Positions 1 to 64,000 of a DNA stretch of 64,000 nt are shown here, piece by piece. The notes below the pieces were generated by a model. The model saw nothing but the letters and a program-made list of their open reading frames with translations, searched no databases and was not told the origin of the DNA. The first letter of the stretch is position 1, and every line of letters starts with the position of its first letter. This DNA is from Trueperaceae bacterium (lineage in GTDB: Bacteria > Deinococcota > Deinococci > Deinococcales > Trueperaceae), in the NCBI GenBank assembly GCA_034520945.1, contig JAXHNB010000001.1, positions 224,001 to 288,000 of the forward strand, in the 5' to 3' direction. The position numbers and the translations under genes were made by a program.

Positions 1-501
1 GACCCGCGGCAACGGGAACACGGCCGGGCCCGCCACCGCGCGTCCCGCGCGTTCCGGGTCGAACACGCTGAGGTGGCAGGGGCAGACCAGGCTCGGGCCG
101 TCCGCGCGGTAGTTGAACGCGAACGCGATCGCCTCCAGGTCGCGGTTCAACGACACCGTGCATTGCTGGTGGGTGCACACCCGGCTGAACGCCGCCAAAT
201 GAACGTCGTCCCTCGGCGTGATCCCGCCGGAGATCGGGGCCGGCAGGCGCACGGCCAGCGCCGGCGTGCCTTCGTAGCGAAACGGCGTTGCCGCCCAGGC
301 GGCCCCGAACGACGCCAGCGGCCCCACCCGCACCGGCGGGCCGTCCCGGAACCGCGGCTCGGCTCGGGGGGGCCGCTTGAAGAAGTGCGTGCGGATGGCT
401 TCGTAGGCGCCCCACGCCCCGCCCCCCAGCGCCAGGAGCACCGGCAGGCGCCACAGCCACGCGGTCGCCCGGCGGCGCTGGGGGTCCGGCGGACCGCTCA
501 C
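1..501 (-). CDS. Rieske 2Fe-2S protein (3' end beyond window edge)
   Basis: Manual translation from GTG 501 (GTGA overlap with the upstream stop): MSGPPDPQRRRATAWLWRLPVLLALGGG...FSRVCTHQQC...LVCPCHLSVFDP...GPAVFPLPRV. Both Rieske boxes are present. Absent from the ORF track because there is no stop in the window. Confidence 0.85.
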   Translation of the reverse strand, partial: MSGPPDPQRRRATAWLWRLPVLLALGGGAWGAYEAIRTHFFKRPPRAEPRFRDGPPVRVGPLASFGAAWAATPFRYEGTPALAVRLPAPISGGITPRDDVHLAAFSRVCTHQQCTVSLNRDLEAIAFAFNYRADGPSLVCPCHLSVFDPERAGRAVAGPAVFPLPRV

Positions 502-2102
502 GGCCCGAAGGTGGCGACGACGTAGTCGCGCAGGACCTCGATCTCACCCTCGGAGAGGGAGGCCGCGAAGCCCGGCATGGTGCCACGGCCGAAGCGGATC
601 AGACTCTCCACGTTGGCGGGCCGGCCGGCGTTGCGGTTGCCGCTCAGGCGCGGCCCGATCCCGCCGCCGCCGTCCTGCCCGTGGCATTCGGCGCAGTTCT
701 CGGCGAAGAGGCGGGCGCCTCGGGGTTCGCCTTCTGCGCGTGGGCCGAGATCCTCCCCGTTGCCCGGCCCGGCCTCGGGGGCGGGACTGGGCGCGCCGCC
801 GGCCCCGGGCACGCCCGGACGGGGGAGCGATACGTCCGCCCGGGCCGCGTCGCCGTCGCGCAGGGCCCGCGCCCGCTCGATCAGCCCGGGCACGCGCCCC
901 GGATCGTCGGTGCGGCGTAGGTGGTCCTCCCAGGCGTCGATGGCCAGGTCGTAGTCTTCGGCGCTGAACGCGGCGTTGCCGAGGAATAACAGTGCGTTCT
1001 CCGGCAGGGGCGCCAGTCGGCCCTGGGCGGCGTCGCGGGCGCGCGACAGCATGGCCAACGCGTCGTCGTTGCGGTCGCTCAGGAACAGCAGTTCGCCGAC
1101 CCGGGCCAGGGCGGTGGGGTGTTCGGGGTCGAACTCTCTCAGCACGCGCAGGTAGGCGTCGGCGGCCAGGCTGCGGGCGTCGGCCGCCCACAACGCCTCG
1201 GCGAGGGCCAGCTGGTTCGCCAGGGTGGGCTCGGCGTCGACCGCCTCGGCGCGGGCCGTGATCTCGTCCAGTTGCGCGAGGCGCTCCTCCACCGCGGCGT
1301 CGCCCGCGCCCTCCTCGGTGGCGGCCAGATCGGCGTAGGCCTGGCGCGCCGCGGCGTAGTCACCGGTCGCGAAGTACAGCTCGCCCAGGGTGCCGAGCGT
1401 ATTCGGATCCTGAGGCGCCCGCGTACGAGCCTGCTCCAACAGCACGCGCGCACGCTCCATGTCCTCCCGAAGCGCCAGCAGCCCCAGGCGTTGGTAGGCG
1501 CGGGCCGGCGCGTCGTCGTGCTCCTCCACCGCCGTCCGATAGGCCTCTTCCGCGCCGTCCGCGTCCTCCAGGCGCCAGTAGGCGTCGCCGAGCGCCGCCC
1601 ACGTCTCGCCGCTGGGGGCGGCCTGGGCCGCCTGCCGCAGGTCACGGATGCGTTCGGCCGCATCGAGGTCCTCCTGGAACGCCGTCGTGAGCGTCCCCTG
1701 CCCGACGCGGGGCAGCACGTACCCGCCCAGCGTCGCCGCGATCCCGACCGAGACGGCCAGCAGCCCGACCAGGCCCCAGGGGGCGCGCCTCGTCGGTGCC
1801 GCGGCGCGGGGTTGCCAGCGACCCTCGAGCTCCGCGCGGCGTTCGTCCAGGGCGCGTAGCACCTTGGCGGCCTTGGCTTCGTAGCGGGCGCGCAACTCGC
1901 TGCGTCGCGCGTCGCTCAGGTCGTGGCGGGCGTCCAGTTCACGGATGGCGGCCAGCAGGGCGTCGCGCTCCTCCTCCAGGTCCTGCAGAAGGGGGTCGCG
2001 CTCGTCGGGCAGCGGATCGGCCTGGCCCGGCACCGCCAAGGGCAGCAGGATCAACGCCGCCAGCGCCAGCGCCAGCAGCGCGATCAGGACAGCCGTCATC
2101 AC
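498..2102 (-). CDS. CcmI/CycH-like TPR protein with C-terminal class I cytochrome c domain
   Basis: N-terminal TM plus CcmI-like 'LEEERDALLAAIRELD...LRARY' segment, second TM, TPR-like helices, C-terminal CAECH...GRGTMPGF; follows ccmH. Confidence 0.8.
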   Translation of the reverse strand: MMTAVLIALLALALAALILLPLAVPGQADPLPDERDPLLQDLEEERDALLAAIRELDARHDLSDARRSELRARYEAKAAKVLRALDERRAELEGRWQPRAAAPTRRAPWGLVGLLAVSVGIAATLGGYVLPRVGQGTLTTAFQEDLDAAERIRDLRQAAQAAPSGETWAALGDAYWRLEDADGAEEAYRTAVEEHDDAPARAYQRLGLLALREDMERARVLLEQARTRAPQDPNTLGTLGELYFATGDYAAARQAYADLAATEEGAGDAAVEERLAQLDEITARAEAVDAEPTLANQLALAEALWAADARSLAADAYLRVLREFDPEHPTALARVGELLFLSDRNDDALAMLSRARDAAQGRLAPLPENALLFLGNAAFSAEDYDLAIDAWEDHLRRTDDPGRVPGLIERARALRDGDAARADVSLPRPGVPGAGGAPSPAPEAGPGNGEDLGPRAEGEPRGARLFAENCAECHGQDGGGGIGPRLSGNRNAGRPANVESLIRFGRGTMPGFAASLSEGEIEVLRDYVVATFGP

Positions 2103-2608
2103 CGCTCCTCACGCTCCTCGTCGGACGCGATCAGCGCGGCGCGGACGCGCGCGCGTTCCTCCTCCGGCGGGGCCTCCTGCTGCGCCTGTGCCCGCGCGAC
2201 CCGCGTCCAGCGCACCACCAACAACGTCAGGCCGCCCGCCCCCGCCGCCAGCGCGATCCCTGGGAGCCACCACACCCACAGGTGAATCCCGCGCCGCGGC
2301 GGCTCCAGCAGGATCCAATCCCCGTAGCGTTCCTGGAAGAACGCCAGGATCTCCGCCTCGCTGCGGCCCGCCTGAAGCTGCTCCTGGATCTGGTCCCGCA
2401 TCTGGATCGAGATGCGCGCGCTGGAGTCCGCCACCGACTCCGACACGCAGGTGGGGCAGCGCAGCTGGCGGGCGATCTCGAACACGCGGGACTCGAGCTG
2501 CACCTCGCCGGACCCGGCGGACGCGCCTTGTTGCGCGCGCACCTCTGGAGCGGCCACCAGCGCCAGGCACGCCACCGCCACCGCCAGCCACATCGGGCGA
2601 AGCACCAT
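2099..2608 (-). CDS. ccmH: cytochrome c biogenesis protein CcmH/CcmL
   Basis: LRCPTC..ESVADSSA..RYGDWILLEPP motifs; ATG at 2608 within track ORF 2099..3241. Confidence 0.9.
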   Translation of the reverse strand: MVLRPMWLAVAVACLALVAAPEVRAQQGASAGSGEVQLESRVFEIARQLRCPTCVSESVADSSARISIQMRDQIQEQLQAGRSEAEILAFFQERYGDWILLEPPRRGIHLWVWWLPGIALAAGAGGLTLLVVRWTRVARAQAQQEAPPEEERARVRAALIASDEEREER

Positions 2609-3153
2609 CACGAGTCCCGCAGCGCGGCGAGCTTCTCTTCGAGGATCTCCGGGCCGACGGGCCCGGTGTGCTTGTACATCAGGGTGCCGTCCCGACGAAT
2701 GAAGAACGTCTCGGGCACCCCGAACAGGCCGAACTCGATCGAGGCGCGGCTGTCGTCGTCGATGACGTTCGGGAAGCTCAACCCGAACTGATCGAGGAAG
2801 GCCCGCCCCTCCTGGCGTTTGCCGCGGTCCTGCGTTTGGACGCCGATGAACGTCACCGCGTCCCGGTGCCGTTCCCACGCCGCCTGAAGGTCCGGCGCCT
2901 CCTCGTAGCACGGGCCGCACCAGGACGCCCAGAAGTTGACGACCAGGGGACGCTCGCCCAGCAGCTCCTCCAGGTCCAGGCGCGGTCCGTACTCCGCCTG
3001 GTACCGCGGGTACAGCGGCAGGTCGATCGCGGGCATGGGCCGGTCCAGCCGCGCGCTCTCGATGTTCCGGTTCGGCTCGCCGCGGAGCAGTCCGAACAGG
3101 AACAACCCCGCCAGCACCGCGGCCACGGTGAACACCAGCGCCAGGCGCCTCAC
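2608..3153 (-). CDS. ccmG: CcmG/TlpA thiol-disulfide oxidoreductase
   Basis: VVNFWASWCGPC and GVPETFFI motifs; N-terminal anchor; position in ccm operon. Confidence 0.88.
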   Translation of the reverse strand: MRRLALVFTVAAVLAGLFLFGLLRGEPNRNIESARLDRPMPAIDLPLYPRYQAEYGPRLDLEELLGERPLVVNFWASWCGPCYEEAPDLQAAWERHRDAVTFIGVQTQDRGKRQEGRAFLDQFGLSFPNVIDDDSRASIEFGLFGVPETFFIRRDGTLMYKHTGPVGPEILEEKLAALRDS

Positions 3154-5156
3154 GCCTCGGCCCTCCCGGACGCTTCGGCCCGCTGGCGGGCCGGCGCGGG
3201 ACGGCCGCTGGGCGAGAGCGCGTACCCCGTGCCCAGCACAATGATCAGGCCGCCCACCCAGATCCAGGTGACCAAGGGGCTGCGCACCGCGCGCAGCACC
3301 ACGAAGTCGCTTTCGGGGCCGACGTTGCTGGCGATGTTCAGGTACAGGTCGAACATCGGCCGGTACATCACGGCCGGCGTGGGCACCGTCTGCTGCTGGC
3401 CTTCGAACACGTTCACCCGCGGCCGCAGCGTGGTCACCTCGCGCCCGTCACGGGTCACCTCGATGACGGCGCCAGAGCTGATCCGCTGCGGGGTCCGCTC
3501 CATGAAGCGATCATTGGCGTGCAACTCGAAGCCCTGAAACGCCGCGCTGCCGCCGAAGTCGATGCGGATCTGCTGATCCACCCGGTAGGCACTGCTGCCC
3601 ATGATGCCCAGCGCGATCACCACAACGCCGAGGTGCACCACCATGCTTCCGAAGCGCCGCCGGTTCTCGTAGGCGTACGCGCGCAGCACCTGCACCGTCC
3701 CCTGGCTGCCCAGACGCACGCGCGGTGCGACGGCGCCGTAGATCAACAGGAACAGGCTCACCAGGTTCCACGCCGCGAGCCCCACCGTCAACAGTGGGTA
3801 GACCTCGCGCATGCCGAGGAGCCAGGCGGTGGCCGCCACCGCGACGCCGGCACCGCCCATCCAGGCCAGGTTGTGCCGTATGCGCTGGTCGGGCGTGCGG
3901 CGCCAGGGAAGCAACGGCCCGATTCCCATCAGGAGCAACAACCCCATCCACAGCGGGAGGCTGGCCTGGTCGAAGAACGGGGCGCCGACCGTGACCTTGT
4001 CGCCGCTGACGGCCTCGACCGCCAAGGGAAACAGCGTGCCCAGCAGCACCGCGAACGCCATGGCCAGGAACAGCACGTTGCCAGCCAGGAACGACCCCTC
4101 GCGGCTGATGGGATGGTCCAGGTCGGCACGGTCGCGAATCTGATCCCACCGCAACGCCACCAGCCCCAGCGCCACCAGGATCACCAGCAGGAAGAACGCC
4201 AGAAACACCGGCCCGACCGGGCCGTCGCCGAAGGCGTGGACGCTGCTGACCACGCCGCTGCGCGTCAGGAAGGTCCCCAGGATCGACAGCGAGAAGGTCA
4301 GCACGATCAACAGCAGGTTCCACGCCTTCAACATGCGACGCCGCTCCTGGACCTGCACGCTGTGAATGAAGGCGGTGGCGGTCAGCCAGGGCAAGAAACT
4401 GACGTTTTCGACGGGATCCCAGGCCCAGTAGCCGCCCCACCCCAGCACCTCGTAGCTCCACCAGCCGCCGGCTATGACCGCGGCGGTCAGGAAGCCCCAC
4501 CCGACCAGCGTCCAGCGGCGCGTGAGCGACATCCACTCGCTGCCCGGCCGCTTGGTAATGAGGGCCGCCATGGCGTACGCGAACGGCACGGTCAACCCCA
4601 CGAACCCCAGGTACATCAGGAAGGGATGGACCGCCATCATCCAGTGGTTCTGCAGCAGCGGGTTCGGCCCCGGCCCGTTGGCGGGCGGATTGGCCAGCAC
4701 GGCGAACGGCGGCGCGATCACGGCCGGGACCAGCACGAAGAAGGTCTGCACCCCCGCCATCACGGTCAGCGCCCAGGTGCGCAGCGGCGTGTTGGGGGCC
4801 ACCACGGCCAGCAGCGCCCAGTAGCCGGAAAGGAGCCACCCCCACAACAGCAGCGAGCCCTCCAGGGCCGCCCACAGCGTCACCACCTTCACCCAGATCG
4901 GCGCCCCCGCCCGCGACGTCTCCGCCACGTACGACACGCTGAAATCGTCGGTGAGCAGCGCGACCTCCATCACCGCGACCGACGCGGTCATCGCCAGAAA
5001 GGTCGCGACGGCGGCCAGCCGCGCCGAGGTCCGCAGCCGCGCGTCGCGCCGCCAGGCTCCGATCGCGCCGGCGACCAGGCCCCAGGCGGAGAACGCCAGC
5101 GCGAGGAGCAGCGCGGCGCCGCCCAAGGGCCCCAGTTCCAGACCGAGCGGGTTCAT
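3150..5156 (-). CDS. ccmF: heme lyase CcmF
   Basis: WSYEVLGWGGYWAWDPVEN (WWD domain), NPLLQ..MAVHP, SSVHAF. Confidence 0.96.
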   Translation of the reverse strand: MNPLGLELGPLGGAALLLALAFSAWGLVAGAIGAWRRDARLRTSARLAAVATFLAMTASVAVMEVALLTDDFSVSYVAETSRAGAPIWVKVVTLWAALEGSLLLWGWLLSGYWALLAVVAPNTPLRTWALTVMAGVQTFFVLVPAVIAPPFAVLANPPANGPGPNPLLQNHWMMAVHPFLMYLGFVGLTVPFAYAMAALITKRPGSEWMSLTRRWTLVGWGFLTAAVIAGGWWSYEVLGWGGYWAWDPVENVSFLPWLTATAFIHSVQVQERRRMLKAWNLLLIVLTFSLSILGTFLTRSGVVSSVHAFGDGPVGPVFLAFFLLVILVALGLVALRWDQIRDRADLDHPISREGSFLAGNVLFLAMAFAVLLGTLFPLAVEAVSGDKVTVGAPFFDQASLPLWMGLLLLMGIGPLLPWRRTPDQRIRHNLAWMGGAGVAVAATAWLLGMREVYPLLTVGLAAWNLVSLFLLIYGAVAPRVRLGSQGTVQVLRAYAYENRRRFGSMVVHLGVVVIALGIMGSSAYRVDQQIRIDFGGSAAFQGFELHANDRFMERTPQRISSGAVIEVTRDGREVTTLRPRVNVFEGQQQTVPTPAVMYRPMFDLYLNIASNVGPESDFVVLRAVRSPLVTWIWVGGLIIVLGTGYALSPSGRPAPARQRAEASGRAEA

Positions 5157-5581
5157 TGCAGCGTGTCCTTCAACTCGTCGACGTCGATCGGTTCGCCGTC
5201 CTTCGGCGCCTCGTACACTTCGCTGTGCTTGACCAGGAGGGTGTCCGACACGAAGGTGCCGTTCTCGAAGCGTCCCTCGACCACCACGCCGGTGTTCTCC
5301 TGGAACAGCTCGGGCGGGGCGCCGCTGTGACGGACGGGGTAGGTCGCGATGGTGTCGGTCACGTCGAACGCCAACACCAGGTCTTCACCGTCGAACGCCA
5401 CGCTGCCCTCTCGCACGATCCCACCGAGGCGCATGCGACGTTGGCTGTCCTGCGCGACCTCCTGCTGGACCTCGTTGGGGAGCACGAAGTAGACCAGCGA
5501 TTCGGTGAGGGCCCGGCTGATCATGAAGCCGGCCAGGCCCAGCACCGCCAGGCCCAGAACCGCGTACAGCCAGCGGCTCAT
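5153..5581 (-). CDS. ccmE: heme chaperone CcmE
   Basis: RLGG..GSV, PELF.E..GVVVEG, LVKHSEVY (HxxxY heme site); ATG at 5581. Confidence 0.93.
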   Translation of the reverse strand: MSRWLYAVLGLAVLGLAGFMISRALTESLVYFVLPNEVQQEVAQDSQRRMRLGGIVREGSVAFDGEDLVLAFDVTDTIATYPVRHSGAPPELFQENTGVVVEGRFENGTFVSDTLLVKHSEVYEAPKDGEPIDVDELKDTLQ

Positions 5582-5709
5582 GAGGGGTCCTCCCTTCGAA
5601 CGGCGCGACGTGCGCGCCACGCCAGGTACGTGAGATACAAGGCGTACGCCGCGGCCAGTTCGAACCAGGCCGCGGCCACCCAGGCCCAGGGGCCCCAGGA
5701 CTCAAACAC
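5578..5709 (-). CDS. ccmD: heme exporter protein D (43 aa)
   Basis: Manual translation MFESWGPWAWVAAAWFELAAAYALYLTYLAWRARRAVRREDPS*: one TM plus basic tail, overlapping the ccmC stop and ccmE start; below ORF-track length cutoff. Confidence 0.75.
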   Translation of the reverse strand: MFESWGPWAWVAAAWFELAAAYALYLTYLAWRARRAVRREDPS

Positions 5710-6430
5710 GGACGACCTCCGATTCGCGTCCCGGCGGCTCGTCACGAGCCGCGTCGCGTCGAGACTCCAATAGCGCGATCCGCGTCCGCTCCAATAGCAG
5801 GAACGCGAACGCCAACGCCGCCGCGCCCACGTTGAACAACAGGACGCGCAGCATGGTCGGATCCATCGTCACCCCACCGCCGGTGAGATCGATGGACTTG
5901 GCGGGATGCAAGGTACGGAACCACTCCGCCGCCAGGTAGTTCAGCGGCAGGCTGGCCAGCACCACGATCATGATCACGGCACTCACGCGGCCACGCCGCA
6001 CGGGATCGTCGACCAGACCCCGCACGATGAAGTAGCCCGCCAACAGCGCCACCATCAGCGCCGTCAGCGTCAGCTTGGCATCCCACGTCCAGAAGGTGTT
6101 CAGGGTCGGCTTGCTGTACGTCATGCCGCCCACGATCGTCAGCACCCCGAACAGCAAGGCGCCCTCCGCCGCCGCGACCGCGACCGCGTCCGCAGCCCGG
6201 CGGCCCCGCCACAGGAACGCCATCGCGGCGACGGCCGACACGCCGACGGCCAGGAACCCCACCCAAGCGACCGAGACGTGGGCGTACATCACACGAATCA
6301 ACTGGCCCTGGTTCACGTCCGGCGGACTGACGCGCAACGCCAGCCACGCGCCGACCAGCGTCGCCGCCACGGCGGCCAGACCGAGCGCGGATAGCCACCA
6401 AGGTCGCGGAACGGTCTCGGCCTGCTTCAT
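5702..6430 (-). CDS. ccmC: heme exporter/chaperone loader CcmC
   Basis: RVMYAHV, KPTLNTFWTWDAKLT (variant WWD motif), FRTLHP. Confidence 0.9.
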   Translation of the reverse strand: MKQAETVPRPWWLSALGLAAVAATLVGAWLALRVSPPDVNQGQLIRVMYAHVSVAWVGFLAVGVSAVAAMAFLWRGRRAADAVAVAAAEGALLFGVLTIVGGMTYSKPTLNTFWTWDAKLTLTALMVALLAGYFIVRGLVDDPVRRGRVSAVIMIVVLASLPLNYLAAEWFRTLHPAKSIDLTGGGVTMDPTMLRVLLFNVGAAALAFAFLLLERTRIALLESRRDAARDEPPGRESEVVRV

Positions 6431-6565
6431 GCGGGACCTCCTTCGCGTTTCACGGTCGCCGCGCGGCAGATGCGGGCGGGCACGACCGAGGGGACAAAGG
6501 GAGAAGGGTCGACCCCGACCCGGCCGGGGAGATCGAAGAACGGTGGGGCCGGGGACCGGGGCACG

Positions 6566-7243
6566 TCACTCCTCGACGACGAAGTGAAAGATGGCGCTGG
6601 TGACGACCAGGTACACGAGGTCGAACCCTGCCAGCAACTGTACCCACGCGCCGGACAGGGCGAGGTCGCCCGAGCGTACGATCGCGTCGGTTGAGCGGAC
6701 CGCCGCCAGCAGGACCGGAACCACCACCGGAAACGTCAATACGGGAAGCAGCGACTCGCGGGCGTGGAGGTTGGCGGTGAGGGCGGCGTAGAAGCCGGCG
6801 ATCGTCGCGAACCCCAGCGTGCCCAGCGCCACGGTCAAAACCAGCAGGCCGTAGCCCGCCCCGATCGGCGCGTCATACAGCACCGCCACGAACGGCAGCA
6901 GCACCAGGCCCAGCACCGTCATCGCGATCCAGTTGGCCGCCAGCTTGCCGAGGAACAGCGCCGCCCGCGGCACCGGCAGCGTGAGCAACTGCTCGTACGC
7001 CCCCTCGTGCAGGTCGCTCTGGTAGCCCTGTGCCGCCGTGATGACGCCGGAGAACGCCAACGCGATCCACAGCGCGCCGGGCGCCGCGCTGGTGAGCAGG
7101 GACTGCTCGCGCCCCAGCGCGAACGCCAGCACCACGAGCGTCACGCTGGAGAAGAACACCGTCGCCACGGTGGCGGCGCGGCTGCGCAGCTCGCTGCGGA
7201 CGTCCTTGTGGGCGACGGCCAGCATGGCGCGTAGGTCGTTCAC
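6566..7243 (-). CDS. ccmB: heme exporter protein CcmB
   Basis: KDVRSELRSR, PGALWIAL.F, FLGKL..NW, RESLLPVL.FP; GTG at 7243. Confidence 0.9.
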   Translation of the reverse strand: MNDLRAMLAVAHKDVRSELRSRAATVATVFFSSVTLVVLAFALGREQSLLTSAAPGALWIALAFSGVITAAQGYQSDLHEGAYEQLLTLPVPRAALFLGKLAANWIAMTVLGLVLLPFVAVLYDAPIGAGYGLLVLTVALGTLGFATIAGFYAALTANLHARESLLPVLTFPVVVPVLLAAVRSTDAIVRSGDLALSGAWVQLLAGFDLVYLVVTSAIFHFVVEE

Positions 7244-7926
7244 GGCTCGGCCTTCGACAATCGGCCCTGGTCCAACGTCAGCTGGGCGTCCACCAGCGGC
7301 GCGATCCGCTCGGCTTCGTGGCTGGCCAGCAGCACAGTGCGTCCCTCGCGCCCTGCCTGGCGCAGCATGGCGTCGACCAGGTCCCGCCCGTCCTCGTCCA
7401 GCGAAGCGTAGGGCTCGTCCAGCAGCCACAACGGGGCGTCGGCAAGCAGCAACCGTGCCAGCCCCAGCCGCCGCTTCATGCCGCTCGAGAACACCCGCAC
7501 GGGGCGGTTCGCGTGCGCCTGCAACCCGACGCGCTCCAGGGCCCGGTCCACGCGCTCTCGAACCTCTCCGGGCGGCACGGACAGCAGCGTCGCGGCCAGG
7601 CGAAGATTCTCCGCGGCCGTCAACGGGCCGTGGCTGCCGCTCTGCACGCTGAGGTAGGCCATGCAGCGCCGCACCGCCGCCCCGCCTCGCACCACGTCGT
7701 GCCCGAACACGCGCGCGCGACCGGCGCTCGGCCGCAACCGGGTGGCCAGCACGCGCAGCAGCGTGGTCTTGCCGCTGCCGTTGCGGCCGCGCAACGCCAC
7801 CACCCTCCCCGCCGTCACCTGCAGCGACACGCCGCGCAGCACCGTCTCGGCGCCCCAGCGGCGCGTCAACCCCTCCAGCGCGATGGCGGGCGTCGGGGGC
7901 GTCGGGGCAGGGGCGGCCCGGCTCAC
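7240..7926 (-). CDS. ccmA: heme ABC exporter ATP-binding protein CcmA
   Basis: GRNGSGKTT, FSSGMKRRL, LWLLDEP; GTG at 7926. Confidence 0.9.
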   Translation of the reverse strand: MSRAAPAPTPPTPAIALEGLTRRWGAETVLRGVSLQVTAGRVVALRGRNGSGKTTLLRVLATRLRPSAGRARVFGHDVVRGGAAVRRCMAYLSVQSGSHGPLTAAENLRLAATLLSVPPGEVRERVDRALERVGLQAHANRPVRVFSSGMKRRLGLARLLLADAPLWLLDEPYASLDEDGRDLVDAMLRQAGREGRTVLLASHEAERIAPLVDAQLTLDQGRLSKAEP

Positions 7927-8627
7927 AGCCGCGAGTACAGCCACTCGGGCGTGAAGCGCAGCAGGTAGTTGTTCAGGCGTGTGTACGTGCCGGTCACCAT
8001 CAGCACGCCGGCCACCACCAGCAGGCTGCCGGCGACGCGTTCCACCCACGGCATCCAACCGCGCACGCGGCGCGACATCCGCAGGAACGGCTCCAACGCC
8101 AGCGACGCCAGCAGGAACGGCACGGCCAGCCCGGCGGAGTACACCGCCAGCATGGTCACTCCCTGCCCGAGCGTCGCCTGGGCGCCCGCCATGGTGAGGA
8201 TGCCGCCCAGCACCGGCCCGATGCAGGGGGTCCAGCCCGCCGCGAACGCCATGCCCAGCAGCACGGCGCCCCATGGGGTGGTGGCGTCGTGGCGGGCCTG
8301 AACGCGGGTGTCGCGCATCAGCCACGGCAGACGAATCACGCCCAGCATCACCAGCCCGAACAGGATCACCAGCACGCCGCCCACCAGCGTCAGCTCGCTC
8401 CGATTGGCGCGCAGCAGCGAACCGAGCGCCGAGGCGGACGCCCCCAGCGCGATGAACACCAGTGAGAACCCCAGCACGAACAGCACGCTGTTCCGGATCA
8501 ACAACGCGCGGCCGGAGGCTCCGCTGCCGCCGACGTACGCCAGGTACGACGGCACCAGCGGCAGGACGCACGGCGACAGGAACGACAGCACGCCCGCCGA
8601 GAAGGCGAGGGTCAGCGTCGGCGTCAC
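7923..8627 (-). CDS. ccdA: cytochrome c biogenesis protein CcdA
   Basis: SFLSPCVLPLVP and GWTPCIGPVL motifs; GTG at 8627. Confidence 0.92.
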   Translation of the reverse strand: MTPTLTLAFSAGVLSFLSPCVLPLVPSYLAYVGGSGASGRALLIRNSVLFVLGFSLVFIALGASASALGSLLRANRSELTLVGGVLVILFGLVMLGVIRLPWLMRDTRVQARHDATTPWGAVLLGMAFAAGWTPCIGPVLGGILTMAGAQATLGQGVTMLAVYSAGLAVPFLLASLALEPFLRMSRRVRGWMPWVERVAGSLLVVAGVLMVTGTYTRLNNYLLRFTPEWLYSRL

Positions 8628-8750
8628 CAGCGGGCCACCAGGTCGATCGGAGCGAGGGAAGGGCAATGGACGGGCATCATGGACGAGTATCGAACGTATC
8701 GCGTCCACCGTGGCGATCATGTCGGACATTTGTCCTGAGCGGCGTGGCGT

Positions 8751-8824
8751 GGGGCGATCGTACGGGCGACCTCGGGCGTGCGCTGGGGTGGGGGCGATCG
8801 CGCGGGCGACCTTTGGGCGTGCGC
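8751..8824. repeat. imperfect direct repeat, two copies of 33-34 bp
   Basis: ggggcgatcgtacgggcgacctcgggcgtgcgc (8751-8783) and ggggcgatcgcgcgggcgacctttgggcgtgcgc (8791-8824). Confidence 0.75.
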
Positions 8825-8841
8825 GCGTTTTTCTGCCGATG

Positions 8842-8859
8842 TGCGCCACATGTGGCGCA
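8842..8859. promoter_or_regulatory. perfect 18-bp palindrome, candidate operator
   Basis: tgcgccacatgtggcgca in the divergent ccdA/msrA intergenic region. Confidence 0.4.
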
Positions 8860-9031
8860 TCGCTCGCGTGCCTCCTTGCGTTTCGGCCCGTAGGGCGCTC
8901 GTCAGGGACGTCGAAATTCGCCCCGAACGCGAGGATGCGGAATATGCACCGTCGCCTGCAGGCGGGCGCGTTGGTACAGGCGGCCCGTCACGTCACGCCC
9001 CTCGCCCCGGCGTGGGCCGTAGCATGGGGGT

Positions 9032-9586
9032 ATGGACGAGAACCAATCGACGCGAGCGACCGCGACCCTCGGCGGCGGCTGTTTCTGGTGCCTGGACGCC
9101 GTGTATCGCCACGTGGAGGGCGTGACGAACGTGACCAGCGGCTACGCGGGCGGGCACGTGGAGAACCCCACCTACCAGCAGGTCTGCACGGGTCGGACGG
9201 GGCACGCCGAGGTGGTGCAGGTCGAATTCGACCCCTCCGTGGTGTCGTACCGGGACCTGCTCGGCATCTTCTTTTCGGTGCACGATCCCACCACCAAGGA
9301 CCGGCAGGGGGCGGACGTGGGGCCGCAGTACCGCTCCCTCGTGTTGGCCGAAGACGACGCGCAGGAGCGGACCGCCTACGACGTCATCGCGGAGGTGGAG
9401 CGCGAAGGCGTCTGGGACGCCCCGATCGTGACCGACGTGGCGCGTCTCACCGCCTTCTACCCGGCCGAGCCGTACCACCAGAACTTCTTCACGAACTACC
9501 CGGAGCAGGCCTACTGCGCGGCCGTGATCGCGCCCAAGGTGGCGCAGTTCCGGCACCGCTTCGCGGACCGTCTGAAGACCGCCTGA
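9032..9586 (+). CDS. msrA: peptide-methionine (S)-S-oxide reductase
   Basis: GGGCFWC, TGHAEVVQ, HDPTT..RQG.DVG.QYRS, AEPYHQ. Confidence 0.96.
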   Translation: MDENQSTRATATLGGGCFWCLDAVYRHVEGVTNVTSGYAGGHVENPTYQQVCTGRTGHAEVVQVEFDPSVVSYRDLLGIFFSVHDPTTKDRQGADVGPQYRSLVLAEDDAQERTAYDVIAEVEREGVWDAPIVTDVARLTAFYPAEPYHQNFFTNYPEQAYCAAVIAPKVAQFRHRFADRLKTA

Positions 9587-9715
9587 ACGGCCTCCAGGCG
9601 TCGTGGACGTTTCGGCCGCGCGGGGGGACGCGCGCCGGGCGTGCGCGTGGACAGGGGGCCGCGCCGTGGGTAGGATGGGCGCCGTCAGCTTCGTTTCCGG
9701 AGGAGGAGATACCCC

Positions 9716-10747
9716 ATGAACACCCGATGGTTGCCGTCCTTGTTGCTGGTTCTGGCCGTGTCGTTCGCGGTTGCGCAGGATACCCACGGCGTCGAACCGC
9801 TGGACCCGCCCGAGACCGTGCGCGTGGCGTACGTGCCGATCATGAAGTTCGCCACCATGTACGTCGCCGAGGAGCGCGGCCTGTTCGAGAAGTACGGCCT
9901 GGACCTCGAGATCGACCGTGTCTCGTCGGGCACCGAAGCGATCGCGTTCTTGACCCAGGGACAGATCGACGTGGGCGGCATCGCCATCGTCACCAGCCTG
10001 TGGAACGGCTGGAACGAAGGGCTCGACATCCGCATCATTGCGCCCGGCGCGCTGGAGCCGTTCGAGGACAGCCCCACCAAGTTCATGGTGCGCAGCGACC
10101 TGATGGCGTCGGGCGAGGTCGAGGAGATCGCCGACCTGGAGGGCCGCACCGTGGCGTTGGCCGGTGGGCCCGGCTCCGGCGGCGAGTACCTGGCGACCAA
10201 GGCGCTGGAGCGAGGGGAATTGACCATCCGCGACGTGCAGATCCAGCGCATCAACAACGCCGACATTCCCGGCGCGTTCGAGGCCGGCACCATCGACGCG
10301 GCGCTGCTCGGGTCGCCGTACGCCGACCAGGCGCAGGACGCCGGCACGGCCGAGCCCATCGCCGAGGACCTGGTGCCGGGCCTGATGACGGTGGCGTTCG
10401 TCGGCTCGGGCAACTTCGTGGAGAACCGGCCCGAAGTGGCGGAGCGCTTCGTGCTGGCGCTGACCGAAGCGGCCCGCATGATGCAGGGCGAGGACTACCT
10501 GGCCGAGGAGAACCTCGCGGCCTACCTGCGGTACGTCAACTCGACCGAGGAGGCGCTGCGCTCGGGCCGGCCGGTGGTGTACGACCCCAACGTGGAGCTG
10601 CCGCTGGACGGGCTCGCGGACGTGGAGCGCGTCCACCGCGAGAACGGCCGGACGGATTACGAGGAACCGATCGATCTGGAGGCGGTGGTGGACACCCGCT
10701 TCACCGAGTTCGCGCGCGAGGTGCTTGGCTCTCAGCCGCTCGAGTGA
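9716..10747 (+). CDS. NitT/TauT (SsuA/THI5-like) ABC substrate-binding protein
   Basis: Signal peptide; YVAEERGLFEKYGL, ADLEGRTVA; ggagga RBS. Confidence 0.85.
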   Translation: MNTRWLPSLLLVLAVSFAVAQDTHGVEPLDPPETVRVAYVPIMKFATMYVAEERGLFEKYGLDLEIDRVSSGTEAIAFLTQGQIDVGGIAIVTSLWNGWNEGLDIRIIAPGALEPFEDSPTKFMVRSDLMASGEVEEIADLEGRTVALAGGPGSGGEYLATKALERGELTIRDVQIQRINNADIPGAFEAGTIDAALLGSPYADQAQDAGTAEPIAEDLVPGLMTVAFVGSGNFVENRPEVAERFVLALTEAARMMQGEDYLAEENLAAYLRYVNSTEEALRSGRPVVYDPNVELPLDGLADVERVHRENGRTDYEEPIDLEAVVDTRFTEFAREVLGSQPLE

Positions 10748-10826
10748 CGCGCCGAGCGTGAACGAGTTCCGCGGGGCGCGCGGGCCCGAAACCCGCGCGC
10801 CCCGCCTTCGTGCGAGGCTCGACCCC

Positions 10827-11609
10827 ATGCAGTCCAAGATCCACGCCCGCGACGTGCTCAAGGTGTTCGAAACGCGAGGGGGTCCCCTCACCGCCCTCCA
10901 CGGCTTCGACCTGGAGGTGGCCGAGGGCGAGTTCGTGTGCATCGTCGGGCCCTCGGGCTGCGGCAAGTCCACCTTCCTGCGGATCCTGGCGAACCTCGAG
11001 CCCGCGTCGGGCGGCGAGGTGACCATCGCGCCCGGCCCCGATGCCAGCAAGCCCAGCAACAACGTGGTGTTCCAGGAGTACGCGGTGTTCCCCTGGAAGA
11101 CGGTCCGTCAGAACGTCGAGTTCGGCCTGCGCATGCGGGGGGTGCCGCGCCGGACGCGGGCGCGCGAGGTGGACCGGTGGCTGAAGCGGGTGGGGCTGAC
11201 GCGCTTCGCGGACGCGTTTCCCTCGCAGCTCTCGGGCGGCATGAAGCAGCGCGTGTCGATCGCGCGGGCGCTGGCCAACGATCCCGAGGTGCTGTTGATG
11301 GACGAGCCGCTGGGGGCGCTGGACGCGCAGACGCGCCTGATGCTGCAGGAGGAGCTGCTGCGCCTGTGGGAGGAGACCGGCAAGACGATCGTCTACATCA
11401 CGCACAGCCTGGAGGAGGCGGTGCTGCTGTCCGACCGGGTGGTGGTGATGACCGCGCATCCGGGGACCGTGAAGCGGGTGTTCGACATCGACCTGCCGCG
11501 GCCGCGCAGCATCGAGACCACCTCGACCGCACGGTTCGCGGAGTTGACCGGCCTGCTGTGGGAGGAGCTTCGCGACGAGGTGGCGCGCACGTTGGAGGCG
11601 GAGGCGTGA
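10827..11609 (+). CDS. NitT/TauT ABC ATP-binding protein
   Basis: GPSGCGKST, VFQEYAVFPW, LSGGMKQR, LMDEPLGALD. Confidence 0.9.
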   Translation: MQSKIHARDVLKVFETRGGPLTALHGFDLEVAEGEFVCIVGPSGCGKSTFLRILANLEPASGGEVTIAPGPDASKPSNNVVFQEYAVFPWKTVRQNVEFGLRMRGVPRRTRAREVDRWLKRVGLTRFADAFPSQLSGGMKQRVSIARALANDPEVLLMDEPLGALDAQTRLMLQEELLRLWEETGKTIVYITHSLEEAVLLSDRVVVMTAHPGTVKRVFDIDLPRPRSIETTSTARFAELTGLLWEELRDEVARTLEAEA

Positions 11610-11615
11610 CGCGCG

Positions 11616-12641
11616 TTGCGGCGCGTGTCGCGGCGGCGTGGTGGTCGCCGCTGGTGGGTCCTGCTGCTGCTGGACGGGTTGGCGGGCGCGGTGGGCGCGT
11701 GGTCGCGCTTCTGGTGGGCGTTGCTGGCGGTCGACTTCGCGCTGCTGGTGGTGAGCGCGCAGCGCCTGGAGCCCCTGTTGGGCCCGCGCGGGCGGGAGCG
11801 GCTGCGCACCGTCCTGGCGTGGGGCTTCCCGGTGCTGGTGCTGTTGGCGTGGGAGGCGATCGTGCGGGCGGAGATCCTGAACCCGCGCTGGTTCCCGCCG
11901 CCCACGTCGATCGCGGGGGCGTTGTGGGACCTGACGGTGAACTTCGACGAGTTCAACGAGACCAGCCTGATCGGGCGGCCGTGGCTGATCCCGCAGCGGG
12001 CGTTGGACGAAGGCTGGCCGGGGGTGCGGGCGCTGTTCGTCGAGAGCCACGTCTGGGCCACGCTGGGGCGGGTGTTCGGCGGCTTCGTGCTGGGGTCGGT
12101 GCCGGGCGTGCTGATCGGGGTGCTGATGGGCCTGAACCGCACGGTGCGCAGCATGCTGGACGCCACCATGTCGGCGGTGTACGTGCTGCCCAAGATCGCC
12201 ATCTTCCCGATCCTGATGCTGGTGTTCCCCGACCCGTTCGGCGAGGGGCCCAAGATCGCGGTGGTCGCGATCAGCGCGTTCTTCCTGGTCGCCATCAACA
12301 GCATGGCGGGGGTGCAGGGGATCGATCCGGTGTTTTTGCAGGCGGGCCGAAACTTCGGGGCGGGCCGCCTGCAGATGCTGCGGCACGTGATCCTGCCCGG
12401 CGCCATGCCGATCGTGTTTTCGGGTCTGCGCCTGGCGCTGGGCACCAGCCTGATCGTGATCGTGGCGGTGGAGTTCATCCGCGCGCAGACGGGCGTGGGG
12501 TTCGTGGTGTTCTACCACTGGCAGGTGCTGAGCACCCCGAAGATGTACGCGGGCCTGGTGGTGGTGATGGCGCTCGGGGTGGGCCTGACGGCGTTGTTGC
12601 AGTGGGCGGAACGCCGGGTGATGCCCTGGCGCCGCGGATGA
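11616..12641 (+). CDS. NitT/TauT ABC permease
   Basis: FPPPTSI, LPKIAIFP, EAA-like loop AGRNFGA..LRHVILPGAMP, VAVEF; start uncertain. Confidence 0.85.
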   Translation: MRRVSRRRGGRRWWVLLLLDGLAGAVGAWSRFWWALLAVDFALLVVSAQRLEPLLGPRGRERLRTVLAWGFPVLVLLAWEAIVRAEILNPRWFPPPTSIAGALWDLTVNFDEFNETSLIGRPWLIPQRALDEGWPGVRALFVESHVWATLGRVFGGFVLGSVPGVLIGVLMGLNRTVRSMLDATMSAVYVLPKIAIFPILMLVFPDPFGEGPKIAVVAISAFFLVAINSMAGVQGIDPVFLQAGRNFGAGRLQMLRHVILPGAMPIVFSGLRLALGTSLIVIVAVEFIRAQTGVGFVVFYHWQVLSTPKMYAGLVVVMALGVGLTALLQWAERRVMPWRRG

Positions 12642-12652
12642 GGCTTCGCGTG

Positions 12653-12699
12653 GACCGTGGCGCGTCCAGCGCCGGGTGGGCGGCGGCCGCGCCACGGTC
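12653..12699. terminator. inverted repeat between convergent genes
   Basis: gaccgtggcgcg ... cgcgccacggtc (12-bp stem, 23-nt loop), no U-tract. Confidence 0.35.
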
Positions 12700-12705
12700 G
12701 CGGCG

Positions 12706-13908
<1,203 letters not shown>

Positions 13909-14027
13909 GTGCGCACTCCCTTCGCGCCGCGCCGACCGGGGCCGGCCACGCGACGCGCACATCTTCGCGCATACCCGGGGTGGGTATCGAGGGACGGGCG
14001 TCCCGCGCGCCGCGTGCGCGGCGCGGG

Positions 14028-14447
14028 TCAGCCGGGGGCGTCGTCGGCGGGCTCGAAGGCGAGCGCGACGCCGTTGTTGCAGTACCGCAGGCCGGTCGGG
14101 TCGGGCCCGTCCTCGAAGACGTGGCCCTGGTGGCCGCCGCAGTGGCTGCAGTGGTACTCGCGCCGCGGCACGGCGAGCGAATGGTCGAGCTTCGTCTCCA
14201 GCGCGCCGGGCAACGGCTCGAAGAACGACGGCCAGCCGGAGCCGGAGTCGAACTTGGCGTCGGCGCGGAACAGCGGCTGTCCGCAGCCGGCGCAGCGGTA
14301 CAGGCCGGGACGCAGCTCGTGCTCCAGGGGGCTGCTGCCGGGCGGTTCGGTGGCTTCGTGCCGTAGGACGCGGAAGGCGTCGTCGTTCAGGCGCGCGCGC
14401 CAGTCCGCTTCCGTGGTGGGGGTGCGTTCATCGCGAGGCTCGCTCAT
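14028..14447 (-). CDS. msrB: peptide-methionine (R)-S-oxide reductase
   Basis: CAGC, KFDSGSGWPSF, CSHCGGHQGHVFEDGP.PTGLRYCNNG. Confidence 0.95.
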   Translation of the reverse strand: MSEPRDERTPTTEADWRARLNDDAFRVLRHEATEPPGSSPLEHELRPGLYRCAGCGQPLFRADAKFDSGSGWPSFFEPLPGALETKLDHSLAVPRREYHCSHCGGHQGHVFEDGPDPTGLRYCNNGVALAFEPADDAPG

Positions 14448-14516
14448 GGACCCAGCATAGGGGCGCGGGCGGCCACGCGCCGTTCCGTGGGGCGCATCGG
14501 CCGCGGGCCGGCGCAC

Positions 14517-15770
14517 TCAGTCCAGCGTGATGGGGCCGCGCGGCGCGTCAGGGTCCAGGGGGTGTTCGGCGCGGATCAGCGCGCGCGCCTCGTCCATGTG
14601 GCCGAACGCGTTCCAGGTCAGGACGCCGCGCACGCGCCCCTCGTCCAGGTAGTACGCCACGCCGGCCGCCAGGGCGTCCGCGTCCGCGTCGGCGATCGGT
14701 CCGTCCAGCAGCACGTCCGCGCGCGGGTCGCACCGCCCCACCGCCTCGTAGCCGAGGTCGAACAGGTCGCTGTAGAAGTAGGGGAGGTGGTCGTAGGGGG
14801 CGTCGTGCCCCGCCATCACGCGACCGACGTGCACGCCGCCGGTCTTGGCGTGGTCCTCGTGCTCCACGCGCATCGTGCCCAGCACGGGCGCGGGGAAGCG
14901 GGCCACGTCGCCGGCGGCGTACACGTCCGCGGCGGAGGTCCGGAATCGGTCGTCCACCACGATGCCGTCGTCCACGTGAATGCCGGCGCGCTCCGCCAAC
15001 GCGGTGTTGGGGGCCACGCCGACCGCGAGGATCACGGCGTCGGCGGTCCAGGCGTCGCCGCCGTCGCTGCGCACCTCGATCGGCCCCTCGTCGCGCGATG
15101 AGAGCGGGACCAGCTCGTCCACCAGCGTGCTGGGCAGCACCCGGACGCCGTCGCGACGGAAGCGGCGGGTGACGCGTGCGGCCAGCGAGGCGGGGAACAG
15201 GTTGGCGCCCAGGTCCCGCTCGGGGAAGGCCATGGTGAGTTCAAGTCCGCGGGTGCGAAGGGCGGCCGCCAGTTCGCTGCCGAGGAAGCCGCCGCCGACC
15301 ACCGTGACGCGGTGGGCGTCGGCCAATCGCGCGTGCAGGCGTTCGAAGTCGTCCCGGGTGCGAAACGTGGTCACCTGCGGGTAGGTCTTCGCGAAGGGCG
15401 GGCGGTGGGCGGTCGCCCCCGTCGCCAGCAGCGCCCGCCCGTAGCGCCAGCGTCGCCCCCGTGCGTCGGTGGCCAGGTGGGCCGCTGGATCGAGGTCGGT
15501 GACGCGGGTGCCGAGCTCCAGCCGCGCCCCCTCGAACAGGTCCGGATCGTGCTGGATGGCGCCCAAGTCGGGCGGCTCCTCCGACCACAGGTCCTTGGAG
15601 AGCGGGGGGCGTTCGTAGGGCGGGTGGGGCTCCTCCCCGATCAGCGCGATGGTGGCGTCGGGCGTTTCGGAGAGGACGCCGACCACGGCCGCGGACGCCG
15701 TCATGCCGCCGCCGATGATCAACACGTCGACATGGATCGGCTCGCGCGTTGCCGGCGCCGCGGGCGTCAC
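14517..15770 (-). CDS. FAD/NAD(P)-dependent oxidoreductase (ferredoxin reductase/AIF-like)
   Basis: GGG FAD motif, PYERPPLSK, GGGFLGSE, AAGDVA, RVEHED, PYFYSD. Confidence 0.85.
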   Translation of the reverse strand: MTPAAPATREPIHVDVLIIGGGMTASAAVVGVLSETPDATIALIGEEPHPPYERPPLSKDLWSEEPPDLGAIQHDPDLFEGARLELGTRVTDLDPAAHLATDARGRRWRYGRALLATGATAHRPPFAKTYPQVTTFRTRDDFERLHARLADAHRVTVVGGGFLGSELAAALRTRGLELTMAFPERDLGANLFPASLAARVTRRFRRDGVRVLPSTLVDELVPLSSRDEGPIEVRSDGGDAWTADAVILAVGVAPNTALAERAGIHVDDGIVVDDRFRTSAADVYAAGDVARFPAPVLGTMRVEHEDHAKTGGVHVGRVMAGHDAPYDHLPYFYSDLFDLGYEAVGRCDPRADVLLDGPIADADADALAAGVAYYLDEGRVRGVLTWNAFGHMDEARALIRAEHPLDPDAPRGPITLD

Positions 15771-15773
15771 GGC

Positions 15774-16430
15774 TCAGGTCCCGCTGGCTGCGACGTGCCG
15801 AAGGAGGGCGCGCGCCGCCGTGAGTTCGTCCTCGTTGACGGTGTGGCCCAGCCCTGGGTAGAGGCGCACGTCCACCTCGGCGCCCTTGGCGCGCAGGGCT
15901 TCGGCGCTCTCCTCGACGCGGCCGGTGGGGATGTGCGGGTCGGGGTCGGCGCTGCCGATGAACACCGGGGTTCGGCTCAGGTCGTCCGCGTACGCGCCGG
16001 GCTCCAGCGTGTCGCCGATCAGCCCGCCGGCCAACGCGATCACGGCGCCGAGTGGGCGGCCCGAGCGCGCGAACGCGTCCAGCGACAGGCAGGCCCCCTG
16101 CGAGAAGCCGGCCAGCACCGTCCGCTCCGAGGGGATGCCGTGGCTGGCGATCTCGTCCAGCACGCGGTCGACCTGGCGGAGGGCGGAGTCCAGCCACGGC
16201 TGGTTGGCCTCGCGCGGCTCCACGAAGCGCTGCGGGTACCAGGCGCCGCCGTGCGCTTGGGGCGCCCGGATCGCGAGCTTGGCCTCCAGGCCGTCCACCA
16301 GCGCCTCGGCCAAGGGGAGCATGCTTTCGGCCGGCGCCCCGCGCCCGTGCAGCAGGACGAGGGCCATGTCGGCCTCGGCGAGGGGGGCGCCGGCCTCGAC
16401 GACCGGTCCGTGGGCGTGCGGGTCTTCCAT
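15774..16430 (-). CDS. phospholipase/carboxylesterase family alpha/beta hydrolase
   Basis: LLHGRG, WYP, GFSQGA nucleophile elbow, DPHIP, GHTV. Confidence 0.85.
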   Translation of the reverse strand: MEDPHAHGPVVEAGAPLAEADMALVLLHGRGAPAESMLPLAEALVDGLEAKLAIRAPQAHGGAWYPQRFVEPREANQPWLDSALRQVDRVLDEIASHGIPSERTVLAGFSQGACLSLDAFARSGRPLGAVIALAGGLIGDTLEPGAYADDLSRTPVFIGSADPDPHIPTGRVEESAEALRAKGAEVDVRLYPGLGHTVNEDELTAARALLRHVAASGT

Positions 16431-16536
16431 GGGGGCGTCACCTCCGGGGGTGCGGCGTCTCGGGGGTGCGGTTCGGTGGGCGCCGGGGCCGCGTCGGGCA
16501 ACGGCCGCGGGCGGGATGGGACCGTACGCTGAAGGC

Positions 16537-16995
16537 ATGGACCCGACCGATTGGCCGAACGAGAGCGACTGGGTCTGGAAGGGGCCGGTGGCGCCCCCGG
16601 CGGCGTGGGGCCGGCCCGGCGTGGTGCTGGCGTTCAACGTGTCGTGCGCCGGCTGCGTGTCGCGGGCGATTCCGTTCATGAAACGTCTGCACGCCGAGCA
16701 CGGCGCGCGGCTGCGCCTCGCATCGTTGCACACCGCGCACGGTCACCGCGTGCTGCCGCGCGACGCGGTCGCGCCGGAGGTGGAGCGCTTCGCGTCGAGC
16801 TTCGCGCGGCTGCCGTTCGCCGTCGCGCTGGACCTGGACGGGGCGCGGGCCGCACGGTGGGGGGCGGAGGGCACGCCGCACTGGTTCGTGTTCGACGCGG
16901 ACGGCGCCCTGGTGCGGAGCATCTTCGGCTCGCAGGACAACGCCACCACCCGCCTGGCGTACCTGGTGGAGGAGCTGCTGGAGGCGGCGCCATGA
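16537..16995 (+). CDS. thioredoxin-fold (TlpA-like) protein
   Basis: FNVSCAGCVSRAIP (CxxC), EGTPHWFVFDADG. Confidence 0.7.
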   Translation: MDPTDWPNESDWVWKGPVAPPAAWGRPGVVLAFNVSCAGCVSRAIPFMKRLHAEHGARLRLASLHTAHGHRVLPRDAVAPEVERFASSFARLPFAVALDLDGARAARWGAEGTPHWFVFDADGALVRSIFGSQDNATTRLAYLVEELLEAAP

Positions 16996-17462
16996 GCGGC
17001 CGTCTGGTGCCCAGCACGCTGGTGTACGTGCGGCGGGACGGTCACACCCTGATGATGCGCAAGGCCCGCGGCCACCAGGCCGGCAAGTGGAACGGCCTGG
17101 GCGGCAAGGCCGAGCCCGGCGAGATGCCGGAGGCCTGCGCGCGCCGCGAGGTGCGCGAGGAGGCCGGCCTGGAGGTGTCGCGCCTGTGGTACCGGGGCCT
17201 GATCGTGTTTCCGCGCTTCGACGGCCACAACGACTGGTACGTGTGGATCTTCCTGGCCACCGCTCGCGGCGAACCGCGCGACTCGGCGGAGGGGCGCCTC
17301 GCCTGGGTGCCGACCGATCAGGTGGCCGACCTGAACGTGCACGAGGGCGACCGCGTGTTCCTGCCGTGGCTGGAGCGTGCGGGGCAGGTGTTCTCCGCCC
17401 GCTTCGACTACGAAGACGGCCGCTTCACGGGGCACGAGGTGGCGTTCTACCCGGGCGGGTGA
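16992..17462 (+). CDS. NUDIX hydrolase (MTH1/8-oxo-dGTPase-like)
   Basis: GKWNGLGGKAEPGE..CARREVREEAGL Nudix box. Confidence 0.88.
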   Translation: MSGRLVPSTLVYVRRDGHTLMMRKARGHQAGKWNGLGGKAEPGEMPEACARREVREEAGLEVSRLWYRGLIVFPRFDGHNDWYVWIFLATARGEPRDSAEGRLAWVPTDQVADLNVHEGDRVFLPWLERAGQVFSARFDYEDGRFTGHEVAFYPGG

Positions 17463-17489
17463 AGCGCGGCATCGGGCGCTGGGCCGGGC

Positions 17490-18095
17490 TTAGCGCCCCT
17501 CGCGCCGTACCCCCGCCAGCATGGTGACGCCCCCCAGGATCAGCAGCAGCGGCAGGAGCCAGCTGGGCAGGCCGCGGGCGGGATCGTTGACCACCACCGT
17601 CATCACCGCGAAGAACACGGCCGGGAACGACGCCCAGCGCGCGTGCCGCCCGGCGTCGTCCGGCACCAGGTACACCGCGCTGAAGGTGGCCGCGAAGCCG
17701 AGGAACAACACCGGGGCGGGATTCCAGGCGGGGGCGACCGCGTTCGCCATGCCCGTCAGCGTGACGCTGGCCAGCAGGCCGCCCACCAGGAGTGGCCACG
17801 TCCGCTGCGGCGTCCGTGCCCAGCGGCCCAGAAACGCGGCGGCCAACACCGCAGGCGGCGCCAGCCCCTGCAGCGGCCCCGCCCCGACCAGCGCGGCCAC
17901 CCCCAGCAGCAGGGTTCCCAGCAGGCGATGGGTTTGCGGGATCTCCCGCGCGGGCCGGGCCCACAGCAGGGCGACCAGCGCGGCCAGCAGCAGCAACCAC
18001 GCTGCGGACGGCACGGCGGGCAGCCAGGCGAAGCGGCGCGCCATGCCGGCCATCCCCACCACGACTAGCAGGAGGCCCACGGCGCGTCCACTCAC
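17490..18095 (-). CDS. multi-pass membrane protein, paralog of 20410-21213
   Basis: Highly hydrophobic; GTGA-coupled to the sensor kinase. Confidence 0.75.
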   Translation of the reverse strand: MSGRAVGLLLVVVGMAGMARRFAWLPAVPSAAWLLLLAALVALLWARPAREIPQTHRLLGTLLLGVAALVGAGPLQGLAPPAVLAAAFLGRWARTPQRTWPLLVGGLLASVTLTGMANAVAPAWNPAPVLFLGFAATFSAVYLVPDDAGRHARWASFPAVFFAVMTVVVNDPARGLPSWLLPLLLILGGVTMLAGVRREGR

Positions 18096-19624
18096 GGCGT
18101 GTCCTCGCCGCCCTCGTCGCCGCCTCCCGGCGTAGCGGCCGGGTGGGCCGGCACGCGCGCACGGACGGTCGTGCCCTCGCCCGGCGAAGACGCGATCCGC
18201 AGCGTGCCGCCGACGGCCTCCAGGCGTTCCCTCATCGAGGTGAGCCCCAGGTGCCCGGGCACGTCGGCGGAGGTCGCGGCGGCGGTTTCGAAGCCGGCGC
18301 CGTCGTCGTGCACCTCAAGCGTCCAGCGGGCCTCGTCGGTCTTGCCCGGCGGGGCCAACACGATGCGGACGGAGGTGGCCCGCGCGTGCTTGACGACGTT
18401 GTGCACCGCCTCCTGCGCGACGCGGAACAGCGTGGTCTTCACCTCGGTGGCCAGGTCGGGCTCGGCGTCGGCCACCAGCTCGGCGTGCAGGCCGTGACGG
18501 CGCTCCAGCACCTCGCTCTGGCGGCGCAGCACGCCGAGGAGCCCCTCGTCCTCCAGCGCCGCCGGGCGCAGCTCGAAGATCAGCGCGCGCATCTCGGCGA
18601 GGGCGGCCTGCGCCAGGTTCTCCACGTACTCCAGCGCGTCGCGGGTCTTCTCGGTGCCGCCTGGGAGGTGTCGCTGGGCGGCGTGGGTGCCCAGCAGGAT
18701 GGCGTACAGCGCTTGGCTGACCGAGTCGTGCAGTTCCCGCGCCAGGTGCTGCCGCTCGTCGACCGCAGCGCGCTGCTGGACGCGCTCGTACAGCTGCGCG
18801 TTCTCCAGCGCCACCGCCGCCTGGTTCGCGAACGCGCGCGCCAGGACGCTGCGGGGTTCGCTGAGCGCCCCGGAGGGAACGACGGCCAGCACGCCGGCCA
18901 CGCTGCCGCGCACCCGCAGCGGGATGGCCCACACACCGTCTTCGTGCACCTCCGCCTCATGGGACGCGGCCCGTGCCGCGACGGCCTCCGCGGGCGCGTC
19001 GCCGCGCGACGCCAGGCGGCGCAGCGACCCGCCCGGCACCAACTCGTACACGGCCGCGCCGCGGGCCGGTACCGCCGACGTCAGCCGTTCCAGCAGCACC
19101 TCCAGCAACGGCGACAACTCGAGCGTCAAAGCCGTGGCGTTGGAGATCGCGAGGAGCGCGTGCAGCTCCTCGGTACGCTCCTGCACGCGTTGCTCCAGGT
19201 GCTCCCGCGATTCGGCCAGCGCCTGCGACATCGCGTTGAAGTCCTCCGCCAGCCGGCCCAACTCGCTGCGGGAGGTGACGGGGAGGGTGGTGCCGAGGCG
19301 GCCGGCCGCCACCTGGCGGGTGCCGCGCACCAACTGCACGATCGGCTCGGTGAGGAGGGTGCGGCTGAACACGGTCGCGCCGACCAGCGTGAACAGGAAC
19401 ACGGCCGCGAGGTTGATCAGGGTGGCGCGCAGCACCCCGCCGACCTCCACCTCGACGTTGGCGCCCGCTTCGGTGCTGCGGGCCGCCTGCACGGCGTCCT
19501 GCACCACCAGGTCGAAGCCGCGCACGATCAGGATGGCGGTGGCGAGCGTGAGCACGGCGACGACCCCCAGGATCAGCAGGGTCAGGCGGGTCCCCAGCCG
19601 GTGCCAGAAGGGGATCTCGCGCAT
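18092..19624 (-). CDS. sensor histidine kinase (HAMP, GAF-like, HisKA_3)
   Basis: ERQHLARELHDSVSQ H-box, EAVHNVVKHA N-box, DDGAGF, GLTSMRER. Confidence 0.92.
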   Translation of the reverse strand: MREIPFWHRLGTRLTLLILGVVAVLTLATAILIVRGFDLVVQDAVQAARSTEAGANVEVEVGGVLRATLINLAAVFLFTLVGATVFSRTLLTEPIVQLVRGTRQVAAGRLGTTLPVTSRSELGRLAEDFNAMSQALAESREHLEQRVQERTEELHALLAISNATALTLELSPLLEVLLERLTSAVPARGAAVYELVPGGSLRRLASRGDAPAEAVAARAASHEAEVHEDGVWAIPLRVRGSVAGVLAVVPSGALSEPRSVLARAFANQAAVALENAQLYERVQQRAAVDERQHLARELHDSVSQALYAILLGTHAAQRHLPGGTEKTRDALEYVENLAQAALAEMRALIFELRPAALEDEGLLGVLRRQSEVLERRHGLHAELVADAEPDLATEVKTTLFRVAQEAVHNVVKHARATSVRIVLAPPGKTDEARWTLEVHDDGAGFETAAATSADVPGHLGLTSMRERLEAVGGTLRIASSPGEGTTVRARVPAHPAATPGGGDEGGEDTP

Positions 19625-19625
19625 G

Positions 19626-20288
19626 TCAGTCCAGCCCCGTCAGGCCTTCCTTGAGGGCGAACAGCGCGGCCTGGGTGCGGCTGGACAGGTGCAGCTTGGA
19701 GAGGATGCTGGAGACGTGCGTCTTGATCGTCACGTCGGAGACGTTCATGCGCCTTGCGATGTCCTTGTTGGAGAGGCCCTTCGCGAGCAGCCGCAGGGTT
19801 TCGGTCTCGCGGGCGGTGAGGCTCTCCCGCATCTCGGGGGTGCGGACCTCGCGCACCAGCCGTTTCTGGGCACGAGGGTCCAGCCGCACCTCGCCGCGGC
19901 TGGCCGCGCGGATGGCGTCGAAGAGGGCGTCCGGGCCGGTCTCCTTCAGCAGGTACCCCGCCGCGCCGGCCTCGACCGCGTCGATCACCATGCGGTCCTC
20001 CAGCACGCTGGTGAGCGCGACGATCTCCACCTCGGGCTGGTCGCGTTTGAGGGCGCGGATCGCCTCGACGCCGTTCATGACCGGCATCAGCAGGTCCATC
20101 AGCACCACGTCGGGCGCGTGCTCGGCGGCGGCGCGGATCGCCTCCTGGCCGTTGGCGGCCTCGCCGACCACCTCCATGTCGTCCTCCAGGCTCAGCACCA
20201 TGCGCAGTCCCTGCCGGACCACGGTGTGATCGTCGACCAGCAGCACCCGAATGGACGCCGTGGACGCCCCGTCTCGGTTCGCCGTCAT
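19626..20288 (-). CDS. NarL/LuxR-family response regulator
   Basis: LVDDH, DVVLMD, GYLLK, LTARE..GLSNKDIA..TIKTHVSSIL. Confidence 0.93.
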   Translation of the reverse strand: MTANRDGASTASIRVLLVDDHTVVRQGLRMVLSLEDDMEVVGEAANGQEAIRAAAEHAPDVVLMDLLMPVMNGVEAIRALKRDQPEVEIVALTSVLEDRMVIDAVEAGAAGYLLKETGPDALFDAIRAASRGEVRLDPRAQKRLVREVRTPEMRESLTARETETLRLLAKGLSNKDIARRMNVSDVTIKTHVSSILSKLHLSSRTQAALFALKEGLTGLD

Positions 20289-20409
20289 GGCGGCACCCTA
20301 CCCCGGGGCCTTCCGGCCGGCCTCCCCCTTTGGGTGGACGCGCGGCTCCGCCGCTTGGGCGAGGATTCCCCCGTGGCGTTCTTGGCATCCTGGATGCATG
20401 GAGGCGAAC

Positions 20410-21213
20410 ATGAATCTCGATATCCGTGACCGCAACACGCAACTCGGCTTGGCGCTGGTCGCCATCGGCGCGTTGGCGCTGTTCTCCAACCTCGGCATCT
20501 TCGCCGGTTTCGGCCGGTTGGTGGGCCTGCTGATGTTCGGGGCGGCGGGGGTGGTGGTCCTCCGCGCCTACGGGCACGGCCAGAGCGAGGCGTGGGCGTT
20601 GCCGGTCGGGGCCGGCCTGATCGGCCTGGGCCTGGCCAGCCTGGACATGCCGTGGGGCGGCCCGGTGTTCCTGGCCGCGATCGGGGTCGGCTTCGTGATG
20701 GTGTTCCAGCGGGACGAGACGCGCTGGTGGGCGATCATCCCGGCCGGCGTGCTGCTGACGCTCGGGGCGACGGCCGCCTACGACGAGTGGTTGTTCCCCT
20801 CCGGCGCTGCCGGCGCCACGGTGTTCTTTCTCGGCCTGGCCGTCACCTTCGCGGCGTTGTACCTGATGCCGCAGGTGAACCAGGCCTGGGCGATCTGGCC
20901 GGCACTGGCGCTGGGCGTGGTCGGCGTGCTCAGTTTCAGCTTCCGCGGCGGTTGGCTGCTGCCCCTGATCCTGATCGTGGTCGGCGTGTGGCTGTTGACG
21001 CGCCAAGTCCGCCCCACCGACGTGAACGGTGGGCTGGGGCCGGTGCCGCCTGGGGTTTCGCCGGGGGAGAGGCAGCAGGCGCCGGGCGGCGGGGAGCACG
21101 CCGGGCCGCCGCAGGGCGACGCCGCCACCGACGCACAGGGCAGCACGGTGCCACGGGACGACGCGGCCGGCGGCGAGGACCCGCACCGTCGGAACGGTCC
21201 GAGCGGTTCGTGA
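20410..21213 (+). CDS. multi-pass membrane protein (LiaF/LiaI-like context)
   Basis: ggagg RBS before ATG 20410; many TM segments; divergent from the two-component system. Confidence 0.75.
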   Translation: MNLDIRDRNTQLGLALVAIGALALFSNLGIFAGFGRLVGLLMFGAAGVVVLRAYGHGQSEAWALPVGAGLIGLGLASLDMPWGGPVFLAAIGVGFVMVFQRDETRWWAIIPAGVLLTLGATAAYDEWLFPSGAAGATVFFLGLAVTFAALYLMPQVNQAWAIWPALALGVVGVLSFSFRGGWLLPLILIVVGVWLLTRQVRPTDVNGGLGPVPPGVSPGERQQAPGGGEHAGPPQGDAATDAQGSTVPRDDAAGGEDPHRRNGPSGS

Positions 21214-21291
21214 GCGCATCGGCGTTCGGCGCGCCCGTCCCGATGGGCGTGCCGGCCGCCTCGGGCGGCCGGTCGCCGCCGATGTCCTGCC

Positions 21292-22836
21292 CTACGAGGG
21301 GGGCGTGACCTCCACGATCGGCTGTGCCAGGATCCACAGGCTGGCCACGGTGTAGGCCACCATGAGCAGCATCATCGGGATCTGGCTCCGCAGGGCGGCG
21401 CGGTGCGTCGGAAAGGTGCGCATCGCCACCACGTGCGCGAGGTACACCGCAATGATGTGTCCCACCACGATGGCGATCACCGCCGTCCACCAGGTGAAGC
21501 GCGGCCCGACCACGCCGATGTCGATGCCGCGTCCGGCCGTGCCGAACAGGTCCCAGCCGAGCCCCAGCGGGTCGGAGGCGACCGGAAGCAGCAGTTGCGA
21601 CTGCACCAACAGGTAGCTCAGGTAGTGCGCCAGGTGGTAGGCCAGCGCGATCGGCACCAGCGTCAGCACGAAGGCGCGCGCTGCGGGGAACACCGTCACG
21701 CGCGCGCCGGCGGCGGCCTGCATCAGCGCGCAGGTGAGCAGGTACGCCGACAGGAAGAGCAGCGGGAACGCCAGCAGCCCCAACGTGCCGATGACGGTGA
21801 CGTTGGGGAGGACGGCGTAGAGGTCGCCCACCATGCCGGACCACATCGGCGTGGCCGTGAAGCCGTCGAAGGTGACGGTGGAGAGCAACAGGATGGTCAG
21901 CACCGTCAGCGACGTCGACACGGGTCGTCCGCTCAGCAGGCCGACCGCGAACGGCCGCAGGTTCCACTGCCGCTGCGCGAGCGGCGCCGCCTCGAAGCAG
22001 GCATGACAGTTCACGCAGCCGCCGGCCTCGTCGCGGCCCCACGTGGCCTCGTCATGGCAGGCGGAGGCGTCGGTGACGCGCACCTCGGTCGGCGCGAACC
22101 GCGCCAGCAGGCCGAACACCTGCGTGAACGCCTCGCCGTGGCGCAGCCAGGCATGCTTGCCGAACAGCAGCATGCCGGCCCAGGTGAGGCCCGAGTACAC
22201 CAGCGTGAAGGTGACGACGCTGCTGGGTCGGGCCGGCGCCAGGAACACCAACTCCACCCACGCGAACGCCAGGAACAGGGCCACGGCGGGCCACACGCCC
22301 AGCCGGCGCGGGTAGGGGAGGCCCAACGACAGTGAGGCGTCGGGGTCGGCGCGGCGCAGCGCCGCTTCCGCCCACTCGTACAGGGTCGTCCACGGATTCA
22401 GGAGCCGCCACACGTCGCCGAGCAGCGCGCTGGCGTAGGCGACACCGACCCACCAGAACACCCACACCACCAGCGGCGCCAGGTTTCGCTCGGGCCGTGG
22501 CGGGCCGAACAGGCCGGTCACGATCACCAGCACGAACACCGCCACGGACAAGGTGCGCAGCGTCGTCACGACGGGCCGGCTGGCCAGCAGCCGGACGCCG
22601 GGCACGCGCAGCAGGTTCAGGCGCGGGTAGCGCGCGGGCGAACCGCCCCGCAGGAAGAACGCCACCACCACGAACGACAGAAGCACGGCCGCTCCGGCCC
22701 CCAGCAGGTACAGGCGCAGCGGGACCGGCAGGTCGTAGCGCTCCCCCAGGCCGTGCGCCAGCGCCCACGAGCCCAGGGTAGAACCGGCCGCCGCGGCCGC
22801 GACACGGCGCGTGACCGCCAGGAACCGGCCGCCCAT
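21292..22836 (-). CDS. polytopic membrane protein (family often labelled 'fenitrothion hydrolase'-like) with CxxCxxC loop
   Basis: AHGLGERYDLP, WRLLNPW, LVPIALAYHLAHY, GHIIAVYLAH, SQIPMMLLMVAYT; CVNCHAC at 21997-22017. Confidence 0.7.
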   Translation of the reverse strand: MGGRFLAVTRRVAAAAAGSTLGSWALAHGLGERYDLPVPLRLYLLGAGAAVLLSFVVVAFFLRGGSPARYPRLNLLRVPGVRLLASRPVVTTLRTLSVAVFVLVIVTGLFGPPRPERNLAPLVVWVFWWVGVAYASALLGDVWRLLNPWTTLYEWAEAALRRADPDASLSLGLPYPRRLGVWPAVALFLAFAWVELVFLAPARPSSVVTFTLVYSGLTWAGMLLFGKHAWLRHGEAFTQVFGLLARFAPTEVRVTDASACHDEATWGRDEAGGCVNCHACFEAAPLAQRQWNLRPFAVGLLSGRPVSTSLTVLTILLLSTVTFDGFTATPMWSGMVGDLYAVLPNVTVIGTLGLLAFPLLFLSAYLLTCALMQAAAGARVTVFPAARAFVLTLVPIALAYHLAHYLSYLLVQSQLLLPVASDPLGLGWDLFGTAGRGIDIGVVGPRFTWWTAVIAIVVGHIIAVYLAHVVAMRTFPTHRAALRSQIPMMLLMVAYTVASLWILAQPIVEVTPPS

Positions 22837-22837
22837 C

Positions 22838-23695
22838 CTAGGGGTGGACTTCGAGGTAGGCGATCGTCACGCCGTCCGCTTCGCCCTCGGGGTGCAGCTC
22901 CATCGGGAACCTGCCGGGCGCCGTTGCTTCGACGAGGGCGACGGTCTCCGTGCCGGCCGTCAATGCCCAGTCGCCGCCCAGACCGTGCAGGTGCAGCTCG
23001 CCCGACGCCTCCGAGGCGAAGGTGAACGCCACCGTGTCGCCCTGCTGCACGCGGTGCGTCTGGGCGCCGCCGACCGCGCCGCCCTCGGGGCCGATCTCGA
23101 TCGAGATTCGTACGGCCTCCTCGGGCACCGCAGGGGCGTCGGCTGCGGCTCCCTCGTCGTGGGCCTCCTCCTCATTCGCGTGCTCGTGAACTGCGTCGTC
23201 TCCGTGCGCCTCCGCCGCGTGCCCGCCGTCCGACGCCAGGGCCGACGAGATGGCGTGCGATAAAACGTGCTGCGCGTCGTGCGCGCGGGTGGCAGCGTCG
23301 GCGGCGGCGTCCACGTCCTCGGCGCGGAGGGCGGCCTCCAGGTCGCGGGCGTCCGCCAGAAAGGCCTGCACCGGGTCGCGCAGCCCTTCGGGCCACGACA
23401 CGGCCTCCACGCTCAGGACGGCGGCGTGCACCGTCTCCGCGAAGCGGGGATCCATCTCGCCGGCGGCCAGGGCGTCGTCGATGGCGTGAAACGCGGCCGC
23501 CTCCAGGTGGCGTTGGGCCAGCAGGGGCCCGTGCCGCAGCTGGGCCTCCTCCAGCGCCGCGACGCGCGCGCGGAGGCGTTCGACCTCGGCCTCCAGGGCC
23601 TCCAGGCGCTCGGCCGGGTCCTGTGCGAGTGCGCTGCCGAGCACGAGCGCCACGGCCAGCACACCGAGTATGCGCAACGTTCGGGATGGAACCAT
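22838..23695 (-). CDS. exported His-rich protein with C-terminal cupredoxin-like domain
   Basis: Signal peptide ending ALA-Q; His-rich linker; VQQGDTV.F...ELHLHG...GRFPMELH. Confidence 0.65.
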   Translation of the reverse strand: MVPSRTLRILGVLAVALVLGSALAQDPAERLEALEAEVERLRARVAALEEAQLRHGPLLAQRHLEAAAFHAIDDALAAGEMDPRFAETVHAAVLSVEAVSWPEGLRDPVQAFLADARDLEAALRAEDVDAAADAATRAHDAQHVLSHAISSALASDGGHAAEAHGDDAVHEHANEEEAHDEGAAADAPAVPEEAVRISIEIGPEGGAVGGAQTHRVQQGDTVAFTFASEASGELHLHGLGGDWALTAGTETVALVEATAPGRFPMELHPEGEADGVTIAYLEVHP

Positions 23696-23780
23696 GTCAC
23701 GCCTCACCTTCCGATAGGACTTGCGGGGCACGGGCAGAGGATTCGCACGCGCCCCGCGTATTCGCACCACGCCCTCGCCG

Positions 23781-24401
23781 TCAGTCGCCCGCCTGGGGGT
23801 GCCAGCTGGGGCGGGCTCGCTCCAGAATCTCTCCCAGCGTGGCGTACTGCGTGCCGGCAAGGCGTGCGACCGGCGACAGGGCCCGCACGTCGATCCGGCC
23901 CCCCTCCAGGACCAGATCGTCGCGCAGGTGGGCGATCAGGGCCCGGCCGAACACCACGGTGTTGCCGCCCGGTGCCACCTCGTAGGTGTGCACCACCTCG
24001 CACTCGAACGCCACCGGCGCCGCGGCCAGGCGTGGGGGCCGCACCCTCTCGGAGGGGACCGCCTCGAGGTCGGCGTAGGCGAACTCGTCCTCGCCCGGCG
24101 GGGCGTCGATGCTGGTGGCGTTCATGGCGTCCAGCAGCTCCGTACCGGCGATGTGGGCCACGAACTGACCGGTGGCGAGGGCGTTGGCCGCGGAGTCCTT
24201 GGGAAGCCCGTTGCGGCGGCCGCCCGAGAACATCAGCGTAGGCGGGCTGGCCGACACCACGTTGAAGAACGAGAACGGCGCCAGGTTGCGGCGCCCCTCC
24301 TCGTCCACGGTGGCGATCCACCCGATCGGGCGCGGGACGACGGTGCCGGTGAGCAGCTTGTAGCGGTCGCGGGGGGCCATGTCGGCCAGTTCGAAACGCA
24401 T
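23781..24401 (-). CDS. flavin reductase family protein (DIM6/NTAB)
   Basis: YKLLTGTVVPRPIGW, NLAPFSFFN, KDSAAN, ARLAG..Y. Confidence 0.88.
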   Translation of the reverse strand: MRFELADMAPRDRYKLLTGTVVPRPIGWIATVDEEGRRNLAPFSFFNVVSASPPTLMFSGGRRNGLPKDSAANALATGQFVAHIAGTELLDAMNATSIDAPPGEDEFAYADLEAVPSERVRPPRLAAAPVAFECEVVHTYEVAPGGNTVVFGRALIAHLRDDLVLEGGRIDVRALSPVARLAGTQYATLGEILERARPSWHPQAGD

Positions 24402-24620
24402 GCGGTACGCTACCGCCGCCTCCCCGGCGCGTGGGTCGCCCGGGCGCGTTCGGTGCCGGTGGGTGGGCCGCCTGCATGCGCGCCGGGGTGCTTGCGCAAC
24501 GGCCCGCCGGTGCGCTATGGTCAGCAGGCTATGACGCGGCCGGCAACGGTCGCGCCGCCCGCGGGACGTTTCGGACCCGGGGCGTCCTCGCACAAGCGGA
24601 TTTCAGCCCGGGAGTGAATC

Positions 24621-25043
24621 ATGAACTACAACAAAGGCGCCATCCTGCGCTCGATCGAGCAACCCGCTCTCCGTGACGACCTGCCCGAGTTCGACACGGG
24701 CGATACCGTCCGCGTCGACTACAAGGTGGTCGAGGGGAACCGCAGCCGCATCCAGTCGTTCGAAGGCGTCGTCATCGCCCGCAAGCACGGCCGCGGCGCG
24801 CGTTCCACCATCACCGTCCGCAAGGTCAGCTTCGGGACGGGCGTCGAGCGGGTGTTCCCGCTCTCCTCGCCCCTGATCGACAAGGTGCTGATCGTGCGTC
24901 GCGGACGCACCCGCCGCGCCAAGCTGTACTACCTGCGCGAGCGCCGCGGCAAGGCCGCCCGCCTCAAGGTCGACGTGGCCCGGCAGGAGAAGGACCGCGC
25001 CGCCGCCCGCGAAGCCCGCGGGGGTGGCAAGAAGCGCGGCTGA
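24621..25043 (+). CDS. rplS: 50S ribosomal protein L19
   Basis: [42 protein letters not shown]. Confidence 0.98.
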
Positions 25044-25073
25044 GTTCGGCACGGACCGAGGAACACGCAGCAC

Positions 25074-25110
25074 GTTCGCGCCCCCGCTCGTCACGAGCGG
25101 GGGCGCGAAC
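25074..25110. terminator. 17-bp perfect hairpin between convergent genes
   Basis: gttcgcgcccccgctcg-tca-cgagcgggggcgcgaac. Confidence 0.65.
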
Positions 25111-25168
25111 GGTCCGGGTGGCTCACGGGAACGACCGTCGAAACCGGGCGCTGCGCGCTGCCGATCGA

Positions 25169-26992
25169 TCAGGGCAGCACGTTCAGCCGCGACACGACCA
25201 ACTGCCCGCGCCGCCCGGTGTCGTCCCGGAGGGGCGTCGCCAGGAGCGGCACGCCCTGCTCGGTCGTGGCGAGGTCCAATGACCAGAGGAACGGCTCGTA
25301 TGCGTCGATCGGCGCGCCGACCTGCCGAAAGGCGAAACCGTCCCATGCGCGGACGTGATAGGTGCTCGTAGGACCGTCCGGATCTTCGCGTTCCTCGACC
25401 CATGCGACGACCGGTTGCCCCTCGGCACCGATTGCCACGGTACCGTAGCGCACCTCGGGTTTCGATTTCCCGCCGATGGCGTCGACGAACGACCACGCCC
25501 CCGCCGAAGGATCCCAGGTCCGGACGTTCAGGAGCCTGGTGCTGCTGCGTGCGTCGATGAACGACAGATAGACGGACGCGTCGTCGGCGACCGCGAGTCG
25601 CGGGGAGAGGGCGTCCTCGTCCACGGCGCTCGTGAAGCCGCTTCCGAGCGCCTCCCAGCTGGTCCCGTTCCAGCGATCGACGAACACGTCGTAGGTTTCC
25701 CTGTCGGCGTCGACGGCCTGACTCCATGCGACCAGCGGCCGCTGCATGGCGTCGAACGCCAGCACGGGCCAGCCGAGCACGTCGTGTCCCGTCCGGTCGC
25801 GGGCGTCACCGACGAGAGCCCAGTCCTCCCCCGTCCACCGGGCCACGTAGACGTTCCGGTCCGAGCCGTTGCCCTCCGACCAGGCGATCCAGGGACGGTC
25901 GTCGGCGTCGAGGGCCATGACGACCCTATATGTGGGCGCATCCGGGTCGACGTTGTACCCACCTCCGAGGCCCTGCCACGCGGTTCCGTCCCAGCGCTGC
26001 ACGTGCCCGAGCCCTCGAACCGGCTGGGTCCAGGCGACGATGGGCGCGCCCGTGCCGTCGACGGCGATGTCGGGCACGCCGTACATGGGGCCAAAGCGGT
26101 CGGGGTCGTCGCTCAGCGACGACCCGAGCTGAACCCACGCCTCCCCGTCCCAGCGCTTGACGTACAGGTCGACGGGCGGGGTCGAGTCGGCGTCGTCCTC
26201 CCTCCAGATCACCACGGGATGCTCGTCGTGGTCCAACGCGATGCGCGGCACGTGCGCTCGGATGTTCGGGTCGACGTTCAGCGGAGCGCCCAGCCGCTGC
26301 CACACGGGCAGCGACCACGACCACGGGTCGGGGGCCAGGAGGGGATTGCCCGCCAGGTCGGTGATGGCATCCGCGAGCGACAGCTGCAGAACGGCAGGCG
26401 CCGTAGGAACGAGGTCTGGCTGGACATTGGCCACGCGCCCGTCGTTCGACAGTTCGACGGTGACGTCGACGACCGTCCCGCCTACCCTCTCCAAGGTCAC
26501 CGCCGCCGGCGACAGCGTGCTCGCGTCGATGCGCTCGGAGAAGGTGACCTCGATGGGATCGCCGACCCACACCTGTTCCTGTCCGGGACTCGGCGTGCGC
26601 GACGTGACGTGCGGCCGGGTCCTGTCCACCACGATCGTCCTCGCCTCGCTTGCCTTCGACGCCGTCCCTTGGCGTGCGACCGCGGTCAGCTCGTAGCTTC
26701 CTTCCGGTTCCGAACGCGTGTCCCAGAGGTACGTGTAGGGCGGCGTCAGCACGACCAGCAGCACTCCATCGCGATGCAACTCGACCGCGTCGACCTGGCC
26801 GGTGACGGACACCTGGATCGTGACGTCGTCGCGTACGTAGGCGGTGGAACTGGGGCTGGTGAGCGAAACGCCGAAGCTGCCGGGCTCGTTCCCGTTGCCC
26901 GCCTCCTGGCACGACGCCAGCACAGCGAAACAGGCAAGGCCCACGAGCCACGCCCTCGGGGCGAAGTGACGAGCGACTCGGTGCATGTCCAT
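25169..26992 (-). CDS. Ig-like (Big/SbsA-type) domain lipoprotein with C-terminal repeat (probable beta-propeller) region
   Basis: Lipobox LASC; YTYLWDT..EGSYELTAVA, IEVTFSE.ID, ITDLAGN; about six 'P.VAW....V.RWDG..W' repeats. Confidence 0.75.
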   Translation of the reverse strand: MDMHRVARHFAPRAWLVGLACFAVLASCQEAGNGNEPGSFGVSLTSPSSTAYVRDDVTIQVSVTGQVDAVELHRDGVLLVVLTPPYTYLWDTRSEPEGSYELTAVARQGTASKASEARTIVVDRTRPHVTSRTPSPGQEQVWVGDPIEVTFSERIDASTLSPAAVTLERVGGTVVDVTVELSNDGRVANVQPDLVPTAPAVLQLSLADAITDLAGNPLLAPDPWSWSLPVWQRLGAPLNVDPNIRAHVPRIALDHDEHPVVIWREDDADSTPPVDLYVKRWDGEAWVQLGSSLSDDPDRFGPMYGVPDIAVDGTGAPIVAWTQPVRGLGHVQRWDGTAWQGLGGGYNVDPDAPTYRVVMALDADDRPWIAWSEGNGSDRNVYVARWTGEDWALVGDARDRTGHDVLGWPVLAFDAMQRPLVAWSQAVDADRETYDVFVDRWNGTSWEALGSGFTSAVDEDALSPRLAVADDASVYLSFIDARSSTRLLNVRTWDPSAGAWSFVDAIGGKSKPEVRYGTVAIGAEGQPVVAWVEEREDPDGPTSTYHVRAWDGFAFRQVGAPIDAYEPFLWSLDLATTEQGVPLLATPLRDDTGRRGQLVVSRLNVLP

Positions 26993-27291
26993 CCCCTTCC
27001 ACCAACGCGAGAACGATCGTCAGGCGCGACGCGGGGCGGACGGGCCGACGAACGGTGGGGCGTTCGATCGAGCCCGTGCGGTGAAGGGGAGCGGACGCCG
27101 CCGAGCGGCCCGCGCCTGCTGTGCCTGCAGTATAGGACTTCGGAGGCGCCGGCCCTCCCCCAGGTGTCATGCGGGCTGGGGGTTGCACATGCATGCGAGG
27201 CGCGCATGTCGATGCGCCCCCTTCGTGTCGAGAAGCCGCAGCAGGCCAGCAAGCGTGGCCTTGCGGGGCGCGCCGACCGCGCGTTTCGTGC

Positions 27292-27320
27292 TTGACACGC
27301 CTGCGCCCTGCCGATACACT
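27292..27320 (+). promoter_or_regulatory. sigma70-type promoter of tRNA-Ala
   Basis: TTGACA (27292-27297), 17-bp spacer, TACACT (27315-27320). Confidence 0.8.
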
Positions 27321-27349
27321 CTCATTTGCTTGCGCGTCAAGCGCATCGT

Positions 27350-27425
<76 letters not shown>

Positions 27426-27460
27426 CATCGCACAGCCGTTCAGGACGGCGATGGTAGCGT

Positions 27461-27490
27461 CCGCCCCCTGCGATTGGGGGCGGTTCTCAT
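27461..27490 (+). terminator. hairpin downstream of tRNA
   Basis: ccgccccc-tgcgatt-gggggcgg followed by ttct. Confidence 0.5.
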
Positions 27491-27615
27491 GGCACGCGGC
27501 GCGGGCAGCGCCTCGCTTTCCGCGCCGGTTCGTTGCGTGAGCGTCGTGCCACGCTTCGCCTTCGGTGCCGCGAACGCGACGGTCCAGATCCCCTTCGGCC
27601 CTCGATCGCACGCCG

Positions 27616-27864
27616 TCAGCGGCCGCGGCGGTGAACAGATAGCGGTCGAGTTGCAGCGAACGGATCGCTCGGATCGATGTCGAGCGTGTCGGCGATGGTG
27701 GTGGCGAAGGCGGCTTGGCCGACCGCGGTGACGAGTTCGATGATGTCGGCATCGTTGAAGCCGGTTGTGCGGAGGGCGTCGAGGTGCAAACGAGCGCTCG
27801 CGTGCCCTCCACGCGGGCTAGGATGGACTCCACACGTTCCCAAGGTGGCGTGGGGTGGCCCCAT
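27616..27864 (-). pseudogene. C-terminal remnant of an AhpD/carboxymuconolactone decarboxylase-like protein
   Basis: LDALRTTGFNDADIIELVTAVGQAAFATTIADTLDIDP resembles the family's C-terminus; no recognisable N-terminus. Confidence 0.5.
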
Positions 27865-28073
27865 GACCCGGGGGGAGGTTCGACTCGTGGTGGTCCCTCG
27901 TTTCGCCGTGCTCGCGTCCGGGTCCTCGGGCCGCCCTGCGCGCTACGGGCGCGGTGCAGCGCATCCGTGCACCGCGCCGACTGACGCCCTGGGAGCCCGC
28001 GTCCATGCCTCTGGGCCGGTCCTTGGACGTCGTTTGGCCCCGACGGGCACGCCATGAGGGGTCGCGTGCCCCG

Positions 28074-28777
28074 ATGACGGGCTCGGCACCAGCCCCGAAT
28101 GCGCCGGCGCGGCTCGAGGCCGATCGCATCGCGCGTAGCTACGACCGCGGCCGCATCCACGCGCTTCGCGGCGCAAGCCTGAGCGTCGCGCCGGAGGAGG
28201 CCGTGGCCGTGATCGGCCCGAGCGGAAGCGGCAAGTCCACGCTGTTGCACCTGCTCGCGGGCCTCGACACGCCGACGGAAGGGCAGGTGCGCATCGATGG
28301 GCGTCGGCCCGCCGGGCTGCGCGCTTGGCGGCGCTTGCGCGCCCATCGCATCGGGTTCGTGTTCCAGGCGTACCACCTGCTCCCAGCACTCACGGCGCTC
28401 GAGAACGTGCAGGTTCCGATGATGGGCGTGGAACACGATGCGCGCCGCCGCCGCGTCCGTGCCACGGAACTGCTCGAGGGCGTTGGCCTGGGGGGCGCGG
28501 GTCGCACCGTCCGAGCGAGCTGTCGGGGGGCGAGCGGCAGCGCGTGGCGATCGCGCGCGCGCTTGCCAACGCGCCCGACATGATCCTCGCCGACGAGCCC
28601 ACCGGCAACCTCGATACCACCGCCTCCGAGGCGATCCTGGCGCTGCTCGGCGAGGTGCGGCGCGAGCGACGAGCCACCCTCGTCCTGGTCACGCACGACC
28701 GCGACGTCGCGGCCGGGGTGGACCGGATCCTACGACTCGTGGACGGGCGCGTGGTGGGGGAGGAAGAGGGTCCGTGA
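28074..28777 (+). CDS. LolD/MacB-type ABC ATP-binding protein (frameshift ~28495)
   Basis: GPSGSGKST in one frame; [23 protein letters not shown] in the next; shift lies in a G-run. Confidence 0.85.
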
Positions 28778-29908
28778 CCTCCCTCACGCTTCCCGTGACC
28801 GACCTGCGCCGCCGGCCCCTTCGCACCACCCTGACCGGGCTGGGCATCGCGGTGGCAGTGTCCTCGTTCCTGACGTTGGTGTCGTTGGCGCAGGGGCTCG
28901 AGCGTGGGTGGATCGCGAGCTTGGAGAGCCGCGGGGTGCACCTCCTCGCCCTCTCCCGCGACACCGTGGAGGTGATGGCGTCCAGCCTCCCCGAGGAGCT
29001 CGCCGGGCGCATCGAAGCGGTCGAGGGCGTACGGCACGCTTCGGGCGAGCTCGCCAACCTCGTGCGCCTGGACGCAGGGGGGACGGAGACCGTGCACGCT
29101 ACGGTCCGCGGCTGGCCGCCCGGGAGCTTCAAGTGGGACGAACTCGCCCTCCGCGAAGGGCGCCCGCCCGGGCCCAGCGACGAAGACGGGGCGGTCGTCG
29201 GTGCCGCGCTGGCTCGCCTCGGCGGGCTGCGGGTGGGGGCGACCTTGCAGGTGCGCGGCCGCGCGCTGCGGGTGACCGGCGTGGCGGAGGGGGGCGGCGT
29301 GTGGAACGAGCGCACCCTGTTCTTGCCCCTCGCGACGATGCAGAGCCTCTTCGACCGGCCGGGGCAGGTGACGGAGTTCGCCCTGCAGGTGGACCGCCCG
29401 CACGACCACACGTTCGTGCAGGAGCTCCGCGCGACGCTGGAGGAGGCGTTCCCGCGCCTCACGTTCCTGCCGGCCGAGCAGGTGGTCCGCGAGAACGACG
29501 TGGTCACCACCTTCCGCGCCTTCTCCTGGGCCGTGTCGGCCGTGGCGATGGCGATGGCGCTGGTGGTGGTCGCGAACACGCTGCTGATGTCGGTGACCGA
29601 GCGCGTACGGGAGATCGCCATCCTCGTCGCGCTGGGTTGGAGCCAGCAACGCGTGTTGGCTGACCGTGCTGCTGCAGGGGTTCCTGCTCACCGCCGTGGG
29701 GGCGGCGGCGGGCGTGGCGTTGGGGGCACTGTCGTTGCGGGTCGTGTTGCGGCACCCGACGCTGGGCGGCCTGGTGGACCCGGGCTTGAGGCCCGACCTG
29801 GTCGCCGTGACGCTCGCCGCCGCGTTGCTGGTGGGCGCGCTCGGCAGCCTCGTTCCCGCATGGCGGGCCGCGCGTGCCGACCCGGTGGAGGGTCTGCGCC
29901 ATGGCTGA
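28774..29908 (+). CDS. FtsX/MacB-type ABC permease (frameshift ~29660)
   Basis: [51 protein letters not shown]. Confidence 0.85.
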
Positions 29909-30626
29909 ACGGCTTGGGGGCGTGCTCGCGTCGGCGTTCGCCCAGCAGCCCTACCTCGGCCTGGGCATGCTCCTCCTGCTCGCCGCCGTGATCTGCTCGG
30001 CGCTCGTGCCCACGCGTCCGAAGGTGGCGGCCTGGGCGGCGGGGGCGGCGGCCCCCTTCGGGTTGTTCGAGTACGTCTTCTACGTGCCGGAGTACTGGGC
30101 GCCGGTGCAGTGGCGTCTCTCCTGGGTCGGCCTCGCCGACCTTCTGTTCACGTTCGCGGCCGGCGGGTTGGCCTGGCTGCTGGCGACCACGCCCTGTCGG
30201 GGCCGGCTCCGCCCTTCGTGGAACGCCAGGCGGGTCGCGCGGCGCTTCTTCGGTTGCACGGTCCTGGGGTTGCTGCTCGCGTTGCTGATTCAGGGCGCGG
30301 GGTTGCCGATGTACCTCGCCAGCCTCGTGGCGATGTGGTTCGGGTGGGGCTGCGTGGTGTGGCGCCACACGAACATGCGGTGGTTGGGGTTGGTCGGAGG
30401 GCCCGCGTTCGCGACCGTGTACGTCCTCGCGTTGCACGCCGCATTCGCCCTTGCGCCGGAGTTCTCGTCGCAATGGAACTCGGCCACCCTGTCGGGGATC
30501 ACGTGGGGTGGCATTCCGGTCGAGGAGATCGCGTGGGCAGGCACGTTCGGTGCCGTATGGCCGAGCTTCATGGCGTACGTCCTGGCGGTGCGGCCCATGG
30601 GGCGCGCCGATGCCGTGCCCGGCTGA
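29901..30626 (+). CDS. membrane protein with lycopene-cyclase-domain-like (CrtYc/Yd-type) motifs
   Basis: About seven TM segments; PEYW.P and GIPVEEIAWA motifs. Confidence 0.55.
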   Translation: MAERLGGVLASAFAQQPYLGLGMLLLLAAVICSALVPTRPKVAAWAAGAAAPFGLFEYVFYVPEYWAPVQWRLSWVGLADLLFTFAAGGLAWLLATTPCRGRLRPSWNARRVARRFFGCTVLGLLLALLIQGAGLPMYLASLVAMWFGWGCVVWRHTNMRWLGLVGGPAFATVYVLALHAAFALAPEFSSQWNSATLSGITWGGIPVEEIAWAGTFGAVWPSFMAYVLAVRPMGRADAVPG

Positions 30627-30712
30627 GCGCCGGTCGTCCGGGCGCGGACTCGCGTGTGCGTGCAGGGGGCGGATGCCCGGCGCCGCGGCCGGGCATCCCT
30701 GTACGCCTGCGC

Positions 30713-31331
30713 CTACTCCATCGGCGCGACGTCCTGCAGGAACGGCGGCAACGCCTTGGCGCCGTCCGGCACTTCGTCCCAGGACACGCGGCCGGCGCTG
30801 ACGATGGCGTCGGGCGCCAGCGCGGGATCGTTGAGCACCATGGCGGCGGTGCCATCGACGGCCATCGGCCCGCACCTCCGTGATCGGCGCGGCGCCGGGG
30901 CCGGTGGGTTCGCCGACCACGATGCGCATCACCATGCCGAAGATCTCGTGCGGGGCGCACCACACGTCGTGCACGCCGGGGGCGTCGAAGGTGTACGACC
31001 CCGACTCGCCTACCGGGATCACGGGCGAGGAGAACGGCGGCACGCCCTCGGGGACGCGCAGGGGCTTCCCTTGCGCCGGGATGGTAGGCGGTGACGGTGT
31101 GGTGGGCGTGGCGGCGACGAAGCGGACCGTGTCGCCGGGCTGCACGTGGAGGTTGGCGGGCTCGAAGAAGTAACCGGGAGGCGCGGCCTACCTCACGATG
31201 AGCAGCTGACGCGTGCGTTCGTTGGGCGCCGGGTGCTTTTGCGGGCTCGAAGAAGTAGAACTCCGGGAAGGCGCGGCCCCACCTCACGAATGAGCAGCTG
31301 TACCGCGTGCGTTCGTTGGGCGCCGGGTCAC
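30713..31331 (-). CDS. type-1 blue copper (halocyanin/plastocyanin-like) protein, disrupted by frameshifts and a duplication
   Basis: FFEPANLHVQPGDTVRF, HTVTAYHP, GVHDVWCAPHEIFGMVMRIVV across frames; 5' end uncertain. Confidence 0.7.
31156..31328. repeat. imperfect tandem duplication (~80-88 bp)
   Basis: gcgggctcgaagaagta...gcgtgcgttcgttgggcgccgggt at 31156-31234 and 31241-31328. Confidence 0.85.
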
Positions 31332-31357
31332 GCTCCGCCGTCAGAGGAGTGCGTCGT

Positions 31358-32030
31358 TCACCCGCACGCTTCGCCCCCCGCCCGCGCCACGACCTCCACG
31401 AACACGTCGAAGGCGTCGGCCACGTCGATCACGCCGAGGGTGCTCTCCGGTTCGATGCCGTGCTCGGTCATGTGGGTCGTCAGGGTCGCGCGGAAGCGCC
31501 AGGTGCCGTCGACGTTGCGGGACACGCGGACGGGGACGCGCGCATCGCGCGTCTCCCCGTGGAGGCGGAAGGTGCCCTCCACCATCAGGTCGCCGTCCTC
31601 TCCCTGTGACACGGCGTCCGACGTGAACGTGATCTCCGGGTAGGCGACGGCGTCCAGGAACGCCGGGCCCAGCATCTCCGCCTGCAGGTCTTGGCGCGTG
31701 TCCGCCCCTGGGCGCGACGACAGGCCGGACGCCTCCATGGCGGCGTCGGTGTCCAGCACGAGGGCGCGCGTGGGGACCGGTGAGCTGGACGCTGGAGGCG
31801 GCCGGGTCGTCCTGCGCGTAGCAGAGCCGTCCCGACCATTCGGTGGCGAGGATGGCGTGGTCGTGCCCCAGGAAGCCGAGGGCGCCGGCGCGGCCGGTGA
31901 CGGCGTAGACGGAGGAGCGCTCGCGGTCGATCTCGAAACGCATCGCTTGCGCCTCGGCGTTCTGCGACGCGAACCCCAAGACGAGCAGGAGAAGTGCCGA
32001 TGCGGCGAAGCTGCGGGCGTGCCCTGGCAT
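31358..32030 (-). CDS. YceI-family exported protein (frameshift ~31785)
   Basis: Signal peptide; LGHDH; FLDAVAYPEITFTS, GTFRLHGETR. Confidence 0.75.
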
Positions 32031-32187
32031 GGAATCACCTCGCCGTCATGGTAGAGCGGAGGCGCCGAGTTTCACGTGAGCCACCCGGGCTGGCACATCG
32101 CACTGCGCGTACCTGGCCGGGATCGGTCACCCGCCGTACGTCTGGGCACTAAGATGCGACTCAGGAGACGAGGGAGGAGGTCGACCG

Positions 32188-33597
32188 ATGGTGTGTAACG
32201 CTCGGTTGTTCGGTGGCTTGGTGGTAGGACTGGGGCTCGTCGTGCCGCTCGCCCTTGCGCAGGGCGAGCCGAGTGGCGCGTACGGCATGTTGGAGTTCGG
32301 CTCGAGCGTCGAGCGGCGCATCGCCGGGCTTCCGCAGGGAGGGGCGGAGCTGCTCGTCTTTCACACCTACGTGGTGGAGGTTCCAGCCGGGGTGGACTCC
32401 GTCGACGTTGCGGTGGAGGGGTTCGGCCACGACATGGACGTCGCGGTGAAGGTGGGCGCACCGATCGTCGACTACGAGGACGTCGACGTGCTGGACGTCG
32501 AGGACACGCTCGATCCGCAGGTCACCGTCGAGGCGCCGGGTGGCACGCGCGTCTACGTCGACGTCCTGAACCTGTTGCCGGCCGAGGCGCGCTATCGCTT
32601 GACCGTCACCGCCGCCGACGGTGGGCGCGTGGAGGCCGGAGGTGAGGTTGGCGGAGCGGACGCCGTGGGCGAGGCGGACCGCGAAGAACGAAGGGCGGGC
32701 AACCCGTTGGCCGGGGCGAGAACCCCCTCGCGCCCGGCATCGACCCGTTCGCGGGCACCTTCGAAGGCGACGGGCTTCGCGCAGATTTCGAAGCGACCGA
32801 CGGGGGGTACGAAGGCACGTTCACCTTGGACGGGGCGCGCTACGACTTGCAGGCGACCGCGGACGAGGAACGCCTCACGGGTCGGTTCCGGAGCGACGGC
32901 GACGCGTTCGCGTTCACGGCGTGGTTCGAGGGCGACGCGTTGCTGATCGAGTCCGGCGGAGCACGGTACGCGTTGTCGCCGGTAGGGCCGACCGAGAATC
33001 CCTTGGCGGGGGTGCCTGGGGATGAACCCGCGGCCGGCGCAAGCGCCCCGCCCGAGGGGCGCGGCCCGGTCCTCACGGAAGGCGCGCACGGCACGCTGTA
33101 CGAGGACGACGCGCGCGCATTCCTCGAAGCGCTCGAGTTCTCGCTCCAGCAGGTGGGATACGCCGGGGCCTTCTCCGCGGCCGAACGTGAACAGCTTCTG
33201 CAGGCCATCGCGCAGGCGTACCCCACGCTCGCGCCGGACGAACAGGCGGTCCTGGCGCAGGCGCGGCAGGTGTGGACCCGCGTGCAGAGCCAATTGGCAG
33301 CAGGCGAGCGTGGCCGAGCGCGAACAGTTCGTGATGGGCGTGTTCGTGCTGGCGTTCGGCGAGCAGGCGATGCAGCAGGCCGCGGCCGCAGCCGGCGGGG
33401 CCGGCGGGGGCGGCGCGGGCGCCTCGGCTGCCTGCAGCGACATCGACGCTTGCATCTCGCAGTACGCCGACCCCGGCACGCTGAGCGACACCATGAACGC
33501 GCAGAGCTGCTGGGCCGCGGCCGGATGTTCCGGCTACGACCCCGTCACCAACGACTTCAGCTACGACAGCTACGACAGCTACGGCGACGGCTACTGA
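32188..33597 (+). CDS. exported multidomain hypothetical protein (frameshifts ~32720, ~33295)
   Basis: ggaggag RBS; signal peptide; PPC-like N-terminal beta domain; reading continues in track ORFs 32826.. and 33022..33597. Confidence 0.6.
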
Positions 33598-33747
33598 CGC
33601 TGGAGCGTCGCGACGGCCGAGTGAGCACGCGATCTGGGGGCCGTGGCGCGGCGAGGCGCACGGCCCCGGCTGTGAGCCGCGTCAAGGACGCGACCGACAC
33701 GGCGCGCGCCTCGACCTATGCTTCGGTGCGCAACATTAAGGAGGATC

Positions 33748-34344
33748 GTGTCGAACCAGCGAGCTAGCAAGCGACGAGGAAAGAACGCGCCAGGCCGGGG
33801 CCGGCGGACCCGTTGGCTGGCGGGAGGTGCCGCGGGGCTCCTCCTCGCCGCCATCGCGGGCTTCTGGGCGATCGGGCTGTCCGGGGGCGAGGGCGGACCG
33901 ACCGACTTCGCGATGGTCGCCTACCAAGGACAGGACGTATTGGGCGGCGACGAGCCCGACTTCCGCGACGTGGTGGGGCAGGGCACGCCGTTGGTCCTGA
34001 ACTTCTGGGCGGCGTCGTGTCCGCCCTGCCGCGAGGAGATGCCCGGCTTCCAGCGGGTGCACGACGAGATGGGGGACGACTTCATCATGCTGGGCGTCGA
34101 CATCGGCCCGTTCGTGCGTCTCGGCACGCACGAGGGGGCGCGGGCGTTCCTGGCGGAGTACGGGATCGACTACCCGGCCGCCTACGCCGTCAGCGCCGAT
34201 GTCGTGCAGGACTACGAGGTGCGGGGCATGCCGACGACCGTGTTCTTCGACGGCGACGGCCGAATGGTGAACAAGCACACCGGCTACATGCCCGAGGCGC
34301 AGCTTCGCCGCGAACTGGAAGGCCTGCTGGCCTCGGCGGAGTGA
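33748..34344 (+). CDS. TlpA-family redoxin
   Basis: LVLNFWAASCPPCREEMP, GMPTTVF; aggagg RBS. Confidence 0.88.
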   Translation: MSNQRASKRRGKNAPGRGRRTRWLAGGAAGLLLAAIAGFWAIGLSGGEGGPTDFAMVAYQGQDVLGGDEPDFRDVVGQGTPLVLNFWAASCPPCREEMPGFQRVHDEMGDDFIMLGVDIGPFVRLGTHEGARAFLAEYGIDYPAAYAVSADVVQDYEVRGMPTTVFFDGDGRMVNKHTGYMPEAQLRRELEGLLASAE

Positions 34345-34348
34345 TCGG

Positions 34349-35222
34349 GTGTCCCCGATGCTCGTGAAGCGTGTAGGGGGGATCGCCGGGCTGGTGGTGG
34401 CAGCCCTGGGTGCGGCCGTCGTGGGCGCGATGCTGACGCCCGGCAACGTCGGCGCGGTGAACCAAGGGGTCGAGGCGCTCTCCGCCGGCTCGAGCGGGGC
34501 GTTGGACCGCATCGCCTCGCTGCTGCCGTTCGGCTTCGCGTTCGGGGCCGGCATGGTGTCGGCCGTCAACCCCTGCGGGTTCGCGATGCTGCCCGCCTAC
34601 CTCGGTCTGTACCTGCGGGGCGACGCCGGCCCGAACGCCTCGCTCGCGGGGCGCATGGGCCGCGCCGTGCTCGTCGGGCTGATCGTCACACTGGGCTTCG
34701 TACTGCTGTTCGGATTGGCCGGCTTCGCGCTGGGGATCGGAACGCGCTCGCTGGCTGGGGTGTTCCCCTGGCTGGGCCTGGCCACCGGCGTGCTACTCAC
34801 CGATCGTAGGGGCGTGGCTGTGGTTCGGCGGCTCGCTCTACACCCACGTCGGCGAGCGGATGTCCCAGGGCGTGACGGGCCTGGACGGACGCGGGCTGCG
34901 GGGCTACTTCGCCTTCGGCCTGGCGTACGGCCTGGCGTCGCTGAGCTGCACGCTGCCGGTGTTCCTGGCCGTCGTCGGCAGCAGCCTGACGCTGGCCAGC
35001 CTGCCGGAGATGGGCCTGCAACTGGTGGCGTACGGCCTGGGCATGGGCTTCGTGATCACGGTGCTGACGGTCAGCCTGGCGGCGTTCCGCCAGGCGCTGG
35101 TCGACCGGGCCAAGCGCGCGGTTCGCTACGTCACGCCCATCAGTGCTGCCCTCATGCTGGTTGCCGGCGCCTACATCGTGTACTACTGGCTGACGATCGG
35201 TGGCCTGCGGTTGGTCGGGTAG
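34349..35222 (+). CDS. second CcdA-family membrane reductant transporter (frameshift ~34800)
   Basis: AVNPCGFAMLPAYL and ASLSCTLPVF motifs in adjacent frames. Confidence 0.82.
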
Positions 35223-35269
35223 CGCTCGCCCCCCGCGTGGCCCGCCCGCCGCACTGGGCGCGCTAGGCT

Positions 35270-35800
35270 ATGCGCATGTCCGATCCCGCCACGGTGCTGC
35301 TCGAAGAGATCGTTGCCGGCCTGCGGGCCCAGAAGGAGCTCGCGGAGCGTGCGCTGCTGCAGCTCGACCCCCATGAGTGGCACGCCCGCCTGAGTGATCA
35401 CGGCAACTCGGTCGCCGTGCTGGTGCGGCACATGGCCGGCAACATGCGCTCGCGCTGGCGTGACTTCCTGCACAGCGACGGCGAGAAGCCGGACCGCGAC
35501 CGCGACGGCGAGTTCGAGCTCGGGGACGAGTCGCCGGAGACGCTGTGGCGCCAGTGGGAGGAGGGGTGGCGCACCGCCTTCGACGCAGTCGAGGCGCTGA
35601 CGCCCGCGGACCTGACCCGCACCGTCACCGTGCGCGGCCGGCCGCAACCGGCCGCGCGGGCGCTGATCCGGCAGTTGGACCACTACGGGCAGCACGTGGG
35701 GCAGATCCTGTTCCTCGCCAAGCACCTGCGCGGGGCGTCGTGGCAGCCGCTCTCGATCCAGGCGCGCCGCGCCCGCGACGCCGCCTCCGAAGAGCGCTGA
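35270..35800 (+). CDS. DinB superfamily protein (DUF1572-like)
   Basis: NSVAVLVRHMAGNMRSRW.DFL.SDGEKP.RDRDGEF, HYGQHVGQI. Confidence 0.85.
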   Translation: MRMSDPATVLLEEIVAGLRAQKELAERALLQLDPHEWHARLSDHGNSVAVLVRHMAGNMRSRWRDFLHSDGEKPDRDRDGEFELGDESPETLWRQWEEGWRTAFDAVEALTPADLTRTVTVRGRPQPAARALIRQLDHYGQHVGQILFLAKHLRGASWQPLSIQARRARDAASEER

Positions 35801-35889
35801 GGGTTCGAACGTCACGCGCGCCCGTCGTGCGCGTCCCTGTGTCCTGGCGAACGATGACGATGAGCCGCTGAGCCTAAGGTAGGCACGTC

Positions 35890-36282
35890 GTGCAGCCTCG
35901 TTGTGTTCGTCTATCCTGGTTCAGCGCGGTCTCGGTCCGCTTCCTGTTCCTCGTGCTCGTCTCAGGCCTTCCGCAGCTGGCGGTCGCGCTGGAGGACGGC
36001 ACCGGACACGTGGAGCAGCAGGAGATCCGCGCCGTATGGCGCGTGCTGTTCTTCGACCGCGGGCCGACGCCTGCGGGCCCCTCGATCGTCGCGACGCCCG
36101 TCGCCCTTCAGGCGGGGGCCCTGCCCGGACATGCGTCCGCGTTTCAGCGCTGGGAACGCGACCGGGCCTGCTCGGCGCGGCGCGTCGTGGACGGAACCAC
36201 CGAACCAGGTGCGCTCGGACCCTCCAAGCGCGTGATGACCGAGCTCCGTACGCGATCACGGCACGACTCGAACTACGTCTGA
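35890..36282 (+). CDS. hypothetical protein
   Basis: ORF with hydrophobic N-terminus filling the gap; no motif recognised. Confidence 0.3.
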   Translation: MQPRCVRLSWFSAVSVRFLFLVLVSGLPQLAVALEDGTGHVEQQEIRAVWRVLFFDRGPTPAGPSIVATPVALQAGALPGHASAFQRWERDRACSARRVVDGTTEPGALGPSKRVMTELRTRSRHDSNYV

Positions 36283-36376
36283 CGCCGTTCCGTCTCCCGA
36301 CGATTCGAAGGCGCCCGCGCACGTCGGGCGCATGGTAGCGTGCCCGCATCCCGCGGGCAGGAAGGAATGACTTAGC

Positions 36377-36970
36377 ATGACGCAACAATCCACTACAGCC
36401 ACCGTACCGACCTGGGTCAAGTTGGCCGTCGCCGTTCTCCTCGTCCTGTCGCTCTGGGCCTTGTTCTCGGCCCGTTCGGCCACCTCGACGGCGAACGACA
36501 ACCAACAACGCCTGCAGGTGCCCGAGATCCAACTCAGCCTCGTTCCCGGCGCCCCCGAACGGTTCCCGGACGCGTTCGAGGAGGCCGTGGGCGATGCGGG
36601 CGCCGAGGAGTTGGACGTAGACGCCCTGAACTGGGTGACCGTCCTGGTTCGGAACGTCGGGGGCGCCGACGCCGAGGACGTGATCCTCGAAGGTCGGATG
36701 CTGGGGGCCGACAGCGTCGAAGCCATCGGGGAGACGTCCAGTTTCCAGGACTTCGAAGTCGCGGTGGAGGAAGGCGCGTTGCAGATGACGCTCAACGACG
36801 TCGACGCCGGCGAGACCGGGCGCGTGTTCCTCGGCTTCCCCAATGACGCGCTGCCCGAGGAGGTCGTCGCGAACTGGGCGGCGAATTACCAGCTCGCCAT
36901 CGATCGCGTGATCGCGCGGGAGGAAGACGGGGACGAACCGATGGTCACGCTGTTCGGCGCCGCCATGTAG
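36377..36970 (+). CDS. hypothetical membrane-anchored acidic protein
   Basis: gaagga RBS; N-terminal TM; beta-rich acidic domain. Confidence 0.7.
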   Translation: MTQQSTTATVPTWVKLAVAVLLVLSLWALFSARSATSTANDNQQRLQVPEIQLSLVPGAPERFPDAFEEAVGDAGAEELDVDALNWVTVLVRNVGGADAEDVILEGRMLGADSVEAIGETSSFQDFEVAVEEGALQMTLNDVDAGETGRVFLGFPNDALPEEVVANWAANYQLAIDRVIAREEDGDEPMVTLFGAAM

Positions 36971-37001
36971 CGCCGAGCCGCCGCACGCCTTCGCCGTACC
37001 C

Positions 37002-37035
37002 GCGATGGGCCCGATCGACGCGTCGGGCCCATCGC
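37002..37035. terminator. 13-bp hairpin
   Basis: gcgatgggcccga ... tcgggcccatcgc, between convergent genes. Confidence 0.5.
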
Positions 37036-37185
37036 TGGTACGTGACGAGGCCTACCCTGCTCTGCAGCGTGCGAGACGTGGTTCGCTGCCGACCACGAAG
37101 TGCGCCACGCCGTAGGTGCCGGGCGCGACCGGGTGGCCGTTCGGCGCGTCAATGTTGGCGGCGTGCATGGCCGAGGCCGGGGGCC

Positions 37186-37815
37186 TCACGCCGGGGGCAC
37201 GTGGCCGCCGGGATCCTTCTCGCCGGCCGTCACCGCGAGCGCCAGGGTGTTTCCCGGCGGGGCCAGGGGGCACACCCAGTCCGGGTGGTAGGCGCACGAC
37301 GGGTTGTAGGCGTAGTTGAAGTCCAGCACCAGCGTGCCGGCCTCGCTGCCCAGGTCGGCGTGCTTGATGGTGTCCAGGAGGTAGCGCCCCCCGCCGTAGC
37401 TCTCCCTGCCGGAGGTGGCGTCGCGAAAGGGCACGAACAGCCCGCCGCCGTACCCGCTCAGCCAGTACGCGTCCAGCGCGTGACGCTCCCCGGTCAGCTC
37501 GAAGGTCAGCCGCGCCACCCGCGCCAGCCGCAGCCGGCCGTCCCGGCCCGCGTCCACCTCCAAGACGGTGCGGTCCACCTCCCCGTCCCAGACGGCGGTG
37601 GTGCGCCAACTCGGGTGGTACGGATGGTAGGGCAGCCCCCGGAAGCCTGGGCGCTGCGCCGCGCTCAGCGGCGAGGCGGGATGCGTGGCGAACAGCCGGT
37701 CCTTCTCCCGACGGAACGCGGCGCAGCGGGCGTCGGGCGGGCTTGCGTCGTCGCGGACCCGCGCGTACATCGCCGCCACCTCCCGGCGGTAGTCCAGTAG
37801 GTCGAGCTCGTCCAC
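37186..37815 (-). CDS. DUF1684 family protein
   Basis: LFVPFRDATSG.ESYGGGRYL, LDFNYAYNPSCAY...CPLAP; gaggagg RBS before GTG 37815. Confidence 0.88.
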   Translation of the reverse strand: MDELDLLDYRREVAAMYARVRDDASPPDARCAAFRREKDRLFATHPASPLSAAQRPGFRGLPYHPYHPSWRTTAVWDGEVDRTVLEVDAGRDGRLRLARVARLTFELTGERHALDAYWLSGYGGGLFVPFRDATSGRESYGGGRYLLDTIKHADLGSEAGTLVLDFNYAYNPSCAYHPDWVCPLAPPGNTLALAVTAGEKDPGGHVPPA

Positions 37816-38119
37816 GCGTCCTCCTCGGCGTTGGTCCCGCACGGGCGGGTCGATCGGCGGCCGTGCGCCGCCCACCAGGTTCCCGCCGACCCGCGACGCC
37901 TCCATCATCGCCCAGCCGCGGCCGTACGTGAACGCTTCGCCGCCGCCCAGGCGGTCGCCCCACGCTTCCAGCGAGGGTGCCTCGCAGGGGACGCTCGAGG
38001 GCATGACGCGCGTGCCTTCCTCGTCCGATCCGGGAACGGGCGGCCCGTTCATGACGCGCGGTACCCTGAGCGGGCCCTCGCACGCCGCCGGTGCGGGCTC
38101 GAAAGGGAAGGATCGTGCC

Positions 38120-39472
38120 ATGCCCCAGACGATTGCGCCCTCCCCCTTCCACCTGATGGCCAAGCCCACGGGCGCGATCTGCAACCTCGCGTGCGACTAC
38201 TGCTACTTCCTGTCCAAGGAGGCGCTCTACCCCGGCTCGTCGTTTCGGATGTCCGACGAGGTGCTCGAGGCCTACGTGCGCGGGACCCTCGAGGCCCAGC
38301 CGGGGCCCGAGGTGACCTTTGCGTGGCAAGGGGGCGAACCGACGCTGATCGGTTTGGACTTCTTCGAACGGGCCGTCGCGTTGCAGCGGCACTACCGCCG
38401 GCCCGGCGTGCGCGTCCACAACGCCGTACAGACCAACGGCACCCGCCTGGACGACGCCTGGGCGCGGTTCTTCCGCCGGCACGACTTCCTGGTGGGGATC
38501 TCCCTGGACGGCCCCCGCGAGCTGCACGACGCCTACCGGGTCGACAAGCGGGGCGGAGGCACCTTCGATCGGGTCATGGAGGGCCTCGCGGTGCTGCGGC
38601 GCCACGCCGTCGACGTCAACGTGTTGACCACCGTCCATGCGGCCAATGCGCCCCGACCCCTGGACGTGTACCGCTTCCTCCGCGACGAGGCGGGGGCTCG
38701 CTTCGTCCAGTTCATCCCCATCGTCGAACGGCGCGACCCTGACGGGTTCCAGCGCGGGGAGAGGCTCAGCGATCGCTCCGTCGGGGCCCGCGCCTACGGG
38801 CGATTCCTGACCGCGGTGTTCGACGCGTGGGTGCGCAGGGACGTGGGGCGGGTGTTCGTGCAGCTGTTCGACGAGACCCTCGCCAAGCACGCCGGCGAGC
38901 GCGGCAGCCTGTGCGTGTTTCAGGAGACCTGCGGCGACGCGCTGGCGCTAGAGCACAACGGCGACGTCTACGCCTGCGACCACTACGTCGAGCCCGACCA
39001 CCTGCGTGGCAATCTCCTCCGGGACCGCCTGGCGGATCTCGTCGCGTCCCCGGCCCAGCGCGCCTTCGGCCGCGCCAAGCGTGGTGCGTTGCCCGCCGCC
39101 TGCCGGTCGTGCGAGGTGCGCTGGCTGTGCCACGGCGGCTGTCCCAAGGACCGTGTGGCCCGTACGCGGGACGGCCATCCGGGCCTGAATCACCTGTGCG
39201 AGGGCTACCGCCGGTTCTTCACGCACACCGCGCCCTACATGCGTTTCATGGCGAACGAACTGCGAAACGGGCAGCCGCCGGCGAACGTGATGCACGCCGT
39301 CCGGGCGTCCGACGCGCAGTCCGGAACGGGGCGTCGGTTCGTCGGCACGGCGGCGCGGACCGATGCAGACGTGCGACGTGTGGACGGCCCCGCGATCGCG
39401 GGTGGCGTGAGCCGGAACGCGCCCTGTCCCTGCGGCAGCGGACGCAAGCGCAAGCACTGCTGCGGTTCGTGA
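38120..39472 (+). CDS. anaerobic sulfatase maturase (radical SAM/SPASM, C-terminal SEC-C motif)
   Basis: AKPTGAICNLACDYCY, WQGGEP, QTNG, SPASM cysteines, RNAPCPCGSGRKRKHCC. Confidence 0.93.
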   Translation: MPQTIAPSPFHLMAKPTGAICNLACDYCYFLSKEALYPGSSFRMSDEVLEAYVRGTLEAQPGPEVTFAWQGGEPTLIGLDFFERAVALQRHYRRPGVRVHNAVQTNGTRLDDAWARFFRRHDFLVGISLDGPRELHDAYRVDKRGGGTFDRVMEGLAVLRRHAVDVNVLTTVHAANAPRPLDVYRFLRDEAGARFVQFIPIVERRDPDGFQRGERLSDRSVGARAYGRFLTAVFDAWVRRDVGRVFVQLFDETLAKHAGERGSLCVFQETCGDALALEHNGDVYACDHYVEPDHLRGNLLRDRLADLVASPAQRAFGRAKRGALPAACRSCEVRWLCHGGCPKDRVARTRDGHPGLNHLCEGYRRFFTHTAPYMRFMANELRNGQPPANVMHAVRASDAQSGTGRRFVGTAARTDADVRRVDGPAIAGGVSRNAPCPCGSGRKRKHCCGS

Positions 39473-39526
39473 GCGGCGCGCGGCCCGATCGCGACCGGCC
39501 CGCAGGATCTGTGGGCCCTGTGCGTC

Positions 39527-40726
39527 GTGTCCGGCGTGTTCATCACCGGCCACGCCATGATCGGCCTGTTGGTGCCGATCGCCGCGGCCCGCGCCGGCGT
39601 GCCGCCCACCGGCATCGGAGCGCTGATGTCGGCGCAGTTCGTGCTGCCGTTCCTGCTCGGCATCCCCATCGGCGGGTGGCTGGACCGGAGCAAGGCGCGC
39701 ACGCCCATGCTGATTTCGGCCGCCCTGATGGTGTGCGTACCGTGGGCCGCCGTGGCGGTGCCGTCGGTGGCCGGTCTGTTGGTGGTGGCGGTGACGGCGG
39801 GGTTGGCGCAGCTCACCTTCGTGCTGGCGGCGCAACGGCTTGTCGCCAGCCACGGCGCCGGGCCGGCCGGCGAACGGGCGTTCGGTTGGTTCAGCACGTT
39901 TCAGTCCGGCGGGCGCATGGCGGGGCCGCTGGCGGCGGGCGTCCTGGTCGACCTCGGCGGGGTCGCCGCCGGCTTCGCGGGGAGTGCCGCGATGTACGCC
40001 GCGGCGATGGCGGGGACGCTCCGCACCCGGCGAGGCCCGTCCCCGGACCGGTCCCACGAGGTCGGGACGTGGCGTGCCCGCGCCCGCGATCAGGCGGGGA
40101 CCCTGCTCGCGAACCCCGGCATGCGCATCGCGCTGGTGGTGAGTTGCGGCGTGCTGATGGTGCACGCGGTGCGGCAGGCCTTCCTGCCGGTGTACCTGGA
40201 GTCCCTGGCGTTCTCCGGGACGCGGATCGGCATGGTGATGGCCACCGTGGGGTTGGCCTCGATGCTGGTCCGGCCGTTCGTGGCGCAGGTGGTGCGGGTC
40301 TTCGGCAGCCGGTCGCGCAGCCTGATCGCGACCGTCGGCTTTGTGGTGGCGGGCACGGCCGCGGTCACCTTCCTGCATGGTTTCGGGCCGTTGTTGGCGG
40401 CGATGGTCGTGGTGGGCGTCGGCTCGGGCATCACCCAGCCGCTGTCGCTGGCCGTGGTCAGTGATCACGTGCCCCGCCGCATGCTGGGCTTCGCGCTCGG
40501 CTTTCGCATGACCGGCAACCGCGCCGCGCAGTTGGTCGCGCCGGTCGCGCTGGGGCTGGTGGCGGAAGCGGCCGGGGTGCATTGGGTGTTCGTCGGGGCC
40601 GGCGCGTTGCTGCTGGGCGGACTGCCGCTGTTGGTGCGATGGCGGGCGCCGTTCGAGCAGGACGAAGGGTCGTTGCGCCAGCGGCGGGCGGACGCGGACC
40701 GGGCCACGGGCGGTCGCGCGCCGTAG
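39527..40726 (+). CDS. MFS transporter
   Basis: About 12 TM segments; GGWLDR motif-A-like. The true start may be GTG 39469 with a frameshift. Confidence 0.8.
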   Translation: MSGVFITGHAMIGLLVPIAAARAGVPPTGIGALMSAQFVLPFLLGIPIGGWLDRSKARTPMLISAALMVCVPWAAVAVPSVAGLLVVAVTAGLAQLTFVLAAQRLVASHGAGPAGERAFGWFSTFQSGGRMAGPLAAGVLVDLGGVAAGFAGSAAMYAAAMAGTLRTRRGPSPDRSHEVGTWRARARDQAGTLLANPGMRIALVVSCGVLMVHAVRQAFLPVYLESLAFSGTRIGMVMATVGLASMLVRPFVAQVVRVFGSRSRSLIATVGFVVAGTAAVTFLHGFGPLLAAMVVVGVGSGITQPLSLAVVSDHVPRRMLGFALGFRMTGNRAAQLVAPVALGLVAEAAGVHWVFVGAGALLLGGLPLLVRWRAPFEQDEGSLRQRRADADRATGGRAP

Positions 40727-40840
40727 GGCGAAGCCCCTGTTTTCCACACGACCCGACGTAGCACGACCTTCCGTCCTCGGCGCGAATCGGTGTGTACGCG
40801 CTGGGGGCGCAGGGTGTGCGCAGGAACGGCGACGCCGGCG

Positions 40841-41828
40841 TCAGCCGTCCCGCGCCAAGCGGAAGCCCATGTGCCCGGTGCTGCTGTCGGGCGTGTTGTA
40901 GGTCCGCGCCGCGACGCGGTAGCGGTTGCAGTACGAGGCGTGGCACAGGTACGAGCCGCCCTTGATGACGCGTCCCGGCCCCTCGGCCGGGCCGCGCGGG
41001 TCGTCCAACGGGCCGGGCCCGTGCTGCACGCCGAACCAGTCGGCGCACCACTCCCAGGCGTTCCCGGTCATGTTGGAGAGGCCGTAGCCGTTCGGCTCGA
41101 ACGCATCCACCGGCGCGGTGCCCGCGTAGCCGTCCTCGGCGGTGTCGACCTCGGGAAAGGTGCCCTGCCACACGTTGCAGCGGTGACGGCCGTCCGGGTG
41201 TGAGTTCATCGCCCCACGGGAACAACGCCTGGTGCAGGCCGCCGCGCGCGGCGTACTCCCATTCCGCTTCGCTCGGCAGGCGCTTTCCCTCCCACGTCGG
41301 CGAAGGCGACGGCGTCGTTCCAGGACACGTGCACCACCGGGTGGTCCAGGCGGTTCTCCACGTCGCTGCCCGGCCCCTCGGGCGCGTGCCAGGCGGCGCC
41401 GAACACCTGCCGCCACCACGGGGCGGGCGGCGCGCCGCGCGTGGGGCCGAGCGTCCTCGGGCACGAAGGCGTGGAACACGAACGACCAGCCGAACCGTTC
41501 CGCCTCCGTCCGGTAGCCGGTGTCCTCGCACGAAGGCGGCGAAGCGGCGGTTGGTGACCGCGTAGCGGTCGATCCAGAACGCCTTCACGCGGACGCGTCG
41601 CACCGGGCCTTCGCCGTCGGCAGGGAAGGTCGGCGCGTCCGTGCCCATCTGGAAGATGGCGGACGGCAGGCGCCGCATGTCGGCCGTGTCCGTGTCCTGG
41701 GCCGGCCTACCTCGGGGGGGCGTGGCCACAGGGGCGTCCTGTCGCTCGGCCGGCGCGCCGTGGCGGGACACCGCGCAGCAGGCGCCGTGGTCGTGACCGG
41801 GAGAGGATCCGTCTGCCATGCCGTTCAT
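40841..41828 (-). CDS. formylglycine-generating enzyme (FGE/SUMF1), frameshifted
   Basis: [55 protein letters not shown] across frames. Confidence 0.9.
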
Positions 41829-41843
41829 TTTCGCACCGTGACG

Positions 41844-43260
41844 TTACGCCCGTTCCTCGCCCTCCATGACCTGCCGCTGTTCGTAGCGCGGCTTCGCAGG
41901 GGCCGGGTCGATGCGGGGTTCGGCTTCGCCCGCCTCCTGCATGCGGGCGGCCAGGCGCGCGCGGAGGTGCGCCGCGACGGATTCGTGCGAGGCGTGACCG
42001 GCCAGGTTGAACAGTTCGTGCGGGTCGTGCGTCAGGTCGTACAGGTAGCTCTCCACGTACCGCTCGGCGCCGGGATCGTGCCACGGGTCGGCGTCGGGGG
42101 CGGTGACACCGTACTTCCAGCGCGGCGTCCGCAGCCCGCGGCCGACCTCGCTCTCGCTGACCTGGAAGAAGACCTCCTGGCGCCAGTCGGGCGATTCGCC
42201 GCGCAGCAACGGCAGCAGGGAGCGGCCCTGCATCTCTGCGGTACGTCCAGGCCGGCGGCGTCCAACAGCGTGATGCTGACGTCCAGCAGGTCGACCAGGT
42301 CGGGCACCTGCCGCCCTCGTCGAAACCGGGGCCGAGGAACACCGCGGGCACGCGCAGCGACGCTTCGTGCCCGGAGCGCTTGTACTCGCTGTTGCGGGTC
42401 TTGAAGTGGTTGCCGTGATCGGAGGTGAACAGCACGACCGTATCGTCCAGCAGTCCCAGGCTGGTGAGGGCGTCCAGGGTGCGGCCGAACGCCTCGTCGA
42501 GGCGCTTGACCATGCCGTAGTAGCCGGCGATGTGCTGTTGCGTGGACCCGCCGAGCGCGGCCAGGTCGGGGGGGATCCAGCGGCCCTCGTAGCGTTCGCG
42601 GTAGCCGTGTGGGGCGGGGTAGCCGTCCACGTGGTTCCGGCGATGCGGCTCCAGGTGGGACAGGAACACGAAGAACGGCTCCTCGCGATGCCGATTCATG
42701 AAGTCGATCGCCGCGTCGGTGAGGGCGTCGACGCGGTAGCCGGGCAGGCGGACGGGGTGCCGGTCCTCGTCGAAGACCACCGTGTCGTAGGCGTCGGAGG
42801 TGAACTCCAGCTTGTTGGCGGCCAGCCAGGTGCGGTACCCGCCACGTTCGTTCTCCGGGACGGGTTCGTGTGCCGCGAGGTGCCATTTGCCGATGTAGCC
42901 CGTCGCATAGCCCGCGCGGTCGAAGCACTGCGCCAGGGTGGGCGTGTCGTGCGTGAGGGGGATGCCGTTGCGGTGCGTGCCGTTGCGGGTGGCGTACTGT
43001 CCGGTCTGCATGCAGGCGCGGGCGGGGCCGCAGACGGGCTGCGGCGTGAAGGTGTGCGTGAGGTGGGTGCCTCTCAGGGCGGCGCGGTCGTAGTTCGGGG
43101 TGAGGTCCAGCGGGTTGCCGTGCGCGCCGGTCGCGTCCCAGCGCTGCTGGTCGGTGAGGAACACCAGCACGTTGGGCCGGTCGCCGCGGCGCCGGGGTGG
43201 ATCGCGCCTGGCGGCGATGGTGAGGCGGCCGTCCTGCAGTTCGGGCACAGGGTCGCTCAC
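41844..43260 (-). CDS. sulfatase 3 (frameshifted ~42240-42320)
   Basis: PNVLVFLTDQQRWD, PVCGPAR..QTG, GKWHL, FTSDHG. Confidence 0.9.
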
Positions 43261-44656
43261 GGGGCGTCTCCAATCTCGAAATCGTCGTCGTTGCGTACTT
43301 GCCAGGCGTGCAGCGCGCCTTGGAGGTCGCGACGCACGCCGGCCAGTGCGGAATCGCGGTGGCGGTCGTGTCGTTCGAAGGGGTCGTCGTGCAGGTCGAA
43401 CGTCTGCCAGAGGTGCACGCCCTCGGGGCTGGCGCGCCAGGTCGCCTTGTAGCGCGCCGTGCGAAAGCCACGCCAACCGCCGTCGTGGAACGGGTGGCCG
43501 GGGCGGAGCTCGCGTACGAACTGCAGGGGATGCCGGGCGCGCCAGGTCGTGCGCCGTGCCGCGCAACAGGGGGTGAGGTCGGCCCCGGGCATCGCGGCTG
43601 CGGGGTCGGGCTCCGAGGCGGGGCCGGTCGTTCCTGGCTCCTTGCGCGGTTCGCTCGTCGCGGGGCGGGCCAGCGCCAGCAGGGTGGGCGGGAGGTCCTC
43701 GGTGTGTACGGGAGCGTCGACCGTGGTGCCGTGCATGTGGGGAGCCCGCGGGTCGGCCACGATGAGGGGATGCCGATCGAGGCCTCGTAGGGTATTGCTT
43801 TTCGGTGAGGCCGTGGCTGCCGCCCAGTTCGCCGTGGTCCGACAGGAACACCACCACGGTGGCGCCCGCCGGCGTCGCGCTGCTGCAGGTGCTGCAGCAG
43901 GCGACCGACGTTGCGGTCGAGGTTCTCGGTGGCAACGGCGTAGCGGCGTCGCTCGTCCAGGATCCGTTCCAGCCAGGCCGCGTCGGCGCGGGGTACGTTG
44001 GGCGGCAGCGTCACCTCGCGGTCGCGCCAGCGCGCCAGGTCCTCCTCCGGCACCAGGTAGGGCGGGTGGGGCGGTTCGACCGAGAGCACGCAGGCGTAGG
44101 GCAGGTCGCCGCCGAGCTCGTCCAGGGTGTCGATCGCCAGGTCGGTCAACGCGTCGGTCTGATAGCCCGCCAGCGGCCGGGGGTGGGATCGTCGTCCACG
44201 AAGACGCAGGTGTCGAACGGGTCGTTGCGAAGCTCGAAGCCGCGCCACACCTGCCAGCCGCCGCGATGACGGCGCGGAACCGGGTGCGGTTCACGGCGCG
44301 GGGGCTGGACCACGGGGTGCCGCCGTGCCCGCCGTACAGGTGCCATTTGCCGACGTACGCGGTTCGGTAGCCACGGTCGTTCAGGTCGTGGGCCCAGGTG
44401 CGCTCGCACGGGATATGCGCCATTCGATGGCGGGCACCTGGCGCGTGTGCGCGTACGCGCCGGTCATGAACGAGAAGCGGAACGGTACGCAGATGGGCGA
44501 GGTGGCGCAGGCCTGCGTGAAGCGCACCCCGCGCGCGGCCAGGGCGTCGAGGTTCGGCGTGGCCACGTCCGGGTCGCCGTAGACGCCCAGGGCGTCGCGG
44601 CGCAGCTGGTCGGCCATCACGACCAGCAGGTTGGGGGCCAGGGGCGGATCGCTCAC
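43257..44656 (-). CDS. sulfatase 2 (several frameshifts)
   Basis: PNLLVVMADQLR, PICVPFR..MTG, GKWHL, PPHPPY, FLSDHGE. Confidence 0.88.
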
Positions 44657-46235
44657 GCGTGTCCCTTTCGGCGGGTGGTGGCGTCGTCGCTCGCGCACCA
44701 GGGCGTGGTGCAGGCCCGCGATCAGCTCCGCCTTGCGGTTGGCGTACGCCGGGTCGCGCCAGCGGTTGTGAAGCTCGCCCGGGTCCTCGGCGAGGTCGAA
44801 CAGTTCGCCGTGCGGGACGGGACCGTCGCGGTCGGTGTAGGTGGTGAGCTTGGCGCCCGAGGTGACGAGGGTGCGCAGGCGCAGGCCGAGGTAGTCCTCG
44901 TCGTTCTCGATCACGACGGCGCTCTGTACGGCGTCGCGCTGCGGCCCTCCAGCACCGGCCGGAGCGAGGTGCCGGGCAGCTCCGGGGGTTGTGCCTGGAC
45001 GCCTTCGCTCGGGTCGGCCGCAAGGGAGGGACACCCCGTGAGGTCCAGAAGGGTGGGCACCACGTCGAGCAGGCTGGCCAGTGCGGCCGAACGCCGCGGC
45101 GGCAAGCGGTCCGGCCAGGACCAGATCATGGGCACGCGCAGAAGGCCCTCGAAGTGGAACGGCCCCTTGTTCAGCAGGCCGTGATCGCCCAGCAGGTCGC
45201 CGTGATCGGAGAGGAAGACGACGACCGTGTCGCGCCGCAGGTCGCGTCGCTCCAGGGTGTCCAGGACGCGTCCGATCTGGGCGTCCAGGAGGCCGATCAT
45301 GCCGTAGGTGTGGGCGATCACGTCGCGAACGTGCGCCCCTGGTAGGTCGGTGGGGCGGCGTCGCCCGCTGACCCAGGCGTCGAACCTGCGCGCGTCGCGG
45401 AACAGGGGGTGCAGTTCGTCGTGTTCGCCGGCACGGCCGACCGGCGCGGGGACGTCGGCGGGGTCGTAGGCGCCGTCCCAGGGGGCGGGCGGCACGTAGG
45501 GGTGGTGCGGGTCGGGGAACGAGCAGATGGCGAAGAACGGCGCGTCGGCGGGATGCTTTTCGAGGAACGCGATCGTGCGGTCGGCGACATAGTGACTGTG
45601 ATGCATGTCTTCGGGGAGCGGGTAGCGGCCGCACCCTTCGGCGCCGCTGGGGGCGGGGCGCACCCCGTTGCGAAGGCGCGCCCACGCGTCGGGGTGCTCG
45701 CGGCGCAGCCAGCGGGCGTAGTCGCCCTCGACGTCGCTGCCGTGGCCGATCGTCAGGGCGACCTCGAAGCCCGAAGTAGGGCACGGGCACGCCCTCGATC
45801 CGCCCCTCGGCCCAGGCCCGGCGCGACTCGCGACTGGGGGGCGCCGGGGCCGAAGGGCCGTCGTAGCGTTCGTACGGCTCCAGGTGGACCTTGCCGAACG
45901 AGGCGGTGCGGTAGCCGGCCTGGCGCAAACGCTCCGGCAAGGTGGGCACTCGCCGCGTCCAGGGGGATGCCGTTGCAGCGCACGCCGTGGCCGCGGGGGG
46001 TCCGGCCGGTGAACAGGGTCGCGCGGCTCGGCATGCACACCGGGTTCGCGACATAGGCGCGCGTGAAGGCGACGCCGTCCTCGGCCAAACGATCCAGGTT
46101 CGGGGTGCGCACCACCTCGGCGCCGGTCGCCCCGAGGTGGTCGGCGCGCATCTGGTCCGCCACGATCAGCAACACGTTGGGACGGTCGGTCGGGGTGCCG
46201 GCGGTTCGATCGTCGGGAGCGCCGAAGCGACTCAT
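44653..46235 (-). CDS. sulfatase 1 (several frameshifts)
   Basis: PNVLLIVADQMRAD, PVCMPSRATLFTG, GKVHL, PDPHHP, FLSDHGD. Confidence 0.88.
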
Positions 46236-47072
46236 CCTTTCAGGGCGCCCATCGTCATGCCCTTGATGATGTGGCGTTGCGCGAACAGGATCAGGATCAC
46301 GCCCGGAATGGTGGCCAGGATGGCGGCAGCGCTCATCTCGCCGTACTTCAGGTCGTACTCCTGCACGAACGAGGCGATGCCGACGGGAATGGTGTTGCCC
46401 GCCGGGGTGCTGGTCAGCACCAGCGCGAACAGGAAGTCCTTCCAGGAGAAGATGAAGGTCAGGATGCCCGTCGCCAGCAGGCCGGGACGCACGATCGGCA
46501 GGGCGATCCGCCAGAACGCCTGCGCGCGCGAACAGCCGTCGATCGCTGCCGCCTCCTCGAGCTCGCGGGGCACCTCGGCGAAGAAGCTCTGCAGCAGCCA
46601 CACCGCGAACGGCAGCGTGAGGACGGCGTGCGCGAAGATCAGCACGGCGGGCGAGTCGTACAGGCCCACGTTGCGGGAGATCACGTAGAACGGGCCGGCG
46701 AAGGTGATGGGCGGCAGCATGTACACGAACAGCAGCCACCCCAGCAGCAGGCCGCTCCATGCGGGGTTCCACCGGAAGCGGCTCAGGCCGTAGGCCGCCA
46801 GCGTCGCCAGGGCCAGCACGAACAGGGTGCTCCCGAACCCCGCGAGCGAGGCTGTTCACGAGCAGCTGGTCGAACACGCCGCGAGAGCCTTGGAACAGCG
46901 CCTGGAAGTTGTTCCAGGTCGGCTCGAACGCGAACCGGCCCGAGATGATGTCCCGCCGCAGCTTGAACGAGGTCAGCAAGGTGAACACGATCGGCGCCAA
47001 CGTCACGACCACGGCGATCATCAGCACGGTGTGGCGCAGCGCCACCCCGAAGCGGGGAAGCAGCCGGGTCAT
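46232..47072 (-). CDS. carbohydrate ABC permease (MalG-type; frameshift ~46845)
   Basis: VPRELEEAAAIDGCS EAA motif; IIKGMTMGALKG C-terminus. Confidence 0.88.
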
Positions 47073-48001
47073 GGCGTCTCCGACTGTCGAAATCCGAGGC
47101 GCTGGTAGGCCACGATGAACACCGTCAGCAGCAGGGCGGCGGCCAGCGTGAGCATGGCCCCGTAGCCGATGCGGAACTGCTGGAAATAGACCTTCTCGAT
47201 GTAAATGTTGATCAGTTCGGTGGAGGTGCCCGGGCCCCCGCCGGTCAGCAGATACGGCACGTCGAACACCTTGAAGGCGAGGATGCTGCGGAGCATCGAC
47301 GCGACGATGATGGTCGGCTTGAGGAGCGGAAGCGCGATGAAGCGGAACACCTGGTACGGGTTGGCGCCGTCGATCTCGGCGGCCTCGTGCAGCTCGGTGG
47401 GGATGGAGGTGACGCCGGCCAGGAAGATCAGGAACATGAAGCTCGTCCAGTGCCAGACGTCGACCATCATCACCGAAGGAAGCGCCAACGACGGATCGGA
47501 CAGCCACAGCGGGCCGCCGATGCCCAGCCGCAGCAGCAGCTGGTTGACGATCCCGTAGTTGTAATCCGAGCATCAGGCGCCACAACGCGCCGATGGCGAT
47601 GGGGGGAGCAGGAGGGGCACGATCAACACGGTGCGGTAGAAGCCGCTCAGCGCGCGGACCTGCGACACCAGGTAGGCCAAGGCGAGCCCCAGGAACGCCT
47701 CGATCGGCACCACGACCACCGTGAACAACACGGTGTTGGTGAGGGCGATGCGGGCCACGCGGTCGTCCAGCAGGGTCCGCAGGTTCTCGAGCCCGACGTA
47801 GGAGAAGATGGTGCCCCCACTGACCAGCTCGACCTCGGCGAACGCCATGCGGACCAACTGGAACGCCGGGTAGAGGGTGAGCACCAACAGCGCCAGGATC
47901 AGCGGCGCGATGGCCACGTACTTGAAATCCTCGTTCAGGAGGCGGCCCAGCAAGGGCCGCCTCCTGGAACGAGGCGCGTGGGGGGCGGGCGAGCGCGTCA
48001 T
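47069..48001 (-). CDS. carbohydrate ABC permease (MalF-type; frameshifts ~47560-47600)
   Basis: VGLENL, DVWHWTSF, ELHEAAEIDGA, LTGGGPG. Confidence 0.88.
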
Positions 48002-48010
48002 GGCGGTGGC

Positions 48011-49332
48011 TCAGTCCAACGGCGCGACGTCGTAGCCGCCGTCCTCCATGATGGCTTGGATCTCCTCGGCGGCTCGCTGCATGGCGGCCTCGGGCTCGAT
48101 CTGGCCGATCAGCGCTTCACTCACGTTGTTGGTGAGGACCTCGATGATCTGCGGCGCTTCGGCGACGCGGGGCTGCGCCTTGATGTACGGGGTGCTCTCG
48201 CCCATGGCCTGCATCCACTCGAAACCTTCCTCCTGGCCGAGCTCCTCGTACACGTCCTGCCGGACGGGGATGGCGCCTTCGCGGGCGTAGTGCATCTGGG
48301 CCTCGAAGGTGAGGGCGTAGCGCATGAACTCGAGCGCGGCCGATTGGCGCTCGGATGGCAGGTTCTGCGGGATGCCCATCACCCAGATGCCGGACATGGT
48401 GGCGCGATCCTCCGCCGTGGGGCCTGGCACCACGGTGGCGCCGACCTGGCCGATCACCGAGCGACTGGTCCGGATCCTCGAGGTTCGGCGCGGCGGCGCC
48501 GACCATGTGCGCCATGGCGGCACGGCCGCTGGCCATCAGCGAGATCAGCTCGGCTTGGCCCACGTCGGCGTAGTTGGGCGGCCCGAAGCGTTCGCCGTAC
48601 TCGATCCAGCGCCGGAGCGCCTCGATGGAGGGCTCCTCGTTGAGGACCACGTCCCACTGGCCGGTCTCCTCGTCGAGCTCGATCACGCCCCCGCCGAAGG
48701 AGTGCAGGTAGGACTGGAACTCCCAGTTGCCGGGCGAGGTGCGGTTGACCAGCGCGAAGCGGTTGGGCGGATCGTGCAGCGCCTCGGCCGCCTCCTCGAC
48801 GTCGTCCCAGGTGACGGGCGCGTCCAGGCCGGCCTCCTCGAACAGGTCCTGGCGGTAGAAGAACAACTGGATGTTGCCGTTGATCGGCAGACCGTACAGG
48901 GTGCCGTCCTCGGTGGAGTAACCGATCTCGTGGTCCCAGCGCGTGGCGGCCTCGTACTCGATCACCTCGGGGTCCAGCTCGAAGTCGGGGTCGATCTCGT
49001 GGATCGGCGTCACCAGTTCGTTGGCGTAGAACTGCGAGTACCACTGTTCGTTGAGGTTGATCAGATCGAACTCGCTCTCGCTGGCGGTGACGGCGTTGCG
49101 GGAGCGCTGCAGCATGCCCGGGAACGGCGTCACGTTGAGCACGACCTCGTTGCCGGTGTCGGCCTCGTAGCGCTCGACCAGCGCCTCGAAGCCGCCCAGC
49201 CAGGGCGAGTCGTTGATCAGGATGGTGATGGACGGTGTCCTGCGCCAGCGCGCCGCCGATGGCGAGCGTAGCGCACGCCGTGACAGCCACGGCGATTCGG
49301 TTCAAGGTGGGACGAAGCGTCGGAAGGGTCAT
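48011..49332 (-). CDS. carbohydrate ABC substrate-binding protein (frameshifts ~49230, ~48465)
   Basis: Signal peptide ending ALA-Q; LYGLP, FYRQDLFEEAGL..P.TWDD. Confidence 0.85.
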
Positions 49333-49435
49333 GGTGCCTCCTACGATCGGGAAGCGTCGGCGCATCGTTCGGGCCCGATACCCGGGAACAACGTGCGCCT
49401 CGGACCGTCGGCCGGTCGGGCGTCAAGCGAGGGGG

Positions 49436-50708
49436 TCAGGGACGCGCGCTCACCTCCTCCCCGTGGCCGTGGTGCGGTACGAGGGGGTCGGCGAACGGGA
49501 GTCGCTCGCGCAGCGCGAACAGGGCGGCGCCGTGCGCACCGGCCTGCGGAGCGCGGCGCCTCGGCGAAGCGGAGGTCGAGGTGACGGGCCAGCACAGGCT
49601 GCAGGCGTGCGCGGACGGCCGACGACAAGCGCTGGCGAAACGCGGTTCCGCCGGCGCGCACGAAGCCGCTCAGCACCACGCGCGGGACGTCGAAGATGTT
49701 GACGGCGTTGGCGATGCCGAGGCCGAGGAAGTGCGCGAGGTCGTCGATGCGCCGCCGGGCCGTGGCGTCGCCCGCCTCGGCGGCGCGGAACGAGGCCTCG
49801 GCCGTGGTCCACACGTCGTCCTCGTCTGCCGTGAAACCTGCGGTTCCCTCCGTGCGGCCGTTGGCGGCGGCGTCGCGGAGCAGGGCCCGTCCCGAGACGT
49901 ACTCCTCCAGGCAGCCGCGGTTGCCGCAGCAAGCAGGGCGTCCGTCCGGCACGATCGTGGTGTGCCCGATCAGGCCTGCGTTCCCGAAACTGCCGAGGAT
50001 GCCCTGACCGTTCTTGACGTGACGGACGCCGAGCCCGTAGCCCACGTCGAAGTACAAAACGTCGTCTGCGTCGTGGGTGGACCCGAAGCAGACCTCGCTC
50101 GTGGTCAGCGCGTCCACGTGGTGGTGCAGCACGACGGGGACGCCCAGCCTTCGCGCCAGCACGCCGCGGAACGGCACCTCCTGCCAGCCGGGGATGCGGG
50201 GGGTGGCCAGCGACACGCCGCCCGAGCGGTCGATGAACCCCGAGAGGACGGCCCCCGCCTGCAACAGCCGTTTCCCGGCCGGCAGGTGCGCAGCGACGAA
50301 CGCCTCCGTTCGGCGTTCGACCTCGGCGAGCAACGCTTCGGGCCCCTCGCTGGGTTCCACGCAGAACCCCTCGGACGCCGTCGCGGCGCCGCGCATGTTC
50401 ACGAGGGTGAGGCGGGCGCCGGGGATCTCCAGCGCGATGCCGAGGACGTAGCCTGCGTCGGCGGCGAAGCGGTACAGCGACGGCGGGCGCCCGCCCGTCG
50501 ACGCGCCGACCCCGGGTCGGTCGACCCAACCCTCGTCTTCCAGTTTGGCCAACCACTTCAGCACCGTGGGCTGGCTGCGCCCGGTCGCGCGGACCAGGTC
50601 CTCCACCCGCGCCATGCCGGCCGTACGCACGGCGTTGAACACCAGGTGCTTGTTCGCCTCGGCGACGGTAGGGGACGCCTGTGGCTGCGCACGGTCGGTG
50701 ACGTACAC
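49436..50708 (-). CDS. ROK-family transcriptional regulator (frameshift near 3' end)
   Basis: N-terminal HTH, GGRPP linker, GLIGH...CCGNRGCLE. Confidence 0.88.
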
Positions 50709-50775
50709 GGGGCCTCCGGGAGGTGGAACGGCGGTCCAGCGGGTGCGGGCACCCGTCGGGTCGAGGCTCGAAGCG

Positions 50776-50815
50776 GCGTTGCCTCAACTTTAGGCAACGC
50801 GGTTATGAAAGTCAA
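50776..50815 (-). promoter_or_regulatory. sigma70 promoter overlapped by an inverted-repeat operator candidate
   Basis: Minus strand TTGACT (50815-50810), 17-bp spacer, TAAAGT (50792-50787); inverted repeat gcgttgcct-N7-aggcaacgc (50776-50800). Confidence 0.6.
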
Positions 50816-50866
50816 CGTGTGGGCGCGCACGTTGCGTGTGCCTGCCAGGTGGCGACCCCACGCGAT

Positions 50867-51246
50867 TCAGCGGGCGACGTTCCATGCCAGCACGACGACC
50901 ACGACTCCGACCAAGCCCCGACCAAGCCCCAGACGAGCCAGTTCGGCCGGGCCCTTGCGCCCTGGCGGCCCGATCCGTGCGGCGTACCCGCCGGCGGGAT
51001 CTCCACGCCGCCTGCCGGAACGTCGGGCGTCCGGTCGACCACCGGCGTGCCCGCCACCCAGTGCAGATAGCCCGCGTCGCCCGGCGTCAGCTCGTCGCTC
51101 CAGGCGTACGCGTGGGACTCCTCGACCTCGAAGGTGCGGCCGGTCCGGTCCGAGCGCCACTCCTGTATGTGCGCCCCTCCCTCCGCGGTGCGGTCCGACC
51201 GCACGTAGCGAACCGCCCAGACGTCGGGATCACGTCGCGAACTCAT
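50867..51246 (-). CDS. small hypothetical protein with probable C-terminal TM (likely frameshift)
   Basis: MSSRRDPDVWAVRY...; hydrophobic LVGVVVVVLAWNVAR in the adjacent frame. Confidence 0.4.
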
Positions 51247-51544
51247 CCCCCGAGTGTAGCGCCGTGCGCGATCCTCGCCGGTCCCTGCGCCAGCCTCGAC
51301 GACGCGGCCCATCACACTAAGACCACCGCCAGCACGCTCGCGCCCGCCTGCCAGGCGATGTAGCGCGCGTGCATGGCATCCAGCGGGTAAAGCGTCCGAC
51401 ATCGCCGCCCGCCCCCGGTCGTTACCCTACGAAACGTAATTGCACGCCGGCACGCTCCGCGCTCATCGGTCGACCATCGAGGCGCCCGAGGCCCACCCGG
51501 GCCCCATGCCGTGCCGCGTGCCCCTCGGAAGGGAGGAGTTTTCC

Positions 51545-52924
51545 ATGACGCTCGCATCCATGCGAACGACCCGCATCCCAACTCTCCGCCTCCTCGCAGC
51601 CCTACTGCTGAGCGTGGCGGTGACCGGCCTCGCCCACGCCCAGCAAGGGGGCGAGTCCGAAGACGTCGTCGCCCTCGAGGCCGTGGCCGACGGCTTCAAC
51701 TCGCCCGTGCAGCTGGCGTCGCCGCCCGATGACCCGCGCCGCTTCGTGGTCGACCGTGTCGGCGCGATCTACCTGCTGCACGAGGATGGCAGCGTGGCCG
51801 ACACGCCGTTCCTGGACCTCCGCGACGAGATCGTCGAGCTGCAGGACGGCTTCGACGAGCGTGGCCTGCTGGGCCTGGCGTTCCACCCCGACTTCAGCGA
51901 GAACGGGCGCTTCTTCGTGTACTACAGCGCTCCGCTGCGGGACGCCGCGCCGGACGACTGGGACCACACCGCCTACGTCTCCGAGTTCAAGACCGCCGCG
52001 CCCGAAGAGGACGACGCTCCGCGCGGCTCGACGAACACGGCCGACCCGAACACCGAGCGTGTGCTGATGGCCATCGATCAGCCCAACTTCAACCACGACG
52101 GCGGCACCCTGGACTTCGGGCCCGACGGGTACCTCTACATTGGGCTGGGCGACGGCGGCAACGCCGATGACGCCGGCCTTGGACACCAGCCGATGGGCCA
52201 CGGGCAGGACACCACCTCGCTGCTCGGCAACATCCTGCGGATCGACGTGGACCGCGGCTGGCCCGGCTACGCCGTGCCCGAAGACAACCCGTTCGTGGGT
52301 GACCCGACCCGGCCGAACGAGATCTACTCCTGGGGTTGGCGCAACCCCTGGCGCATGAGCTTCGACGCCGCCGGCAACGGCGACCTGTACGTCGGCACCA
52401 ACGGGCAGAACCTGTGGGAGGCCGTCTACCGCATCCGTGAACCCGGCAACGCCGGCTGGAACATCCTCGAAGGCACGCACTGCTTCGATCCGGACGCCCC
52501 GAACACCACGCCGGCCAGCACGGCCTGCGACACGGTCGGCCCGCAGGGCGAACCGCTGAAGCTGCCGGTCATCGAGTACCCGCATCCCGGCAACCAAGGC
52601 GACTACGAGCATGCCGGCATCTCCGTCGTCGGCGGCTACGTCTACCGCGGCGACGACATCCCGGCGCTGCAGGGCCGCTACGTGTTCGGCGACTGGAGCC
52701 TCGGCTTCGGCGAGCCGCAGGGTCAGCTGTTCGTCAGCACGCCGAATGCGTCCCACACCGAGGGCGGCACCTGGGCGCTCGAGCGGTTGGACGTCCTGGA
52801 CAGCTACATCCTCGGGTTCGGGCAGGACAGTGAGAACGAGCTGTACGTGCTGACCACGGAGAGCACCGGCCCCACCGGCTCCACCGGCGCCGTGCACAAG
52901 CTGGTCCCGGCGGACGCCGAGTAA
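51545..52924 (+). CDS. PQQ-dependent sugar dehydrogenase (GSDH family), exported
   Basis: ERGLLGLAFHPDF, NHDGGTLDFGPDGYLY..GDGG, GWRNPWR; ggagga RBS. Confidence 0.9.
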   Translation: MTLASMRTTRIPTLRLLAALLLSVAVTGLAHAQQGGESEDVVALEAVADGFNSPVQLASPPDDPRRFVVDRVGAIYLLHEDGSVADTPFLDLRDEIVELQDGFDERGLLGLAFHPDFSENGRFFVYYSAPLRDAAPDDWDHTAYVSEFKTAAPEEDDAPRGSTNTADPNTERVLMAIDQPNFNHDGGTLDFGPDGYLYIGLGDGGNADDAGLGHQPMGHGQDTTSLLGNILRIDVDRGWPGYAVPEDNPFVGDPTRPNEIYSWGWRNPWRMSFDAAGNGDLYVGTNGQNLWEAVYRIREPGNAGWNILEGTHCFDPDAPNTTPASTACDTVGPQGEPLKLPVIEYPHPGNQGDYEHAGISVVGGYVYRGDDIPALQGRYVFGDWSLGFGEPQGQLFVSTPNASHTEGGTWALERLDVLDSYILGFGQDSENELYVLTTESTGPTGSTGAVHKLVPADAE

Positions 52925-52940
52925 CCCAGCGATCCCGCGT

Positions 52941-52976
52941 TCGGCACCCCGCCCGCATCTTGCGGCGGGGTGCCGA
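52941..52976 (+). terminator. hairpin between the GSDH paralogs
   Basis: tcggcaccccgcc...ggcggggtgccga; no U-tract. Confidence 0.45.
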
Positions 52977-53009
52977 CCTGTCCCGCGACGACGAACGAAA
53001 GGACCACGA

Positions 53010-54764
53010 ATGGACGGATGCACCTTCGCTCGCCTGCGCAGGTGGGGGATCGTGGCTGCGGCCGCGATCCTCGCCTTCGCGGGCGCCCAGTCGCCCCCGA
53101 ACGTCGAGGCGGAGCTGGTCGTCGACGGCCTCACCTCCCCCGTGCAGCTGACCGCCCCACCGGATGACCCCCGCCGCTTCGTGGTCGAACAGACCGGTCA
53201 GATCCGCATCCTCCAGGAGGACGGCACCCTGGCGGACACCCCGTTCCTGGATCTCAGCGACCGCATCGTGACGTTGCGCGACGGCTTCGAGGAACGCGGC
53301 CTGTTGGGCCTGGCGTTCCACCCCGAATTCGCGGACAATGGGCGGTTCTACGTGCACTACAGCGCGCCGCTCCGGGAGCGCGCGCCCGACGGCTGGGACC
53401 ACACCGCCCGCATCAGCGAGTTCCGGGTGCCGGCCGACACACCTGATGAGGCCGACCCGAACTCCGAACGCGTGCTACTCCGCGTCGATCATCCCAACCG
53501 CAAGACCAACGCCGGCGCGCTGGCGTTCGGGCCCGACGGCTACCTCTACGCCGCGATCGGCGAGGGTGGCGGCGCGCACGGCATCGGCGAGGTCGCCTTC
53601 GGGGCGCTGGAAGTGCCCGAACGCGGCAACGTCTGGGACGCGCTGGCGCAGGACGTGCACACGCCCTACGGCAAGATCCTGCGATTGGACGTGGATCACG
53701 GTTGGCCCGGCTACGCCGTGCCTGAGTCCAACCCGTTCGTCGGCACGCCCGGGATGGACGAGATCTACGCCTGGGGGTTCCGCAACCACTACCGCATGGC
53801 GTTCGATCACGAGGGTGACGGCGCGCTCTACGTCGCCGCCGTCAGCGAGTCGATCTCGGAAGCGGTGTATCGCGTCGATGGGCCCGGCAACTACGGTTGG
53901 CCCATCCGCGAGGGCACGCATTGTTACGACCGCCAGGCACCGCTCGATCCGCCCGAGGACTGTTCTCGCTATGGGCCCGAGGGGTGGCGCATTCACGATC
54001 CCGTGGTGGCGTACTACAACGTGAACGTCGCCGAGTCCGACATCGACGCCGAGCCGCGCGGCACCGCCGTGGTCGGGGCGCAGGTGTACCGCGGTGACGA
54101 CATCCCCGAGCTGCGCGGACGCCTGCTCGTCGCCGACTACTCGCAGAACCCCCAGGAACCGAGCGGCACGGTGTTCGTGGCTGGGCCCGAGGGCGACGTG
54201 AGCGCGACCTGGCCGCTACGGCAGCTCGTGCAGGTCGACGCCCGCGCGCAAGGTCTGGGCGTGGACGTGGAGGGAGAGGCGTACCTGCTGACCCGTGAAG
54301 CGTTCGCCCCCAGCGGCGATACGGGACGCATCTACCGGCTCGTGCCAGCCAGCGACGACGGCGACGAGGCAGGAGCGGGCGCGTCCGATGGGCAGGACGC
54401 CGGCTCGGCCGACGCCGCCGCAGCGGGATTCTCGTTCACCGCCGCCCAGGCTGAGCAGGGCTCGAGCGTCTACGACGAGCAATGCCAGAGCTGCCACGCA
54501 GACGACCTTCGGGCGCAGGGGCCGTTCCCGCCCCTGACCGGTTCCGAATTCTTCGGCTCCTGGGAGGGCCGTCCCGTCAGCGAGATGTACGCCTTCATCC
54601 GAGGCAACATGCCGCTGGGATCGGCCGGCTCGCTGTCCGATGAAGCGTATGCCGAGGTGATGGCCTACTGGTTGCAACGGCACGGCTACCAGGCCGGCGA
54701 GGCGCCCCTTCCTGGCGACCCCGCCGCCCTGCCGGAGGACGTACCGGTCGAGGACCGCCGTTGA
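53010..54764 (+). CDS. GSDH-family paralog fused to C-terminal cytochrome c
   Basis: ERGLLGLAFHPEF, AFGPDGYLY, GFRNHYR; CQSCH at 54483-54497 and NMP axial Met. Confidence 0.88.
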   Translation: MDGCTFARLRRWGIVAAAAILAFAGAQSPPNVEAELVVDGLTSPVQLTAPPDDPRRFVVEQTGQIRILQEDGTLADTPFLDLSDRIVTLRDGFEERGLLGLAFHPEFADNGRFYVHYSAPLRERAPDGWDHTARISEFRVPADTPDEADPNSERVLLRVDHPNRKTNAGALAFGPDGYLYAAIGEGGGAHGIGEVAFGALEVPERGNVWDALAQDVHTPYGKILRLDVDHGWPGYAVPESNPFVGTPGMDEIYAWGFRNHYRMAFDHEGDGALYVAAVSESISEAVYRVDGPGNYGWPIREGTHCYDRQAPLDPPEDCSRYGPEGWRIHDPVVAYYNVNVAESDIDAEPRGTAVVGAQVYRGDDIPELRGRLLVADYSQNPQEPSGTVFVAGPEGDVSATWPLRQLVQVDARAQGLGVDVEGEAYLLTREAFAPSGDTGRIYRLVPASDDGDEAGAGASDGQDAGSADAAAAGFSFTAAQAEQGSSVYDEQCQSCHADDLRAQGPFPPLTGSEFFGSWEGRPVSEMYAFIRGNMPLGSAGSLSDEAYAEVMAYWLQRHGYQAGEAPLPGDPAALPEDVPVEDRR

Positions 54765-54807
54765 CGCGCCTCGCGCGCCGGCCGTAAGGCCGGGCCGTAG
54801 GCGATGC

Positions 54808-55611
54808 CTACGGCGTGTCCAGCACCGTCACGTCGTCCCCCACGCGCAGCGTCCCCACCCCGTCGTGCAGCAGGTTCTGCCCGAACAGGACGTTGCCGCC
54901 GCGCTTGCGGGTCCGGTTCAGCGTCCGCAGCGGTTCCGGCCCCGCCTCCAGCGTGTCGGGATGCAGGGTCGGGACCACGCAGCGTGCGCAGGGCTTGGCG
55001 ACCCGGAACGCCACCTCGCCGATCCGGATTCGGGTCCAGCCGTCCTCCGCGTAGGGGGCCGCGCCCGACGCCACCAGGTTGGGGCGAAAGCGCACCATCT
55101 CCAGCGGCGCGTCCAGCTGGCGGTTCAGCTCGTCCAACGAGGCGCTGCCGATCAGGTGGAACGGATAGCCGTCCGCGAAGGCGACCCGGTCGTCCGCGTG
55201 GGCGTAGGCGGGGTCGACCCGGCGCGCGCCGTCCGGCGGGAAGACCACCAGTCGGTGCCCCTCGCCCAACACCCGGCCGATCCATTCGTCTGCGCTTCGG
55301 CCGCACGACCAGGCCGTCACGGGGTCGTTCCACACGGTCACGGCGACCTCGCGTGCCGGCGTGGGCGGGCGCGGCAGGTCCAAGTCCGGCAGGCCCGGCG
55401 CGGACAATCGCAGTTGCTCGGCATGAAGCGTGGGCGTGATGCGGCCCAGGCGGGGGTCCTCGCGTTGGCTGCGAAAGCGGCCGCGTCGGTCCACTACCAT
55501 CCAGCGCCGGTCGTCCCGTAGGCCGGTGCGCACCACCTCCGCCGCGTTCAGCGGTACGGCGCGCCCCGACTTCAGCGGGTAGGCGTACAGGGCGCTCAGC
55601 CGCACCGTCAC
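54808..55611 (-). CDS. MOSC domain protein (YcbX/mARC-like, no ferredoxin domain)
   Basis: YPLKS, DRRWMVV, FADGYP, RFRPNLV, KPCARC, FGQN. Confidence 0.9.
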   Translation of the reverse strand: MTVRLSALYAYPLKSGRAVPLNAAEVVRTGLRDDRRWMVVDRRGRFRSQREDPRLGRITPTLHAEQLRLSAPGLPDLDLPRPPTPAREVAVTVWNDPVTAWSCGRSADEWIGRVLGEGHRLVVFPPDGARRVDPAYAHADDRVAFADGYPFHLIGSASLDELNRQLDAPLEMVRFRPNLVASGAAPYAEDGWTRIRIGEVAFRVAKPCARCVVPTLHPDTLEAGPEPLRTLNRTRKRGGNVLFGQNLLHDGVGTLRVGDDVTVLDTP

Positions 55612-55616
55612 CGCGT

Positions 55617-57185
55617 TCAGCCGGCCGACGCGGCTGCGTCGGCGTTGGTGCGCCGGACGGTCTCGTCGCGCAGGCGCGCCAGCGCGGGCGAGAGCGAGAC
55701 GTGGTAGCGGTGCGGGCGCAGGATGCGGCGCACGCCGGGGTAGTGCCGCGCCAGGTCGTTGCGGCACCGCTCGCGCAGCGTCTCCAGCGGCGCCTCGGCC
55801 GCGGTGCGGGCGCCGTCCTGGAAAGCGGGGCTCAGCAACGGTTCGACATCGGAGACGTCGCTGCGCGCGAGGGTGCGGGTGGTGTCGACCTCGCGGGGGT
55901 GATGGGCCACCAGGTCGTCGCCGCCGCGGCGGGGGTCCTCGCCTGCGAGGGTGACCAGGTCGACGGTGGCGTTTCCGAGGGCGTCGTACACGCGCCACAC
56001 GCGCTTGTCGCCCGGCACCAGCGCCTTCGACGGCGTCTCGGACAGCTTGACGGCCGGCAGCCAGCCGTCATCGCCGCGGATCTGCACCAGCTTGTATACG
56101 CCGTCCAGGGCGGCGTCGCCTTCGGAGGTGATCAGGCGGGTCCCGACGCCGTACGCCAGGCGGGAGAGCAGCCGGCCCGCGTCGACGCCGTACGCGCTGG
56201 CCTCCTCCGTGATCTGCGTGCGGATCTGCCACAGGGTGAACTCGTCCAGCTCGTTGGACAGCACGATGGCGGCGTCCTCGAAGCCGGCGTCGTTCAGCTG
56301 GCGGGCCGACTGGATCGCCAGGTGCGCCAGGTCGCCCGAGTCCAGCCGCACGCCGATGGGTTCGTGCCCCCGTTGGCGCAGGCGTTCGAAGGTCCGGATC
56401 GCGTTGGGGATGCCGGAGTCGAGCGTGTCGACGGTATCGACCAGCAGTAGGCAGTCGTCTGGGAACGCCTCGGCGTAGGCGTCGAAGGCGCCGGCCTCGC
56501 CCATGCCGAGCGCCATGAACGCCTGCACCATCGAGTGCGCGTGCGTGCCGGCCGGGCGCGTGCCCAACGCGAACGCCAGGCCCGTGTTCGAGGTGGCGTC
56601 GGCCCCGCCGATCAGGGCGGCGCGCGAGCCGGCGTGGACGCCGCGCTCGTGCCCGCGCCGCATGCCGAAGTCGATCACGGCGCCGCCGTGCGCCGCTTGC
56701 ACCAGCCGCGCCGCCTTCGTCGCGATCAGGGTGGGGTAGTTGAGGTGGTTCAGCAGCGACGTCTCCAGCAGCTGCAGCCCCGCCAGCGGGCCCCGCACGA
56801 TCGCGATGGGGGCGCCGGCGTGCACCACGCGCCCCTCCGGCACGGCGGTGACGGTGACGTCCGCCCCGGCGGGGCGGTCCTGCAGCCACGCCAGGAAGTC
56901 GTCGTCGAACAGGCGCCGCCCGCTACGGCCCGTCACGGCGAGCAGATACGCCAGGTCGCGGCGTTCGAAGCGCGTCCCCTCCAGCCACTCCAGGAACCAG
57001 GCCAGCCCGGCCGTGACGGCGTAGCCGGCCTGATGCCCGCCGTAGTCCGGGTAGGAGCGGAAGAAGTACTCGAACTGGGCCGGGCGCTCGTGCATGCCCT
57101 TCCGGAAGTACAGCTGGGCCATGGTGAGTTGGTACATGTCGGTGAACAGCGCGCCTTGCGCGGTCCGCCAGTCGGTCTCGTTCAT
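55617..57185 (-). CDS. pncB: nicotinate phosphoribosyltransferase
   Basis: TDMYQLTM, DFGMRR, GTHAHS, LVDT.DT, GVRLDSGDL, GVYKL. Confidence 0.93.
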   Translation of the reverse strand: MNETDWRTAQGALFTDMYQLTMAQLYFRKGMHERPAQFEYFFRSYPDYGGHQAGYAVTAGLAWFLEWLEGTRFERRDLAYLLAVTGRSGRRLFDDDFLAWLQDRPAGADVTVTAVPEGRVVHAGAPIAIVRGPLAGLQLLETSLLNHLNYPTLIATKAARLVQAAHGGAVIDFGMRRGHERGVHAGSRAALIGGADATSNTGLAFALGTRPAGTHAHSMVQAFMALGMGEAGAFDAYAEAFPDDCLLLVDTVDTLDSGIPNAIRTFERLRQRGHEPIGVRLDSGDLAHLAIQSARQLNDAGFEDAAIVLSNELDEFTLWQIRTQITEEASAYGVDAGRLLSRLAYGVGTRLITSEGDAALDGVYKLVQIRGDDGWLPAVKLSETPSKALVPGDKRVWRVYDALGNATVDLVTLAGEDPRRGGDDLVAHHPREVDTTRTLARSDVSDVEPLLSPAFQDGARTAAEAPLETLRERCRNDLARHYPGVRRILRPHRYHVSLSPALARLRDETVRRTNADAAASAG

Positions 57186-57778
57186 GATCCCTCCGGGGGG
57201 TCGTGGCGCGCGTACAGCCCGTGCGTGTGCAGGTAGGCCGCCACGGCGTCGGGCACGAGGTAGCGAAGGCTCCGGCCGGCCGCGACGCGGCTGCGGACCA
57301 GCGTGCCCGACACGCCGAACGGCACGGTCTCGATCTTGGTCGCCGCCCGCGCGAACCGTTCGGGCGGGGGCGGCGCCTCCGTGCCGCGCCGGGGAAACAC
57401 CACCATCTGGACGGCTCGGATGAGCGCCTCGGCGCGGTGCCACGTCTCGATCTCGGCCCAGGCGTCGGCCCCGATCAGGTAGGCGAAGGTCGCTTCGGGG
57501 TGGCGTTCCTGCAGGTCCACCACCGTGTCGTACGCGTAGGACGGGCCGCTGCGCCGGATCTCGTCGGCGCGGGCGCGGAACGCCGGGTGGTCCTGTACCG
57601 CCAGGCGGGTCATCTCGAGCCGGTCGAGCGGCGAGGCGTCGGCGGGCTTGTGCGGCGGGTCGCCGGCCGGCAGGAACCACACCTCGTCCAACGGCAGTGC
57701 CTCGCGCGCCTGCTCCGCCATCAGCAGGTGTCCCATGTGCGGCGGGTCGAAGCGCCCCCCGAACAGCCCGACGCGCAT
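57182..57778 (-). CDS. nadD: nicotinate-nucleotide adenylyltransferase
   Basis: GLFGGRFDPPHMGH, PPHK, LIGAD, SGTLVR, YLVP. Confidence 0.93.
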   Translation of the reverse strand: MRVGLFGGRFDPPHMGHLLMAEQAREALPLDEVWFLPAGDPPHKPADASPLDRLEMTRLAVQDHPAFRARADEIRRSGPSYAYDTVVDLQERHPEATFAYLIGADAWAEIETWHRAEALIRAVQMVVFPRRGTEAPPPPERFARAATKIETVPFGVSGTLVRSRVAAGRSLRYLVPDAVAAYLHTHGLYARHDPPEGS

Positions 57779-59927
57779 CAGGCGTCTCCGCCGGGCACGT
57801 CGGGGACGGCCGGCCCGCCGTCTCGCGTCGGCGCGCCCTCGAGGTCGCGCACGCGAGCACGGATGGCGCGGAACTGCCACGACCAGGAGGGATCGATCAG
57901 GAACGGCCGCAGGTCGAAGCGGTGGTCCTCCGGGGCGTACGCCTCGGCGTGATAGGCAGGCGTCGACACGGTGGTCTTGTGGCGGTGCGTGGCGTAGGCG
58001 CGGAAGAAGCGCTCGACCTTGTCGGCCACGCGTGAGGGGGGTGTGTCGGTCCAGGTCACGGCCAGGCGCTCGAACGCCTCCAGTGGGCCGTAGCGCTCGA
58101 TCTTGCGGAGCCGGCCCAGCTCGCCGAGCTCGGCGTAGGTGAGGCCCATCTCGTCCTCGTCGCGCTGCGCCCCCTCGCCGTCCTCCGGGGTCAGCTCCGC
58201 GCTGGGGGCCGCGCCCAGAATGTCGTCCAGCGCCGTGTAGCCCAGCGTGTCGCGCGCCCATGCCAGGAAGCGCCGCAGATCCACCTTCGAGATGCCACCG
58301 ATCGGGTTCAGGTCCGCGGACGAGGTGTCGTACTTGGTGAGGTAGCCCGTCAGGGTCTCGTCCACGTTGGCGGTGCCGACCACCAAGCGCGGGCCCCGCA
58401 CGCCCCGCAGGCTGGGGACGCGCTGCGCCAGCAGGTAGGACGCCACCAGGCGGCTGCGGGCCTGCAGGTTCTGCAGCGCCAGGTCGTCCGCCCGGCTGCC
58501 CCCTTCGCTCCGGAAGCGGAGGGGGCGTCCGTGCCGGGAGGGGCGATGGTGCCCGACACGTCCGCCAGCGACGCGACGGCGTCGTCCAGCGTCACCTCCA
58601 GATGGTCCGCCCCGATCTGTTCGGCCAATGCGCGGGCCCGCGCGCGGCTGGCGTCGGTCGACACCTTCGTGGCCAGGTACGCGGTCGTGACCAGGCGTCC
58701 CGCCAGCGCGCGCGGATCGTCGGGGGGATCCTCCCCGGCCGCCAGGCCTAGGACCGCCCGCAGGTCATGGATCACACCGCGCCGGCCGGCGGCGACCTCG
58801 CGCGCCAGCAGGCGGCACATCGAGCCCAGGATCGTCGCCACCGCCGCCGAGTCGCTGCCCCCCGACAGCGCCAGGAAGAACCCGCCGGCCCCGCTGCGGC
58901 GCAGGTAGTCCCACAACCAGCAGGCGGGGCCAAGGGCGATCTCCTCCTCGACCCGGTGCGTGTGGAGCGCGCGGGGCGGGGTGGCGGCGCGGTGGCGGGC
59001 CGCGTCCACCAGGCGCAGGCCGGTCCGCACGCGCGGGTAGGGCTCGGCCATCGACGCTTGCCGCATGCGGGTGGCGCGCGCGCCGCGGAGCGAGCGCACC
59101 TGGTCCAGGTCCACCTCGGCAGTGATCACCTCGACGTCGCGCGGCGAGAACTGCGACCCTTGCGCCACCACGCCGCCGTTCACCACGATCATGGCGCCGC
59201 CGTCGAAGTACAGGCGCCCCCCGTCGCAGCCCTGCTGGTTGGCGTACAGGTACACGCCGCCGAACCCTTCGGTGGCGGCGCGAATGCGGTGCAGCCGGGT
59301 CTCGAGCTTGCGGAGCTCGTGGTGCGACCCGCTGCCGTTCGCGAAGATCTCGACCCCGTCCAGCCCCAGATCGACGTGGGGGGCGTGGGGCGCGTACAGC
59401 TCTTCGCAACTCTCAGAAGCGACCACCGTGTCGTCGGTGGACACCACCGCGTCGCCGATCGGGACGGTGTCCTGCCCGGTCCGCGCCCGGATGATGGGCG
59501 GCAGCGTGAACGGCTCGGTGCGGCGCGCGTGCCGCCAGGCGGCGAACCAGCGGCCCTCGCGGTAGTTGCCGTCGTCCGCCAGCTCGCGTTTGGGGCGGAC
59601 CAGCAGCACCCGGCGGTCCAACAGGAACACGCGGGCGTTGTAGCGCACCCCGCGGTGCATGAGCGGCATGCCCACGTCGCACAGGATGCCGTCGGTGAGA
59701 TCGTCCGCCAGGAGCTCGGCCAGAACCTCGAACGAGTGCCGCACGGTGTCGCGCTCCAGGAAGTGGTCCTCGCAGCCGTAGCCGGGGATCTCGAGTTCCG
59801 GCCCCAGCCGGAAGCGCGCCCCGCGCGCCTTGGCCTCCTCGATCGAGGCGCGGATGCGGGTCAGGTTGCCGCCGAAGTCAAGCGCCCACTGGTCCAGGTT
59901 GCAGGTCGCGACCGTCGCGACGTTCAC
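57778..59927 (-). CDS. nadE: glutamine-dependent NAD+ synthetase, eukaryote-like (frameshift ~58520)
   Basis: Nitrilase-fold domain (GPELE, RPK, SCEE) plus synthetase domain (LSGGSDS, LALQNLQAR, GYLTKYD.SSAD.NPIG). Confidence 0.92.
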
Positions 59928-60532
59928 GTGCCGCGCGGTTCGAAGCGAAGATCGGCCGCGCGCACCACCTGGCCCAGGTACAGGAAGGTGAGCTGCCGCA
60001 GGGTGGCGTGCAGGTCGAAGTCGCTCAACGCCGAGACGCCGTCCTCGACCAGCGCCACGTCGTACCACCGCAGCGCCGCGGAGGCGGCGGTGTGCTGCAC
60101 GCAGATGTTGGCGACCGTGCCCAACACCACCACGTAGTGAACACCCCACACCCGCAGCTGGTGATCCAGTGGGGTGCCGTAGAAGCCGTCGTAGCGGGGC
60201 TTTTGCATCACCGGCTCCTGCGGTTTGGGGGTGAGCTCCGGCACGATCTCGGCGCCCCACGAGCCGCGGACGGCGTGGCGGGGCCAGACGCGGAACTCCG
60301 GATCGTCCTGCTCGTGCCAGTCCTGGGTGTACGCCACACGGGCGCCGGCCTGGCGGGCGCGGTCCATCACGTCGCGGATCACGGGGACGGTGCTTGCTGC
60401 GCTGGGCACGTGCAGGGCGCCGCCCTCGGCCACGAAGTCGTTCTGCATGTCGACCGTGATCACCGCGGTGCGCTCCGCGGGCAGGCGCAGCCCGTCGCTA
60501 CGGGGGATGTCGGGCACCTCGACGTGCGGCAT
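59924..60532 (-). CDS. pncA: nicotinamidase-like cysteine hydrolase (isochorismatase family)
   Basis: VDMQNDF, QDWH..WPRH, KPRYDGF, GTVANICV; first gene of the NAD salvage operon. Confidence 0.75.
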   Translation of the reverse strand: MPHVEVPDIPRSDGLRLPAERTAVITVDMQNDFVAEGGALHVPSAASTVPVIRDVMDRARQAGARVAYTQDWHEQDDPEFRVWPRHAVRGSWGAEIVPELTPKPQEPVMQKPRYDGFYGTPLDHQLRVWGVHYVVVLGTVANICVQHTAASAALRWYDVALVEDGVSALSDFDLHATLRQLTFLYLGQVVRAADLRFEPRGT

Positions 60533-60605
60533 GGAAACCTCCTCACACAAAGGGTTCGTTCATTCCCGTCAGGCTACCGCGCGACCGTCCTCCAGCGCGT
60601 TTCGC

Positions 60606-60992
60606 TCATCGCGGCGGCGTGGGCGGGTCGTCCTCGCCCTCGGGCGCGTCGAAGTCGCCGTCGGTGCGATCGTACTTCCCCTTCAGCTCGTCGATGCCGG
60701 TGCGTTCCCATAGCGACACGCCGTCGTAGTAGGCGGCGCGGCCCAGCACGTGGGCGGCCACCGGCGCCGTCAGCAGCAGGAACAGGAATACCAGCAGCGC
60801 CTTGGTGGTGGTCGCGGTGGCGCCGAACAGTACGGCGGTGGCGGCCAGGATCAGGCCCGCCCCCAGCGTGCCGGCCTTGGTGGTGGCGTGCATGCGCATG
60901 AACAGGTCGGGGAAGCGGACGGCGCCCAGCGCGGAGACCAGCACGAAGAAGGTCCCGAGCACGAGAAGCAGGATGGCCAATGCCTCAGTCAC
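60606..60992 (-). CDS. mrpG: Mrp Na+/H+ antiporter subunit G
   Basis: RFPDLFMRMHATTKAGTLG, LTAPVAAH. Confidence 0.93.
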   Translation of the reverse strand: MTEALAILLLVLGTFFVLVSALGAVRFPDLFMRMHATTKAGTLGAGLILAATAVLFGATATTTKALLVFLFLLLTAPVAAHVLGRAAYYDGVSLWERTGIDELKGKYDRTDGDFDAPEGEDDPPTPPR

Positions 60993-61284
60993 GGTCGGAC
61001 CTCTGTCGCTCGATGAAGCGCGCGAACGCGATCGTGCCCAGGAAGGAGATAAGCGCCAGCGCGATGGCGGCGTCCAACAGCACGGCGGTCCGCGTGGCGA
61101 TGGCGACCAGGGCGATGACCGACACCGCCATCAGGCCGATCATGTCCAGCGCCATCACGCGGTCGGGCAGGCTGGGACCGCGGATCACGCGGTAGAGGGC
61201 CAGCGCGATCGACACCGCGACGCCCGTCAACGCCAGGTAGGCCGTCACGTCCAGCAGGGCGAAGGACGGGTCGAACAGGATCAC
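60985..61284 (-). CDS. mrpF: Mrp antiporter subunit F
   Basis: GPSLPDRVMALD, FLGTIAFARF. Confidence 0.93.
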   Translation of the reverse strand: MILFDPSFALLDVTAYLALTGVAVSIALALYRVIRGPSLPDRVMALDMIGLMAVSVIALVAIATRTAVLLDAAIALALISFLGTIAFARFIERQRSDRD

Positions 61285-61754
61285 CGGAACACCTCCAGGA
61301 TGCGGCGTTCGAAGCTCGACTTGATGTCACGCACCAACCGCTCCGGGTCGTCCGCGAACATGGCGTGTACGTAGAGGCAGCTCTTGTCCGCGGCCACGTC
61401 GATCGAGAGGGTGCCGGGCGTGAGCGAGATCAGGTTGGCCAGCAGCGTGATCTGCGCGTCGGTGGTCAGGTCCAGCGGGACCGCGATCACGGCCGGCTGA
61501 GCACGCAGGCGCGGGCGGAGCACGTCCACCGCGACGCGCACGCTGGACAGGGCCAACTCGCGCAGGAAGAACAGGAACAGGCCCACGACCCGCACGAAGC
61601 GCACGGCGTAGCGCCGGTCGCCCAGCGCCCCGCCGACGAAGTGCAGGACCACCATGCCGACCCCGAAGCCGATCACGAGGTTCACCTCGGACAGCGATCC
61701 GGTGGCGAACGCCCACATGAACGCCAGCACCAGGTTCAGGCCGAACAGGCTCAT
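61281..61754 (-). CDS. mrpE: Mrp antiporter subunit E
   Basis: LANLISLTPGTLS, LYVHAM, FERRI. Confidence 0.93.
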   Translation of the reverse strand: MSLFGLNLVLAFMWAFATGSLSEVNLVIGFGVGMVVLHFVGGALGDRRYAVRFVRVVGLFLFFLRELALSSVRVAVDVLRPRLRAQPAVIAVPLDLTTDAQITLLANLISLTPGTLSIDVAADKSCLYVHAMFADDPERLVRDIKSSFERRILEVFR

Positions 61755-63268
61755 GGCGCCGCCTCCAGGAACGCTTGGGCGGCCTCGTCGCCGAGCACGG
61801 CGCGGACGTAGCCTTGCGGGTTCATCAGTTCGTCCCCCGCGGCTTGGGACAGCGCCAGGAACGGCCCGCTCCAGAACCCGATCAGCAGGGTCACCGCGGC
61901 CAACCCCGCGACCGGCGCGATCATCGCCCACGGCGGGCGCGGGCCCACCTCGCGCCCCTCCGGGGCGGGCTTCCAGAACGCGGCCTGCCAGATCTTGGTC
62001 ATGGAGTAGATGGTCAGCAGGCCCACCACCAGCGCCACCGCCACCAGGGCCCAGTTGCCGCTCTCGACCCCCGCGAGCAACACGGCCAGCTTGGCCCAGA
62101 ACCCCGACAGCGGCGGGAAGCCGGCCAGCGAGAAGGCCGGCACCAGGAACAACGCCGCCAGCAACGGCCGGTGCCGGTACAGCCCGCCCAAGCGGTCGAG
62201 CTCGAAGCTGCCGCCGGCGTGCCGCGCCAGGCCCGACACGAAGAACAGGTTCGCCTTGACGATGATGTGGTGCACCAGGTAGAACACCGCCCCCGCCAGG
62301 GCGAACGGCGTGTACAGCGCCAGTCCCATGATCATGTAGCCGATCTGGCTGATGATGTGAAACGACAGGATCTTGCGGAACTCGTTCTGCGCGGCGGCGC
62401 CCAACACGCCGGTCAGCATGGTGAACCCCGCCAGCCACGCCAGGACCCCGTGCGTCCACCCCACGTCCTGCGTGAACAACAGCGTGAACGCCCGCATCAG
62501 CGCGTACACGCCGACCTTGGTGAGCATGCCGGCGAAGATCGCCGACACCGCCACCGGCGGGGTGTGGTACGAGGCCGGCAACCAGAAGAACAGCGGGAAG
62601 ATCGCCGCCTTGATCCCGAACGCCACCAGGAACAACATCGCCAGCACCGTGGCCAGCGCGTCCGGGACGTGGTGCAACGCCCCGGCCAGGTCGGCCATGT
62701 TCAGAGTGCCGGTCGCGCCGTAGGTGAGGCCGATCGCGGCGAGGAACAACAGCGACGACACCAGGTTCACCGCGACGTACTTGAGGCCGCCCTCCAGCTG
62801 CGCGCGCCGATTGCCGAGCGTCAACAGCGCGAACGACGCGATCAGCAGCACCTCGAACCAGACGTACATGTTGAACAGGTCGCCGGTGAGAAAGGCGCCG
62901 TTGATGCCCGCGAGGAGCACCTGGAACAGCGGGTGGTACCCCAGCGCCTCGCGGGCCGGATCGATGTCGCGGAGCGCGTACACGGCCGTCGCGAACGCCA
63001 TCACCCCGCTGATGGCCGTCATGATGGCGGACAGGTGGTCGGCCACCAGGCTGATGCCGAACGGCGCGGGCCAGCCCCCCGCCTGCATCACCTGGATGCC
63101 GTCCTGCGACACGCGCGCCAGCAGCGCCAGCGTCAGCAGCAGCAACGCCGCGCTGGCCCCGGTCGAGATCCAGCGTTGGGCACTGCGGCGGCCGTACAGC
63201 GCGAAGCCCAGGGCGGCCGCCGCCAGCGGAAGGGCGACGGGGGAGACCAGCAGCCAGTTCACGGCCAC
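61751..63268 (-). CDS. mrpD: Mrp antiporter subunit D
   Basis: GDLFNMYVWFEV, KAAIFPLFFWLP, TKVGVY, HHIIVK. Confidence 0.95.
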   Translation of the reverse strand: MAVNWLLVSPVALPLAAAALGFALYGRRSAQRWISTGASAALLLLTLALLARVSQDGIQVMQAGGWPAPFGISLVADHLSAIMTAISGVMAFATAVYALRDIDPAREALGYHPLFQVLLAGINGAFLTGDLFNMYVWFEVLLIASFALLTLGNRRAQLEGGLKYVAVNLVSSLLFLAAIGLTYGATGTLNMADLAGALHHVPDALATVLAMLFLVAFGIKAAIFPLFFWLPASYHTPPVAVSAIFAGMLTKVGVYALMRAFTLLFTQDVGWTHGVLAWLAGFTMLTGVLGAAAQNEFRKILSFHIISQIGYMIMGLALYTPFALAGAVFYLVHHIIVKANLFFVSGLARHAGGSFELDRLGGLYRHRPLLAALFLVPAFSLAGFPPLSGFWAKLAVLLAGVESGNWALVAVALVVGLLTIYSMTKIWQAAFWKPAPEGREVGPRPPWAMIAPVAGLAAVTLLIGFWSGPFLALSQAAGDELMNPQGYVRAVLGDEAAQAFLEAAP

Positions 63269-63666
63269 GTCGCGTCCTCGTCCTCTTCGGGTCCGTCCAG
63301 GCCAGGCACCGGCCGTGGGTCGGCCATGCGTTCCGCCATGCGTTCGGTCTTGACCGTGCCGAGTCGCTCGTAGGTCCGCAGCAGCAGCACCAGCGTGAAC
63401 ACGGTGAGCCCGAAGCTGATCACGATCGCGGTGAGGATCAATGCCTGCGGCAGCGCGTTGGCGGCCCCGTCGGGGGGGACGGACGCGCCCGCGGGCACCA
63501 ACGGCGGCACCTCTTTTGTCAGGCGGCCCAGCACGAAGATCGCGACGTTCACCGAGCCGGACATCAGGATGAGCCCGAACACGAAGCGCAGCATGTTGCG
63601 TTGCATCACCAGGTACAGGCCGGAGGCGAAGAGCGCCCCGACCACGATCGCGACGGGGACCTCCAT
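63259..63666 (-). CDS. mrpC: Mrp antiporter subunit C
   Basis: LPQALILTAIVISFG. Confidence 0.93.
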   Translation of the reverse strand: MEVPVAIVVGALFASGLYLVMQRNMLRFVFGLILMSGSVNVAIFVLGRLTKEVPPLVPAGASVPPDGAANALPQALILTAIVISFGLTVFTLVLLLRTYERLGTVKTERMAERMADPRPVPGLDGPEEDEDATWP

Positions 63667-64000
63667 CAGTGTTCCTCCAACGCGAACAACATGGTGAGCA
63701 CCACCCCGATCACCACCAGGTACACCCCGACGTCGAACAACAGCGGCGTGCTGAGCTTGAGTTCCAACCCGCCCAGGTCGCGGATCCACCACAGCCCCGT
63801 CAGGAACTCCCGGCCGGCCAGGGCGGCCAGCAGGCCCGCCCCCGCGGCGGCGGAGAGCCCGAGGCCGATCACCGCTTGCGGCGTCACCCGAAGCAGCTGG
63901 GCGGCCGCCGGGGCGCCGTAGGCGATGGCGTACAAGGCCAATGCCGCCGCCGCCACGAGCCCGCCGATGAAGCCGCCGCCCGGCAGGTCGTGCCCGCGGA
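63666..64000 (-). CDS. mrpB: Mrp antiporter subunit B domain (5' end outside window)
   Basis: RGHDLPGGGFIGGL, FDVGVYLVV. Confidence 0.88.
   Translation of the reverse strand, partial: RGHDLPGGGFIGGLVAAAALALYAIAYGAPAAAQLLRVTPQAVIGLGLSAAAGAGLLAALAGREFLTGLWWIRDLGGLELKLSTPLLFDVGVYLVVIGVVLTMLFALEEH

Follow-up and report, generated by a model that had tools for sequence, protein, structure and literature searches.

A NADSYN1-type NAD+ synthetase encoded in a probable NAD salvage operon of a Trueperaceae bacterium

The window analyzed here, a stretch of 64,000 nucleotides from the genome of a Trueperaceae bacterium, contains a set of overlapping minus-strand genes in the order pncA-like/nadE/nadD/pncB/MOSC. 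Based on Pfam and PDB matches and on the catalytic residues, the product of nadE (57778..59927) is a glutamine-dependent NAD+ synthetase that has two domains and belongs to the NADSYN1/Qns1 type. Read on the minus strand, the gene starts with GTG at 59927 and stops with a TGA ending at 57778, in agreement with a preliminary description of this DNA, and spans 716 codons when one base missing from the assembly is counted. The gene upstream (59924..60550, minus strand, with an alternative start possibly at the ATG at 60532) encodes an isochorismatase-family hydrolase (Pfam Isochorismatase, 6.2e-40) that is probably the nicotinamidase PncA; this role is assigned from context because the protein scores 61 bits against the NCBIfam PncA model, the cut-off of which is 174. 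Two members of the Preiss-Handler set in this operon exceed their NCBIfam cut-offs: nadD (57182..57778, minus strand), encoding nicotinate-nucleotide adenylyltransferase, scores 168 bits with NF000840 (cut-off 150) and 164.5 with TIGR00482 (cut-off 112), and pncB (55617..57185, minus strand), encoding nicotinate phosphoribosyltransferase with the Pfam domains NAPRTase_N and NAPRTase_C, scores 528.8 bits with NF006695 (cut-off 469). The final gene of the set (54808..55620, minus strand) encodes a MOSC-domain protein (MOSC_N, 2.5e-25; MOSC, 2.1e-23). The overlaps reported previously, GTGA between the stop of the isochorismatase-family gene and the start of nadE and TGATG between the stop of nadE and the start of nadD, are both present; nadD and pncB are joined by an ATGA overlap, and the coordinates of pncB and the MOSC gene overlap by four bases. 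The G+C content of the nadE region (0.73-0.74) is host-like, as had been stated, given that of the flanks (0.70-0.74).

As assembled, the reading frame of nadE is broken at the spot near 58520 where the preliminary description had placed the break. The source of this apparent frameshift is a run of five G on the plus strand (58521..58525) that is one base short in the assembly. We compared the window with Logan contigs of four public sequencing runs, which have no library on record; two of these (X1 and X2) likely come from the source sample, and maybe from the very sample of the assembly, whereas X3 and X5 belong to two other studies. In all four runs, from three studies, the single covering contig carries an extra G behind 58520, and inserting this base yields a frame of 2151 bases with a lone stop at its terminus. 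The X1 contig, 5764 bases long, covers positions 57600-60100 with no other differing letter and one gap. Thus, the frame break stems from a homopolymer error of one base in the assembly and needs no biological explanation; it calls for caution with other "pseudogenes" in the same assembly record. Both junctions of nadE, for which read support had been considered essential, are bridged by contigs from independent studies, that with nadD by X5 and X3 contigs and that with the pncA-like gene by an X5 contig. In the assembly, the locus is part of a tandem duplicate of 20,287 bases (contig C1, 274916-295200 and 295206-315488), and the portion of its first copy that lies in the window is 50916..64000. 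In self-BLAST, the two copies are 99.48% identical; their 105 differences fall into clustered patches, and the stretch from window position 56942 to 62491 is free of them. The nadE operon therefore occurs twice in the assembly, and the second nadE copy was seen.

The nadE product combines an N-terminal nitrilase-like glutaminase domain (CN_hydrolase, PF00795, residues 5-281 of the piece before the frame break, 3e-33) with a C-terminal PP-loop synthetase domain in the piece behind it (NAD_synthase, PF02540, 2.2e-17). The glutaminase Glu/Lys/Cys triad is retained in the alignment with eukaryotic and outgroup enzymes, among which a Vulpes isoform is the exception, with C in the Glu column, and the PP-loop reads LSGGSDS, satisfying the SGGxDS pattern. 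When the two pieces were searched against PDB sequences by phmmer, human NADSYN1 (6ofb_A) was matched over both domains, with E-values of 9.1e-161 (query 4-457, chain 6-458) and 5.6e-74 (query 4-235, chain 466-699), up to residue 699 of the 707 residues of the chain and including its C-terminal extension; this likeness, well above what chance could yield, bears out the earlier assignment to the NADSYN1/Qns1 type. By comparison, the enzyme of Cytophaga (3ilv) was matched with E-values of 6.2e-40 and 9.2e-12, and that of Mycobacterium tuberculosis (3dla) with 2.1e-15. The window and human enzymes have in common the domain order, length (about 700-716 residues), catalytic triad and PP-loop, as well as the GYLTKYD and AYHAE..RFDLRPFL motifs and the tunnel residues Tyr123 and His203 (human numbering, Glu125 being retained as well); unlike the human enzyme, that of the window is encoded in an overlapping bacterial operon. 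Every motif quoted in the preliminary description is present in the translation, although the likeness "nearly residue for residue" that it proposed holds for these motifs and not for the whole length, over which the enzyme is 45-53% identical to eight named eukaryotic ones. Yeast Qns1, outside the set compared, is presumably similar as well.

The distinction from typical bacterial NadE was confirmed. Six plasmid-borne bacterial enzymes have GYATMDGD, GYCTMDGD, GYVTMDGD or GWCTY..GD in place of GYLTKYD, and both pieces miss the cut-offs of the bacterial models NF002730 and NF010588 by a wide margin (107 bits versus 473 and 96 versus 479 for the N piece; 26 versus 479 for the C piece), as does a whole Poribacteria homolog (118.8 and 114.9 bits). 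In PMC6946656, Tyr123 and His203 are described as conserved in eukaryotes, and Phe/Pro as conserved in prokaryotes. In the six other bacterial two-domain enzymes, the Tyr123 site is His or Phe; the His203 site alone does not discriminate, because three of the six keep His there. Enzymes of the Cytophaga hutchinsonii type (3ILV, with the Spirosoma, Hymenobacter and Vibrio plasmid copies), the nearest outgroup in our trees, have the same domain order and chemistry but are 28-30% identical to the window enzyme, carry His at the Tyr123 site and GY.TMDGD for GYLTKYD, and lack several insertions of 3-7 residues common to all NADSYN1-like enzymes. The M. tuberculosis enzyme (3DLA; NF002730) and the short two-domain form (NF010588) are likewise glutaminase/synthetase fusions catalyzing the same reaction, whereas Azospirillum and Prevotella representatives of these kinds are 22-23% identical to the window enzyme, with Phe in the position of Tyr123.

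The gene is the sole nadE in the genome of this halophilic Trueperaceae-like bacterium: PF02540 matches are confined to the two duplicate nadE copies and a GMP synthase, the latter (on contig C6) having been considered and rejected as a second NadE. Likewise, in all five other carrier genomes checked, the homolog is the only strong NAD_synthase match. If the mechanism follows that of the homologous human enzyme, the structure of which is solved, glutamine would be hydrolyzed by the nitrilase-like domain at the N-terminus, with its Glu-Lys-Cys triad, and the ammonia would travel along an internal tunnel to the PP-loop domain (SGGSDS) at the C-terminus, which would adenylate nicotinate adenine dinucleotide and amidate it to NAD+. 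The gene appears to be translationally coupled with those for the PncA-like amidase, NadD and PncB, so that one operon would cover the whole nicotinamide-to-NAD (Preiss-Handler) route. Because quinolinate synthase (NadA) was not found in the genome, which is 97% complete, this operon is probably the main NAD-making route of the cell. The function of the enzyme is that of textbooks, and the window therefore offers no new biochemistry; its value lies in the context of the clade to which the enzyme belongs.

This clade is distributed unevenly. Among the best 80 of 173 confirmed genome loci, 56 belong to Poribacteria, 21 to Chloroflexota, 2 to Trueperaceae and 1 to an unclassified bacterium. The enzymes of Poribacteria and Chloroflexota (Anaerolineae, Caldilineaceae, Ardenticatenaceae and Promineifilaceae), which carry the name NAD(+) synthase in NCBI records, are 57-60% identical to the window enzyme over the whole length, but their loci differ: pncA-like, nadD and pncB genes within ~6 kb were found at none of the 78 loci from outside Trueperaceae (77 from Poribacteria and Chloroflexota, 1 from the unclassified bacterium). 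The gene order of the operon recurs in four congeners, and the pncA-like neighbor is retained in two congeners and two Trueperaceae metagenome-assembled genomes; the salvage operon is thus a Trueperaceae arrangement. The clade appears to be inherited vertically in Poribacteria, where 139 of 151 genomes carry the gene, and is patchy in Chloroflexota and Trueperaceae: the phylum of an Anaerolineae carrier yielded the carrier itself as the single positive among 301 genomes (1 of 56 in its order), and 4 of 10 congeners of the window bacterium gave strong matches, against none of 30 further relatives. A fragment from Cellvibrionaceae is also counted with the bacterial members. A search of 150 additional genomes from the phylum with NF002730 detected no two-domain NadE, and the NadE of a complete genome from the family, considered as a two-domain outgroup, was rejected as a single-domain enzyme of the PRK00876 type. 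Most likely, the gene reached Trueperaceae from another bacterium. We found no paper on a bacterial NADSYN1-like clade in the literature searched, the coverage of which leaves out most subscription journals; the clade is not included in a 2012 survey of the family, the genome table of which lacks Truepera, Anaerolinea and Caldilinea.

In phylogenetic trees, the bacterial clade and all eukaryotic enzymes form a group with 100/100 support relative to the Spirosoma, Hymenobacter and Vibrio enzymes, which were taken from plasmid records as outgroups, and several indels of 3 to 7 residues are common to all NADSYN1-like rows versus this outgroup. The bacterial clade is thus the closest known prokaryotic relative of the eukaryotic enzyme. 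A first FastTree lacked a genuine outgroup and so has a meaningless midpoint root, because all 11 deep-branching cluster representatives proved NADSYN1-like, none scoring above the bacterial NadE cut-off. Within the clade, the window enzyme is nested with metagenome proteins at 100/100, and a congener joins at 99-100 SH-aLRT in quick trees. The branching order inside the group of bacterial and eukaryotic enzymes shifts with sampling, so the evolutionary reading is soft. In the trees of 56, 38 and 30 rows, the bacteria form one branch among the eukaryotes, adjoining red algae and a plant, and in bootstraps of the careful 30-row tree eukaryote monophyly was recovered in 37% and bacterial monophyly in 70%. 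The addition of three green-alga-like sequences (34 rows) reversed this picture: the eukaryotes became monophyletic with 78/94 support, and Poribacteria were their weakly supported sister. The outgroup branch amounts to 3.3-4.1 changes per column, and the composition of the window row was flagged as odd in the sets of 30, 34 and 38 rows. Cluster look-up gave organism names to 12 of 30 proteins queried, which leaves Amoebozoa, Discoba, stramenopiles and haptophytes without a named representative.

Taken together, the sequence data make it likely that the gene encodes an intact, working synthetase of the NADSYN1/Qns1 type (EC 6.3.5.1), the sole NAD synthetase of the cell, that belongs to a bacterial clade and is interrupted in the record by a one-base assembly error. 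The alternative that the frameshift is genuine, with nadE a decaying pseudogene and NAD supplied by another route, could draw on the identical break in both assembly copies, on the many family members with no NadE at all, and on two congeners in which the glutaminase catalytic Lys and Cys are lost, a sign that part of the enzyme can come under relaxed selection in this genus. We regard it as very improbable: one of the contigs with the extra G differs from the window in nothing else over 2501 bases, the catalytic residues are all retained with no further stop, and the genome yielded neither another NadE nor NadA. Even less credible is a recent import from a eukaryote, or eukaryotic DNA misbinned or misjoined into the assembly, the one observation in favor of which is the high similarity to human and yeast enzymes noted in the preliminary description. 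The nearest relatives are bacterial (57-72% identity versus 45-53% for eukaryotes), the gene shares four-base overlaps with a bacterial nadD and a pncA-like gene in an operon found in congeners too, and contigs from three studies bridge junctions in DNA of even G+C content. The preliminary description was therefore right that this is a genuine bacterial operon rather than contamination, but the transfer from a eukaryote to this bacterium that it envisaged is not supported, in view of the nesting of the enzyme among bacterial ones, the breadth of the clade in Poribacteria and the absence of any robust placement inside one eukaryotic group. As to the broad, previously described bacterial clade distant from Qns1/NADSYN1 that it named as the contrary case, the clade is indeed broad and bacterial, but it is close to NADSYN1, and we found no description of it.

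How the bacterial clade and the eukaryotic enzymes came to be related is less clear. In an ancient transfer, one bacterium could have received the gene from a eukaryote, be it early or on the stem, or from an early alga; the gene would then have gone to fixation in Poribacteria and moved on to some Chloroflexota and Trueperaceae, where it displaced the native NadE. The free trees of three data sets, with the bacterial branch beside red algae and the plant (96-99 SH-aLRT), point in this direction, as do red-algal and green-alga-like enzymes that are 58-63% identical to those of Poribacteria and Chloroflexota, as close as red algae are to one another; moreover, all eukaryotic groups sampled have the enzyme type, which is rare in bacteria outside Poribacteria, a narrow and patchy spread that would fit bacteria as recipients. 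We nevertheless consider such a transfer rather unlikely, given that eukaryote monophyly was not rejected (AU p 0.772), the constrained tree being 7.75 log-likelihood units above the free one, that this monophyly was recovered in 80% of bootstrap trees in the best-sampled set, that bootstrap support for the nested position was never starred, and that no indel uniting the bacteria with only part of the eukaryotes was found in the alignment. Mildly favored, with about an even chance of being correct, is a reading in which the bacterial clade stands as sister or ancestor to the eukaryotic enzymes and does not derive from a modern eukaryote. The sister lineage offered as the other possibility in the preliminary description finds partial support in the joint grouping with all eukaryotes, in the AU result and in the best-sampled set. 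More specifically, the Poribacteria, Chloroflexota and Trueperaceae enzymes may, with a chance slightly short of even, be a living remnant of the lineage that donated the NAD synthetase of eukaryotes, with the eukaryotes nested in it or sister to it. According to PMC3376133, "eukaryotic branch II originates from bacterial branch I", a view that rests on relatives that are ~30% identical; if the clade is indeed the donor, this view would give way to one with a donor group about 55-62% identical.

Irrespective of the direction, a clade that is phylum-wide in Poribacteria, with a NAD synthetase as near to algal enzymes as these are to each other, makes the origin of the eukaryotic enzyme, by bacterial donation or by early reverse transfer, testable by dense sampling. 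Its members, prokaryotic and free of introns, could also stand in for human NADSYN1, which according to PMC10866660 is the gene of a congenital NAD deficiency disorder. In a metagenome scan aimed at additional bacterial lineages, five contigs with homologs had their neighboring genes scanned: three are eukaryote-like (KTI12, cytosolic-type PheRS, ARID and JmjC), one is Chloroflexota-like and 93% identical to one of the genome loci (L058), and the fifth is low in G+C and carries an Rpb2-like gene.

The second of five overlapping minus-strand frames, nadE (59927..57778), encodes a two-domain glutamine-dependent NAD+ synthetase, in which CN_hydrolase (3e-33) is followed by NAD_synthase (2.2e-17) according to Pfam. 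The gene as assembled reads in two frames, with the switch near 58520, and its product was handled as an N-terminal piece of 469 residues and a C-terminal piece of 251 residues. Human NADSYN1 (6ofb) was by far the best PDB match (9.1e-161 and 5.6e-74 for the N and C pieces, respectively), with residues 6-458 and 466-699 of the 707 in the chain covered by the two pieces, whereas in the same PDB sequence search the Cytophaga enzyme (3ilv) matched the pieces at 6.2e-40 and 9.2e-12, and the M. tuberculosis enzyme (3dla) matched the product at 2.1e-15. With the two NCBIfam models of bacterial two-domain NAD synthases, the product reached 107 and 96 bits, short of their cut-offs (473 and 479). Alignment with 21 other enzymes shows that the catalytic Glu, Lys, and Cys and the SGGSDS loop are retained, and that the residues corresponding to Tyr123, Glu125, and His203 of human NADSYN1 are the same. 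One study (PMC6946656) describes Tyr123 and His203 as conserved among eukaryotic enzymes and Phe/Pro as conserved in prokaryotes; the window enzyme carries the Tyr/His pair presented there as eukaryotic. The Pfam, PDB, NCBIfam, and residue evidence thus bears out the NADSYN1-type likeness noted in the preliminary description, and all the motifs quoted there are present in the translation. By all sequence criteria, nadE is predicted to be intact and functional. Its product is a further member of an already known kind of enzyme, and the function is not new, because databases already label these proteins NAD(+) synthase.

To examine the frame break, we aligned to window positions 57600-60100 the contigs, rather than raw reads, of four public sequencing runs without a recorded library type: X1 and X2, from one salt-pan sample that is possibly the source of the assembly, X3, from a sediment study, and X5, from a microbialite study. 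In all four runs, the single contig covering the site has an extra G behind 58520, so that six G stand at 58521-58525 against five in the assembly. Apart from this base, the X1 contig shows no difference from the window in any of the 2501 bases; 15 differences in the X3 contig and 89 in the X5 contig mark these two as coming from related strains. Adding the base restores a single 2151-base frame of 716 codons with one terminal stop. The frameshift is an assembly error. Contigs also cross both nadE junctions, those of X1 at both ends of the gene, those of X3 and X5 at the nadD side, and those of X5 at the side of the first gene as well; at the level of contigs, this supplies the junction support called for in the preliminary description. 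Within nadD, at 57755, one X2 contig is a base short; since the window sequence is matched by the other three runs, the fault probably lies in that contig.

The five frames, namely, an isochorismatase-family gene (60550..59924), nadE, nadD (57778..57182), pncB (57185..55617), and a MOSC-domain gene (55620..54808), share stop/start overlaps at each boundary (GTGA, TGATG, ATGA, and, by coordinates, four bases), the first two as originally described. The host-like composition claimed for nadE likewise held (G+C of 0.73-0.74 against 0.70-0.74 in the surroundings). The first gene reached 61 bits with the PncA model (cut-off 174), and we infer that it encodes PncA. In the genome (3.47 Mb in 10 contigs, 97% complete, 5% contamination, 71% G+C), of which the window is contig C1 224001-288000, NAD_synthase (PF02540) occurs only in nadE, present in two copies owing to a tandem duplicate, and in GMP synthase, and NadA was not found; given this gene content, the operon looks like a complete nicotinamide-to-NAD salvage route, of which the nadE product would be the last step. 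Directly upstream of the operon, the minus-strand frames at 60606-63268 encode membrane proteins of 505, about 160, 99, and 128 residues, which we take to resemble an Mrp/Mnh-type multisubunit cation/proton antiporter.

The order of the first four genes recurs in all four congeners that carry nadE, two of these loci ending before the first gene, and in two named Trueperaceae MAGs the first gene is followed by a gap and then by nadE and nadD. None of the 78 other loci (77 from Poribacteria or Chloroflexota and 1 from an unclassified bacterium) has the first gene, nadD, or pncB as neighbors. In two congeners (L007, G007:C39; L008, G004:C127), the enzyme sits in the same operon on a long branch and keeps the SGGxDS PP-loop, with the glutaminase Lys changed to Ala (RPAR vs RPKR) and the Cys region replaced; judging from these residues, its glutaminase domain is probably dead, leaving an enzyme that would use ammonia only. 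A salvage cluster is also found in Vibrio parahaemolyticus (L121; NZ_CP062152.1, 882 kb, filed as a plasmid), where nadE adjoins pncB and an adenylyltransferase gene; unlike in the window's operon, that NadE is of the two-domain, Cytophaga-like type.

Relatives of nadE are unevenly distributed among bacteria. In a word-based search across 5.8 billion proteins, the best 120 matches listed had, the window's own product aside, 58-75% identity and in most cases a length of some 700 residues, and those named by organism came from Poribacteria, Chloroflexota, Anaerolineales, and, as one fragment, Cellvibrionaceae. Among 597 candidate stretches from one genome per species, a relative is encoded in at least 173, and the best 80 of these comprise 56 from Poribacteria, 21 from Chloroflexota, 2 from Trueperaceae, and 1 unclassified. 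Whole-genome searches recovered a relative in 139 of 151 Poribacteria genomes; around an Anaerolineae carrier, the only positive was the carrier itself, both in its phylum (1/301) and in its order (1/56). In a set of 40 genomes related to that of the window, only congeners gave strong matches (4/10, vs 0/30 for the others). This enzyme type is therefore vertical in Poribacteria and patchy elsewhere, a pattern that fits bacterium-to-bacterium transfer. In each of five carrier genomes examined, from three phyla, the homolog is the only strong NAD_synthase match. No other two-domain NadE was detected with NF002730 in 150 genomes of the window's phylum, and relatives of the family have at least three other solutions: a classic single-domain NadE, a PRK00876-type enzyme, or none detected.

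For phylogenetic analysis, eukaryotic enzymes were collected from cluster representatives and a search started with a red-algal enzyme, yielding 17 sequences with organism names (red algae, plant, apicomplexans, ciliate, animals, and fungi) and three more from eukaryote-only sources; for outgroups, six two-domain NadE genes were drawn from plasmid records. The window enzyme shows 57-72% identity with members of the bacterial clade, against 45-53% with eukaryotic enzymes and 22-30% with the outgroups. Seven indels of 3 to 7 residues set all NADSYN1-like sequences, bacterial and eukaryotic, apart from the near outgroup. All trees were built with IQ-TREE (LG+C20+F+G4 by PMSF). The joint clade of the bacterial and eukaryotic enzymes is solid, with support of 100 in a quick search of 56 sequences chosen from 271 (set 1) and 100/100 in a careful search of 30 (set 3), from which one congener and seven long-branch eukaryotes (Penaeus, Myxobolus, Eimeria, Spirometra, Durotheca, Blepharisma, and Lankesteria) were left out. 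Within its bacterial part, the careful trees join the window enzyme to unnamed metagenome proteins (100/100), and the quick trees join it to a congener (SH-aLRT 99-100).

The preliminary description had envisaged either a eukaryote-to-bacterium transfer or a bacterial lineage sister to the eukaryotic enzyme, an interpretation that finds support in part. A recent transfer from a eukaryote into this bacterium is excluded. An ancient transfer into bacteria, with an early eukaryote or alga as the donor, would agree with set 1, where the bacteria form one branch (96) among eukaryotes, and with the same pattern in a quick search of 38 sequences (set 2; 99). In the AU test on set 2, the tree constrained to eukaryote monophyly stands 7.75 log units above the free tree (p 0.772), and in set 3 bacterial monophyly (67/97) appears in 70% of bootstrap trees and eukaryote monophyly in 37%. 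A careful search of 34 sequences (set 4) added three metagenome sequences, labeled eukaryotic by their neighbors, and a fourth whose low-G+C contig also bears an Rpb2-like gene; it united the eukaryotes and this fourth sequence (78/94; 80% of bootstrap trees), with the bacteria as one branch in 18% and Poribacteria placed, with weak support, as sister to the eukaryotes (38/93). The relative order of bacteria and eukaryotes thus shifts from one sampling to another; the outgroup branch spans 3.3-4.1 changes per column, and several sequences, including that of the window, were flagged for unusual composition. Queried with the Chondrus enzyme, the next matches after red algae were those of Chloroflexota and Poribacteria (57-59%), and identity between a Poribacteria enzyme and its red-algal counterparts is 58-63%; no indel joins bacteria to a subset of eukaryotes in the alignment of NADSYN1-like sequences. 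We consider the ancient transfer less likely, and lean tentatively, at close to an even chance, toward a bacterial clade that is sister or ancestral to the eukaryotic enzymes.

In an earlier survey of about 940 genomes (PMC3376133), Eukarya form a compact group, with the eukaryotic branch arising from bacterial branch I; its genome table includes Chloroflexus and Herpetosiphon and lacks Truepera, Anaerolinea, and Caldilinea, so that the survey did not cover the bacterial NADSYN1-like clade. Our search of full-text literature, with subscription journals largely outside its scope, found nothing on these bacterial enzymes, and the evolutionary position of the clade appears to have no earlier description. 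Its proximity to the enzymes of eukaryotes holds moderate evolutionary interest and can now be tested directly.

On the low-G+C contig (L185; Ga0075464_10000023, 39% G+C), the two-domain NADSYN1-like gene (7980-10193), which groups with eukaryotes in the tree, is intact and lies 1.7 kb from a 1398-residue Rpb2-like RNA polymerase subunit, amid large frames without Pfam matches; the contig possibly belongs to a giant virus. The tandem duplicate of 20,287 bases in the window's contig (274916-295200 and 295206-315488; window 50916-64000 and beyond) is 99.48% identical between copies, with 105 differences clustered in patches, all of them outside the nadE operon. The two copies are probably strain variants that the assembly placed one after the other, and they may account for the 5% contamination.
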